Of a stretch of 64,000 nucleotides of DNA, positions 1 through 64,000 are shown one piece after another; positions within the stretch are counted from its first letter, which is position 1; every line of letters starts with the position of its first letter. Position numbers and translations under genes: made by a program. Source of the stretch: Asterias rubens (lineage: Eukaryota); assembly GCF_902459465.1 (NCBI RefSeq), contig NC_047062.1:17670001-17734000 (forward strand). Reading direction: 5' to 3'. The notes below the pieces were generated by a model. That model ran no database searches. It saw nothing but the letters and a program-made list of their open reading frames with translations, and was not told where the DNA came from.

Positions 1-13721: not shown

Positions 13722-16700
13722 ATGTCATCGAACATGTTGTCGGAGGGACACATTTCAGAGATAGGATTGGAAGACCTGTCTGATTCCGATGAAATAGATT
13801 TTGGAAAAGATGATAAAGAAATACTCGTAAGTTGATTTTATACTCAATAATTTGCCTTTTATATATTTGGTTTGCGGTAACACCATGTGTGTATCTACTT
13901 GCGGGGTAGAGTGTGTTCCAGAGAACTGTCTTGTTTTATTCTTCTACCGCTGAGTAGACTTCTAAGTTCTGAAAAGAACTGCGTATTAACTATATTACCT
14001 GGGCGGATGGTATAGAAATAGGCTGGGACTACTATACAACTTTAGTAATTCAGTCAAAGTCTGATTTTTAGATTCTATGTCTGATATTTTGCGACTTTGC
14101 AGAAGTTTCTGTATACTTTTTGTTTTGAAAAAAGAATCATCTGTCAAAATTCATCCATAGACAAAATTCTTTCAAAACAAAATCTTGTTGAACTTCAATG
14201 ACTGATTGATTGTTAAAAAAAATATTCCTAAGGTTTTTATTAGGCTCAAGCTATAGGTAATGTGATTACTTTGAAAAATAAATTTAAAGTCTTTTCATTG
14301 TTTATAGATTTTGTTGTGTTTTTTTGCCAGCTGTGCAGTTGTATGCTCAACATGGAACAAGTTGAAAGTTATTAAAAACCACTCAATCTAATTTGAAAGT
14401 GTTAAAGCACTTTCAAATTAAAATTGAGTGGTTTTTAATATCTGATGTCTACACAAAGTGTTTGATCAGCGTAAACAATTTAAACACCTTTTCATTTTCA
14501 GGTAACACACAGTGACCTGTAGACAGCCTGTCCAGGCATCTTACCCTGGAAAATGCAACAAAATCCAAAGCATAAACATAAAAAGCCCAGTGATTTGTAA
14601 CAAATACCTTAGGCAAAGACAACTGTACCTTTTGTCATGATAACAATTTGCTATTGTCCCGTGCCTTATCAAATTTCTGTTCTGTTTTGGGATGTTTTAT
14701 AAGTTCGGCAAGTCTGATTTAATTCATATCAGATTCCACAAACAGAGTGGACAGAAGATTCAGCACAATTCGGATCCAATTGACCTGACTAAATTAAGCA
14801 GATGTTGAATTGATTTCAGCACTGGGTGGCTTCACAGTTCACGCCCCCTGTATCTACCACTCAGCGTAGGCCTGGCCTGGCTAATAATCTGTGGGCTAAA
14901 CCAACATAACCTTGGGCAACATGTGGTTTTACTGTATACTAATGAAGCTGTGCGTCAATTTTGACTCATGGTTGGGCTACAGATGGTATTAGGTCTCCTG
15001 TATTTTGGAGATATGAATTCCTCGGAAACCCTTTAAATTACATTGTTACCTAGTACCCAGTACATGTTTAGATCAAGATAATGTGGTTTGTTTATTTGTA
15101 TTATAAAACAACCCAAAGTCTGACTAAATTCTCATTTACAAAGTAAAAAAAAAAAAAAAAAAAAAAGTTAGTTTCATGTTTTAGTGTGGGACCATTGTGA
15201 CGCATTGTTACAGTAAACCTGCAGCCATGCTTTTATTGGGATGCAAATTTAATGCAAATTGACCCAAAACTAAAAATTGTTTTTTCTTTAACTGAGCAAA
15301 CACATGTCCCATCCTTCAAAACGACATTTGAAAAAGTCATCATTTAGCCTATAAAGTGATTATGTTATGATGAAGTTTTCATCAATTTTTGTCACCATCG
15401 CTCAAATTTCTTCATGTATTAATAGATTCATCATTATGTATTACTATTTGTTTTTTTGCAGTTGAGTAATTCAGAAGACGGCAGTACAGTCAAATTGCAG
15501 CGTCAGATAACCTTGCTGAGTGGAGTAGCCATCAATGTTGGCACCATCATTGGCTCCGGGATTTTTGTATCCCCTAAAGGTTTGTCAAGAATGACAAAGT
15601 CTTAAACTTTCACAATTGTACCAAGTTTCAAAACAATGCTAAATGAACACTTTTTCAGCAAGCAGTAAATCACATTTCTTTTGAACTCATCTCACAATTT
15701 AAAAGAAAAATGGGTGGGAAAAAATCTTAAGCCAATGAAAATCAACTTGTGAACAACAAAAACCAAGATCTTGTTTTTGTTTTTATATATATAGTAATGT
15801 GCGAATGTGAACAATAGCTCAACAGACATTAATAAGGTCAATGAACAGAATTAAAATTAGAATCTGATTGAAGGCTTAACAGAAACATTCTGATTGGCTT
15901 ATTAAATGGTTTCCAATGCTCTGATTGGTTAATCAAATGATGTATGGTACCCAGGAAACACTCTGCTTGTTTATGTATTGAAGAAGAATGTGTTCATGCA
16001 CACAGCATTTATTTGAAGGCCTGAATCCCTTCCTAAGAAATGTTGCCAACAACAGACTGGAAGACTGTTCCATAGGGGGACGGCAGGGTGGATGAACATT
16101 AATTGCTTTGAAAATGAACTTTTCCAACAACAGCTGGTGCACTGGAATTCTTAGTAGAATTTTAGTGAATGAAACCATTGTTGTTTTTTGAGCATTGTTA
16201 ACCTATTTGCTTCCTCCATTTGTCCTCATTAACAGGTGTTCTGCTGGGTGTTAGCTCTGTGGGAATGACCCTGATAGTATGGGTACTAGCGGGTATCATC
16301 TCTCTCCTGGGTGCCCTCTGCTTCGCCGAACTAGGCACCATGTTCCCCTCGTCTGGGGGGTTCTACTTCTATCTCAGAGAGATCTACGGTGAATTTGCAG
16401 CGTTCCTGTTTTTGTGGGTGTCGCTTATTATGCAAGTGCCAGCCTCCTGTGCAGTGGTGGCGATCACATTCGGGCGTTATGCCGTGCAGCCATTTTTCCC
16501 GTCTGCGGATTGTGAACCACCGATGTTTGCCATTCAGCTGCTTGCCTTGAACTCTGTGTGTGAGTATATTGCACTGGGAATGCTAGGAGTAGAGGCTTAG
16601 AGGTAGAGTACAGGCCTTGGTGCCCTTGAAAGGGCAAGGGCACCAAGGCATTTTTTTGCTTGATAAAGGGCACCACCCTATGAGAGAAATTGTAAATTTC

Positions 16701-19700
16701 TACTGGAGCATTTCAAGGGCACCAAGGCAATGACCATGGGGCACGAAGGTAATTGTCTTTGTTGCTTCTGTGAAGTATCAAACCTGAGAGTAGCCATAGA
16801 GGTAGATGTAAGATTTATCTGAGGGTGAAGGGTGTTAGAATGCCTTACTTAAGGACACTTGCATCATGATCCCACTATTCGGACCCAAGTTAAAGATGGC
16901 ACTGAGAGATTTCATATTTACTACCTTTAAGGAGAACGAGAGGAAAACAGGAAAAGGGAAACACAAAGGGTCTCCATAGGGTTATTCTATAAAGACGGGG
17001 GTGCTCCACATGGAATTTTGTGTACAAAGTCTCTGAGAGGTTCAAAGGAGAGAACAAAAAGTTGGAAAGAACAAATGATACAAATGTAGGGAACCCAAGT
17101 GCGCCCTCGGTGTTCATATTGTTGGACCGGCTTCCTTCCCATGTCTCTACATAGAGAAAAGGTTTTTAAAATTTGAGTGTTTTTTTGAAATGGGTTAAAG
17201 AGCTCAACTGATCCCTTCCTTGTAATAACATTTTTCGACTTTATGCCAATTTTTATTGGAGCAGGTCACATATCAGGATTTAAATCCTAAATTGGACAAT
17301 TCTGGTTTCCATGTAGTGTTGTGCGGGTTCTTCAACATCTTCAGTGTACGCTTGACGACTGCCGTGCAAAACATCTTCACTGTGTTCAAGATGCTGGCAC
17401 TGACAATCATCATTGTCATGGGTGCAGTGCAGATATTCAGAGGTAAAATAAGGACAACATTTCATTTACATGGCTCGAATTATACACTGGACTGCAGGCC
17501 TGAGGCCAGTGGTTTTAGTGTCAAGGGCCAGTTTACTTATGATTGGACAGGTTCGATGGTCATGTGTATTTTCAATTGAATAAAAAATACCTCACTGTGT
17601 AATATCACGAACAAAAACAAAATATTTATGCACAAGTGTTGACTTTGACTCTGATAAACATCTTTCAATCTGATTGAGTAATGAAGTATACCTAATTTTC
17701 CAAAAGACAGATAAGAGAAATCTTCTCTTGTAACATGTCTTTCTTAAAGCTTTAAATTCAAATAAAAACATACTTGTTAACTAAACTGTGTCAGTGTCAG
17801 TACTCGGGACGTTCTCCTTTGATTCTGGTCTGGTACACAAGATTCTGGTCTGGTACACAAGATTCTGGTCTGGTACACAAGATTCTGGTCTGGTACACAA
17901 GATTCTGGTCTGGTACACAAGATTCTGGTCTGGTACACAAGATTCTGGTCTGGTACACAAGATTCTGGTCTGGTACACAAGATTCTGGTCTGGTACGCAA
18001 GATTCTGGTCTGGTACACAATATTCTGGTCTGGTACACAAGATTCTGGTCTGGTACACAAGATTCTGGTCTGGTACACAAGATTCTGGTCTGGTACGCAA
18101 GATTCTGGTCTGGTACGCAAGATTCTGGTATGGTACACAAGATTCTGGTCTGGTACACAAGTTTCTGGTCAAGTAAACATTTGTCTTGAAGATTATTGTT
18201 CTCCCAAATTTGAGCCCCGACTCAGATGGGCAACTACACAGAAATCTTCTCTGAGTCGCAAAGAATAAATGCTGTACATTTCTGGCCTGGAGTTTCATAT
18301 TCAAGATGGCATATTTCCATGTTGCAAAGTGCTCTTCCATTGGAAAATCTCAAGGTCTGTGAGCAAGTTTTGAAGGGCACAAATGCCCAAACTAAGGTGT
18401 ACTAATAGGCCTAGTCCCTGGTCTGATTAACAGCTGCTAACCTACATGTGTGGCTATTAAAGGGGAAAGTTTGTGTGTCTATTTATTGCAGGTGAAACAA
18501 CCAGTTTTGAGAATTCATTTGAAGGGACAACATACGGTGGCCTTGGAAATGCCTTATACTCCGGCCTTTTTTCATATGCTGGCTGGTAAGTTGGGGTTCC
18601 CTGAACTAAAGTTGTCTAATGTGATTATAAAAATAAAATAAAAATAACATGTAGGGCCCTCCTATAAAGAGGTTATTTCTTTATGTAAATGCATGGATGA
18701 ATGTGGTGTGAGATTTGAACTTTATTTCTTAGTTTCAGTTTGGGATTCTCCTGAAATAATCGTCGTTGGTCAGGGTTTGCCCTTACTGTTTATAGGGACA
18801 AGCAAGAAGCAAGCAGGACCCGTTACCTTGTTATGTAGTCAATCAGCTTTTCAGTAGTTCAAACTTGAAACAAGCTTGCCCACTAAGAGAGAATTTTGGG
18901 AGAGCAGCTGTAAACACTTTTTCTTCCATCGGTTTGAGAATCTGGCATACATTAATTTGAATTACTTTTTATCATTTTCTCTGATACAGGTATAACTTAA
19001 ACAACGTTGTTGAGGAACTTAAGAACCCGTACAAGTAAGTGATTGGACCGAACATCTCCCTTACTCGTCACCCTAATGGGCCAGGAATCTTATCTTGAGA
19101 GGGATAATACAGGCCATTTTGATTAGGAATTGGACAATTCAATCGGGAAATCTTGACATTTCTCAATGCGATGTGCACTTACATTGTGGCATGTTGGGCG
19201 AGCGGACAAGAAAATCTGACTCCAGCTCTGGTGTTTCTGATCAGCAGAGTGTGGGTTCGAGTCCCGGAGGTGTGTTTCATGTCATGATAGGGAGTCAATA
19301 TGGGAAACAGTAGTGGCTGCTGTGTAATTCAAGGTCTGAACCAAGAATTTCCAGCCTAGTGCTCCTTTTCCAATCATTTTAAAGCACTGAATAAAATCTA
19401 CATGGTTTCTATTGACACATGAGTCAAGTTCTCATCAGGCTTTGTCGATTTGTTTGATATCGTCCCCCCAAAACGACACAAAAATAATTAAAATTGTTGA
19501 ATTTGATTAAATCGTAACCTTTTTTTGTTTCAATTCATTTGCAGAAATCTACCCCGTGCTATTTATATTACCATGACGATAGTGACAATATTTTATGTTT
19601 TTGCCAATGTTGCCTACTTCACCGCAATGACACCTCAAGAGCTACTTGCATCCGATGCCGTCGCTGTGGTAAGCGTTTTTGTTTGAGAAAGCGATTGCAA

Positions 19701-22700
19701 TTTTACAATTATGTACTGAGCAAGTGGAGATCTTTCTTTTATAGTTAAAAATGTTTGGACATACAGATCACAAGTTGGATGCGTCCACCGTGCATGTTCT
19801 GATCAGCTGCAGAAGAAATTGCCAATACAACAGCAGTGTAGATCATTACTCCAGACTTTTGAAAATAAATAGCTATGTTATATTATAAACAGTTTTTTTG
19901 TTGTTACACACTAACCAGACTTGTAGTTGACTGAAAATGATAATTAAAGATGTTTTGGTCAACCTTTGAAAGTAACACTAAGACTAGACTTGTGGACAAG
20001 TCATTACATGTTTCTTACGGTGATAGCGTAACAGCCCTCCGGGGACTCGCACGATACTGTTGTTGTCTCAGGAGCCAGCAGTCTCACAAGAACATTACCA
20101 GTGTTGCGGGATTCGCAGAGAGTGTTGGTACGCTATCACCGTGACAAATATTTAACAACTTGCCCACAAGTCTACACTGAGATGGGAGCAAATATCCCTG
20201 GGGAGCAAATATCCCTGGGAGTATGGAAGACAAAAACTTCAAATAGCAAGATACGGGGTTGGGTAGTCAAGGACTTTAATGCAAGATTTTGCAAATTTTG
20301 TTTCAAAGTTGGGGAAGTATACTTTAACTTAAACATAAGAGGTACAGTCAAATACCTGTTCAACTGGTACCTCAAATATTATGTTAGATTCGGGTAGACT
20401 CTTAAAGCTGCACCAGTTTTCCAGTTAAGTTCTTCTCTTTTGAATTGAGGATAAGGTTTGGGTGGAGGGGAGATTTAGTTTGCAGAAATGTTTCCATCCT
20501 CTGTTATTTTATGGCTGTATTAGACATATGGCCTTAAGCTTCTCGGAATTCTTGCTTGGATCATGCCGCTTTCTGTTGCCATGTCAACCTTTGGATCCAA
20601 TAATGGGAACTTTCTTGCGTTTTCAAGGTATAAAGACAAATTCAGCATACGATTTAAAAACTCCAACATTTAAAACTCTGTTGTCCTCCCAACTTTCTCA
20701 AAATTACAATCAACAACATCACATTTGTGTTAATTATGCAAAAAAACTCATGCCCAAAATCATTTGTATGTTTGTTAGCGTAAATTAAACTACATACATG
20801 CTCGTTTGCCTCATCACTCCTAGAACTAAAATCCATCATTTGGACATTATTTCTTTGAAGAACAGTCAGCAAAAAATGATTACACATCCAACAGCACAAT
20901 TAGCACCAATAACAGGGGGAAAAATTGTCAGTTTTAGATGTGGGAGGAAAACCCCAATGGGGAAAAACCAATGTCCAGTTAGGGACTAAAAACCCGATCC
21001 ACATGGCTCCAGTCTGAGGTGGGATTCGAACCGGGGTCCACAGAGTTGAAAAACAGGGAACGAAAACCACTAACCTGATCCCTAGTTAGTGAACATTTTA
21101 AAGTGGTTCAGGGCCAGAGATTCTATGTGGCTAACTTCTTCTGTTATTTATCGGGGCCATGTTGTTAGCAATTCGGAGTAAAACTGCTGGGAATTATTGC
21201 TTGGATAATGCCGCTGTCTGTTGCCATGTCAACCTTGGGATCTAATAATGGAAGTTTCCTTGCCTTCTCAAGGTATATACACCAAGCAATTTTTTTTAAA
21301 ATAAATTTTACGCTTCTCTCAAACATCTTTTATATTTATGCAATCATATTTTTATTTAAATTTATTCATTAAGTGAAATGAATGCTTTTGGTAAGAAGAT
21401 TGGTTTTTGTTTTCAAGAAACATCAGGGCAGGAAGTATTTTGTATAAAATACCAGTCAATCAGACCATGGGGTTTGTACGGGTTGTATTGGTCTGAGATC
21501 AATAACTAAAGTATGTTGTTTCCAGCAAACGTTTTCAGAACAAAATATATACAAACTGTAGGGACAAAAACCCACCAAAACTTATTTGCAACTCAATATT
21601 GGCATTCAGTTTGAACAAAATAAGTTCAGTCTAAGTTGTTTGCTATGAAAAATTGCTGAGCGAAGTCACAAAACAAAAACAATGTTATCTTGTGCCATTG
21701 TACCAATGGTGACAAATATTTATTGGGTTGTCATTTTTTTGTATCAATTTTCAGTCATTTTACCAAAACTATTTTCCTGGCTTTTATCATGAATTTAAAA
21801 AATCAATGCAGCTATGACATTTGCAATTTTCTATAGCTTTTTTTCTTCCTCTCCTTTTAAAATTGCTTCTAATCATATTGCCTTTAAATGCTTTTTACCT
21901 TATTTTCATTCCAGCACAAGTTTGGAAACACGGCCAAAGAGATTTAAACATTTGGTCGCTAGAGTTGTTCAAGGCTACCTCACCGTTAGATGAGAAACTG
22001 AGCACTGATACTCCTTTTTAAACTGATCAGTTAATATCATTCAAATGGGTTTTTATATGAACAAAGGCAATTGTCAATTTCTTTCTAAGTGTTCTAAACA
22101 AATGTCCTTGGCTACCTAGGCAATTCCAGCCGTTTCTTTGTACATTTCAGGACCTTCTGACTAAAAATTTGCCCTTATACAAGATATGAACAAATTGAAA
22201 GCAAATTTTTTACGCCACATCATCTTGATTATTGAGGCACACTTATTAATCTTGAGGGGACAAGGTTCCAAAATAAGCAATATACAAACTTGCTGTCCAT
22301 CAATTAGAAGTTTAAATTCCTTTATTATTTTGGTGCAATAATTTAGCTATTCGGCCAGAGACTACTAGGAGTTGTTGCTTGGATTTTGCCGGTTTCTGTT
22401 GCCATGTCAACCTTTGGATCTAATAATGGGGGTTTTCTGTCTTTCTCAAGATATACATATCATGTACACATAGACAAAAGATGAAAGATTTGAAATCAAC
22501 TCATTAGATTCTCTTGAACACATTTTCTTTCATCATACTTTATTTTAGTGTAAAACTTAAAAGGTGTGTACTTTTGGTTGGAGGATTGAAAGTGAGCTAA
22601 CATTTTTAAATTACCTAAAACAAAATTATCTGGGCCGGGACTGCCTGAATTTTTGGTTTTTTGTTGTTGTCAGTATTGTCTGAAATATCTTCTATTACTA

Positions 22701-25700
22701 CTTCCGTTTGTGTTTTGAAAAACCTACTGCACGAATATTTTATAGCATCTTTACATTTTTGATTCATTTTACCCAAGGTATACATCTTGCTTTTATCATG
22801 AATTTTACGATATCAATACAGCCATTACTTTTACAATTTTCTTTCTTCAAAATTTTTCTTTTTCAAATTGCTTCTGATCATACTGCTCCTAATCTCATTT
22901 GCATTACAGCACACGTTTAGAAACACAAGACTGCTTTTCAGTTAGATAAGAAACATCTCTATTTCCTCCATTTCAACTTGCATTTCTTTGTAAACCTTTT
23001 TTATAATCAAAGTAAAGGCAACCTTCAAATGACAAATTTATTTCCAATTGTTACAGGCCGAGACTCTTGGTACTTGGTCAATAGCACTCTGCACTCTAGT
23101 TGGTTTTCAGACAACTTAAAAGTTAGTTTTGAATTGACTGTTCAAGTTTACACACTGCATTCTGAACCCTGAATGAAGTTGAATGATATTGACTGATCAG
23201 TCACTAGGAGGGCCAGGGCTTTATAACCAGGGTTACCATCATTGTATATTGACCTGCCAGATATTGTACTTACATGCTTTTATGTCCATTATGCAATCAT
23301 GCTTAAATGTTTGTTTCACTTAAAAGCCAAGCCAAAACTATTGAACATTGGAAGTAAGTTGCATTGCCAAAGCAACAATACAATGAAAGTCCAGGTAAGC
23401 ATTTATCACAATTGCCATCATCAGAGCGATCTAAAAACTGTTGCTGTTTTTTGGCTGTTTTATTCAGACATTTGGTATCAAGGTCCTTGGTGTGTTTGCA
23501 TGGTGTATGCCAGTGTTCGTTGCGATGTCGACATTTGGCTCAAATAACGGAAGCCTTCTCGGCTTATCTAGGTAATTGTTGACCAATGTAGACTATTACA
23601 CACATGCAAGGAGGTTGTTTTTCAAAATGAATCATTGATAATGATCAAGGCCAGATATAATTTGTAAGGGATAGTTGACAATAACATCAGTTTTAAAAGA
23701 ATATTGTCAAACTCGTAACATTATAAGACCAATGGTAACATATTATCTGATGGTTGAATTCAATGTTGGTACAGTACATTACAATCTGATTGTTGTACTC
23801 CTACAGTGTCCAAAGTGAAATGCCAAAAAATGTGTTGCATTATTCTAAATTTATCTTCTTTAAAAAATATTTTATATCTAAAACGTAAAAAAAACCACTA
23901 GAGATAATCTTTTGTCATTGCAGAAGTGAAATCGCAATTAAATTCTTTACATGCCAGTAAATCCATTTGTTTGCGTTTCCTACAAGAGATGACAGACTTT
24001 GCTGATGCTGTCGTGTAATTAATTTACGCAAATTTGGTCCGCCATGTATGTGTGTGTAATAGTCTATTCTATAACTGTAAACAAAGAGAACAAAGAATGC
24101 TGTAATGACAATAAACACAACAAAGGGGACCACTTTGCATCCACCACATCAGTAGCTCTTCCAGTGGTTGTAAATTTGTGTAAGTACCTGAAACCACCCA
24201 CCCAAATAAGTATTTCAATATAAAAGGTCATGCAGGCTTATACTGAAAATAGTTTTAGTTTATTCAATTTGTTAAAAGTCTTCTTTTTTTAAATCATCCT
24301 CAATTTTCCATAATGGACTGACAAATTTATAATAATATATTCATAATAATAATAAATAATAAGTTGTTCTTACATAGTGCATTTTACAATAATCTATCAA
24401 TGTGTGCTTAACATTAGTCTCTGGTCATTGGCAAGGACACAAGTGTCATCTCCGGGAGTCAAACCCTGCCTCCGATGACTCCAGACCACTAGAACTTGAA
24501 TGACACCCACTATTAAATTGAAAATGAAGGGTACTCTAAACATAATGCTCCTGAATAGCGCAGATGGGTACATGCTACCGAATAATCAAGTCAAACATGT
24601 TCAATATTAGCCTGCATGTCCATTCACATACTGGAACACTTTTCGGGTGGTTTCAAGTACGTGACGTATATTACAACAATAGGGAAAACTGATGCAAACT
24701 CGTCCGCTTTATTGTGTTTCATGTCTTATAACTTTTGATTGTAGAAATAAAATGATAACATGAATCCAAGCATTGTGATTGGGAAAAAAAATCTGAACAA
24801 AATCTAAAGAACTGACCTCTCATAATTTTACTTCTCACTCAATGTTTTTTTTTCCAACACTCTGTATGGAAGGCGACGATACTTAAATTTGAAACTCAAC
24901 AAAACCACAAAGTTCAGAACAAGAAATGGCAATTTAACTTTGATTTTTTTCACACTCATTCAGTCCATTTGTTACCATATTAAAGTCCAATTTCAGTGCA
25001 ACTCATTTTCAGCAACGAGATCATGCTTTACAACTTAACTCACTTTTTACCTTTTAAATTTTTCATTCATACTTTGCACTCCAAACACAATGCTACTGAA
25101 TATCACAGATGGGTACATGTTACTGATTATGTGATATTTAACCGCACTTTAGGAAACTTACTGCTCAATTATGTCTAGAACTAATGACGATATTAAGAGT
25201 AAAACAAGCAACAACAAATAGTTCATTGAGGTAACATTGTAATCACAACAAAAGGGGACTTATTTTAACAGGAAACTGGGTTTAAAGTGATGGTCCAGTT
25301 TAAACAAAAAAGGGGGAACACCCAAACTAAATTGAAAGCAAAACATTGAGTTCTTCAATTAAATAATTAAATTTCTCCAAAAATGAGATGCTTGGTTTAC
25401 GATCTTTATACAAATGGCTGTGGTCCATGCCTGTAGCTCCAAAGGGTGACAGTACCCACATATGACTTTGCAAATTTGGCACCAATGAACCTCCTACATT
25501 CTACTACTTGTTTAACCCAATTTCATGGCACATTCAATTGTGGCTTTCTGCACTTAGTTCATCATTATCAACCTGTGGTTTGAAAATCCACTTGTTTTAC
25601 CAACAATCATTAGTGAAGACAACTAATGCAATCAAGTATTACATTATCTTAAAGAGGTTCACTTGCAGAATTAAAAAACTAATAATTCTTAGGCATACAG

Positions 25701-28700
25701 TTTTGCTTACAATAAAGAAAGGTATGGCGTTGTGCTGAAAAATGTCAGCCGTAGTGGGTCGGAGTTCAAACTAAGGTTTAAACAATTTGTTGATGTTTTC
25801 TCAGAATTCAAAAGACCCTTATTACACCTTGCTATTGGGATTGATTCAGTATTTAACGATTAGGGTTACTGGATACTGGAATGCATCCTATTAATCAATG
25901 TGTTTTTCTTGTTGTAGAATGTTCTTCGTTGGGGCCAGAGATAGACAGCTGCCTAATGTCCTTGCTATGATTGATATCAAGAGGAAGACCCCTATGCCTT
26001 CTCTTCTCGTCGTGGTATGTCAACAAATTACATCATCCAAACCTTTCCAGTCCAATCAGATTTCTTTGTAGATTGCAGGGAACGATTTTTCGTCCAGCAA
26101 TTTTGCGTTAGACTGGAAGGTTTTGAACACACTGAATGATAATATTGAGTAGCAATCGGTGATTTATGAGCAGCAACTGAGACATTTTGCAGAGCATTTT
26201 GCTCTTCGAAGGAAATCGTTCACTGGATTGTCCATTTATGAACACAAATTTTGTAGATTTTTCAATAACACAAATTCTTTTAATAACACAAAACCCAAAT
26301 GTTTGGTCTTATATCTTGTACAGGCTATTCTTTCTTGGACACATTGTAAATGGTACAATGTCATGCAACTTGAATTGGTCTTGATGATTGAATACATTCA
26401 AGATTTACATGTCTATTCTTGGCCGAAACACGTAGAGCTGCTTAAGTAGAAAAAACTGATTCTGCTTTAGCGAAAATGAGCAGGATACCAGTCACAGATG
26501 CTACATGCGATGCGACATAGTATATTTGCTGGTAACCTTATTTTAGCAAGCATAATTTTGCTTCATGCTACTTGTTGTGCTTAAGCAGCTTTAAAAACAA
26601 ATTGAAATTCAACCTCTAGGTAAAAAGTTTTCATCAGGAACCATTATCTAATTCTCCAATTATCTTCAAATTTTGAATAACTATGTTATCTCTCTACTTC
26701 CTCAGACATTCCTGACATGTGTGTACGTGTTTGCCAAGGATGTCTACACACTCATCAACTATTTCAACTTTGTCCTGTGGACATCCAGTGGGGCTCTGTC
26801 TGCCGGACTGTTATATCTACGATGGAAGAAACCTGAAATGTCGAGACCATACAAGGTTGGTGCAGTTTCCTTCAGCAAATTGTATATTATAAATTTGTAG
26901 GATTTGAAACTTTGCATGGTGGAAATAAGATATAGAAGAGTTTGCGGTAACACCATGTAATAACAATCTCTAAATGAGTTGGGGTGGTTCTGAAAAGAAC
27001 CGTTGGATTAACTCGACGTTTCGATCAGTATGCTCTGATCGTCTTCTGGAGAATGCTGGACTCTGATGCTGCATGCTGCTTAAGTACTGAGTGGCGGATT
27101 AGCTTGGTGATGCACGAAGGCGGGAAATAGAGGCGGGAAGTGCAGCAGCATGCAGCATCAGAGTCCAGCATTCTACAGAAGACGATCAGAGCATACTGAT
27201 CGAAACGTCGAGTGAATCCAACGGTTCTTTTCAGAACCACCCCAACTCATTTAGAGATTGTTATTACATGGTGTTACCGCAAACTCTTCTATATATTATA
27301 AATTTATTATGTTTATCAAAAGACGCTCACAGGGGTATATATGTTTGGTTATGACGGCTCAACCATAAGCCTTGGGTCTGGTCAGAAAATACAGTTTTCC
27401 GCTCTGCAGATTCCACCAGAGTATTTGTCGGTTGATTTTTTTACAAGACTCGGGGAAAGTTTTCAGTGTACAGTGATTGTATAGGAAAATAACATGCATA
27501 ATGTTCTTTATCTCTGATACAATTTAACATCTTACAAATTAATGCAGTACTCGCTGCTAAAACGTAGGATTCAAACTGCCTCTGGCTACCTGGTAAAATG
27601 TGTTGGTCTAGTGGTAAGACATCTGCTCTAGAATGATTAGAAAAAGGTCCTGGGTTCAAATCCCACCTGAGTAACAGGCACCTAACTTTTTCCCAACAGG
27701 TTTACGAAGAAGGGTCCTATGAGATTGGTTTGTAACTATGTATTCTTTCCTGCTCATAGGTTTTCATTGGTCTGCCTATCTTCTTCACCATTGCATCATT
27801 TGCCCTGGTTGTCTTGGGGACAATCTCGGCTCCGTTAGACACCCTTATTGGAGTTGCCATCACCTTAACAGGAGTACCATTCTACTTCATCTTAATCAGA
27901 CCTGCTAAGATTCCGAAATTCCTCCACAAGATTGAAGGTAAGCAAGGTTGAGACTGTGATTGGAGGATAGATATTTTAGAGTTGAAATTTGGTGAAAGAT
28001 ACTGACTTGAGAATTGGGAATGATGCAGAACTGAGATTGAAGGGAAGATACCAATTTGAGATTTGATGAAAGATACTGACTTGAGAATTGGGAATGATGC
28101 AGAACTGAGATTTAAGGGAAGATACCAATTTGAGATTTGATGAAAGATACTGACTTGAGAATTGGGAATGATGCAGAACTGAGATTGAAGGGAAGATACC
28201 AATTTGAAATTTGGTGAAAGATACTGACTTGAGAATTGGGAATGATGTAGAACTGAGATTGAAGGGAAGATACCAATTTGAGATTTGATGAAAGATACAG
28301 AGCTGAGAACAAGTATTGAGTTGAGATTTAGAGAAGAAAAAAAAAACAAAAACAGAATTGAGATAAAAGATACAGAATTGAGATGAATGCAGAATTGATA
28401 TTGGAGGAAAGATAGAGAACTCACTGAGAAAGAAGGAAAGATACTGAATTGAGATTGAAGGAAAGAAACTGAGTTGTTATAAGAAGAAATATTCCGAATT
28501 GAGAATGAAAGAAAGATACTGAATTGAGAAAGAAGTAAATATACCGAAATGAGGTTGAAGGAAAAGTACAGAACTGCTTCTTGCATTCATTTTTGCCTGG
28601 AATTTTAGACAGAACTCCCTGTGTTTTGACACTTGCACATTTTTAATTAAGTTCACGTTTTAATTTCTGTAGTTGGTGTCACTCACTGGTGCCAAAAGCT

Positions 28701-28737
28701 GTTCCTAGTCACCAATGAAGAGAAGAAGAAGAAGTGA
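13722..28737 (+). CDS. SLC7-family (LAT/y+LAT/xCT/b0,+AT-type) heteromeric amino-acid transporter light chain, 509 aa
   Basis: Exons 13722-13826, 15462-15579, 16236-16559, 17317-17442, 18492-18585, 18990-19034, 19545-19668, [one of four 104-nt exons], 25918-26014, 26706-26855, 27760-27937, 28673-28737. All are GT-AG (using copy A, B or D) with consistent phases, 1530 nt in total. Motifs: TM1 [26 protein letters not shown]6 [45 protein letters not shown]. The subfamily cannot be assigned by eye. Confidence 0.96.
16610..16785 (+). mobile_element. Interspersed repeat, 'GGGCACCAAGGC' family
   Basis: Matches 5630-5760; lies in an SLC7 intron. Confidence 0.6.
17821..18170. repeat. 20-bp minisatellite (GATTCTGGTCTGGTACACAA) x about 17.5
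   Basis: Near-perfect tandem array without spacers; it explains the repetitive ORFs at 17774-18340. Confidence 0.98.
20524..20627 (+). CDS. SLC7 TM8 exon copy A ([35 protein letters not shown])
   Basis: TTAG| acceptor, AG|GTATAA donor, 104 nt, phase 0 to 2. Confidence 0.9.
20928..21076 (-). mobile_element. tRNA-derived SINE, family B
   Basis: B-box-like GGTTCGAATCCC on the - strand; similar to 33573-33733 and 48610-48760. Confidence 0.7.
21169..21272 (+). CDS. SLC7 TM8 exon copy B ([35 protein letters not shown])
   Basis: TTAG| acceptor, AG|GTATAT donor, 104 nt, phase 0 to 2. Confidence 0.9.
22347..22450 (+). pseudogene. SLC7 TM8 exon copy C ([35 protein letters not shown]), donor mutated to AT
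   Basis: Open 104-nt frame with TTAG| acceptor, but followed by ATATAC instead of GT. Confidence 0.7.
23468..23571 (+). CDS. SLC7 TM8 exon copy D ([35 protein letters not shown])
   Basis: TTCAG| acceptor, AG|GTAATT donor, 104 nt, phase 0 to 2; the most divergent copy. Confidence 0.92.
26435..26595. mobile_element. Interspersed repeat / MITE, 'GCTGCTTAAG' family
   Basis: Termini GCTGCTTAAG...CTTAAGCAGC; related copies at about 38690-38850 and 60335-60515. Confidence 0.6.
26897..27291. mobile_element. Foldback element with about 151-bp inverted arms, 14-bp TSD and hammerhead-like motifs (Penelope-like non-autonomous element)
   Basis: Arms at about 26929-27080 and 27144-27294; TATATTATAAATTT at 26883-26896 and 27292-27305; motif CAGAAGA-C-GATCAG-agcata-CTGATC-GAAAC-GTC in each arm. 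The Penelope assignment is inference. Confidence 0.7.
27595..27700 (+). mobile_element. tRNA-derived SINE fragment, family A
   Basis: A-box-like TGGTCTAGTGG and B-box-like GGTTCAAATCCC. Confidence 0.55.
27980..28300. repeat. 74-bp tandem repeat x about 4.3, decaying into GA-rich low complexity to about 28570
   Basis: GAAAGATAC recurs at 27994, 28068, 28142, 28216 and 28290. Confidence 0.95.
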
Positions 28738-29049
28738 TGATACAGTTCAAGAACCACCCGGACACAATACCACAACAAGAATATTCACCAAGGAAAAAAA
28801 CTGTAAAGCTTTTATCTTTAATTTCTGATAAAGTGGCAGTCGTAGGAAAAGAAATTCTAAATGCCTCCACCCCTGTTGGTGTGCAAACTCTGTACCAAAT
28901 AGTATATTGGGGATACTGCATAATATAAAAAACGATAGCAATCTATTTATCAGAAAGCTGTGTTTTCTTCACACAAGAATGTGATACGGCACATATTTGT
29001 TTTCTTCTTTTTAAAAATAAGTTCGGCAAGATACCAAAAGGTTTTGCAC

Positions 29050-29316
29050 AAATATACTGCATTAATTCTCATCCCCTCGCCTGAGAAAATCAAACATGAA
29101 GAAATTTATAGTTTTAATTCTACTAGCTACATATCTTCATTTTGTCTTGGGATTTTGCCTCATTTTGTTATGGTTGGGCAAAAATAAATATACTGCATTA
29201 ATTCTCATCCCCCCGCCTGAGAAAATCAAACATGAAGAAATTTATAGTTTTAATTCTACAAGCTACATATCTTCATTTTGTCTTGGGATTTTGCCTCATT
29301 TTGTTATGATTGGGCA
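29050..29316. repeat. 136-bp direct duplication in the SLC7 3'UTR
   Basis: AAATATACTGCATTAATTCTCATCCCC... starts at 29050 and 29186. Confidence 0.9.
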
Positions 29317-30960
29317 GAGAGACATTCTGGTAATAAATCAACCAGCTTGCCCATTATTGTTCCACCAACCAGAGAGCATAATTAGCTCATGCATATTAAT
29401 CAGGTTTGATATCTGTTTTGTGGTTGGTGCTGGTGCCCCACCAACCAGAGAGCAGTATATTAGCTCATGCATATTCAACTGGTTGGAAATCTGTTTTGTG
29501 GTTGGTGTGCTGGTGCCCCTCCTCCACCCATGTTAAAATGTGTGGTTACTTCATGAGAAGCACTGCAGCTGTATAAACTGTTTTAAGAAAGAATTTAAGT
29601 AATATGGTTTGTATAATTAAATTTTCACACCATAATATGTCAATCTGAGAAATGATTCATGCATGAAATGTTTCATCCAGGAATCGTTTCATGCATGAAT
29701 CGTTTCTTAGATTTCTTAGAGTTGGTGTCCTTTCGAGAATGATGCAGCCAGAGATGTGGTTGGTACCCGCAGCCCCTTCACTAACCTACATTCATGTCTG
29801 CAGTGCGGTACTCTGGGGTTCTCTTATTCAGAAATTCTTTTGGTGTTTAGTCGAAATTTTTAAAAACAAAGTAAATGATGTGTGATCTTTATTTTTGTTA
29901 ACTAATAGAATCAGGGTTCTGCAGATGTTTATAAAATGTTTAAAAACAAACAAATTATATGAATGAGTAATAAAGATATGAAAGAATAATATATGTTATT
30001 TAGTTTTAGGACTTTTATGAATTTGACATCACTGTGAATTTGTCATCTTTTTTGTAAAACTTCACATGTTTTTTTTCCTTCAAAAGTCTCCCTTTTACTG
30101 TATTTTCTGTTTAGGCCACGATTCTTTTTGAAGTGGAAATTAAGAGAGCTGGATGCAAAGATTTATATTGACAATTTTAAGTTGAAATATTTAAAGATTA
30201 GATAATTTGTGTGCTGTTGATTTTGATAAGCCTGAAATCATGTTGTTGTAAAAGTATCTGAAAATGCATTTTAGATTAATTAAAAGGAATGAAGTGAGTT
30301 GATATTTTTAGTGTTAATTCGTGTAGTTTATGTACAGTTTATGTTTTAATGAACTAATGTCAAAATATCCGTTTGAAAAAAAAAGTTGATTTTATTTAAT
30401 TTGATTGTCTCAGTGCCTTTAAATAAGAAATATTGAAATTAAGGCCATTAAAGGTTTTCGAAACGGGGATGAATTCTCAGCTTGGATCAGTGATCCTGCA
30501 ATCCGAGTTAATGGTAACAAAAAATTGCAGGGAAAAAAGAATAGTCTGGCACCCTGTTATGTGACAGTGCTATAATCATAACTGCAGACAGGGAATGTAT
30601 CGAAAAATGGTGGTTTTAGTGTAATCAGTATTGCAGTCACCATCATTTATTTGTAAAGCTTTGTGCGTATTTATACACATTAATGCTGTTATTTATTGTG
30701 ACAACCTTTTCTCTTCTCTTTATAAAAAGTTGTGTTCCATATACAGTTCTGGGCCAAACGTCACCCATGCCCCCACTCCTTTCTGCCACTGCCTACCAAG
30801 CCGGGGTCAAAGTTGACAGTCCTGCCCACTCCAAGCCTTTAATTAGTGGGTTTAGGGGCTATCGCTGCTGAAAAGAAGTTAGTTTTATTTTAAATATGTC
30901 AGTCTAAATGTGTATTCATATCAATCTTTTCTTTTTGTTTTTAAATCTTCTTTGTCTGTT

Positions 30961-31024
30961 AATAAACAATCTACTGTACAGCCCCATTGTACATGTACAC
31001 TTTAAATGCTGGGGGAAAAATAAA
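30961..31024 (+). terminator. Candidate polyadenylation signals of the SLC7 gene
   Basis: AATAAA at 30961 and 31019 after a long U-rich 3'UTR-like tract; other AATAAA sites exist, so the assignment is tentative. Confidence 0.4.
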
Positions 31025-31510
31025 ACATTCCAGTGAGAGTTCAATGATGTTTTGGTGGATTTATTATTTCTTTCTCGATTGCAAAGTGGATAGTATGTTT
31101 CTGTGAAATTCTAACCTCTTTTCATTTTGGCCTAAAGACGACCCCCCCCCCCAAAAAAAAAAAAGAAGAAGATGAAGTTCGGACTTTTTTCAGTTGAGTG
31201 GGGCCATCAGTTGATGGTGTCCATTAGACCATTAGTTGATGCACTGTTTTCCAGCCTTGAATGAATCAACGTGAATTAACGTTCTATACGGTAAAGAAGT
31301 AAACAGCTTGATCTACTTCCCTACAAGAAGAAGCCCTCAGTCTGAATTAATTAGCTTGGATCAATTAAAATGTCAACATCTGATTAGCTAGACCAACCTC
31401 AGCACAACAAAGACCAATTGCTGCAAGGCTGCATTCATAACTGACAGGCATGATTAAAAGGCATGTAAAAAATAATTAAAAAACTGATTGTACATGTTCT
31501 GTTAACATTG

Positions 31511-31895
31511 TTTTGGGAAGAAAATACCGACTTCAAGAAAACACCAATTTCACAACTTGTGCTCTGGATCCATATAGGGACCTACATACAAATTTACCTT
31601 TCAACATATTTCAGATTTATCAAGTGTACTTCAGAAATAAAAGTAATCGAGAAAAAGGAGACTCAAATTTGCTGGACATTGCAAAAGAAATACGGATGAA
31701 GTGATATCAGATTTGATGCTGTGGGAACCATTACATACAAAGAGGAGCAGAGGGAGGCCTGTCAAGACATACATCAACCAACTATGTGAAGACTCCAACC
31801 TGACCGATAAGGACATAGGCAATTGCATGCTGGGCGGAAACAATGGTATGCCATCACAAATGTCCGGTGGAAGCCATTGGAATGAATGAAAGAAT
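31511..31895 (+). mobile_element. Degenerate 3' fragment of an RTE-clade LINE
   Basis: Frameshifted translation ...SDLMLWEPLHTKRSRGRPVKTYINQLCEDSNL resembles the 54304-54750 ORF end (LVLWAPTQGHCSRGRPQTTYVDTLCRDSGL); ends in a GAATGAATGAAAGAAT tail. Confidence 0.75.
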
Positions 31896-33572
31896 AATGT
31901 GTTTGTAACAGTTGCTGCATAATTATAACATGTCTCTCCTTCACCTCAACAGTAAAGGTTTTACTTCATTGACTACATTTTTAAAACAAGGTTGTGAAAT
32001 TAGTTTGCACTCCATCCATAGGCCCTACCTACATGTACAAAACTTCACTGCCTAAATTTTCTGTAATCTGCCCCTAGAATATGATATCATTCACACCTTC
32101 CATCATGCATAAATGACCCCAGCATGCATAGCATAATTTATCTGTCTAATTAGCATAAAAGCCCTATGGCAGCTTAATGAATTATTCATGAGGATGAAGT
32201 CATGCCTCTTCGAATTAAATTACTTTAGAATCAATGCTTTTAATTAACCCCAATGGAATTCTAGTGAAATACAAATTGATTAGAAAACATCAGAGATTTT
32301 GGTCCAATGGTCCTTGCTCTAGGTTTTGTTTTACTGTGTAAGAGACAAAGACAGGACTAAATTTGATTGAGCTGCTTATGCTTGAATATCGCTAAGCACC
32401 AGCAAAAATTATGCTTGCCTTACACAGCAACCAAAATACAATGTCATGTATGCAGATTAATGCGACAACAATACAATACAAAAAGGCATTTTGATACCGC
32501 TGATTTAGATCAAAGCGGTGATAATAAAAAGTAAAATGTAAAAAGGAAGAACATTTACCATACAGTTAAGGATGACACATTTAACAGCAATTCAAAGGCA
32601 GAATCTCTTATGTATGTTCACCTAGCACATTTTTATTTCATTTCAATTAATATACAATTTAATATTAAAGACAAAATAAGAAACAAATTGAGACTGATTA
32701 TTTATATTTAACCCATTTATCTTTTTATGTGGATTATAATTGTTATTTATGGTTTCATTTTGTTTATTTATCTATTTATTTAGTTATTTTTTTATTTTAT
32801 TTATTATTTATTTATTTATTTATTATTATTATTGTTTTTTTGTTTTTTTTGGGGGGGTTACAGTATGTTTGACAAACACACTGTATACTTGTATTTGTGT
32901 TCTCAAATTTACTTGTGGTATTGCTTATGTCTACATCTGTCGTCATGTCTGCAAGAACGATTCAAGCTAACTTAATTCACAGTGATCATCCCTTGAAATG
33001 TGAAACATTGACTGCCATTGATTACTATTTATAATATGTGCATAATCAATAGGTATAAACTATGAACCTAAACGATGTACTGCAAAGAAAATGCAGCTGA
33101 AATTACTTGCTAACGTATCAGCCACTATTTGGGACACAGCCTGGTCCTCTATGGTTCCGTCACCATCTTGGCCTTGTCCCCAAGCACAGTAACAACGGGG
33201 AACAGACTAAATTATGTTTCCAGCCTCTATTTGACCACACTGGTTCACAAAAACCCCAAAATGGCTGCGCCATGATGATGGTATATTTAACACAAGTTTC
33301 TTTTCCTAGTATACATGTACAATGTACATAAAATACATGGAACTTTTGAAAATAATTTCTACCTCTATGCTAAAAAATTCATCTGCTTATAACACAAATT
33401 GCACCATATTACTTATTAGAGACCATTCTTTTCTGTATAGTTGTCACCATAGGCTAAGACGTTGCTGATATTGATTTTCAGTACAAATGTTAGGACAATT
33501 TTGTTGGAACAGAAAATTTAGTTTTGCAAGTGTGATCTGGATCTGAAGAAGAGAGAAGACAATAAAGAAAAT

Positions 33573-33733
33573 CTCAGTTTTAGACGTGGGAGGAAACTCC
33601 TGAGAATTATTCCAGGGAAAACCCATGCAGTCAAGTAGGGGCTGAAAACCCAATCCGTATAGTGCCCCGGTGGGATTCGAACCGGGGTCCAGAGGTGGAA
33701 GGCGAGGCAAGACGCCACTACACCAACCTGACC
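33573..33733 (-). mobile_element. tRNA-derived SINE, family B
   Basis: A-box and B-box-like head on the - strand (GGTTGGTGTAGTGG...GGTTCGAATCCC). Confidence 0.75.
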
Positions 33734-34084
33734 GCCATAAAGATGTACCTTCTGGTACACCCAGCAACCATGCACACAATATTGGTGTTAAGCTCTTGGG
33801 TTGACTATGACAGTGGTCAAGAAAGTTTTGTGTACTGTGTAAACAAACTTCTACTTATAAAAGTGATACAAAGTTTAAAGAAAAATTGATGAAATGTAAT
33901 AATTGGTAACTAATAGTCACAATCAACAGAATAAATAGAGTATGAATTGAAAAACACATGCTGTTCTAAAGCTTATCAGGGAAAATCAAAGTAACTTTAA
34001 AAAGGCAAGATTGAACATAACTTCCAGTCTATCAACTTCATATATAAATTCACCTCCAATCAAAACTTTGGTAAACACATGTTA

Positions 34085-34225
34085 CTGATATTAATTTTGT
34101 TTTTTACACAACTACCGATGTGTGTTAGCACTGTATACTCAGTACTTCCCAGAGTCCTGTGAAAAAATATCACAGGCACATTACTCGGGTGGGATTCGAA
34201 CCCACGACCCTTGCAATTGACTGAT
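34085..34225 (-). mobile_element. tRNA-derived SINE, family A
   Basis: Reverse complement matches 40329-40470. Confidence 0.7.
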
Positions 34226-34846
34226 GTTACTGATGTTATCAGGCTGCCTGGTTCCACCATTATCTTTTGTCATATTTCCTGTCTGCGTTAGAATGATGGA
34301 TAAAGTTGGGTGTACAGACACAGGCAACCACCCTCATTGATTAAAACTATTAAAACTATGTTCCTATGTAGACTACAATGCCTGGGTGGAGGGGTGGGGG
34401 GGCATTAAAACTAGAGCAAGCCTCGTATAGTATACTACAGCATTGTACTCACTAAATCAGAATAAGAGAAAAGAAAGCTACATGATTAGTTTTTGAATAA
34501 TATAGGGATTTAATATTGCATTTCATATTCAACCCTGGTTTATATTGATTAATACTTCCTTCTCGACAAGAAAACATGCACAAAAATTACAATAAAATTC
34601 AACAGACAAATGTTCTGATGATTCAATATAAATTACAAGTATATGATTAACTCACATTCACTACAACACCACAACTTTATTCTGAAATGCTTACTATATT
34701 GAGCAAACTTTTTTTAAATAGATTTCAAAATTTCTTGAATACAGTTTCTAACCAAAACAAACAAGGAATGATTTTTATTTTGAAACCGATTTGAAGGGCA
34801 CATGTAGCAAAAGAACACTAAGCTGAATTAAAGCGACATGTAAAGC

Positions 34847-35085
34847 GACCAAGTTACCACATCCCCTGCTAACTTTGACCAAGTTACAGCACCCCACTGT
34901 TTACTTTGACCAAGTTACTGCATCCCACTGTTAGCTTTGGCCAAGTTACCGCATTCCACTGTTTACTTTGACCAAGTTACCGCATCCCACTGTTAACTTT
35001 GACCAAGTTACCTTATCCCACTGTTAACTTTGACCAAGTAACCGCATCCCACTGTTAATTTTGACCAAGTTAACGCATCCCACTG
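34847..35085. repeat. 31-bp minisatellite (ACCAAGTTACCGCATCCCACTGTTAACTTTG) x about 7.5
   Basis: Tandem units with a few substitutions. Confidence 0.95.
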
Positions 35086-37116
35086 GCCAGGAGGTCTAGT
35101 GTACTGGACTCAAGTTCTGGTAGTTAAGTCATTAGACACCCCACTTTACAATTGCTTCTCTTCACCAAGGGGTAAATGGGTACATGTGAGGGCAGAGTTG
35201 TTTCTTTTGATTGATTTAGCTTGGTGCGCTACATATTTAGCAGTACAGGCTGTAAACTCCTTTCAAGGGAATGAAATAAATGGCCCAGTGACTAGGAGTA
35301 TTTACATTCATATGCCACAATGTCAAAACTGCCAGGTACCAGTGCTACAGAAGCGTTCATTATTAGTTTAAACAAAAATCCAATATGGAGACAGCTTGGT
35401 TGTTACCCTCGCTCTCCTATTGAAAAGTTTCTTTGAGAAGCAACTTTACTTTACCAAGCACTTATATCAAAATATCAATCAGAGATTATTTGGATGGGAA
35501 CACTCACATAAGTATAAACAAAAAAAGTACATGTTCTTTTTCTTGTATAATGGCAAAAATTCAAATTCTCAGAACTTACAAACTGGGTGATCATTTTATT
35601 TGTTTACTTATTTTACAGGTTGTGTAAATGTTACATTTATAGCTTTGGTTTTGTACAAACGTGAATCTATCATTATCAATCTAATAAACAGGACTGATAT
35701 TTTAAATATTTAAACAGCTTCGTAAAGGAGTTGAAGGAAAGTTTGTTTTCAAGACTATGACCAAATGTAATTAACTACAATTAAAATGCTCTTCAACATT
35801 TCCATCTCTGAAGAAGATTTTTTTATTTTATAAAGTGTATCCTGACAGATAAAGAATTGTTTTTTGTGGGAGAAATTGGTAAAAAACCAATGTCACAAGG
35901 AGTTTTAATAAATATTTTGCAATCAGAACATGCAAATGTGATGCAATTTGTCAAATGAGCATAATTTGAAACTGACGCATGGTGGGGAAAATGTTGAAGC
36001 TGTCAGATTAAACCAATTAGATTTATGGTGCATAAAATATGTGTATAATACAGTGTGATTAAACTGAAAAAATACCAGCCACAACCTCCTGAATGTCCAA
36101 CAAGTAAATACAGCGTTATTCAACTGAAAAGAAGTGCCAGGCATAAACTCCTGAATGTTCAACAAGTAATACCAGCTAAGCTACATGACTTTTGGGCGAG
36201 TCAAAGGAGTGCAGAAGGAAATGCCTTTATGTGAGGTGGTATGAGTTGATGGTATCTCATAGCAGGGCTCGAAATTAACACTGGACCGCAGGCCCGAGAC
36301 TAGTTGGGTCAATAAAATCACAACAGGATAAGCCCGAGGTGGTCATGTGTTTTTCAATTTACGAACAATAGTAATACCTAAAAAGGTTTATCGTGAATAG
36401 CAAAATATCAAGAGAGGGCGCTGTTGAACTCACACAAAGATATAGGCCATGCGTGCGCACGTCGTGCATGACAACATACACCGCGGTAGCAAGTGCCCCA
36501 TCTGCCTACCAATAACGTATTGTGGTTTTGAATCGCGATAAACCTTATTGTGTAGTATCTTGTAATATACAATGAATCTGATAATGTATATCTTTCGATT
36601 CCTGTCGAGTATCGCAGTAGCGTGACAAATGAGATAGATCTTCTTTTAGTGCTTGTTCAACTCATTTTGAACCTGGTCTTGTAAAAAGAAGTTTTGATCC
36701 GGCAAAATTTTTGAGCTACAAGCCCCTGCAGTCTTAGGGATTTTTCCCCCTCAAAGAATTTGTGTTTAGATTACAAAACCTCACCTCTGCAAATTATACA
36801 TCAATATGAATCATAATAAATACTATCGACGATTGTCAATCTACTTTGAATTCATCTAAAAGGAGACACTAATTTTGAGGAACTGACACATTAAAAATGA
36901 GCGCGACACGAAGAGAAGAAAAGTATAAAAGCAAATCATAGACTTTCAATCGTATTATTGAAGTAAACAATGACTGTGAGCATCACTAACATCTAGAGCA
37001 TCATCGTCCAGTTAATATTACAGTATTCTGATCTTAAATGTATATTTGTTTTTTCTTTTTACAGAGATCAAAAGGGGCTTATCTTTAAATCCGCTGGAGG
37101 AGTTGCTGCAGTAAGA

Positions 37117-40100
37117 TTACCGTAGATCAGGGTCTTCATTAATACTCTTCTTAATCCTTAACATAATGGTGGTCAGCCATTGGTCCAATCGGGAGATGGA
37201 ATCATAATCTTTCACCTGTGGGCCAATCACAATTAATTATGTCAATGAGAATGACTTTACTAGGACTTTGAAATGGTGTCACTCAAATGATGAAAGTAGT
37301 CTTGAAGTTAGTCACATTTGAAAACCAAACCTATTTGAATTCTGGTGCTATTTGCTCGAAGACGGGCAGTTAGTGAGCTCATGAAAAAGTTGAAGAAGCT
37401 GCTAAGTAGATATGCTCGTTAGGCGCACAAAAATAGTGATCAGCAATTACACAGGTGAAAAACAAGTTATAATTGATTTTCACAATTATTTGATTTCAAT
37501 CAATAGAACCAATACTTACTGCTTCGGTGTAGCTGTCAACGTTTTGGTCTTCAATGGCATCCAATAATTTCTGTCAAGACAAAAATAAACAGACAAGGTT
37601 ATCCGTCAGTCTTTTTTCAATTGAGAATGAATACCTCAATGTGTAATATCTTTAAAATATATACCCCCTTTTTTAAGAGGTTCAAATGTTGACCTCGAGT
37701 CTGATCATGGTCTGAGTATTGAAGTATACTTATCCATAAGACAATGAGATTTAAAATAAAATTATCATTTTGATTCTGGTTTCGTGCAAACAATTCGGAT
37801 GCAGTAAAATATTTCAAAAAAAGTAAATTCAATTCAATTTTTATTTCTTCATTGAAAAATGTGTGTGTACAAGTAGTTATAAATAATGTGTACTGAACAA
37901 AGATATATTAAGAACTACAAGAATAATAATTTTATGAGACACAATGAAATGATACAAGCCCTACGGTCTTGCGGATTCCTCCCCCCCCCCCTCCAATTTT
38001 GAGCCCTGCATTTTATGTGAGTTACTCATTATTTAATTGATGATACTGATACTCACAAGGAGGAGTTTGTGTTCTCTACTGTCGGTGAACGCTGGGAACA
38101 TCTTGTCATATTTCTCCACAGCAAGCTGGGCATTCAGCACATCTACACACATATGACATAAAGCAGCCTGTGTAGAGAGAATAGGGACGTGGGGTTAGTA
38201 TCAGTGAAGATGTCCTCAAGAGATAATTTAGCAAGTTAATACCCAATGTGATTTAACACTCTCTATTCCTAGACCTTTAAGAATAACAATGGTATTCATA
38301 TAGCGCAGAAATAAGCCTAGAACTACAACTATGCTTGAGGTACTTTACAGAATTAATTATGTAAAACAAGAAGACAATCAAAGCATACCTTAAAAAAAAA
38401 ACATAAACAATTCCTGACCCCCTTTAAAAAAAACGTGAAACCTAGTAACTACTGAAAGGATTTCGAAAAGGAAGAATGTACAAACAAATGGTAACAATAA
38501 CAGCAATACACTTCATCATAAAATTAATAATATTCAATAATTCATAACAATGAGAAAGGTAATTAATTAACATGAAACAGGCAAAAGAATAAACACACTA
38601 AAAGACCTTGACTAATTCCTTGACTTAAACTAATCAATAAATTATTCATTCAAATTGGCAAATGACACATGACACAGCTTTTACAAAGAGGGCCAAATTT
38701 CATGAAGCTGGTTAAGCACACAAAGTAGCTAAGCACAACAAAATTATGCTTAGCAGCATAAGGTTACCAGCCAAAATACCATGCAGCATCAATCTGTGAC
38801 TGGTACCTTGTACTGGAACCAACAAATTATTGGCAAACATTTGTGTTGCTATTAAAGGCAACTCTGTGTAAATGGTGTAAATTATCTCTGAAAGAAATAT
38901 TAAACGGGGTATCTGTTATCACACCATCAGAGACTACCAGGCAAAGTGACAAACATCATCAAAGCATGCCAGTAACACAGAGGAAATCCCCTTCTATAAA
39001 GTGTGCACTAGGTTCCTTGCTTGTAACACTGGCTGGCCCATTCAGTGACAAGCACAGGTACCAAAGGGTCTCAGTGAAAGACATCATTAACAATATTAAC
39101 AGCAATAAATATACGTAATAAAAAAAATAATAGTGAGCATTTATAATGCACCATGTCTGTCAGCCTTGACACTGCTGGCACGTGTACAGTACAATCATAT
39201 AATACACAAAGTGATCAATAGTACATGAACATTTCAGGCAATCTTAAAGACTCAAGAGAAACAATAAGATAAATTTTAAACGATCAGCAAGTTGTTTCAG
39301 TAAGTCAGTATAAACATCATTCATAAAAACATATCAATCATACAAACTTATCAAACATAAAAAGAAGGTATAAGGTACAAGGAAAGGGAATCTGTTTATG
39401 GGGAATTGCAATTAAGAATCCACCACAATCACTGAGGCAAAATCTCCCCGACAGTATGAGGGGTTTAGACAAATTGGTTTAAGGCCATGTCACATTGGGA
39501 AATTTTTGAGGTAACCACTTGTGCATATGCAAAAGCTAACAGTTCAGTAACACAAAAAAAGACTCACTATCCCCAGAAAAATAATGAGAACATTGAAATG
39601 TGAATGAATTTACTTATCAGAGATTGCCTGGAACCGGTTGCCAGTAAATTACCTCACGTGACATGGCCTTATGGCTTCAATAAATACAGTGAAAAGCAAA
39701 AGAAGTGATAAATGCAATAAAATCTTAGGAGAGACTTTTCAGAATTTTGAAAAAATACGGTCCAACAAGTCACTTGATTCATAGGTGGGTAAACAATGTA
39801 AACAAACCAAACAGCCACGCCCAGTGCGCGTATTCAAGCATGGCTTCTTCCGCACATATGGCAAAAGCCCTTAGAAACAGCAATGCTTTTCCATGCACAC
39901 TACGCATCGCTTGCTTGGTTTGTTTACACTGAACACCCATTATGACTCCAGTAGCCAATTGCTTCCATGGGAGCTCCGACAAAACACCACGGAACACCAC
40001 GATGAGGCAAAGTGCAACCTCAAGGAACATCAATATTGAACCACTTACCTTGAAGAAGTAGTCTTTAGCACTGTATTTGAGCAGTGGGTTTTCCATTGAG

Positions 40101-43100
40101 GTTTTGGCAACTTCCTCGTAGATTTCTGTGGCTTTTGCGTAGTCTTCCAACTGTGCAGCATACATTGCTACTTTCAGTAAGCACTTGTTAGCAGAGCTGA
40201 AAATATAACAAAATAGAGAGTAAAATTTTAATGTCTGCTTTAATTTCTAACTATCAAGTAATAAACCACAGGGGAAACCGAGTACTGACTGGGTATTTGT
40301 TTTGTTGGACCCAAAGTTGGTATGACACTGCTCTAGAATTGCAAAGGGTTGTGGGTTCGAATCCCACCCGACTAATATGCGTGTGATTTTGTTCACAGAA
40401 ATTGTGAAAGTACTGAGTATACAGTGCTAACACACCTTGGTGTATATGGGTAAAACCAAAATTAATTTAACATGTATTAAATTCAACCCAAAATTATTAA
40501 CGAATCCATCCTGTCCGTTACCCTTGTGGTTTATCAATTGCTTTTTTTAAATAAAAAGACACATCCCCTGAAGGTGATCCCTCTGCTACCCCTTCCAAGG
40601 TTGTGTCGTAAACAAATTGGTGTGATCCCTGGCTACCTAGCCATTACGAGTTGAATGGCTTCTGACTGGCACCCCCAAACAAAGATATCAACAAAATAGG
40701 GAGACAACCAAGATAGGGCTAGATAGATAGCTCAGTTGGTAAAGCTTCTATCTGTGCAACTCCTCCCCTTAAAAGTCAACGGCTTCACTCTTAAAAAAAC
40801 CATCCCCCCCAGATCTGATTCCTACCTGTTTGACTCCTCCCCTTTGTAGTAATCTGCTGCCCTCTCATAGTTCTCAACAGATTTCTCGAGGTCAACCATT
40901 TCGTTCTCGTAGATTTCCGCAATTGAGATGTGATGCTTAGCAGCGATGGTGAATCGTCCCATGTCGATGTAGATTTCAATTGCTCTCAAGAGTACTTTGA
41001 CACCTTCTACAATGAGAAGAAAAAAACTAAAAACTCAAATATCGTCACAACATCATGTAATTTCAGCTTCGTCAAGCACCTCAACTTCTTGACATCTAGT
41101 TTGGTTTTACCCTGACACCATTGTGCATTAAGCACTGTACGTATACTCAGTTCTTTCCCCAAGTTCTGTGAAAATATTCACAGGCAAATCACTCGGGTGG
41201 GATTGGAGCCCACGACCTTTACATTGCTAGAGCAGATGTCTTGCCAATAGACCACCGAGCTATCCCGAAGGCAAGCGGGTCGAAAAGACTGAGCAGCGGG
41301 CAGCGATTTAATGGATGTTCACAGAACTTGGGAAAGTACTGAGTATAACAGTGCTTCATACACATCGATGTAAGGGTAAAAACCAAACTATATTTTTTAT
41401 CCCGATGCAAAAAAATTTAACAGTACCATCTAAAACCTTATTTCTTAGAAGGGAACCGTTTCTCAAAATGTTACACTTTTTCAAAAGCTGCTTCTTAACA
41501 AATAAGTTTTTATGGTCGTTCAAAGCCATTGGACCCTTTCGGTACAGAAAAAAAAAAGTTCACAGATTTACACACAACTTACAGGATTTATAGAAGGTAG
41601 TGGTGAAAGACTTCTCTTGAAATATTATTCCGTGAAATTCTTTACTTTTTGAGAAAACAGTAAAACAATATCAATTCTCGATATCCAGAATTACGGATTT
41701 ATTTTAAACACATGTCATGACATGGCGAAAAGTGCGGATACAAGGGTGGGTTTTCCCGTTATTTTCTCCCGACTCCGATGACCAATTGAGCCTCAATTTC
41801 CACAGGTTTGTTATTTTATATAGAAGTTGTGATACACGCAGTGTGGGCCTTGGACAATACTGTTTACCAAAAGGGTCCAATGGCTTTAAATTGTTGCAGT
41901 AATTAACCAAGGTAAACCATAACCTCCCGTTATTTTAAGGGGGTTCTCGGTGAATACCTTAAGATTAACTCTAAACAAAGAGGCAAGCCTGCATTACTTA
42001 CCCTGTGGGTCAGTCTTCTTAAAGCAGTTTCCAGCATTCACATAGCTAGTGGCTGCCTCATGCCTGGACTCCAGACGAAGTTGAATCTCAGCACAACTAC
42101 AAAATGCTTTACCTGCATCTGCAAGATGGATACATTATAAAAGTAATATCAGTTTGCATACTTTTTGAGGCAGTATATCCGGTTTGTGGTAACACCATGG
42201 GGATTGTGTATTATTATACCATCTACTTTGCAGTATAGATTTTGTTCTTAGGGAACTAGTAGGTCTGGCTTTTTATTCTACTGCAGCAGAGTAGATCTTG
42301 GAATTCGGGGGACTACTTAGTTCTTAAAAAAAGCTGCCTTGCTAATGATCTACTACCTGGGCAGAAGGTAGGAAAAGCGGCCGGGACTACTACTTTTACT
42401 TTCGTTTTCACTGCTGCCGAGTGAGTTCTTAACTGGTCTCAGTGTTTCAACTAGCTTTCTCCAGTCATCACCAGGAGACTGAAGAGTGTGAGACCTGTAA
42501 TGGTGGCCTGGAATTACACTAAGGCCTTGGCCTTCGTTGCCCTGCTTTTGGCCTTGGTGCCCTCTTTCCAAGTAAGTTTTTATGGTGTGATGCCCCTCTT
42601 CAGGTTTAATACTTCCTCAATGGTGTTGACTTTCTTCTAGATTTTAACATCATTATTTACCATTCCATTTCTTGGCCATTTTGAACATGTTTGCTGCTCT
42701 GCTGTACAATTCACAAGCATCTTCCTGCTTCTGAGAACCACTGCAAGAAAAAGTAAAACATAATTATTAAGAAGCATACAGTGTTTATGTTCTGATGACA
42801 TGCTGCTGAAAAATGTAATCTCTAGCTGTGCTATCTGCGATGATCGTAACCCTCCATCCTCCTGGCAGTGGTCGCTGCGACCGTCGGGATAACGGAGTGT
42901 TACGTTCATCATTACTTTAGCTGTGCTGGACTGTGTGGCTACTACAATACAAGCATCCCCAGCCTGGATACTTCTAGAATCATAAATAGTTTTTAGAAGT
43001 ACAACCTGGACATGTCATATCAATGTGGTTAAAACTTAGTAAAACCTACTTCTCGGCTGACTACTAAAATGCGGAGGGAAAATGATGTATACTTCTATAT

Positions 43101-46100
43101 CACTGCCACTTTTCTACTCATATTGAAAGTCAAATGTTGCATTTTGACATAAAATGTGCAACTTGCGAAACCCGACATTCAATTAAATTCTGATACATAA
43201 TTATTTTCATGCCTCCATGAAAAATAAAGGAGAAATCAAAGTAAAAAATTCGTTAAAATTAAATTAGCAGTGCGGTCTGTAGTTTGGCAAATACTTAAAG
43301 GCAGTGGACACTATTGGTACTTACTCAAAACAATTATTGGCATAAAACATTTCTTGGTGACGAGTAATGGGGAGAGGTTGATGGTATAAAACATTGTGAG
43401 AAACGGCTCCCTCTGAAGTGCCATAGTTTTTGAGAAAGAAGTAGTTTTCCACGAATTTGATTTAGAGACCCCAGATTTAGAACTTGAGGTCTCGAAATCA
43501 ACCATCTAAACACACACAACTTCGTGTGACAAAGGTTATTTTTCTTTCATTATTATCTCGCAACTTCTACAACCGATTGAGCTCAAATGTTCACAGATTT
43601 GTTATTTTATGCATATGTTGAAATACACCAAGTGAGAAGACTGGTCTTTGACAATTACCAATAGTGTTCAGTGTCTTTAAAATTCCCTTATCAGTCAGTG
43701 CAAACTTTCAAAATAGAAACACAAGATATGGTCTCTTCTGTATTGAGAGTTTTGTGCAGATACATGGCTATTCCATAGAGCCTTACCCTATGCATATAGA
43801 GCATAACACAAAGCTGAATCTGTTAATCAGACTCTTCCTATGACCAGGATAGGTATGGCTAGACCGCAGAGGCAGACAACACATTTCTTAAAGACACTGG
43901 ACACTGTTGGTAAATGTCAAAGACCAGTATTCTCTCTTGGTGTATCTCAACATCACATAGACCCCTTTACAGATAGGCCGCAAGTGGTGATTATGATGCA
44001 TTTTGGGAGAGTTGCGAGTAAGCTCTACATGTTTTAAGCGTGACCAACATCCCAAAACATCGCATCCTATTCGAGAATCATTGTTTTTTCCTATTTGTAA
44101 AGGGGTCTATAGTGCATTAAATAACAAACCTGTGAAAATTTGAGCTCGATTGGTCGTCCTGGTTGCGAGATAATTATGAAAGAAAAAACACCCTTGTCAC
44201 ACGAAGTTGTGTGCTTTAAGACGGTTGATTTCGAGACCTCAAATTCTAAATCTGAAGTCTCGAAATCAAATTCATGGAAAAGTACTTCTTTCTCGAAAAC
44301 TATGTCACTGTAGAGGGAGCCGTTTCTCACAATGTTTTATACCATCAACCTCTCCCCATTGGTTGGGAAACCAAGTAAGGTTTTATGCTAATAATTATTT
44401 TGAGTAATTACCATTATTCATTAAGTGTCCACTGCCTTTTAAAAGTTAAATTCAATTTAATGCCCCCCTAAAAACTAATAAATATTTATTATAAAATTAT
44501 ATGGACAAAAACAAACATTTTCAATTCCCTTTCACCATTATACAAAATGGACAGGGACATAAGCAGTGATAAGACATCAGTTTTTAAGCACAGTTTGAGT
44601 TTAAAATAAAGGATAAGTTCTGATAACTTTCTGACTATAATTTATAAAGGAAAATTATCGTAGCGTCATACGTTATTGACCCTCATATGTTTTCGGTCCC
44701 CAACTTTGCACCGGTGACAGAAGCTATGCAGTTTACTCACGGTCTTTATTTTCATCAGGCTTAATCATGCTGAGAATAAAGTTTCCTGTCGTTGGCTATG
44801 CTCAAACATTTATAAAATGATTGATTTTTGGTACTAATCACTAGTGCATTATTATGCCAACATTCAAATGAGTCAAAGAAACATCATCCAACCTCGAAAG
44901 TTCAAAACAAAATTACTATCTGCTAGATTGAGTTTCATTCTGCTTTAGTCACTAGATGGATCACATGAGGTGGTTTCTATTTGGGATTCTATGGTGTGCA
45001 AATGTGGGGAAAACATTAAAATATTTTGAGTGAAAATGACAAAAACATTTTTTTATTTTATTTACTGCATACTGTGATAAATTCCGATGCGTAATAAATG
45101 TTAGGTCTACATTGAAGAGAAAATATCATAGATTGGTTTCTTATCTCCTGAAACCAAATATTACTGGTCTGAAATGGGGGAAAACCGATTGTTATGTAGT
45201 GTGTGTGCTTCAAGAGGGGGTGGGGTGTTTTACTTTCATGCCTTATGATATCTCTGGATTCTAATATAGTTGCCAGAATGCCTTGGGACAAAAAGTAAGT
45301 AGTAATAGACCTTATGCATTGACGGCATCCAGCCGCCATCTTTGAGGTCAAACGGTGACGAAACAATCGAAACGCACATAGGTTGGCCAATGAACAACCT
45401 CCCTTTGACCTCAATGCGGGGGCGTCGTACTGAAATGACGTCATGTGCATAAGGTCTATTGAACAATATTTTTTATTTATTTTGCACGTCATACTAGCTT
45501 CTGAATATTCAATAAAATACCAACCAATGAAAGGTGTGAAAACATATGACGTTGCTCCAATGTCGTGCATGCATAATGGCGGACTGTCTCTCACAACGTG
45601 AAACCAAAACTTTAAAACCTTCAACATACACACCATGAAGTGTAAGTGTTATTGTTGAAAAATTGGACAGATGATTTAAAAAAAAAAACATTTAGTTTTT
45701 GATTGTGAACAGTTTTCCTGTTATCCTACTGAACACACATGACACCAGGTTACTAATAGTTAATAATATTACTATGGCACCACCACTTTTTCACTCATTT
45801 TTAATTTACAAAAAAAAAGGGATAGGGCCTATGTGAGGGTGAGGTAAATTAGATACTTGATTATTTCATATCGAATGAAAAAGTGGTGGCGCCACACGGA
45901 AACTTTTCCACAAAAAAAAGTGTGAGGCTGTGTTGATGCTGAGCAGTGTTTTTAAGCCAGCGCCATCATCAACACAACACAGTGGTCAAGTGGGTGTCAC
46001 CATGGAGGAATTTATTCCTCCATGGTGTCACACAGTCAATGGCGTGATGGATACCTGATACAGTGAGTAACATACCCGAAAAGATTTCCGAAAAATCCTG

Positions 46101-46167
46101 TCGCCGATTTTAATTTTCTGTCAGCTTCATCCAGTAAAGCCTTCCCTTTTGCCTCGTTTTCTGCCAT
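37117..46167 (-). CDS. NAPA: Alpha-soluble NSF attachment protein (alpha-SNAP), 292 aa
   Basis: Exons (-) 46167-46076, 42740-42661, 42118-42002, 41006-40826, 40196-40049, 38167-38057, 37570-37520, 37215-37117. All GT-AG, phases consistent, 879 nt. Hallmarks: [67 protein letters not shown]-terminal DLR*. Confidence 0.98.
40310..40470 (+). mobile_element. tRNA-derived SINE, family A
   Basis: GGGTTCGAATCCCACCCG followed by the body shared with 34085-34225 and 41130-41400. Confidence 0.7.
41130..41400. mobile_element. Inverted pair of family A SINEs (- copy about 41130-41275, + fragment about 41305-41400)
   Basis: The body CACAGAACTTGGGAAAGTACTGAGTATA occurs on both strands. Confidence 0.65.
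41519..41889. mobile_element. MITE family 2 (TIR AAAGCCATTGGACCCTTT), TTAA-type ends
   Basis: Terminal inverted repeats; interior shared with 3567-3720 (-) and with the left end of 3182. Confidence 0.8.
43295..43680 (+). mobile_element. MITE family 1, full length
   Basis: TTAAAGGCAGTGGACACTATTGG ... CCAATAGTGTTCAGTGTCTTTAA. Confidence 0.9.
43888..44442 (-). mobile_element. MITE family 1 copy interrupted by a nested about 155-bp TIR element (43957-44110)
   Basis: Host colinear with other copies on both sides; insert ends ATAGACCCCTTTACAGATAGG / CCTATTTGTAAAGGGGTCTAT. Confidence 0.85.
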
Positions 46168-46554
46168 CTTTGTTTTGTAAGGAAGACACAACTTCCCAGA
46201 ATTTTTTTCAAATCTGACAAATTACAGTAGAATCAGTAAAAACAGAACGGTAATTGCATCGTTGTTCAATAAATAGTGCACTCGCCAACATCAGTCAGTG
46301 CCTTCGTGACCTTTGACACATGACGTCATTTATCAGAAAGGGCATGACGGGAAGGTAAACAGCGCGCACGTGACGATTACTTTTACGAATTTCTTTACAC
46401 GCGACACGAAGGTTGGCAATACTGCAGAGCGCGAAATTTGACTGTTTTTACTCGTCCAAGATAAAATAATGATGGAATCTACCAGTTCATTGTGTTAAAC
46501 TGTAGAGACACGGGATCGTCGCTGAAAACAGAGGGAAAGGCGTCCGAAGCGAAG
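46168..46554. promoter_or_regulatory. Bidirectional promoter region NAPA / CatSper1
   Basis: Divergent genes. Perfect CRE TGACGTCA at 46321-46328, CACGTGAC E-box at 46367-46374, extra TGACG half-sites. Putative CatSper1 5'UTR exon donor AAG|GTAAAA at 46555 and NAGNAG acceptor at 47072-47077. Confidence 0.6.
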
Positions 46555-47108
46555 GTAAAAAAACCAATGATGATTCTTTTTCAAATCTGGATCGCGTATC
46601 GAACATTTCTCAGAACCGTTTCAACGTAGTTGTAGGCTGCCTGCATGAGAAATACATGTTCTACTCCTTTTTACCTTTTCCAAAGGTTGTTACAGTGTTA
46701 GATATATCACCTAATGTTTATCTTGACTCGTCTAAACTTTGCATTATTTTAGGCCTATGTAAGCCTATTTTATGGAATAAAAATATTTACTATTTGATGA
46801 ATTGAAAAAGCCAAGTTAAATAAAAGTTCTAAATTAAAACTTTATCAGGAATTTAGAAAATCAGGCTGTAAGTGTAAATAATAATGATTTTTATTAAAAG
46901 TACATTAATGATGTTATATTATACTGTCATTCAACACTCGAGAAAGACCTATCTAGGGGTCAAAACGTCAAACCATTAACTGCTTAATTATTTATTAATT
47001 TATTTGTTTACTTAAACAAAATTAACGGGGAAAGGCACGACAGACGTGCTCTAAACATTAATTTTACTGAACAGCAGGTTGTCAAACGAAAGCTATCCTA
47101 GAGGAAAC

Positions 47109-50100
47109 ATGGATACTCTTCAAGTGCCAGGTACCACTGGAAAGCCGAGCCAAACCCAGGAGGGGTCCTCCGGTGCGATCAGCCCCGATACCCTCTCTTT
47201 CTTTAAGGATAAGGTGAAGAGTCGTCGTGACCAGCTTGCCCGTCATTCGCACCTTCCGCCCCCATCAGCCGCCCAGCTCAAGAAGACGGCCGAAGCAGCT
47301 ACTGCAGCGGCCAATGCATTAGGGTCGGTGCATAACTACAACGATGTAACATCTGACATCTCAGAGGTACCTTTATGGAATTTTAGCCAATGACTCAACA
47401 CCACAAAGGCTGTGGGCACAACAACTTGCGAAGCACAGAAAACTCTCACTTAGCAAAAACAGTTCACCAGCCAAAATATCATACAGTTAGCATTGTTGCA
47501 TGCATCTGGTACTCCACTCATGTCTAATTGTTTACAACGCATACTTTTTCTGCCTAACAACTTTATGGAAATTTGCCCCAACTACCAACTTAAAGTTTGA
47601 TTATGAGGAAGCCTGTATAATAATACATGTATATATATTGTGAATGTTTATCTTGAAGGTCATGGCTCGAGCAAGTTTAATGCAACATGTTTCGTTTTAA
47701 TTGGCAGACATTGTTGTGGGGGTCACTTATGGGGGTCACTTATCATACCACAGAATGCATTGCCATCCCCATCGGTGAAACTTACATCAATAAACAATTT
47801 ATTTTTCCCGAAGTCTCTACAGAGCGCACACGCCTTTGAGGCAGCCGGCCTGAATGACAAGGAGACCCGGGAAAAACTGGCTCTAGAACTCCGGAAGAAA
47901 AAGATCCTGAATACAGCCGGAACATTCCGGCTCCACATGTACGACCTAACAGAGTCCATTGCTTTTAACGGGCTTATCTTGGGGGTGATTCTACTCAATA
48001 CAGGGATCATGTGTGCTCTTACCTACGACACGGTGGCCGTTCGGGCAGGTAATGCTGAAAGAAAGAAGCAAGTTTGAGTTTCTTATTAAAGGAACTGGCT
48101 ACTTTTGGCAATTGCTCATAAAATTGTTAGCAAAAAAACTTACTTGTTAGCGATCATTGGAGAGATAGATGTTGATAGTATAAAACATTGTGAGGAACGG
48201 CTCCCTCTGAAGTAACGTCGTTTTCGAGAAAGAAATTTCTCACTAAAATATTTGAATTTCATTTCGAGACCTCAGAATTTGATTTTAAGGTCTCAAATTT
48301 AAGCATTATGAAAGCGCATAACTTCCCGTGGCAAGGTTTTTTTTCTTCTTCTTCTATAATTATCGCGCAAATTTTCACAGGTTTGTTATTTTGTGAATAA
48401 TGTTGAGATGCACCAAGTGAGACGACTCGTCTATATGACAATTACCAAAGGTGTCCAGTGTCTTGAAATGAATTGAATGACTCATTTTATTTCTTTAAGT
48501 TGTTCTGGTTGTGAAGCCGAGGACTCTCAGAGGGGTCGATGTTTAAATCACTTTACTATTACCTAGACACATGGAGAGAAACACAAGGAAGGGAGTTTAA
48601 GTTGTTAACAGTTGTGATGGGAGGAAAACCCCGAGATTTATTCCAAAGAAAACCCAAGCCATCAGCAGGTAGGGACTGAAAACATAGGGCCCTTGTGGGA
48701 TTCGAGAGGCCTTAGAGGTGGAGAAGGCGTAGCGAGGCAAAATACCACTATACGCCAACCCATTCAAACATTGTATAGGCCTTTGTAAACATTCGTTTGA
48801 ACAATTTTGTTCGTACACTTCTTACACAAAATCCATGAAGTGTAGAGATATGCTTTGCCAAACAACACCGAGTATTTTTTTGGCGATCTATTTCCCTCAG
48901 GATGGCATGCCGTTGTGTTGGACCACGTGTTTCTGGTCATCTATTTCATAGAATGTGTCCTCAAGTTGTACGTGTGGCGATTGGACTATTTCAGAGAGCA
49001 CTGGAATATAATTGGTTAGTATTGTTTGAATCATGAAAAATGTGAAACATGACAAATTAATTGAGCAAGACATTTAGAGATTTCATTGGGTGGTATTAAA
49101 TTAAGCCCCATCGGCCCCATGGTGTAATGGTTAGCACTCGAGACTTTGAATCTCGCGATCCGAGTTCAAATCTCGGTGGGACCTTTGCATTTTGCCAAAT
49201 TAGTTTGTTGCATTCAGCTACTTGTATAATTTTTATCGGCATTTTAAGTAACGAAAATGTTCATTTGAACCTGAAATGATATTAACTCTTAAAAATGTTG
49301 ATAAATAAAATGTTTGTTTTTTTTAAATATAAAAAAATGAGCAAATTATTTTTTGTTTTTCTTGACGTACACGCACGTTCGGGCGTTTAAATTCGCCAAA
49401 GAACTCGCGTTAAGTATCGCCCTTCACTGTTAACTTGGCTGCCCAAGTGGTCAGTTTTCGGATAAGTTTTCGAGGAAAGTCAAAATAAAGCCACAATGTC
49501 ATTATTCTATGGCAGGTCTGAATTTCAAGGGTGTAAAAGAAAGCGGAACAAATCGAATTAAATGCGTAGACTAACGTTATTGTAGGCCCTATATTTTAAT
49601 ATAGGGCCTACAATAACGTTAGTCTACGCATTTAAAACAATTTAAACAATTTAAATTGTTAAAACAATTTAACTTTTTGTTGGATTTTAAGATTTTACAA
49701 TCGTAGTTGTTAACCTCGCCGACTTCAGCATTTCCACTTTGGTTGGTAATGACGTCAACATTCTCAACTTTATTGGCATCTTTAGAGCGATGAGGGCGCT
49801 GAGAGCTCTGCGGGTACTCCGTACAGTTAGGTAAGATTTCTTGAACAACAACAAATCAAACAACTTGTTAACCAAAATAGATGAATTGCACATGACGTCA
49901 TTGACCACCATCTTTGATGTGAAACAAGGGAAAAGTACCCTCTTGGGTAAACGCGCTGCGCTCGACTCTTAGCCAATGATCACAACTCGTCAAATATGGT
50001 GGCCAATGCAGGGGTTCCATTTGCACCTTATTCCTCGTGTTTTTGTTTCCCCCGCCTTTAAGATTTTTAAAGAGTCTACAGGTGATAATGAATACGTGTC

Positions 50101-53100
50101 TCCAATCAGTGCAGTCTATGGGCGCCATAACCATGCTCATCTCACTGTTTCTCTGTATCCTTTTATAATTGTTTTTTTTTAAATTGTTAAAGACGAAAAA
50201 TATTGTGCCGTCTTTGTTTTAAAATGCTACTCCTTCTCTCCACGGTATAGTGATTAAATAAATTGAATTTATATGAATTCTTGTAACATCTACGACTTTA
50301 TTCGTTGGGTATCCTCTTTGTGTTCTTTTATAGATTACTCTTGAGTTTGAATTGAAAATAAATTTAATGTATTATGTTTCATGACAGGATAGCGTTACCG
50401 CGTAACGGTTCTCAGATTGTGTATTCATAGGATTATTCTTTATACGTCGACATTTTTTTCGCTCTGGATTTTTTGCGATATCTCGAAAACGCGACCCCTT
50501 TTGAAAACGAAATTTTCAGATGCTTTGTGTTATTAGAACAATGTTTATTCTTGTTTTTTTTTAAGAGTGAAAAACGCCAATTCCATCAAATTGCACCCCA
50601 AGCATTTATTTTTTATTTTGTTCATGAATTCCATCGGCCCCATGCTTGGTGTAACGGATAGCACTCGTAACTTGAATCTCGTGATCCGAATTCAAATCTC
50701 TGTGGGACCTTCAGTCTCTCAAAATTTATGTCGCAGAAAAAGGCCCCGTATTTTTTTTTTTTTTTTTTGTGGATTGATAATTCCTTGGAATAATTTTTAC
50801 CGCAGGTATTAAAGAGTTAAAAAGACAACATTATGCATAAAATTACAAACTTGTGAAAATTTGAGCTCAATCCGTCGTCGAGTTGCGAGATAATAATGAA
50901 ATAAAAAACACCCTTGTCACACGAAGTTGTGTGCTTTCAGATGCTTGATTTCGAGACCTCGAATTCTAAATCTGAGGTCTCGAAATCAAATTCGTGGAAA
51001 ATTACTTCTTTCTCGACTACGTTACTGCAGAGGGAGCCGTTTCTCACAATGTTTTACTATCAACCTCTCCCCATTATTCGTTACCAAGTAAGGTTTTATG
51101 CTAGCTAATTATTTTGAGTAATTAACAACAGTGTCCACTGCCAATTAATATTTGTCATTAAAATTGCCGCTGAAAATGATACTGAAAGAAAATAAATGCA
51201 GCAATTAGTTCGGCAAAACATAATTTAAAAAAAACTGAAGGTCCCACCGAGATTTGAACTCGGATCGCGAGATTCAAAGTCTCGAGTGCTAACCGTTACA
51301 CCATGGGGCCGATGGAATGGGTGAGTAACTGCACCAAAACTCACAATGCGATATGTCTTACTTGCTTAAAACACAAAACAATTCAAACTGTACTCCTGCT
51401 CGAAAGAAATACACAGAAAGGACCAGAACGCACAAGCGAGGTTATTTTATCAACAACAAACTTTCAGGGTCATTGAGGATCGAGCAGGCCTCTTGACCAC
51501 GACTTCGCTATCACACTTGCACCCCTCTCCATAAGTTGCGCTTACTCAAACAACCGAAGGATTTTACAAGTTCAAAACTGTTTCTTTTTGCTCAAAATAA
51601 AATACAGAAACACTCAAAAGAGCACACATTTGATAATTAATCGGCCCCATGGTGTAACGGTTAGCACTCGAGACTCTGAATCTTGCGATCCGAGTTCAAA
51701 TCTCCGTGGGACCTTCATTTTTTTAAATTTATTTTGCGAAATATAGGGATATTGAGTTTAACAACTCGTATAATTTTTCATCGGAAGTCTTTTTATTATA
51801 TAATCTATTCGACCAGAAGGACACAAAACGTACAAAAACATGTATAACAGCACAACATAATAAAATATGTACAAAATAAAATAAAAGCAAACATAAGAAG
51901 TACACCTATTAATAATATAAACTTACACGGGCACTAACCGAAGACGAACCAAAATGCAAAGAATAAAACAAAAGAAACGGCTATGTGGGGGTCAGGGGCT
52001 GCAAAATTAGAATGAACCACTATTACCCGCAGTATATAAAGCCCCACAAAACTGTTTTGAAATCGTTTTTACTGCAGGTATTGTCCCTTTAATATTGTTT
52101 GAAAACAAGATAAGCGATAACAAAATTTGAAATCTAAAATTAATTTAGGCGCCAGAACAGGACAGGGCAGTAAAAATGGTTTTAAAACATTAACAATATA
52201 TATTATATATCAAGGAGTTAAAGGCAGTGGACACTATTGGTAATTACTCAAAATAATTATTAGCATAAAACCTTACTTGGTAACAAGTAATGAGTAGAGG
52301 TTGATAGTATAAACATTGTGAGAAACGGCTCCCTCTGAGGTGACGTGGTTTTCGAGAAAGAAGTAATTTTACACGAATAATATGATTTCGAGACCTCAAG
52401 TAAGTTTAGAATTTGAGGTCTCGAAATCAAGCATATGAAAGCACACAACTTGGTGTGACACGGGCGTTTTTTCTTCCATAGTTATCTCGCAACTCCGACG
52501 ACCAATCGAGCTCAAATTTTCACAGGTTTGTTATTTTATGCATATGTTGAGAAACACCAAGTGAGAAGACTGGTCTTTGACAATTACCAATAGTGTCCAC
52601 TGTCTTTAGGACAACCTTGACAAATAAATAGTATGCCTGAAGACCTAAAAACAAGAGGACAGTTTAGAATAATGGCAAAGAGTGAATCCACACATCTGAG
52701 ATGAATCTTAGATCCATCCTCTTTGAAACACACTAAGCAGTACAATAAAAGCGACCACGAAGGGATTCGAACCCCCAATCTTCCGATCAGAAGTCAGACG
52801 CCTTATCCATTATAGGCCATGCACGCGGCCGATATAATCATTTTGATGGTGGAACTAAAACAGCGTTGGGACCAGGCCCGCTTCAGGGCCCCTGCAACTT
52901 TAGTTTAAACGTGTCATTGACAAAATATTCTAAACGCGAAGAGAAGATGATGAAGAAATTTCAGTTCTAGATGTGGGAGGAAACCCTCCGAACCTTTACG
53001 TGTTATCTTTTGAACTTGTAATATTTCGGTTTCTGGCCTTCCCACCACCAGCGACCGGACTACAACCAAAGTCATAACCGATTCCTTACAATTACTAACG

Positions 53101-56100
53101 ATTTCTAACAATTACTAACGACTTCCTAACAACCCTAACCACTTCCTAACGATTCCTAACCAATTCCTAACGATTCCTAATGATTCATAATCAATTCTTA
53201 ACAATGTCCAACCAATTCCTAATCAATTCCAAACACCTAACCAATTCCTAATGATTCCTAACCAATTCCTAACCACTCATAATGATTCCTAACAAATTCC
53301 TAACAACTTCATCTTCCCGAAGTTTGCGTAAAAACCACCGATTTGGGGCGTTGTAGGATTTCCAATTACATCTGGCTCTTGGCGACGGGGGTCCGCGATT
53401 CGCCCCTCCCGGCCGAATGCCTGGTCCGATTCGGTCAGAACTTTCGCACACGAGAGAGGACGTACCCATAATGATTCCTAACCAATTCTTAACCACTTCC
53501 TAATGATTCCTAACCAATTCCTAACCGTCCGACCAATTCCTAACAACGTCCGACCAATTCCTAACGATTCCTAACCAATTCCTAACGATTCCTAACCAAT
53601 TCCTAACAAGTGCTTACCAATTCCTAACGACTCTCCTAACCAATTCCTTACGATTCCCAACCTATTCCTTACGAGTGCTAACCAATTCATAGCGATTCCT
53701 AACGATTCCAACGACTCCTAATAACCAATTCCTAACAAGTGCTAACCAATTCCTAACGATTTCTAACACGTCCAACCAATTCCAAACGATTCCTAACCAC
53801 TAACGATTCCTAACCAATTCCTAACAAGTGCTACCAATTCCTTTACGATGCCTAACCAATTCCTAACCAATTCCTAACAAGTGCTACCAATTCCTTTACG
53901 ATGCCTAACCAATTCCTAACCAATTCCTAACAAGTGCTACCAATTCCTTTACGATGCCTAACCAATTCCTAACCAATTCCTAACAAGTGCTACCAATTCC
54001 TTTACGATTCCTTACCAATTCTTAACAAGTGCTATCCAATTCCTAACGATTCCTAAATCGTCCTAACAATTCCCAACCAATTCCAAACGATCCCTAACCA
54101 ATCTCGGAAAACAAACATTTTGTCATCTAAATTGCCGATAAAATGACAAAAGTTTCCGAATGCATTCAGCAATAATTATAGTTTGCCAAAAGATGACTTA
54201 AATGAAGCTCCCATAGAGATTTAAACTCGGATCGCGAGATTATAAATCTCGAGTGCCAACCGTTACACCATGGGCCGATGGAATGAAGGATTCATTCATT
54301 CATTCATTCAGTCGATGCGGAGCATCGGATGATGGCCCTCCAAACACGTTGGTCCTCCATTGCTGTACGTAGCTCTTCCCGACGCAGTCCAGAGTCCCGG
54401 CACAAGGTGTCCACATAGGTGGTTTGCGGTCTACCTCGGGAACAGTGACCTTGAGTAGGGGCCCAAAGCACAAGCTTGCTCGCTGCCAGCTCATCATGTC
54501 TGAGACAATGACCTGCTAGTCTCAGCCTTCTTGCCATAATCTTGGTGCTAACTCTCGGCAGCCCACCGTAGAGCTCCAGGTTTGTGACATGCCTCTCCCA
54601 ATGAATCTGTTTAACAGAGCGAAGCATTCTCGTATAGCAGCCGTCCAGTCTCTTCTCTAGACGACTGGCTAGTGTCCAGGACTCACATCCATAAAGCAGT
54701 ACTGATTCCACAGTGGCAGTAAAGAACTTCACCTTCAGGGACTGGGACATCTGACTTGACCATTTATGTTCTTCATGGAGTTAAGTGCCTTCATGGAGTT
54801 AAATGAAGGATTAATTAATCAAATATCACAAAGCGAAAGTGATGTACCGATTTGCTTGTTTCTGTTCATATTTACCGCTGATGGGGTGAAAAACACAAAC
54901 ATTTCCGAAAGGATCCGCCGATCGAACAAACACAGGTTGGGGGCTCTTGCGCAGGCCTTTTGCACAACAATGCACACTCGTCGCTTATAGGAACGTTATT
55001 AGAATCACCTCATTCATTAAAAAGTTCATAAGATCACACAAAGGCAATAGTTTTTCTTGTATTCCATCGGCCCCATGGTGTAACGGTTAGCACTCGAGAC
55101 TCTGAATCTCGCGATCCGAGTTCAAATCTCGGTGGGACCTTCAGTTTTCAAAATGTATTTTGCAAAATAATCATAAACACTTTGGCCTATATAGGGATAT
55201 TGCAGTTTAACAAATTGTAAACATTTTTAACGGAAATTTTAATGAAGAAGTGTTTTAAAATCATTTTTACCGCAGGCATTGTCCCTTTAATATTATTTTA
55301 AAACAAGATCAGCGAAAAAGAAGGAGGAAAAAAAAGATCGACCGCGAAGGGACTCGAACCCTCAATCTTCCGATTCGAAGTCGGACGCCTTATCCATTAG
55401 GCCACGCGGCCTGCGTAGCATAACTATGTTAAAATGCCGCAAACAACGTAAACGCACAGAGGTCACTAAATTGATAAAATGCGACACATATGACATAAAG
55501 ATTCTTTAATATTTTGTCCAACACTTCAAACTGATTTTCAAAGTCGGCCGACACAGGCCTAGTGCTTACAAAGAACAAGAGTTACTCAATAGGCTCTAAA
55601 TTATTGAGAAAACGCAGAAAGCTACAATATTATATTTGATATTTTAGGTAGTTACTTCATGGAGGTAGCCTCCATGGTTACTTATAGTTAAATATAAAGT
55701 TGTGACCTATATTTTTCTTTCTATGAAACAATAAATTATCGATTATTTGAATTGGTAAAGAAAGGTACAATGTTACCCTTGAACCAAACCGTGAAATATG
55801 ACGATTGAAACAAGAACCTATTGATGTTAAGTTCAATTTCTGTGAGGTGAAAATATACCTCACTGAGAACAAATCTTTAAAACACTAAGGTATAGCATTT
55901 TTTTTAAGGATACGTCATTTTTGTTGCTCACCACTCTAAATACTTTTGGGTTTGAATTGACCCGGATGCGGGTCACGTGGGCCTGACCCATTTCGGGGTC
56001 AGTATGGCCCAAAATCTGAATCAACATGATCTAGAATTGGGCCAAATGACACTGAGAACAAGTCTAAGTAACACTGGTCATAACATTTTTGCAAGGACGT

Positions 56101-59100
56101 CTACTGTTTGGCTAATCTAACCACTCTTAACACTTTCGAGTCTGAGTTGACCCGGATATAGGGGTCACCTGACTCATATCGGAGTCAGTATGGCCCAAAA
56201 TCTGAATCAACATGACCTAGAATTTGGTCAAACTGAAGCAAGGGGTTACAGGAAGGGTTTTACAATCCAACTTTTTTGCGCTCAAAGGATAACACAGAAA
56301 TGTTCGCCATTTTGTCAGCACTTTGAAATGTTCTGCAATGTTACCATTGAACCATAAAACATGACGATTGAAAAAAGAGCCTATTTATTTCAAGTTCGAT
56401 TTCAGTGGTGAGGTGAAAATAGACCTCCACTGGGAACAAGTCTTAGTTACACTAAGGCATAACATTTTTTGCAAGGATACGTCTTGCTTTGCTCACCACT
56501 CTTAAAACTTTGAGTTCACCCTGTGCGGTTCACCTGACCCATTTCTGGGTCAGTATGGCCCAGAATCTGATTCAAAATGACCTATAATTGGGTCAAACTG
56601 AAGCAGTGGTTTACAAGAAGGGTTTTAAAAGTTCAAACTTTTTTGCTCAAAGGATAACACAGAAATGCCCAGAGGCAATACTTTGGCTTATGTTCCATCG
56701 GCCCCATGGTGTAACGGTTAGCACTCGAGACTCTGAATCTCGCGATCCGAGTTCAAATCTCGGTGGGACCTTGAGTTTTTCGAAATTTATTTTGCCAATA
56801 TAATTGTCGAGTTCAACAACTTGTGTGATTTTTTTATCGGAGGCTTTAGTAAAATTGTGTGTGTGTTTTGAAATCAATGAGTAAATGTCAATGATTATGA
56901 GGTTAAAAATTTCATTCTGATTTTTTTTTGAGAATGTTTGAGAGAAATGGAAAGATTCCTCAACTCTTTTTATCGTCAGATATGTTTGCCGTGATTGGCA
57001 GAGGTCTGTATGCCGATGTAGACCCGAAGCGATTTGGTAACCTCGGCTCGGCGATGTTCACACTCTTTCAGCTTCTAACGTTGGACGACTGGTTCTACAT
57101 CTACTCGGATGCCGTCGCCAAAGACCCAGGTCTGTATGAGTGTAAAACGTTCATATCATGGAAACATGATGGCCTTGAATTACAAAGAGGCCATGATACT
57201 TTAGGGGACACGAGGGGACAAAGACATATTTATCAGGCATTCACTTTGTATAGAACCTTTCATATGCGTTTTTAACCATTTTTTGTTCGGGGGGGGGGGG
57301 TGGTATCATGGTTCCAGCGGGCTCCCTCCCCTGAGGTTACGCCATTATCCTGACGCCAATTAAAAGTTCGCGAAGACTTTAGATTTATTTAACGGAAATA
57401 TAATGTTGCATGCCTTTTTTCCGTTTTGCAGGTTACTTTCACATCATCTTCTTTCTGGTACTGTACATTGCACTGGAGTACTTCATATTTCTGAAGTAAG
57501 TATTAACCCATGCACAACTTTATACATTATACATAGGCCTACGCAGTTAAACATATTTTTGGGGCACTGAAATTGCCTTAAAGGGAAGTTAAGCCAGTAA
57601 AATGATTGGGCCTAAACAGTATTGTTCCCACGTTAATGTATATTAAACAAGACGGAACTGCTTTAAATTGTCATACCTTTACGGAGGATGTTTTTTATGT
57701 TTCAAATCAGAGCAAAGAAATTGTAAACGAACTTGTTTTCTTTAATTTTCACTCAACAAATGATTAAATTGACTTTTGCTTAGCTTATTCGTTGCTGTAC
57801 TGGTGGATAACTTTCAGCTGACCCTGGAGGCAGCAGCGGCAAAGGAAGCTGAACGCAAGGAAGCTGTGGTGAATATAACTTCAAATCATGAATGATATTC
57901 AATTATGGTTATAATCCACGTTCAATCAGCTGCAAAATATGCAAACATTTCACTTATCATAATCCTGTATGTATATAGACGACACACAAAAATGAAACCC
58001 CTTAATTTGTTTTCTTTAAATGAGCATGCAAGCACATGGCACGTGGACAAATTCAAACCCAACGTTAAATACCGTTAAATTTGCATTGCCACTGGCTTGG
58101 GGTTAGTTTAGACAGGTACCATAGCATCGTACTCCAAACACAATTAGGATGAGACGAGTCAGGATTCAATTATCAGGAGAGAATTTTACCATGGCTTGGA
58201 CCATAGAGCAATGCTTGGACCATAATATCCGATCTTAACCAATTCGATTAATTCCTTTATAGATATTGGAAGAGGAAGAGCCAGACGACGACCATCCACA
58301 TGTTCAACCTGCTTTAGGTCAGGATATTCGTTCCCCAAAATAATTGATTTTATCTTTTGAAATAAATAACAAATATTCGACTGACTCAAAATTACAATGT
58401 TAGTTCTGAAAGGAAATGCACACAATTTCGAGGGATATTTTGTGTGATTATATACTACCAATGTTCCACTAGATTATTCAACTAGATGCTTAATAAATTG
58501 TTCTTACCACATACTCAAGCCTGATGAGATGTAGAACAAGGCCATTTTAATAACCTTTCCAATTGCATCTCTTTGGAACTTCTTGCCTGGTGCATGCTGT
58601 GACCAATCATGTCAAATTTAAATTAGGAACATTGATTCCTAATTCAGCTTTCCTAAGTTTGTATGTCTCAGTTTTCTCCCAAGTGTGTGCTGCTGATGAC
58701 CTTCTTTGGGGCGATCTTGTCTAAAATATCAACAAATTATAAATAGTGGAAGTCCCGAGTTGTTATAATTATTTTACTCTCTCCTTTTTCGTTTTTACTT
58801 ACAGTCGATACTGTGTCTTCAGAAGACCTCTTCAAAACCAAGAAAAGCTTTGATGATTATTATGCACAGAATGAATACTCAGACATGTAAGGATGTGATA
58901 AGTATACAGCGGACCTCACAAGTCCGTAACAGCGCCCTTACTATAGCTGAGGTCAATGAACAACTATGATTGGTTGGAAGTTGTGCCCAACGCGGACTAT
59001 CATTATCGATGATTGTTAATTACAGACTAAATACTCAGAAACTAGGAAGTTGTAAGTATTACACAGTACGTGGTTACCCAAAGGATGTATTTAAGTAGAG

Positions 59101-60118
59101 CTTAATTTACTGGCATTGCATAGGTTGGACCAGTGATTTATTTGCAGCGATAACGAAAATAATAACGATCACGACGCAAAGAGAACGCATTCTATTGGTT
59201 GAAATGCTCCAATCAAAACACGCCCACGGACGTACATTCAACTAATCGAGGCCTGTGTGACCGGGCCTGTACACCATCTTGGGACCCCAGTCCCAATCAT
59301 GGAGTGGAGTGGAGCCTTGCATGCGAATTGGGTTTTCGCCTCTACACCCAAATGCATAGGTCTCCCTATTTGTGGTTCCCTCCCGCTTCTGAAGCCGACA
59401 TTTGTTAAACATTTTCCTTACATTACACAGGTTGCTTCAGGCCTTTGAGGGTCCATTGGTTTCTTACCAAAATACTTTTCTAACAATTACGATAGTATGG
59501 GAACCAACAAAATAAACTGATTTCCTTTATACCCAAATATCGAATAAATAACTGATTTATTTATGTGATCGATTTTCTGAACAGTGACAGACAGTATTTG
59601 GCACACTGCTTCCGTTTGTTGGCATCATTGGATTATAATGGGAACTTAGCCAGAAACCAGCAAGGGACACTGGATCAAATACTTGAAGTGGTCCAAGAGG
59701 CAAGTTAGATTTTCCTTGACAGTTTTTCTTAGAATGATTTCAGAGAATTTGCATCAAGGGCTAAAACCAGACTTACTAAACAAATCTCATTTCAAGTTGT
59801 TGGCAAATCACATCTTAATGCCACATGCCCAACCTGGAATAAAATTTTTGAAAGGGCAAAGCAATTTTCATTGGGAAATCTTTCAGTCTATGGGGATCAA
59901 GGGTCACCAAGGCCATTAAAGAGCCCACTAGCAGGCCTGTCATTTTCATCTAGGAGAGGGCAAGGTCATTTCCATTCTTCAAAGGGCACTTCCATTGGAG
60001 AATCAAGCCCATGGGCAATTTTTGAAGGCCTGCATATTTATTAATGATCTGACGATACCACAAGATTGAATAAATAATGTATCTTGCTGTTTATTTGCAG
60101 ACGACTGATGATGCTTGA
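47109..60118 (+). CDS. CATSPER1: CatSper1-like sperm cation channel pore-forming subunit, about 465 aa
   Basis: Exons 47109-47366, 47823-48048, 48901-49014, 49692-49830, 50063-50154, 56980-57129, 57432-57495, 57784-57868, 58263-58317, 58805-58886, 59585-59699, 60101-60118; phases consistent. S4 RAMRALRALRVLRTVR, pore LTLDDW (the CatSper1 filter), S6 EYFIFLNLFVAVLVDNFQ, C-terminal helix YLAHCFRLLASLD. Start codon and last exon are less certain. Confidence 0.9.
48086..48467 (+). mobile_element. MITE family 1, diverged copy
   Basis: Colinear with 43295-43680. Confidence 0.8.
48610..48760 (-). mobile_element. tRNA-derived SINE, family B (degenerate)
   Basis: Similar to 33573-33733. Confidence 0.6.
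49113..49184 (+). tRNA. tRNA-Gln (TTG)
   Basis: 72 nt GGCCCCATGGTGTAATGGTTAGCACTCGAGACTTTGAATCTCGCGATCCGAGTTCAAATCTCGGTGGGACCT; intact cloverleaf, T4 downstream. Confidence 0.95.
49558..49635. repeat. Perfect 78-bp palindrome (38-bp arms, 2-nt centre)
   Basis: Checked base by base; begins and ends with TTAA. Confidence 0.97.
50636..50710 (+). pseudogene. tRNA-Gln pseudogene
   Basis: Insertion in the D arm, disrupted anticodon stem, T-arm mismatches. Confidence 0.85.
50840..51145 (-). mobile_element. MITE family 1, partial
   Basis: Reverse complement of the family consensus. Confidence 0.8.
51239..51310 (-). tRNA. tRNA-Gln (TTG)
   Basis: Intact 72-nt gene; poly-T terminator on the - strand. 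Confidence 0.95.
51643..51714 (+). tRNA. tRNA-Gln (CTG), one T-stem mismatch
   Basis: 72 nt; G:U pair in the anticodon stem, C:C mismatch in the T stem; T-run terminator. Confidence 0.75.
52218..52608 (+). mobile_element. MITE family 1, full length
   Basis: TTAAAGGCAGTGGACACTATTGG...CCAATAGTGTCCACTGTCTTTAG. Confidence 0.9.
52752..52830 (-). pseudogene. tRNA-Arg pseudogene (TCG-type body, anticodon reads TCT)
   Basis: Paralog of 55339-55411 with small insertions in the acceptor/D region. Confidence 0.8.
53085..54105. repeat. Minisatellite of about 11-bp CCAATTCCTAA / CGATTCCTAA units with a 53-bp higher-order repeat, interrupted by a unique island (about 53310-53465)
   Basis: Higher-order units start at 53821, 53874, 53927 and 53980. 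Confidence 0.95.
54206..54276 (-). pseudogene. tRNA-Gln pseudogene
   Basis: Degenerate acceptor stem, anticodon loop and T arm; abuts an RTE insertion. Confidence 0.8.
54293..54801 (-). mobile_element. 5'-truncated RTE-clade LINE with (TGAA)n tail and 11-bp TSD
   Basis: Open ORF 54304-54750 (ATVESVLLYGCESW...LDGCYTRMLR...RRLRLAGHCLR...RGRPQTTY...WRAII) is typical of RTE ORF C-termini; AATGAAGGATT at 54282-54292 and 54802-54812. Confidence 0.9.
55069..55140 (+). tRNA. tRNA-Gln (CTG)
   Basis: Intact 72-nt cloverleaf, TTTT terminator. Confidence 0.96.
55339..55411 (-). tRNA. tRNA-Arg (TCG)
   Basis: GGCCGCGTGGCCTAATGGATAAGGCGTCCGACTTCGAATCGGAAGATTGAGGGTTCGAGTCCCTTCGCGGTCG, 73 nt, T-run terminator. 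Confidence 0.96.
55790..56670. repeat. Three degenerate direct repeats of about 200-300 bp
   Basis: GTCAGTATGGCCCA(A/G)AATCTGA and ACCACTCT recur three times; CTCAAAGGATAACACAGAAATG twice. Confidence 0.8.
56700..56771 (+). tRNA. tRNA-Gln (CTG)
   Basis: Identical to 55069-55140; T5 terminator. Confidence 0.96.
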
Positions 60119-61794
60119 CCATTTTATGAATTGAAGACCTGGGAGGGGCATGTCACCACACCCGCTGGATCCAACCCCAAGTATAGATTGTACTTGCAGG
60201 TGTTATCAAAAGTTTACATGGAGGTTGTACAAAAGTTTCCACTGATGAAAGGGAAAGAGGGGCAATTTGGTTCAGTTCACTTCTGAACGCTTTATAACCT
60301 CACCCCAAACCAATTGTTTTCCCAGTTGTTGGAACCAGTTTCTTAAAGCTGCTTAAAAGCAAGAAATGTTTCTGCTAAGCGAAAATAAGCAAGATAAACA
60401 AGCACATATTGTAAATGTGATGTGAAATGCTATTTTGGCTGGTAACCCTATCCTAGTGTGCAAATGTTTTTTGTACTTTTTGTGTTTAAAGCAGCTTTAT
60501 ATAATAAGTCCCTGCTCAGATCCAACATTTTGCAGAATAAACATTTGTTGAATTCGGAATAAGAATACAAATGTTCACCGTTTACCAACTAACAACACAA
60601 AATTTCGAAATACAAAAACAAAGTAATATGATACAATTTTTTTTAATTTGAAGGCAGCTCTTGATGAACAGTTACTTTCTAAACATTTAATAATTAGATT
60701 AAAATTAAATCATTCTTACTTGTTTCCATATGTCTACCAGAACAATGTTAGTGAAACTGTAATGGATTCTAGGCATATATAACCATTTACAAGATTATCA
60801 TAAGTTGTAGCATTGGATTAAAAGTAACTGATACTATTCAAGATAAAAAACTCTTTGCATAAAAGCAAACTTGTAACATCAGCAAACATTGCACATAACA
60901 ATTCCGAACAGTGAAAGTTTTGAACAATTTGTTCACATAACTGTACTTTCAAAGGACTTATGTATTCCAAATAACTTCACTTGTAAATTATTTGAATGAA
61001 AATTCTGTACATTTTTTTATTTGACATCTTTAACTTAATTACACTTGCTCCTTGATTAACATTCAATGATGAAATGAGTTGTATTCATGGAAACTTCACT
61101 GCCTTCTTTTTCACTTACTAGTTGGGCATCACTCTCATCCATGAAGAGACATCACTGGAGAATGGCCAAACACTTTCTTGGACTTATTTGTCATCTTTGT
61201 TTTGAAAGGGAGAAAAAAATGTTAAAGTTAAAGGAGCACATGTTCATATAGTCACTACGAGGTGCTATTGACAGAAGCACATAAGGCTCTCTAGGAGCAT
61301 GTTGTCCCAGCCGGGCCGAAGATTGTAAGCAATAAAATGGCTACTTAAAAAAAAGAGATAAAGAAATTTTTAAAAAGTGCATAATTGGTGCATGTTTGTT
61401 GCTAAAATGTTTCCCTTTAAAAGAGATATTTTTCAATTCGCATGCAGAGTTTATCTGTATAACAATGTCAAGAGCCAAGAAGAGCTTGGAATTTTCACAG
61501 TCAGTTGCCTTGAAACACAATTCTGAGCATTACAACCTTTTGATGTGCATATCCCTCTGATGGGCATGTCATCCTAAACAAGAATTTCTGATTTTATTCC
61601 ATGGGGTAAAAGAAAAAAAATCATAATTAATGCTGGTGTATCTGTCTTCCATGTAGTTATATGGCAACTGAGTTGATGAAATGAGTAAGGAATAAATAGT
61701 AATGAAAGTTGTCCAAGCAAAATCCAAATAATTCAACCATATGAAAATGAATGGATAATGAAACCACTTACCAGAAGCCAAGTTAGTCAACAAA

Positions 61795-62175
61795 ATTCAA
61801 AAGTTAACTTTGCCATGTTAAGATACGCTGTTTGAAGACGAGAACAAAATTAGAGCCCTGTTATTTACATGAACAAACATTTCAGTAAAGCATACCAGTA
61901 CAGCGTCATATGAAAATAATTGGATATCGAAACAACTTACTCAAAAACAAATTAATACCAAATTATACAAAGTTAACTTTGCCATGTTATAATAATATAT
62001 AAGAGAAGACAATAACAAAGTAGATAAGTTTACCCTTTACATTTAAACATTTCAGTAAAGCAACATATGAAAATTATTAGATACAGAACAATTTACTCAA
62101 ACTCTAGTTAATCCACAAAAATACAAAGTTAACTTTGCCCTGTGAGGATAAGCTGTTTGAAGAAAAGAACAAAAG
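61795..62175. repeat. Three degenerate direct repeats of about 160 bp
   Basis: AAAGTTAACTTTGCC recurs at about 61800, 61970 and 62125. Confidence 0.75.
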
Positions 62176-62435
62176 TAGAAACCTGTATAGTTTAATTCAA
62201 GTGTCCAACAAGTATGCAAAAAGAGAAAACACAAATCAGAAACAAATACGAAATCCATCAATAAGTTCATTAGAAACCTGCAAAACATAACAAAGACACA
62301 ATCGGGCATCTGACATAACAAAGTCTAATGGTTGTGTACAATTAACGGCTTCAGAAGTGGCTATGGCCAAATCACTGAAGGACCAACTCTTAAACACTGC
62401 CTCAGCAGCCACTAGCCACTGCCACAGCCACTGAT

Positions 62436-63873
62436 TCAGACATCCTTACCTGCATCATAATCAAACAGTTGTTCCTCCAACTTCCTGATATGACCTTTGC
62501 GGAAGTACATGTAGGATACGACCCCTAGGGCAAGAGTCAAAATGGCAAAGATTCCTAGAGAGACTTGGGTGAATGGTTTCTCAACCACCGCTCCGGGAAG
62601 ACCATAAACCTCCACCGCAAACCTCGTCTGTAGATGGCAAAAGCTGTCATGGTATCAATGAAACAAACAGATAGATGTTTTTTATATTACTTCAAAACAT
62701 GGTTTGGTTCCGAGAATACCCTGTGGAAGATTTTTTTTATCTGTAATCCTATGAGGGATCTTGTAAAGTTTCCACCCCTTCTAAAGTATCCATACCTTTT
62801 AAAGTTTCCAACCATTCTAAAGTTCCAACCATTTTAAAGTTTCCAACCTTTTAAAAGTTTCTAACCCTTCTAAAGTTCCCAACCCTTTCAAAGTTTCAAA
62901 ACCTTTTAGTTTTCAACCCTTTTGACCTTTCTAATCCTTTTAAAGTGTTCCACCCTTTTAAAGTGTTCAACCCTTTTAAAGTGTTCAACCCTTTTAAAGT
63001 TAGAACAATGTCAGCCCCTGCAATATTTTCCTGCTAACTTTTGAAATAAGCTTATGCTTAGGACTAAGCAAATTTGTTCAGCTATAGTTCGCACACAAAT
63101 GTGCTAACTGGTAAGCAGATATATAAAATTAACTACTGGGATCTAGATGATGGCAGTTCAGTAGACTGTGTACGCCTCACAACAAATAGTTTTGGAACCA
63201 CTGTTCCAATACACACAAGACTTGCACATAGTCTGTACTCGAGTCCTAATGTTTGAATACGTGCAATACATGCACAGTCTGTTTCCATGCATTACCTAAA
63301 CTTAGGATCCACAACTGTAGCTGTGAATTGATAGATGCTAGTATTTCTCGTTGTACTCCATTTGATTGAAGACACTCCAGTGTTATTCAGGACCTGGTAG
63401 CTCTGGGTCCGAAGATCGGCAGCATTGGTGCTTACATTCACTGTAAAACAACTCTTATAATTCTGGGGGAAAAAAACATGAACAAAAAGTGGGGGAAATG
63501 TAATGGTTAAATAACAGTACAAGGGATAAATAGGCATGATATTCGGCCTTTCAAAAAGGTTGGAACATTTTATCCAATACAAGAGCTAACTTATATGTAC
63601 ACATGGTGAAGTCCTAATTAATAACAGTTTTTCTAGTTATTCCCAAGGGCAAAACAAAAATACAAATTCAGACTGAAGGAAATAAAATCATGCATGATCA
63701 AATGACCAGAATTTAAGATGTAATATGCAAGAGAAACTGTGACCCATTAGAAACCTAAAGAGCTAAGGGAAGGAAAGCCTTACATGAGGACCCCACAACG
63801 GGGATGATGATGTCATGTTGTGACTCCCATTGATCATTGATGACCAGGTCTGGGCTAAAGATTGACATCCAGC
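62436..63873 (-). CDS. 3' part of a CatSper auxiliary subunit delta/epsilon-like protein (gene continues beyond the window)
   Basis: Exons (-) 63873-63784, 63462-63296, 62643-62436, phases consistent: AGCQSLAQTWSSM...LWGPH-NYKSCF...YQFTATVVDPKF-SFCHLQTRFAVEVYG...TM(VSLGIFAILTLALGVVSYMYF)RKG...*. This matches my recollection of the CATSPERD/E C-terminal pattern (AQTW..M, WGP.NY..CF, DP.YS(F/Y)C.L...F.I..(F/Y)G, then one TM helix). Confidence 0.75.
62760..63000. repeat. About 19-bp degenerate minisatellite (AAAGTTTCCAACCCTTTT-like)
   Basis: Tandem units in the last intron of the delta/epsilon-like gene. Confidence 0.85.
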
Positions 63874-64000
63874 CTGGATAAAACAATTAACAAGAAAATA
63901 GTCAATAGTAATTGTTGGAAAATGATTGCACCTGCTTTGAAAACTGCTCCTGCGCCCAATATCATAGAGCTGCTCAACCACAAAAAGCCGCTAAGCAGAA

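What the first reader, a model, noticed from the sequence alone, without database searches (positions are those of the whole stretch)
20524..23571. Four-way tandem exon cassette in an SLC7 transporter: candidate mutually exclusive splicing of TM8
Seen: four paralogous exons (20524-20627, 21169-21272, 22347-22450, 23468-23571), each exactly 104 nt and phase 0 to 2. They sit between the single constitutive exons 19545-19668 (ends phase 0) and 25918-26014 (starts phase 2). All four keep an open frame, and their differences include synonymous and conservative changes, which suggests purifying selection. Any one copy gives a complete 509-aa protein. Two or three copies shift the frame because 104 is not a multiple of 3, so NMD could enforce exclusivity. 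The introns between copies are over 500 nt, too long for steric exclusion. No other exon of the gene is duplicated. Inference: a Dscam-style cassette yielding 3-4 transporter isoforms from one gene. I do not know of this being described for SLC7 light chains.
Basis: partly seen in the sequence, partly recalled or inferred. Interest (0 to 1): 0.92.

Follow-up and report, generated by a model that had tools for sequence, protein, structure and literature searches.

The report
Alternative TM8 exons, starfish amino-acid transporter
A starfish (Asterias rubens) amino-acid transporter gene holds three extra, unannotated copies of the exon for its eighth membrane helix; selection has kept such a spare copy intact in four starfish species, so the gene probably makes alternative transporter versions one copy at a time, but no transcript using a spare copy has been seen yet.

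Summary
Four paralogous 104-nt exons (A 20524, B 21169, C 22347, D 23468) lie between single-copy exons of the Asterias rubens gene "Y+L amino acid transporter 2-like". This is an SLC7 light chain, and the cassette matches LAT1 residues 314-347, most of TM8.

New here:
- Copy D is the default exon. It is the only copy in all annotated isoforms of four sea stars and the only one spliced in four RNA runs.
- The spare exon type is old. Patiria and Acanthaster each carry one spare copy plus D, and Asterias amurensis carries A, B, C and D.
- Spare exons evolve like coding sequence: dN/dS is 0.05-0.14, variable sites by codon position are 9/6/28, and the only A/B changes between the two Asterias species are four synonymous ones.
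- Copy C has lost its GT donor in this genome and carries only amino-acid changes, so it may be decaying.
- Any combination other than exactly one copy gives an early stop codon.

No docking/selector RNA pairing was found, so "Dscam-style" is unsupported. No transcript containing A, B or C was seen.

Verdict: a probable mutually exclusive exon cluster, supported by evolution but not by expression. The nearest precedent is SLC7A2 CAT-2A/2B. It is a new member of a known kind and of moderate interest.

The parts
19545..19668 (+). Constitutive upstream exon (TM7 region; ends in phase 0)
   Evidence: 100% match to P0270 residues 271-312; AG acceptor and GT donor
20524..20627 (+). Spare exon A ([34 protein letters not shown]); ttag acceptor, GT donor
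   Evidence: Identical peptide in A. amurensis, with 4 substitutions that are all synonymous. dN/dS about 0.05 against the Patiria spare exon. In the RNA runs it is covered only by unspliced low-depth contigs.
21169..21272 (+). Spare exon B ([34 protein letters not shown]); ttag acceptor, GT donor
   Evidence: No substitutions in 104 nt against A. amurensis, while the neighbouring introns differ by about 4.6%. A-B dN/dS is 0.10.
22347..22450 (+). Spare exon C ([34 protein letters not shown]); the donor is AT in this genome
   Evidence: A. amurensis has GT at this donor. The 2 substitutions between the two species both change an amino acid. dN/dS is about 0.3 against A and B. C is sister to B in the exon tree, and its downstream intron is homologous to the one after B.
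23468..23571 (+). Default exon D ([34 protein letters not shown]); tcag acceptor, GT donor
   Evidence: The 23571->25918 junction is the only cassette junction found in mRNA contigs of 4 RNA runs. D is the only copy in all annotated isoforms of 4 species.
25918..26014 (+). Constitutive downstream exon (starts in phase 2; [13 protein letters not shown]...)
7698..28737 (+). Whole gene. Alternative first coding exons lie near 7698-7826 (isoform X2) and 13722-13832 (X1). The remaining exons are 15462-15579, 16236-16559, 17317-17442, 18492-18585, 18990-19034, 19545-19668, the cassette, 25918-26014, 26706-26855, 27760-27937, and 28673 to the stop codon.
   Evidence: tblastn of P0270 and P0269 against the window, plus splice sites read from the sequence

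Best explanation
This is a cluster of mutually exclusive exons made by tandem exon duplication in an SLC7 heteromeric-amino-acid-transporter light chain. Exon D is the default version of TM8. A second, spare version of the exon arose before the forcipulatid (Asterias) and valvatid (Patiria, Acanthaster) sea stars split, and it has been kept as coding sequence since. In the Asterias lineage it was copied again, giving A, B and C.

Inferred steps:
- In some tissue, stage or condition not sampled here, the spliceosome picks A or B instead of D. The result is a transporter with a different TM8.
- The two exon types differ consistently at five cassette positions: 13 (Cys in D, Ile in spare), 17 (Phe/Ser), 30 (Leu/Phe), 32 (Gly/Ala or Ser) and 33 (Leu/Phe). 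Cassette position 29 matches the pocket residue LAT1 Ser342 and reads Asn, Ser, Gly, Ser in A, B, C, D.
- These changes probably retune substrate affinity, selectivity or exchange kinetics.
- Exclusivity is enforced at least by the reading frame. Zero, two, three or four copies all give a premature stop at least 375 nt before the last exon junction, which should send the mRNA to nonsense-mediated decay.
- Copy C is probably being lost in A. rubens, because its donor has changed from GT to AT.
For: Shown:
- Four copies of equal length and phase are present; A, B and D have AG/GT sites.
- The gene is an SLC7 light chain. Its best PDB matches are LAT2, xCT, Asc-1, LAT1 and y+LAT1/2, and the cassette aligns without gaps to LAT1 314-347. 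TM8 belongs to the hash domain and to the TM1-TM8 coordination site (PMC11922002, PMC6472337, PMC7988154).
- A spare exon plus D, with intact splice sites and an open frame, is present in A. amurensis (four copies), Acanthaster planci and Patiria miniata (two copies each).
- Between orders only exons align. The spare exon is an 85%-identical island, similar to the constitutive exons at 83-85%.
- Selection: Apla-Pmin spare exon dN/dS is 0.14; A against the Pmin spare exon is about 0.05; A-B is 0.10. Under random placement of the observed substitutions, so few amino-acid changes without a stop occur with P <= 0.00025. Variable sites by codon position are 9/6/28.
- A. rubens against A. amurensis: A has 4 synonymous and 0 nonsynonymous changes, B has none, and the introns differ by 3-7%.
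- Every combination other than single inclusion gives an early stop codon.
- The spare exons have weaker acceptors (tag in 4 of 5) than D (cag in all species), as expected for regulated exons.
Against: - No spliced transcript with A, B or C was seen. In four RNA runs, two per Asterias species, the only cassette junction in mRNA contigs is D->25918 (depth 12-92). A and B are covered only by low-depth contigs that run straight through their splice sites.
- None of the 8 full-length RefSeq proteins of this gene in four species contains a spare exon.
- A search for protein fragments carrying a spare exon found nothing relevant.
- These negatives are weak. The RNA data were assembler contigs, which drop rare variants, and the tissues are unknown.
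- Copy C has no usable canonical donor here.
- No competing RNA structure or other dedicated exclusivity device was found.
Confidence: 0.62

Rival explanations
1. Regulatory poison exons. A, B and C are included together with D, or in place of it, only to shift the frame and send the mRNA to nonsense-mediated decay, which lowers transporter output. No alternative protein is made.
For: Double inclusion gives a stop codon 375 nt or more before the last junction. Such transcripts would be unstable and rare, which would explain why none was seen.
Against: A poison exon needs no particular peptide. These exons show strong amino-acid-level constraint in exactly the frame that replaces D (dN/dS 0.05-0.14; codon positions 9/6/28). 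They also keep the invariant TM8 motif SxxGSNNG and the exact length of 104 nt in four species.
Confidence: 0.12
2. Silent relics. The spare exons are leftover duplicates that are never spliced, and their similarity is kept up by gene conversion from D or is simply recent.
For: No expression evidence. Copy C shows decay in A. rubens: donor loss and 2 nonsynonymous against 0 synonymous changes. In A. amurensis B and C share a long identical run, which hints at some conversion between copies.
Against: The spare type is distinct from D at five fixed positions in both sea-star orders, so conversion from D is excluded. Synonymous sites are saturated between orders while the peptide is kept. An unused 104-nt stretch would have become unalignable, as the surrounding introns have.
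Confidence: 0.1
3. A Dscam/14-3-3-zeta-type mechanism. Exon choice is made by a docking site that pairs with one selector sequence next to each variable exon.
For: The cluster has more than two variable exons and long introns, the layout in which such pairing is known from arthropods (PMC6071210). A perfect 16-nt inverted repeat lies just after the D donor (23589-23604 and 24051-24066) and is identical in A. amurensis.
Against: No intronic block is conserved between orders apart from about 10-35 nt next to the exons. No single arm pairs with partners next to several exons. The best long stem around exon C (22022/23179) has three uncompensated changes in A. amurensis.
Confidence: 0.08
4. Assembly artefact or collapsed haplotypes.
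For: None beyond the tandem arrangement.
Against: The copies differ by 19-35%. Six DNA runs hold about 80% of the sampled words. The same four copies, in the same order, occur in an independent A. amurensis assembly.
Confidence: 0.01

Closest known systems
SLC7A2 CAT-2A / CAT-2B (vertebrate cationic amino-acid transporter)
   Same: It belongs to the same SLC7 superfamily. Two tandem homologous exons are used mutually exclusively (listed among tandem-exon-duplication substitutions in PMC8373072). The swapped segment lies at the cytoplasmic end of TM8 and the TM8-9 loop and changes substrate affinity about ten-fold; the authors suggest this works through TM8 stability (PMC5803215).
   Different: It belongs to a different branch: 14-TM CATs rather than 12-TM heavy-chain-dependent light chains. 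It has two exons rather than four. The segment lies just C-terminal to the sea-star cassette rather than being the same exon. Its expression and function have been shown experimentally, which is not the case here.
Generic tandem-duplicated mutually exclusive exon pairs (SLC25A3 3A/3B, CACNA1C 8/8a, SCN exon 5a/5b)
   Same: Exons of equal length and equal phase, derived by tandem duplication. They replace one transmembrane segment, are ancient, and are under purifying selection (PMC9741552, PMC5740500, PMC12772994).
   Different: Those have transcript and often disease evidence. Most are pairs. Here the spare exon was further triplicated in one lineage and is absent from all annotations.
Arthropod multi-exon clusters (Dscam1, Mhc, 14-3-3-zeta)
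   Same: More than two variable exons in a row with long introns.
   Different: Those use docking/selector competing RNA structures (PMC6071210). No such pairing was detectable here. The only exclusivity device that can be shown here is frame incompatibility.

Membership tests
SLC7 heteromeric amino-acid transporter light chain (LAT-type, APC superfamily) | Full-length similarity to solved light chains and the AA_permease_2 domain | tested here: met
   PDB hits to xCT, y+LAT2, LAT2, Asc-1, b0,+AT and LAT1 at E 1e-22 to 1e-51. PF13520 and PF00324 are recorded for P0184 and P0190.
SLC7 heteromeric amino-acid transporter light chain (LAT-type, APC superfamily) | Conserved Cys in the TM3-TM4 extracellular loop that bonds to the heavy chain (LAT1 Cys164; position from my own knowledge) | tested here: met
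   The Cys in FPSADCEPP (window exon 16236-16559) falls at about LAT1 164-166 by the coordinates of the alignment, and aligns with the Cys of the xCT-like P0140. The disulfide itself was not tested.
SLC7 heteromeric amino-acid transporter light chain (LAT-type, APC superfamily) | Assignment to a particular subtype (y+LAT, LAT, xCT and so on) | tested here: inconclusive
   RefSeq names it 'Y+L amino acid transporter 2-like', but identity to every vertebrate subtype is similar (about 45-55%) and LAT2 scores best over TM7-TM9. No orthologue above 61% identity was found outside sea stars.
Mutually exclusive exon cluster from tandem exon duplication | Adjacent homologous exons of the same length and phase | tested here: met
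   4 x 104 nt, phase 0 to 2
Mutually exclusive exon cluster from tandem exon duplication | Each variant has usable splice sites | tested here: inconclusive
   A, B and D have AG...GT. C has AG...AT in A. rubens but GT in A. amurensis. For C, an in-frame GT 12 nt downstream exists but is weak (read).
Mutually exclusive exon cluster from tandem exon duplication | Each variant is under coding constraint | tested here: met
   Met for A, B, D and the valvatid spare exon. For C the constraint is relaxed or unclear.
Mutually exclusive exon cluster from tandem exon duplication | Mature transcripts contain exactly one variant, and each variant is used | tested here: inconclusive
   Only D-containing mRNAs were seen. 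The RNA data were assembler contigs from four runs of unknown tissue.
NMD-enforced exclusivity (frame-incompatible exons) | Zero or multiple inclusion creates a premature stop more than 50-55 nt before the last junction | tested here: met
   All 9 tested combinations stop 375-727 nt before the last junction. Actual decay of such transcripts was not tested.
Docking/selector competing RNA structures (Dscam type) | A conserved docking site complementary to a selector next to each variable exon | tested here: not met
   No conserved intronic blocks between orders. No arm with several partners. The candidate stem is not conserved. Weak or short pairings could have been missed.
U2/U12 splice-site incompatibility or steric exclusion | U12-type donors (RTATCCTT), or an intron too short for two spliceosomes | tested here: not met
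   The donors are gtataa, gtatat, atatac and gtaatt. The introns are 541-1074 nt.

The most novel reading that the evidence does not exclude
Sea stars diversify the substrate pocket of one heavy-chain-dependent amino-acid exchanger by exon choice rather than by gene duplication. An alternative TM8 exon, dating to before the split of the two sea-star orders sampled and missing from every current annotation, was expanded to three copies in Asterias. The gene can therefore give three or four transporters that differ at the LAT1-Ser342-equivalent pocket residue (Asn, Ser, Gly) and at five fixed hash-domain positions. These would be used in tissues or stages not yet sampled.
Probability: 0.5. Interest if true: 0.55.

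Novelty: new member of a known kind. Interest (0 to 1): 0.42.

Why it matters
If the spare exons are used, this would be the first case I could find of mutually exclusive splicing in the light-chain (LAT/y+LAT/xCT) branch of SLC7. It would be a natural swap of TM8, a helix that helps form the substrate pocket and the TM1-TM8 coordination site. The natural variants (Asn, Ser or Gly at the LAT1 Ser342 position, and Cys/Ile, Phe/Ser, Leu/Phe at fixed positions) would be ready-made mutants for structure-function work on a drug-target family.

It would also parallel the CAT-2A/2B affinity switch near TM8 in the vertebrate CAT branch. On the practical side, RefSeq annotation of four sea-star genomes misses a conserved coding exon.

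Tried and rejected
- Looking for alt-exon isoforms among database proteins. All members of the two 90% clusters use D. No fetched protein carries the spare-type motif of this gene. A profile of the cassette with short flanks, aimed at short fragments, returned one unrelated protein.
- Scanning JGI metagenome contigs for the spare-exon->downstream junction found nothing. The D->downstream control also found nothing, so the collection simply lacks this transcript and the result is uninformative.
- A second sequencing-run search centred on exon B with 70-100-nt intron flanks, meant to separate spliced holders (about 0.3 of the words) from unspliced ones (about 0.8). The Asterias RNA runs are explained by unspliced contigs already seen.
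- My first attempt to align window exon pieces to a reference protein misaligned them. A reduced alignment worked and led to the orthologues.
- A contig in run X3 that joins exon B to the intron downstream of C looked like a B/C fusion allele. It is better explained by the long run that B and C share in A. amurensis, meaning an assembler path or gene conversion.
- Docking/selector search, Rfam and tRNA: nothing found.
- Structure prediction was not run.
Full report
**Observation.** The window holds four paralogous exons at 20524-20627 (A), 21169-21272 (B), 22347-22450 (C) and 23468-23571 (D). Each is 104 nt long and open in the frame set by the single-copy exon 19545-19668. Each runs from phase 0 to phase 2 and joins in frame to the single-copy exon 25918-26014. 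A, B and C are 80-81% identical to one another and 65-70% identical to D. A, B and D have AG acceptors and GT donors. Copy C reads CTCAAG|atatac, so it has no GT donor. No other exon of the gene has a second copy.

**Identity of the gene.** Exon 16236-16559 matches solved SLC7 light chains (xCT, y+LAT2, LAT2, Asc-1, b0,+AT, LAT1) at E 1e-22 to 1e-29. A library-wide search and a profile search led to P0184. Its 90% cluster contains the Asterias rubens proteins "Y+L amino acid transporter 2-like": X1 (P0270, 509 aa), X2 (P0269) and X3 (P0272). It also contains two A. amurensis isoforms. The exon translations from the window match the A. rubens proteins exactly from exon 2 to the stop codon, so the window is A. 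rubens. The gene runs from about 7698 to 28737. It has two alternative first coding exons and a 45-nt microexon at 18990-19034. The cassette is P0270 residues 313-346. It aligns without gaps to LAT1 314-347, which is most of TM8. LAT1 Phe344 and Phe351 are on TM8 (PMC7988154), and TM8 is part of the hash domain (PMC11922002). The Ser of the cassette's MST motif corresponds to BasC Ser282 / Asc-1 Ser325 at the TM1-TM8 contact (PMC6472337) and is invariant in all copies. Cassette position 29 corresponds to LAT1 Ser342, which is described as a pocket residue (PMC8715508). It reads Asn, Ser, Gly and Ser in A, B, C and D.

**Which copy is used.**
- All eight full-length RefSeq proteins of this gene carry D. 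They come from A. rubens, A. amurensis, Patiria miniata and Acanthaster planci, and the isoforms differ only at the N-terminus.
- I laid contigs from four RNA runs on 20030-26029, two runs labelled organism A and two labelled organism B. The differences organism B shows from the window are exactly those of the A. amurensis assembly.
- The only cassette junction seen in mRNA contigs is 23571->25918, at depth 41, 92, 17.5 and 12.
- Exons A and B are covered only by low-depth contigs (3-7x) that run straight through acceptor and donor. That is pre-mRNA or DNA carry-over.
- So D is the default exon, and there is no transcript evidence for A, B or C.
- This negative is weak. Assembler contigs drop rare variants, the tissues are unknown, and only one read-laying run was allowed.

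**Comparative evidence.** I fetched the orthologous loci.
- A. amurensis has the same four copies in the same order. All have AG...GT sites, including copy C.
- Acanthaster and Patiria each have two copies: a spare-type exon (..[23 protein letters not shown]) upstream of a D-type exon. Both are 104 nt with AG...GT sites.
- Between the orders nothing aligns in these introns except the exons and about 10-35 nt beside them. The spare exon is 85% identical between Patiria and Acanthaster, like the constitutive exons at 83-85%.
- dN/dS is 0.14 for the valvatid spare exons, about 0.05 for Asterias A against the Patiria spare exon (synonymous sites near saturation), and 0.10 for A against B.
- When the observed number of substitutions is placed at random, so few amino-acid changes without a stop occur with P <= 0.00025. 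Variable sites among the spare exons fall 9/6/28 by codon position.
- Between the two Asterias species, A has four substitutions, all synonymous. B has none in 104 nt. D has four, all synonymous. The introns differ by 3-7%.
- Copy C differs from the others. Both of its substitutions change an amino acid, its dN/dS against A and B is about 0.3, and its donor is mutated in A. rubens.
- Five cassette positions separate the D type from the spare type in every species: 13 (Cys/Ile), 17 (Phe/Ser), 30 (Leu/Phe), 32 (Gly/Ala or Ser) and 33 (Leu/Phe). This rules out homogenisation from D and points to two distinct, maintained versions of TM8.
- The nearest homologues have a single copy of the exon. These are from a brittle star, a crinoid, a sea cucumber and a sea urchin, plus the neighbouring inverted paralogue in Acanthaster. 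The pair therefore appears specific to sea stars.
- The exon tree and the homologous downstream introns show that C arose from B as a unit of about 1.0-1.2 kb.

**Mechanism.**
- Shown in silico: skipping all copies, or including two, three or four, produces a stop codon 375-727 nt before the last exon junction. Only single inclusion can give a full protein. The other products should be removed by nonsense-mediated decay (inference from the standard rule).
- Not found: U12-type sites, introns short enough for steric exclusion, or docking/selector pairing. No intronic blocks are conserved across orders. No arm has several partners. The best stem around exon C has three uncompensated changes in A. 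amurensis.
- A perfect 16-nt inverted repeat just after the D donor is identical in both Asterias species, but it cannot be evaluated at this divergence.
- The spare exons have weaker acceptors (tag in four of five) than D (cag in all), which fits regulated use.
- Functional effect (inference): replacing TM8 alters the pocket and the packing of the hash domain, and so affinity, selectivity or kinetics. The vertebrate precedent is SLC7A2. There, mutually exclusive exons at the cytoplasmic end of TM8 and the TM8-9 loop change arginine affinity about ten-fold, which the authors suggest works through TM8 stability (PMC5803215, PMC8373072).

**Rivals.**
- Poison exons are unlikely, because the constraint acts on the peptide in the D-replacing frame.
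- Silent relics are unlikely, given conservation across orders while the introns have randomised. Copy C in A. rubens may be on that path, though.
- An assembly artefact is excluded by the DNA runs and by a second assembly.

**Novelty and score.** Mutually exclusive exon clusters made by tandem duplication are a well-known kind, and the SLC7 family already has one in its CAT branch. Full-text searches found no report for the light-chain branch or for echinoderms. I class this as a new member of a known kind. The evolutionary support for function is strong, transcript support is absent, and one of the four copies is probably dying in this genome. Interest is moderate at 0.42. My confidence that at least A or B is used as a mutually exclusive alternative to D is 0.62.

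**Earlier notes of this scan.** Another first-stage note on the same stretch (s1-150376) pointed to the LAT1 Ser342 position. I confirmed that mapping by alignment. The scan also lists other candidate exon cassettes elsewhere in this genome. I did not examine them.

Noticed in passing
window 22451-22463: Copy C's donor is AT in A. rubens but GT in A. amurensis. A weak GT 12 nt downstream (catGTacac) would keep the frame but would insert four residues into the conserved SRMFF motif.
   Followed up: partly
window 20830-21060: A repeat in the A-B intron reaches depth 120-650 in all four RNA runs, with many loose ends. It looks like an expressed interspersed repeat and has a B-box-like stretch (gggattcgaaccgg), but ARAGORN and Rfam find nothing. 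A related high-depth patch lies at 24430-24500.
   Followed up: partly
window 17821-18170: A 20-nt minisatellite, 17.5 copies at 97% identity, in the intron after exon 17317-17442. It produces long spurious ORFs on both strands.
   Followed up: partly
window 23589-23604 and 24051-24066: A perfect 16-nt inverted repeat starts 18 nt after the D donor. Both arms are identical in A. amurensis. Its function is unknown and could not be tested by covariation.
   Followed up: partly
window 18990-19034: A 45-nt microexon ([14 protein letters not shown]) with phase 2 to 2. It is easy to miss, but it is present in the RefSeq proteins.
   Followed up: yes
window 7698-7826 and 13722-13832: Two alternative first coding exons give the annotated X2 and X1 N-termini. 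The same pair of N-terminal types exists in A. amurensis and Patiria.
   Followed up: partly
L008 (Acanthaster planci, about 4.4 kb from the L002 gene on the same scaffold, opposite strand): A neighbouring inverted paralogue (P0276, 80-93% identical per exon) has only a D-type exon, whose last residues have diverged (SVLAIS).
   Followed up: partly
L001 17844-17947 (A. amurensis copy C): Copy C carries Leu at cassette position 23, as B does, and shares a long identical run with B. This is either gene conversion between B and C or the cause of a chimeric contig in run X3.
   Followed up: partly
runs X15 and X16: RNA-labelled runs of two other organisms hold 3-4 of 22 sampled words from exon B and its flanks. 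This may mean a conserved exon B in relatives' RNA.
   Followed up: no

What the first reader, a model, noticed from the sequence alone, without database searches (positions are those of the whole stretch)
20524..23571. The variable exon changes a substrate-pocket residue (LAT1 Ser342 / xCT Gly334 position)
Seen: the TM8 core STxGSNNG is fixed (x = F, or L in copy B), but the next positions differ: A NFLAFS, B SFLAFS, C GFLSFS, D SLLGLS. Established: in human LAT1 (SCFGSVNGSLFTSSR) TM8 residues Ser338 and Ser342 line the binding site, and xCT has Gly at the Ser342-equivalent position. By manual alignment the copies place Asn, Ser, Gly or Ser there. Inference: exon choice could retune substrate selectivity or affinity (large neutral versus cationic or cystine/glutamate), relevant for a marine invertebrate absorbing dissolved amino acids.
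Basis: partly seen in the sequence, partly recalled or inferred. Interest (0 to 1): 0.75.

Follow-up and report, generated by a model that had tools for sequence, protein, structure and literature searches.

The report
Sea-star transporter gene with swappable TM8 exons
A sea-star amino-acid transporter gene has four interchangeable copies of the exon for one membrane helix, and they differ at a residue known to shape the substrate pocket, but only one copy is seen in RNA and that residue is not the consistent difference between exon types.

Summary
The window is the Asterias rubens gene for an SLC7 LAT-type transporter (RefSeq "Y+L amino acid transporter 2-like"). Four tandem 104-nt exons (A–D) each encode transmembrane helix 8 (TM8). 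A tool alignment places Asn, Ser, Gly and Ser at the position of LAT1 Ser342 / xCT Gly334. Published work identifies this position as a pocket and selectivity hot spot.

1. All spliced RNA contigs and all RefSeq isoforms from four sea-star species use exon D only.
2. Exon C, the Gly copy, has an AT instead of a GT donor in this genome.
3. Acanthaster and Patiria keep one alternative exon plus D. Purifying selection is strong (dN/dS 0.05–0.14), so the alternative exon is real and ancient.
4. Acanthaster's alternative exon carries Ser, like D. The fixed differences between exon types lie at LAT1 positions 326, 330, 343, 345 and 346, not 342.
5. The residues that set charge selectivity in xCT (Arg135, Arg396) and y+LAT1 (Asp243) are absent. 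A switch to cationic or cystine/glutamate substrates is therefore unlikely.

The closest precedent is SLC7A2 CAT-2A/2B. The scan also noted this same stretch in a sibling first-reader note on the cassette.

The parts
13722..28740 (+). Whole gene: Asterias rubens SLC7 LAT-type light chain (RefSeq XP_033626211.1, 'Y+L amino acid transporter 2-like isoform X1', 509 aa)
   Evidence: The RefSeq protein P0494 maps at 96-100% identity on the window exons. Pfam AA_permease_2 matches. PDB hits to xCT, y+LAT and LAT1/2 have E 1e-123 to 1e-144. The AF2 model has pLDDT 86 and TM-score 0.90-0.95 to LAT1, y+LAT and Asc-1.
19545..19668 (+). Constitutive exon upstream of the cassette (TM7, ends ...DAVAV, phase 0)
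   Evidence: AG/GT splice sites and reading frame; tblastn.
20524..20627 (+). Cassette exon A (TM8). The pocket codon 20608-20610 is AAC = Asn.
   Evidence: AG/GT sites and intact frame. It is 100% identical in protein to A. amurensis exon A, with 4 synonymous and 0 non-synonymous changes. No spliced contig was seen.
21169..21272 (+). Cassette exon B (TM8, STLGSNNG). The pocket codon 21253-21255 is AGT = Ser.
   Evidence: AG/GT sites and intact frame. It is identical in A. amurensis. dN/dS against A is 0.10.
22347..22450 (+). Cassette exon C (TM8). The pocket codon 22431-22433 is GGT = Gly. The donor at 22451-22452 is AT instead of GT.
   Evidence: A. amurensis has GT at the same place. There are 2 non-synonymous and 0 synonymous changes between the two Asterias species.
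23468..23571 (+). Cassette exon D (TM8), the default exon. The pocket codon 23552-23554 is AGC = Ser (residue 341 of XP_033626211.1).
   Evidence: The spliced joint D to the next exon is present in all four RNA runs at depth 17-92. D is the only form in RefSeq isoforms of four species. It has the strongest polypyrimidine tract and donor of the four.
25918..26014 (+). Constitutive exon downstream of the cassette (its first base completes the Arg codon, then [12 protein letters not shown]...)
19950..19990 (+). Possible decayed fifth copy. An 18-nt match to the STFGS core lies 625 nt upstream of the same point in A.
   Evidence: Direct-repeat family D4. The alignment is weak and has no open frame. 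This is tentative.

Best explanation
This is an ancient cluster of mutually exclusive exons in a sea-star SLC7 LAT-type transporter gene. The duplicated exon encodes the end of extracellular loop 4 and all of TM8. TM8 is the hash-domain helix that carries the pocket and thin-gate residue equivalent to LAT1 Ser342, xCT Gly334 and GkApcT Met321.

Two exon types exist, and both predate the split between Asterias and Acanthaster/Patiria. The D type (…WCMP.F…NNGSLLGLS) has strong splice sites and acts as the default. The alternative type (…WIMP.S…NNG[N/S/G]FL[A/S]FS) has weak splice sites. In Asterias the alternative type expanded to three copies (A, B, C), and C is decaying in A. rubens.

Each exon is 104 nt. 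Only mRNAs that include exactly one copy keep the reading frame.

Shown: the copies and their frames, the alignment to the pocket position, purifying selection on the alternative exons, and D-only use in the available RNA.

Inferred: the alternative exons are spliced in somewhere not yet sampled, such as a tissue, a life stage or a condition. Swapping TM8 would change the substrate-facing stripe (position 342 in some copies, position 345 in all) and residues flanking it (330, 343, 346) in the segment that unwinds in xCT and lies next to LAT1 gate residue Phe344. The expected result is a change in affinity, kinetics or side-chain preference among neutral amino acids, not a change of charge class.
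For: The four copies share length and phase, and each gives an uninterrupted ORF when used alone. Skipping the cassette, or including two or more copies, gives premature stops.

Orthologous alternative and D exons are present in A. amurensis (4 copies), Acanthaster planci (2) and Patiria miniata (2). Between genera the exons are 77-86% identical, while the introns cannot be aligned.

dN/dS is 0.14 for Acanthaster against Patiria alternative exons, about 0.05 for Asterias A against Patiria, and 0.10 for A against B. The D clade is separate from the alternative exons with 95/87 support.

The functional role of the position comes from papers. The column entropy is 2.27 bits, next to invariant Asn and Gly.

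Fixed type differences lie at LAT1 positions 326, 330, 343, 345 and 346. TM8 is modelled as one continuous helix, residues 320-354, at pLDDT about 91. On a regular helix this places 345 on the same face as 334/338/342, which is an inference.

Alternative exons have a weak polypyrimidine tract (0.53-0.63) and GTAT/GTAC donors. D has 0.74-0.89 and GTAA, and this holds in all four species.

Precedent: SLC7A2 exons 7 and 8 are mutually exclusive and change affinity and capacity through the TM8 region.
Against: No transcript with A, B or C was found. In four RNA runs (three samples, two species labels) the only spliced joint is D to the next exon. Depth over A-C equals the intronic background. Three A. 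rubens RNA runs hold none of the sampled exon-A words.

All eight RefSeq proteins from four species use D. A profile search of 5.8 billion proteins for short fragments found none with an alternative exon.

Logan contigs drop rare variants, and the tissues of these runs are unknown, so absence is weak evidence. No isoform has been assayed, so the functional effect is entirely inferred.
Confidence: 0.6

Rival explanations
1. One reading: the residue at the LAT1 Ser342 position (Asn, Ser, Gly, Ser) is the functional switch, and exon choice retunes the transporter between substrate classes (large neutral, cationic, or cystine/glutamate).
For: The position is a proven selectivity hot spot in relatives and varies among the Asterias copies. 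Human paralogues with different specificities differ there: Ser in LAT1 and LAT2, Tyr in Asc-1, Gly in xCT, Thr in b0,+AT. Two Amphiura paralogues differ there as Lys and Asn.
Against: Acanthaster's alternative exon has Ser, the same as D, and B also has Ser. The residue therefore does not separate the exon types. The Gly copy lacks a GT donor in this genome. The charge determinants are absent and are not part of the cassette: Val for xCT Arg135, Leu for xCT Arg396, Tyr for y+LAT1 Asp243, Ala for LAT1 Gly255. The equivalence of Gly255 to b0,+AT Asp233 is from memory.
Confidence: 0.15
2. The alternative exons A-C are relics of tandem duplication that are no longer spliced. The gene makes only the D form.
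For: Only D appears in RNA contigs and in all annotations. The alternative exons have weak splice sites. Copy C has lost its donor and carries only non-synonymous changes between the two Asterias species.
Against: Unused exons would not keep an open frame, their length, their splice sites and dN/dS of 0.05-0.14 across genera whose introns no longer align. Exon A has 4 synonymous and 0 non-synonymous differences between the Asterias species. The possible fifth copy shows what real decay looks like. This rival probably holds for copy C in A. rubens only.
Confidence: 0.12
3. The alternative exons act as poison exons. Including one together with D shifts the frame, triggers nonsense-mediated decay and so sets the transporter level, with no alternative protein made.
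For: Any double inclusion gives a premature stop. The alternative exons have weak, regulatable splice sites.
Against: A poison exon needs no constraint at the amino-acid level. Here synonymous changes far outnumber non-synonymous ones and TM8 motifs are kept intact. No A+D or B+D joints were seen.
Confidence: 0.05

Closest known systems
SLC7A2 CAT-2A / CAT-2B (mutually exclusive exons 8 and 7)
   Same: It belongs to the same SLC7 family and uses two mutually exclusive homologous exons. The variable segment lies at or just after TM8. The swap changes affinity and capacity rather than substrate class, and the proposed mechanism acts through TM8 stability and its packing against TM6b and TM3 (PMC12714141; PMC5803215).
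   Different: CAT-2 belongs to the CAT subfamily (about 20% identical to LATs, with no heavy chain). Its critical residues lie in the TM8-TM9 intracellular region, not in the membrane core. The sea-star cassette replaces the whole of TM8, including the pocket residue. It has up to four copies, and its alternative use is not yet shown.
LAT1 (SLC7A5) Ser342, xCT (SLC7A11) Gly334, GkApcT Met321, AdiC Trp293: the TM8 selectivity position
   Same: The variable residue of the cassette aligns to this position without gaps. The protein shares the fold (TM-score 0.90-0.95) and 44-50% identity.
   Different: In those proteins the residue is fixed per gene and differs between paralogues. Here one gene encodes several states. 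The sea-star protein is not an orthologue of any single human light chain. Its PDB scores are similar for xCT-consensus, y+LAT, LAT2 and LAT1, and it lacks xCT Arg135/Arg396 and y+LAT1 Asp243.
Tandem-duplicated mutually exclusive exon clusters in general (for example Dscam, or human tandem exon duplication-derived substitutions, PMC8373072)
   Same: These are homologous adjacent exons of equal length and phase, kept under purifying selection, whose length is not a multiple of three so that the frame enforces exclusivity.
   Different: No docking or selector RNA pairing was found. The introns (541-2346 nt) are too long for steric exclusion. Use of the alternative exons is unproven.

Membership tests
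SLC7 LAT-type light chain of heteromeric amino-acid transporters | APC/LeuT fold with 12 TM helices and significant sequence homology to LAT1, LAT2, xCT and y+LAT | tested here: met
   Pfam AA_permease_2 matches. PDB phmmer E-values are 1e-123 to 1e-144. The AF2 model has pLDDT 86, with Foldseek TM 0.90-0.95 and rmsd 2.0-2.9 A to LAT1, y+LAT1/2, Asc-1, LAT2 and xCT.
SLC7 LAT-type light chain of heteromeric amino-acid transporters | Conserved Cys in the TM3-TM4 loop that forms the disulfide with the SLC3 heavy chain | tested here: met
   The Cys in ...PSADCEPP... aligns with the Cys of ...PT--CEPP... in the xCT construct. It is invariant (C167) in 58 homologues.
SLC7 LAT-type light chain of heteromeric amino-acid transporters | Physical association with an SLC3 heavy chain and obligatory exchange | not testable with these tools
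   This needs co-expression and transport assays.
Mutually exclusive exon cluster from tandem exon duplication | Adjacent homologous exons of the same length and phase, each flanked by usable splice sites | tested here: met
   All four are 104 nt with the same phase. A, B and D have AG/GT sites. C fails on its donor (AT) in A. rubens but has GT in A. amurensis.
Mutually exclusive exon cluster from tandem exon duplication | Mature mRNAs contain exactly one of the exons, and more than one of them is used | tested here: inconclusive
   Only D is seen spliced. The frame analysis shows that only single inclusion is productive. Use of A, B or C was not observed.
Mutually exclusive exon cluster from tandem exon duplication | Each alternative exon is kept by purifying selection at the protein level | tested here: met
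   dN/dS is 0.05-0.14 between genera and 0.10 for A against B. Exon A shows 4 synonymous and 0 non-synonymous changes between Asterias species. The exons are conserved islands in introns that cannot be aligned. C is the exception.
System xc- (xCT-like cystine/glutamate exchanger), as suggested for the Gly copy | Arg135 (TM3) and Arg396 (TM10) clamp for the distal carboxylate | tested here: not met
   The sea-star protein has Val142 aligned to index 135 of the xCT construct, and Leu before the conserved Trp where xCT has Arg396. The roles of these residues come from PMC8654953.
y+LAT-type (cationic/neutral exchanger), as the RefSeq name suggests | Asp243 (y+LAT1) in TM6, needed for cation selectivity and Na+ coupling | tested here: not met
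   The sea-star motif GWYNLN has Tyr where y+LAT2 has Asp in GWDTLN. The role of Asp243 comes from PMC11922002.

The most novel reading that the evidence does not exclude
Sea stars have kept, since before the Asterias/Acanthaster/Patiria split, a regulated switch that swaps the whole of TM8 in one LAT-type transporter. Asterias expanded it to three or four variants differing at the family's selectivity hot spot. One gene would then yield transporters with distinct neutral amino-acid preferences or kinetics in different tissues or life stages. This would be a natural cassette mutagenesis of the SLC7 pocket, and it is missing from all current annotations.
Probability: 0.3. Interest if true: 0.65.

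Novelty: new variant of a known kind. Interest (0 to 1): 0.5.

Why it matters
TM8 position 342 (LAT1 numbering) is one of the few residues shown to set substrate size and selectivity across the APC superfamily. If the alternative exons are used, the sea-star gene offers a set of natural TM8 variants in an otherwise identical protein. They could be used to test how TM8 rigidity (Gly at 345 in D, aromatic residues in the alternative type) and the 342 side chain shape affinity and gating in LAT-type exchangers.

It would also be the first mutually exclusive exon switch I know of in the LAT (heavy-chain-linked) branch of SLC7, parallel to CAT-2A/2B. The alternative exons are absent from the RefSeq protein isoforms retrieved for four sea-star species. 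For annotation this means conserved coding exons can be missed when the default exon dominates the RNA-seq data.

Tried and rejected
1. A direct PDB search with one 34-aa exon found nothing. It was replaced by alignment through homologue P0031 and the gene's own protein.
2. The first profile search for orthologues (A1) was swamped by vertebrate Asc-1/LAT2 and fused Trichinella proteins. A second profile with sea-star templates (A6) found the gene's own protein and its orthologues.
3. A junction-region profile (A4) looked for short transcript-derived protein fragments carrying A, B or C. None resembled any sea-star exon.
4. A search for docking/selector RNA pairings or other conserved intronic elements found only scattered short inverted repeats and no intronic conservation between genera. 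Rfam found nothing in the cassette.
5. A contig in run X3 seemed to join exon B to the intron after C. This is best explained as an assembly chimera, because B and C of A. amurensis share a 35-nt identical run, longer than the 31-mer word. It is not a structural variant.
6. I checked whether the cassette is a family-wide feature. The closest Acanthaster paralogue and an Amphiura relative each have a single TM8 exon.
7. A second run search with exon A plus 30-nt flanks could not separate spliced from unspliced use.
Only the D isoform was folded.
Full report
WHAT IS THERE. The + strand of the window carries a gene with at least 13 coding exons, from about 13722 to 28740. I rebuilt it from splice sites and homologue alignments. 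The model was then confirmed exon by exon by a RefSeq protein found later: Asterias rubens XP_033626211.1, "Y+L amino acid transporter 2-like isoform X1", 509 aa (P0494). The window is therefore A. rubens DNA.

The protein is an SLC7 LAT-type light chain.
- Pfam AA_permease_2 matches.
- Solved xCT, y+LAT1/2, LAT2, LAT1, Asc-1 and b0,+AT chains match at E 1e-116 to 1e-144.
- An AlphaFold2 model has mean pLDDT 86 and pTM 0.84. It superposes on these structures at TM-score 0.90-0.95 and rmsd 2.0-2.9 Å.
- The cysteine that links light chains to the SLC3 heavy chain is conserved.

THE OBSERVATION. Four homologous exons lie between the exon ending ...DAVAV (19545-19668) and the exon beginning (R)[12 protein letters not shown] (25918-26014). 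They are A 20524-20627, B 21169-21272, C 22347-22450 and D 23468-23571.
- Each is 104 nt and in the same phase.
- Each gives an uninterrupted reading frame when used alone.
The core is STFGSNNG (STLGSNNG in B), followed by NFLAFS, SFLAFS, GFLSFS and SLLGLS.

THE ALIGNMENT TO THE POCKET POSITION. A homologue (P0031) aligns without gaps to the four exons and to LAT1 chains. In chain 6jmq_A the indices equal the native numbering. Its L260-N261-F262 follow the published N258, and C335 and S334 fall where papers place them. Counting along that alignment, the residue after the NG motif is Ser342.

The gene's own protein aligns in the same way, and its D-exon residue is Ser341. A natural xCT sequence has Gly at residue 334 in ...SMNGGVF... 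LAT2 has Ser333, Asc-1 has Tyr333 and b0,+AT has Thr.

WHAT IS KNOWN ABOUT THAT POSITION.
- A review equates LAT1 Ser342 with AdiC Trp293. It notes that SteT K295C and GkApcT M321S, at the same position, broaden selectivity (PMC8399266).
- LAT1 S342G lowers activity (PMC5983779).
- In GkApcT, Met321 is part of the thin intracellular gate. M321S moves the Arg IC50 from 6 mM to 11.4 µM (PMC5803215).
- In xCT, Gly334 lies directly opposite the ligand, and TM8 unwinds between 334 and 337. The Thr of b0,+AT at this position is proposed to affect its substrate range (PMC8654953).
- In my alignment of 58 LAT-type proteins, this column has 2.27 bits of entropy. The residues just before it are invariant (Asn) or nearly so (Gly).

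That condition is not met.

ARE THE ALTERNATIVE EXONS USED? Not in anything I could see.
- Contigs of four RNA runs (three samples, two species labels) show one splice joint in this stretch. It runs from the end of D to 25918 at depth 17-92, equal to the depth of the next exon. A, B and C are covered only at the intronic background of 0-7, by contigs that run straight through the exon borders.
- Three A. rubens RNA runs hold none of the sampled words of exon A.
- All eight RefSeq proteins of this gene use the D-type exon. They cover A. rubens X1-X3, A. amurensis X1-X2, Patiria miniata X1-X2 and Acanthaster planci. The isoforms differ only in the first exon.
- A profile search for short protein fragments with an alternative exon found none.

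These are presence-only data. Logan contigs drop rare variants, so the absence is weak evidence.

ARE THEY NEVERTHELESS REAL EXONS? Yes, for the alternative type as a whole.
- I fetched the orthologous loci.
- A. amurensis has all four copies. A, B and D are identical in protein to A. rubens, and C differs at two residues.
- Acanthaster and Patiria each have two copies. One is a D-type exon. The other is an alternative-type exon...[14 protein letters not shown] in Acanthaster and ...[14 protein letters not shown] in Patiria.
- Between genera the introns cannot be aligned, while the alternative exon is 85% identical between Acanthaster and Patiria. That matches the neighbouring constitutive exons, at 82-86%.
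- dN/dS is 0.14 for that pair. It is about 0.05 for Asterias A against Patiria and 0.10 for A against B within the window.
- Exon A differs between the two Asterias species at four sites, all synonymous.
- A tree separates the D clade from the alternative exons with 95/87 support and joins B with C.

The D/alternative duplication therefore predates the split of these sea-star orders. From my own knowledge that is on the order of 200 million years. Both exon types have been kept as coding sequence since. Relics and poison exons would not show this pattern.

Copy C is the exception. In A. rubens its donor is AT, while A. amurensis has GT at the same base. Its two differences between the species are both non-synonymous. 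The Gly state is thus the least likely to be expressed in this genome.

HOW EXCLUSIVITY WOULD WORK. Skipping the cassette gives a stop 8 codons later. Every combination of two, three or four copies also gives an early stop. Only single inclusion is productive.

D has a strong polypyrimidine tract (0.74-0.89), a CAG acceptor and a GTAA donor in all four species. The alternative exons have weak tracts (0.53-0.63) and GTAT/GTAC donors. This is the usual picture of a default exon plus regulated alternatives. I found no competing RNA pairings and no Rfam match.

WHAT THE SWAP WOULD CHANGE. Comparing eight alternative-type with four D-type exons gives these fixed differences, in LAT1 numbering:
- 326: Ile against Cys
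- 330: Ser against Phe
- 343: Phe against Leu
- 345: Ala/Ser against Gly
- 346: Phe against Leu

Position 342 is not fixed. It is Asn, Ser or Gly in alternative exons and Ser in D. Acanthaster's alternative exon and Asterias B carry the same Ser as D.

TM8 is modelled as one continuous helix at high confidence. On a regular helix, 345 lies on the same face as 334, 338 and 342, while 330 and 346 flank that face. This is an inference from helical periodicity.

Positions 343-346 overlap the segment that unwinds in xCT (334-337). They also flank LAT1 Phe344, which is part of the intracellular hydrophobic gate (PMC7988154). Gly at 345 is found only in this gene's D exon among 58 homologues.

My reading is that the exon types differ in the substrate-facing stripe, in gate packing and in TM8 flexibility as a package. 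Residue 342 adds variation among the Asterias copies.

WHAT IT WOULD NOT CHANGE. Published work assigns charge selectivity in relatives to residues outside TM8: xCT Arg135 and Arg396 and y+LAT1 Asp243. The sea-star protein has Val, Leu and Tyr at these places, and all three are encoded by constitutive exons. A switch to cationic or cystine/glutamate substrates is therefore unlikely, whatever the TM8 exon. The RefSeq name "Y+L ... like" should not be read as a functional assignment.

COMPARISON WITH WHAT IS KNOWN. The nearest precedent is SLC7A2. Its exons 7 and 8 are mutually exclusive and give CAT-2B and CAT-2A, which differ in affinity and capacity (PMC12714141). The effect is traced to the end of TM8 and the following loop, and is thought to act through TM8 stability (PMC5803215).

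The sea-star case is the same kind of device in the LAT branch of the family. It replaces the membrane core of TM8, including the pocket residue, and has up to four copies. I found no paper describing it. It is absent from the retrieved RefSeq protein isoforms of four species. The closest paralogue in Acanthaster and a brittle-star relative each have a single TM8 exon.

VERDICT. The functional inference is only partly supported. The alternative exons are genuine, ancient and constrained, but their use is unobserved. The Gly copy is crippled in this genome. Residue 342 is not the conserved discriminator, and a change of substrate charge class is unlikely.

I rate this as a new variant of a known kind and of moderate interest. 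It would rise if alternative-exon transcripts are found.

Noticed in passing
window 22451-22452; L002 17948-17949: The donor of exon C is AT in the A. rubens window but GT in A. amurensis. This is a species- or allele-specific loss of a splice site in an otherwise intact exon. Whether it is fixed in A. rubens is unknown.
   Followed up: partly
window 19950-19990: A possible decayed fifth copy of the TM8 exon lies upstream of A. It is an 18-nt match to the STFGS core at a spacing like the A-B spacing, and it has no open frame.
   Followed up: partly
window 20882-21075: A stretch in the intron between A and B has 100-fold higher contig depth (390-985) in all four RNA runs, with many loose ends. 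It is probably a highly repeated, transcribed interspersed element. There is no Rfam match.
   Followed up: partly
window 17774-18340: The intron between the TM5 and TM6 exons holds a tandem array of about 60-nt units that reads open in several frames on both strands. It looks like a minisatellite, not a gene.
   Followed up: no
proteins P0433/P0469 (A. rubens), P0426/P0447 (Acanthaster), P0436/P0482 (Patiria), P0422/P0445/P0480 (Amphiura): A paralogous echinoderm 'Y+L amino acid transporter 2-like' gene has annotated isoforms that differ by substitutions across the first 170-240 residues (up to about residue 190 in the sea stars; TM1 to about TM4). This suggests alternative duplicated 5' exon blocks. 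Exon-duplication-based isoforms may be common in echinoderm SLC7 genes.
   Followed up: partly
proteins P0472 and P0500 (Amphiura filiformis, same chromosome): Two closely related brittle-star paralogues (over 90% identical) carry Lys and Asn at the LAT1 Ser342 position. This is another case of variation at this hot spot.
   Followed up: no
window 13722-13826 and about 15462: RefSeq isoforms X1 and X2 of this gene differ only in the first coding exon (two alternative N-termini). The X1 first exon is in the window at 13722-13826. The X2 first exon was not located.
   Followed up: partly
L002 16538-16641 and 17844-17947: In A. amurensis, exons B and C share a 35-nt identical run, and both read STLGSNNG. 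This is consistent with gene conversion between B and C. It also explains a chimeric B/C contig in RNA run X3.
   Followed up: partly

What the first reader, a model, noticed from the sequence alone, without database searches (positions are those of the whole stretch)
47109..63873. CatSper1 pore gene lies tail-to-tail with a CatSper delta/epsilon-like auxiliary subunit gene
Seen: CatSper1 ends at about 60118 (+) and a single-pass membrane protein gene ends at 62436 (-), about 2.3 kb apart. The second gene's C-terminus fits the CATSPERD/E pattern as I recall it. Established: human CATSPER1, CATSPERD and CATSPERE are on different chromosomes. Inference: two subunits of one channel complex are physically linked here, possibly a relic of ancestral clustering or co-regulation in spermatogenesis. 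This gene may represent the unduplicated delta/epsilon ancestor, and the 3'UTRs may overlap.
Basis: partly seen in the sequence, partly recalled or inferred. Interest (0 to 1): 0.7.

Follow-up and report, generated by a model that had tools for sequence, protein, structure and literature searches.

The report
Starfish CatSper1 beside CatSper-epsilon gene
In the starfish Asterias rubens the genes for two parts of the sperm calcium channel CatSper (pore subunit CatSper1 and canopy subunit epsilon) lie tail-to-tail about 1 kb apart, and this pairing is shared by five echinoderm and acorn-worm genomes but not by a fish, a brachiopod, two corals or a fungus.

Summary
On the + strand, 47109-60118 encodes a 12-exon, 465-468 aa CatSper1 orthologue. 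On the - strand lie the last four coding exons of a roughly 30-exon gene that runs 20.5 kb past the window. That gene is the already annotated A. rubens "CATSPER epsilon-like" protein (1001 aa).

Two corrections:
- **Stop codon.** The annotated, RNA-supported splice (62450 to 61194) puts the stop at 61184, so the two coding regions end 1,065 bp apart.
- **Not an unduplicated delta/epsilon ancestor.** The protein matches mouse epsilon at 260 bits and delta at 89 bits, and it groups with epsilon proteins in a tree. A separate delta gene lies on contig 14 and a beta gene on contig 20.

The linkage is not incidental. The same convergent CATSPERE/CatSper1 pair, with coding ends 1-3 kb apart, occurs in Patiria, Acanthaster, Amphiura and the hemichordate Saccoglossus. 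It is absent from Amia, Lingula, Paramuricea, Orbicella and Allomyces.

RNA-derived contigs cover 60117-62479 almost without a break. They are unstranded, so overlap of the 3'UTRs stays open. I found no paper reporting this linkage. The genes are known; the conserved pairing is a modest new observation, and its cause (constraint or neutral retention) is inferred.

The parts
47109..60118 (+). CatSper1 orthologue, coding span. 12 coding exons: 47109-47366, 47814 (or 47823)-48048, 48901-49014, 49692-49830, 50063-50154, 56980-57129, 57432-57495, 57784-57868, 58263-58317, 58805-58886, 59585-59699, 60101-60118. 465-468 aa.
   Evidence: Manual model reads open across all junctions. PDB best hit is mouse CatSper1 for the pore exon (44 bits; CatSper4 28, CatSper3 24), the S2 exon (28 bits) and the S3-S4 exon (weak). 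Filter motif TLDDW and an S4 with six Arg at every third position. Exon-by-exon 80-94% identity to the Ion_trans neighbours in Patiria, Acanthaster and Saccoglossus. Junction 58317/58805 seen in an RNA-derived contig.
50155..56979 (+). 6.8-kb U12-type (GT-AG class) intron inside the S5 coding region of CatSper1
   Evidence: Donor GTATCCTTT and branch-site-like TTCCTCAAC 14 nt before the acceptor. The same donor and branch motifs occur at the same position in Saccoglossus, and the branch motif in Patiria and Acanthaster.
60101..60118 (+). Terminal CatSper1 micro-exon (TTDDA, stop TGA 60116-60118)
   Evidence: Conserved in four other ambulacrarian loci, with synonymous differences. It is preceded by a GC donor at 59700, at the position where Patiria and Saccoglossus have GT.
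60119..61183 (.). 1,065-bp stretch between the two stop codons, holding the 3'UTRs of both convergent genes
   Evidence: RNA-derived contigs cover 60117-61282 (X5) and 60637-61194 joined to 62450 (X3). Poly(A) signals: + strand at 60536; - strand at 60642 and 60686. Strand of the contigs unknown, so overlap is not shown.
61184..61194 (-). Last coding exon of CATSPERE in the annotated and spliced form (completes ...A-DDK, stop TAA 61186-61184). Its 3'UTR runs on to at least 60637.
   Evidence: Pattern search finds a single site. Joint 61194/62450 with minus-strand GT..AG ends in contig X3. P0101 maps there.
62450..62643 (-). CATSPERE exon with the end of the stem domain, the single TM helix and the cytoplasmic tail.
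   Evidence: Pfam CATSPERD-E_C positions 163-204. Joint 62643/63296 in three runs, plus unspliced contigs through 62450. P0101 residues 934-998.
63296..63465 (-). CATSPERE exon, stem (CATSPERD/E C-terminal) domain
   Evidence: Pfam CATSPERD-E_C positions 110-162, collinear with the next exon. Used as the query that recovered 96 family members.
63784..63873 (-). CATSPERE exon (P0101 residues 849-878). About 27 further coding exons lie beyond the window, up to C1:17754524.
   Evidence: Exact mapping of P0101.

Best explanation
Shown: the window holds a convergent (tail-to-tail) pair of genes for two subunits of the sperm Ca2+ channel CatSper. One is the pore-forming CatSper1 orthologue. The other is the orthologue of the single-pass extracellular 'canopy' subunit CATSPER-epsilon. 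The delta/epsilon duplication had already happened, because delta sits on another chromosome. The pair, with coding ends only 1-3 kb apart, goes back at least to the common ancestor of echinoderms and hemichordates. In Saccoglossus and Asterias an alpha-SNAP gene also lies head-to-head with CatSper1. Inferred, about 55-60% likely: the pair has been kept because the two genes share one regulatory or chromatin neighbourhood, with abutting or overlapping 3' ends. That would help both be switched on in male germ cells to build a complex with fixed 1:1 stoichiometry. It is not because the two proteins are direct partners.
For: Identity of epsilon: P0101 maps at 100% to 84524-61184. Pfam scores are CATSPERD-E_C 124 bits, Beta-prop_CATSPERE 56.9 and NTD2 31.8. 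It matches mouse epsilon 7eeb_H at E 3e-76 over residues 78-987, against delta at 1.6e-24, and it lies in the epsilon clade.
Separate delta: a gene on C14 matches Acanthaster delta-like P0001 exon by exon. Beta lies on C20.
CatSper1 identity.
Synteny: CATSPERE(+)/Ion_trans(-) occurs in Patiria, Acanthaster, Amphiura and Saccoglossus. The neighbours are CatSper1 orthologues by exon identity and by the shared terminal micro-exon.
Flanks outside the block differ: a B9-C2 gene in Patiria and Acanthaster, SART-1 in Saccoglossus, and no B9 gene within 17 kb in Asterias. The surroundings were therefore rearranged while the pair stayed.
Both genes give spliced contigs in the same run, X4.
Against: No expression, chromatin or stranded 3'-end data were available, so the reason for retention is inference. 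In mouse the canopy genes are reported to be expressed earlier than the pore genes (PMC13484710). That paper lists pore subunits 1,2,3,4 alongside gamma, epsilon, delta, beta, and I recall that epsilon packs against CatSper2, not CatSper1. The pair is absent in a vertebrate (Amia: ADSS and a Peptidase_C97 gene flank CATSPERE), Lingula, two cnidarians and Allomyces. CatSper therefore works without the linkage. No pore gene was seen within 10-20 kb of delta or beta. Sea urchin, sea cucumber, crinoid and amphioxus could not be examined.
Confidence: 0.6

Rival explanations
1. Neutral leftover. The two genes became neighbours once, by chance, in an ambulacrarian ancestor. They stayed together only because a 1-3 kb gap between convergent genes offers few harmless breakpoints. 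There is no functional coupling.
For: The pair is missing in every non-ambulacrarian genome examined. Delta and beta have no pore-gene neighbour. The unrelated alpha-SNAP gene is conserved next to CatSper1 too, which shows that plain microsynteny persists here.
Against: Adjacency of two of about 8 subunit genes is itself unlikely (about 0.2-0.3% by my estimate). The outer flanks changed while the pair persisted in 5 of 5 genomes spanning more than 500 million years.
Confidence: 0.35
2. The - strand gene is the unduplicated ancestor of CATSPER delta and epsilon.
For: Its propeller also hits the delta-type Pfam model (49.9 bits against 56.9 for the epsilon type). Delta was reported to appear later in evolution than epsilon (PMC5362262).
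Against: A second D/E-family gene with delta architecture exists on C14. Sea star and sea cucumber delta proteins form a separate clade with vertebrate delta. The protein scores 260 bits against epsilon and 89 against delta.
Confidence: 0.02
3. The + strand gene is another CatSper pore paralogue (2, 3 or 4) or another single-repeat cation channel, not CatSper1.
For: Only exon-sized pieces could be searched. The S1 exon gave no PDB hit. The long His-rich N-terminus of mammalian CatSper1 is absent.
Against: CatSper1 is the top solved-structure hit for three separate exons. Short N-termini and total lengths of 456-474 aa are reported for sea urchin and sea cucumber CatSper1 (PMC13674862).
Confidence: 0.03

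Closest known systems
Mouse/human CATSPER-epsilon (CATSPERE, C1orf101; chain H of the CatSpermasome structure 7EEB)
   Same: Full-length collinear similarity (E 3e-76, residues 78-987). Same domain order: NTD1/NTD2, beta-propeller, Ig-like, D/E C-terminal stem, one TM helix, short tail.
   Different: About 26% identity to vertebrate proteins. NTD1 and Ig-like scores are below Pfam cut-offs. The gene lies next to CatSper1, whereas in Amia it is flanked by ADSS and a Peptidase_C97 gene, as I recall for human 1q44. It has an alternative terminal splice that changes the last residues.
Mouse CatSper1 (chain A of 7EEB and 9UBW)
   Same: Single 6-TM repeat, TxDxW filter (TLDDW), arginine-rich S4. Best hit for the pore, S2 and S3-S4 exons.
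   Different: Short N-terminus of about 130 aa that is not His-rich, as reported for other marine invertebrates (PMC13674862). It has an ambulacrarian-specific terminal micro-exon ending in DDA or DDM.
Atlantic herring male-specific region carrying CATSPER3 and CATSPERG copies (PMC7533707)
   Same: Genes for a pore subunit and a canopy subunit of CatSper lie physically close together.
   Different: That is a recent lineage-specific assembly by gene copies on a sex chromosome. Here the single-copy autosomal genes themselves are neighbours, and the arrangement is shared across phyla.
Ancient metazoan microsyntenic pairs of non-paralogous genes (PMC3514665, PMC8851819)
   Same: An adjacent pair of unrelated genes kept over hundreds of millions of years.
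   Different: Those blocks are mostly explained by regulatory elements of a developmental gene lying inside a bystander gene. Here both genes encode parts of one protein complex and are convergent, with a very short gap.

Membership tests
CATSPER-epsilon (CATSPERE) | CATSPERD/E C-terminal stem domain (PF22850) | tested here: met
   124 bits against a cut-off of 27.4 for P0101. The two window exons hit profile positions 110-162 and 163-204 collinearly.
CATSPER-epsilon (CATSPERE) | Epsilon-type beta-propeller (PF22844) | tested here: met
   56.9 bits against a cut-off of 27.1. The delta-type model PF15020 also hits the same stretch at 49.9 bits, so this feature alone discriminates weakly.
CATSPER-epsilon (CATSPERE) | Epsilon-specific N-terminal domains NTD1 and NTD2, which are absent from delta | tested here: inconclusive
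   NTD2 scores 31.8 bits (cut-off 27), so it is met. NTD1 scores 22.9 bits, below its cut-off of 27. The sea star delta protein P0001 has neither.
CATSPER-epsilon (CATSPERE) | Epsilon Ig-like domain (PF22849) | tested here: inconclusive
   23 bits against a cut-off of 28.3, at the expected position 639-739.
CATSPER-epsilon (CATSPERE) | Closer to epsilon than to delta over the full length, and placed in the epsilon clade | tested here: met
   260 bits against 89 bits to the mouse chains. Ambulacrarian epsilon clade has SH-aLRT 91, inside a bilaterian epsilon clade at 81, with a separate delta clade at 84 (quick tree of the C-terminal 330 residues).
CATSPER-epsilon (CATSPERE) | Single C-terminal TM helix and short cytoplasmic tail | tested here: met
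   A hydrophobic stretch of about 21 residues followed by about 25 residues in exon 62450-62643.
CATSPER-epsilon (CATSPERE) | Part of the CatSper complex in sperm | not testable with these tools
   [quoted passage not shown] Nothing is available for Asterias.
CatSper1 pore subunit | One 6-TM voltage-gated-like repeat with a charged S4 and a TxDxW filter | tested here: met
   The model has S1-S6, an S4 with six Arg at every third position, and TLDDW.
CatSper1 pore subunit | Closest to CatSper1 among CatSper1-4 | tested here: met
   Pore exon: 44 bits against 28 (CatSper4) and 24 (CatSper3). S2 exon: only CatSper1 among the CatSpers. S3-S4 exon: CatSper1 on top but weak. This was tested exon-wise only; no full-length tree was made.
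CatSper1 pore subunit | Long histidine-rich N-terminal domain (mammalian hallmark) | tested here: not met
   The N-terminus is about 130 aa with few His. PMC13674862 reports the same short form for sea urchin and sea cucumber CatSper1, so this feature defines the mammalian form rather than the orthologue group.
Conserved microsyntenic gene pair | Same neighbours and same relative orientation in distant lineages while the outer flanks differ | tested here: met
   5 of 5 ambulacrarian genomes (plus this window). Outer flanks differ. Absent in 5 outgroup genomes.
Conserved microsyntenic gene pair | Co-expression or shared regulatory elements | not tested
   The only evidence is spliced contigs of both genes in one run of unknown tissue (X4).

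The most novel reading that the evidence does not exclude
The alpha-SNAP/CatSper1/CATSPER-epsilon block is an ancestral deuterostome (or older) arrangement held together by selection. The convergent genes share a termination zone and overlapping antisense 3'UTRs, or one testis-specific chromatin domain, and this couples the output of a pore subunit and a canopy subunit. Vertebrates, brachiopods and cnidarians would then have lost the arrangement secondarily.
Probability: 0.15. Interest if true: 0.6.

Novelty: new member of a known kind. Interest (0 to 1): 0.45.

Why it matters
CatSper is the most complex ion channel known, and how its many subunits are made in matched amounts is an open question. 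In ambulacrarians a pore gene and a canopy gene have stayed about 1-3 kb apart for more than 500 million years. That offers a natural test of whether genomic proximity helps coordinate assembly of the channel, in animals (sea stars, sea urchins) whose sperm physiology is experimentally accessible. The result also corrects an evolutionary point: delta and epsilon were already separate genes in the echinoderm lineage. If the retention turns out to be neutral, the finding is only a well-documented piece of microsynteny between already annotated genes.

Tried and rejected
- **Last exon against PDB:** only a chance TM hit. The S1 exon gave no hit.
- **PF15020 on the own genome:** found only the C14 gene, not the C1 gene. 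Exon-wise family searches are insensitive. PF15064 (gamma) found nothing at all, so that says nothing about absence.
- **The search for homologous proteins:** three searches (full length, 12-sequence profile, C-terminal region) returned only sea star proteins plus Amia. Sea urchin, sea cucumber, crinoid and amphioxus epsilon proteins could not be obtained, so their synteny is untested.
- **Pore exon against the own genome:** found only itself, so the CatSper2-4 loci were not located.
- **Pore-like exons near delta (C14) and beta (C20):** none within 10-20 kb by tblastn or by a TxDxW motif scan. This is weak evidence, since paralogues are divergent.
- **B9-C2 gene upstream of CATSPERE (as in Patiria and Acanthaster):** not found within 17 kb in Asterias.
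- **Gal-3-O-sulfotransferase gene nested in Patiria CATSPERE:** not present in Asterias.
- **Amphiura locus:** holds no recognisable CatSper1 exon except the terminal micro-exon.
- **3'UTR overlap:** Logan contigs are unstranded and break at an A/T run at 60637-60645, so it cannot be decided.
- **The look-up of sequencing runs:** the first attempt failed because the machine was busy.
Full report
**Where we are.** The window is contig 1, 17,670,001-17,734,000, of a 417.6-Mb assembly. The - strand gene product is identical to a public protein named [quoted passage not shown] (P0101). That protein sits on a contig of 33,825,921 bp, the same length as contig 1. I extended the window by 38 kb from the same genome because the - strand gene runs off its end.

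**The + strand gene.** I assembled twelve coding exons from the open frames and splice signals. They give an uninterrupted 465-468 aa protein; the two lengths come from a pair of acceptors 9 nt apart at 47814 and 47823. The protein has six TM segments, an S4 with six arginines at every third position, and the CatSper-type filter TLDDW.

- Solved-structure searches with single exons put mouse CatSper1 first each time. The pore exon scores 44 bits, against 28 for CatSper4 and 24 for CatSper3. The S2 exon scores 28 bits, and no other CatSper is listed. The S3-S4 exon hit is weak.
- One junction (58317/58805) is seen directly in an RNA-derived contig.
I found the same micro-exon downstream of the orthologous genes of Patiria and Acanthaster (TTDDA*, with synonymous third-position differences), Amphiura (PMDDA*) and Saccoglossus (TIDDM*). 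The end at 60118 is therefore real.
- The intron before that micro-exon has a GC donor in Asterias, at the position where Patiria and Saccoglossus have GT.
- The protein lacks the long His-rich N-terminus of mammalian CatSper1. Sea urchin and sea cucumber CatSper1 are reported as 474 and 456 aa with similarly short N-termini (PMC13674862).

**The - strand gene.** The two exons nearest the 3' end hit Pfam CATSPERD-E_C at profile positions 110-162 and 163-204, which are exactly consecutive. A profile of that exon from both paralogues of this genome recovered 96 relatives. The nearest is the Patiria miniata epsilon-like protein, which matches twenty collinear exons from 82988 down to 62451. The Asterias protein P0101 (1001 aa) then maps at 100% identity onto about 30 exons from 84524 to 61184.

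- Pfam scores for P0101 are CATSPERD-E_C 124 bits, the epsilon-type propeller 56.9, NTD2 31.8, and sub-threshold Ig-like and NTD1.
- P0101 aligns over residues 78-987 with mouse CATSPER-epsilon at E 3e-76 (260 bits), against 89 bits for delta.

So this is the epsilon orthologue, and it is already annotated as such.

**The 3' end of epsilon.** The consensus donor at 62450 joins a single matching acceptor at 61194, giving a stop at 61186-61184. In one search, three runs of unrecorded type yielded contigs that lack introns, so they derive from spliced RNA:

- The joint 62643/63296 appears in three runs.
- The joint 61194/62450 appears in one run.
- Other contigs run unspliced through 62450 (62020-62479 and 62203-62478).

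Both forms therefore exist. The coding ends are 1,065 bp apart in the spliced form and 2,317 bp apart in the retained form.

**Not an unduplicated ancestor.** Family searches of the whole genome find a second D/E gene at C14:5,452,586-5,467,352. It matches the Acanthaster "delta-like" protein P0001 exon by exon, and P0001 has the delta architecture: delta propeller 114 bits, no epsilon N-terminal domains. In a tree of the C-terminal 330 residues, the Asterias C1 protein sits with Patiria, Acanthaster, Amphiura and Saccoglossus epsilon (SH-aLRT 91). That group lies inside a bilaterian epsilon clade (81). Sea star and sea cucumber delta group with vertebrate delta (84). This was a quick search and the support is moderate, but it agrees with the score gap. 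Beta lies on contig 20.

**Is the linkage conserved?** For each epsilon protein I fetched the encoding contig with 10-kb flanks.

| Genome | Neighbour after CATSPERE(+) | Gap between coding ends |
|---|---|---|
| Patiria miniata | Ion_trans(-) | 2.7 kb |
| Acanthaster planci | Ion_trans(-) | 1.8 kb |
| Amphiura filiformis | Ion_trans(-) | 2.5 kb |
| Saccoglossus kowalevskii | Ion_trans(-) | 3.1 kb |

- The neighbours are CatSper1 orthologues. Exon-wise identity to the Asterias gene is 80-94% in the pore and S4-S5 exons for Patiria, Acanthaster and Saccoglossus. All four share the terminal micro-exon, which is the only evidence for Amphiura, whose locus ends inside the gene.
- In Saccoglossus the next gene, head-to-head with CatSper1, is alpha-SNAP. 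The window has the alpha-SNAP first exon at 46036-46191(-) in the same position.
- Outside this block the flanks differ: a B9-C2 gene in two sea stars, SART-1 in Saccoglossus, and no B9 gene within 17 kb in Asterias.
- The pair is absent in Amia, where ADSS and a Peptidase_C97 gene flank CATSPERE, as I recall for human 1q44. It is also absent in Lingula, Paramuricea, Orbicella and Allomyces.

The arrangement is thus at least as old as the ambulacrarian ancestor. Whether it is older cannot be told from these data.

**How it probably works.**
- Shown: two subunits of one channel are encoded by a tightly packed convergent pair of great age.
- Inferred: retention by a shared regulatory or chromatin neighbourhood in male germ cells, possibly with abutting or overlapping 3' ends.
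  - Contigs cover 60117-62479 almost without a gap.
  - One spliced epsilon contig reaches 60637, where it stops at a genomic A-run.
  - A + strand AATAAA lies at 60536.
  - The two transcripts therefore end within about 100 bp of each other or overlap. The contigs carry no strand, so this stays open.
- Against a functional reading:
  - The canopy genes are reported to be expressed earlier than the pore genes in mouse (PMC13484710).
  - That paper lists pore subunits 1,2,3,4 with gamma, epsilon, delta, beta, and I recall that epsilon contacts CatSper2, not CatSper1.
  - Many animals have CatSper without the linkage.
  - Neither delta nor beta has a pore gene nearby.
- Neutral persistence of a short-gap pair is therefore a serious rival, at about 35%.

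**Novelty.** Both genes are already annotated. Six literature searches and five papers read turned up no mention of a CATSPER1-CATSPERE linkage. The nearest case is the herring male-specific region, which holds copies of CATSPER3 and CATSPERG (PMC7533707). I rate this as a new example of a known kind of thing (a conserved microsyntenic pair of functionally related genes), of moderate interest.

Noticed in passing
window 39782-46191 (-), first exon 46036-46191: An alpha-SNAP (NAPA-like) gene lies head-to-head with CatSper1, with about 0.9 kb between the first coding exons. The same head-to-head pair occurs in Saccoglossus (L014: SNAP gene starts 467 bp from the CatSper1 orthologue). This may be a conserved bidirectional promoter.
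   Followed up: partly
window 50155-56979 (+): A U12-type intron (GTATCCTTT donor, TTCCTCAAC branch site) splits the S5 coding region of CatSper1. The donor and branch motifs are conserved in Saccoglossus, and the branch motif in Patiria and Acanthaster.
   Followed up: partly
window 59700 (+): The last CatSper1 intron uses a GC-AG donor (AG|GCAAGT) in Asterias, at the position where Patiria and Saccoglossus have GT.
   Followed up: partly
window 47814 / 47823 (+): Two in-frame acceptors lie 9 nt apart at the start of CatSper1 exon 2. Using one or the other would add or drop three residues (SLQ). No read evidence was available.
   Followed up: no
window 61195-62449 (-): The terminal intron of CATSPERE is either spliced or retained. 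This changes the last residues (DDK or GKDV) and the 3'UTR length.
   Followed up: partly
window 54304-54780 (-): A retroelement fragment with an open frame of about 150 aa (the end of a reverse-transcriptase-type ORF) lies inside the U12-type intron. A 59%-identical copy lies in the same intron of Patiria CatSper1 but in the other orientation relative to the gene, so these are probably independent insertions.
   Followed up: no
window 58496-58694 and 59093-59291; similar frames at about 49100, 51230, 51600, 55030 and 56600: Short interspersed repeats in CatSper1 introns draw extreme contig depth in all runs. They translate to a recurring ...HRPHGVTVSTRDSESRDPSSNLGGT... frame, so they may be a tRNA-derived SINE family.
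   Followed up: no
G000:C14:5452586-5467352 (+) and G000:C20:129199-132367 (+): These are the loci of the CATSPER-delta and CATSPER-beta orthologues of this genome. Neither has a recognisable pore-subunit gene within 10-20 kb.
   Followed up: partly
L012 24908-26086 (-), Patiria miniata: A single-exon Gal-3-O-sulfotransferase gene is nested in an intron of Patiria CATSPERE and is absent from the Asterias locus. From memory, human GAL3ST3 is the neighbour of CATSPER1 at 11q13. This could be a trace of older synteny; I did not test it.
   Followed up: partly
beyond the window: C1:17740716-17741462 and C1:17767767-17768765 (-): A tandem repeat of about 750 bp (unit about 39 nt) lies in a CATSPERE intron. 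A single-exon rhodopsin-like GPCR ORF (333 aa open frame) lies 13 kb upstream of CATSPERE.
   Followed up: no
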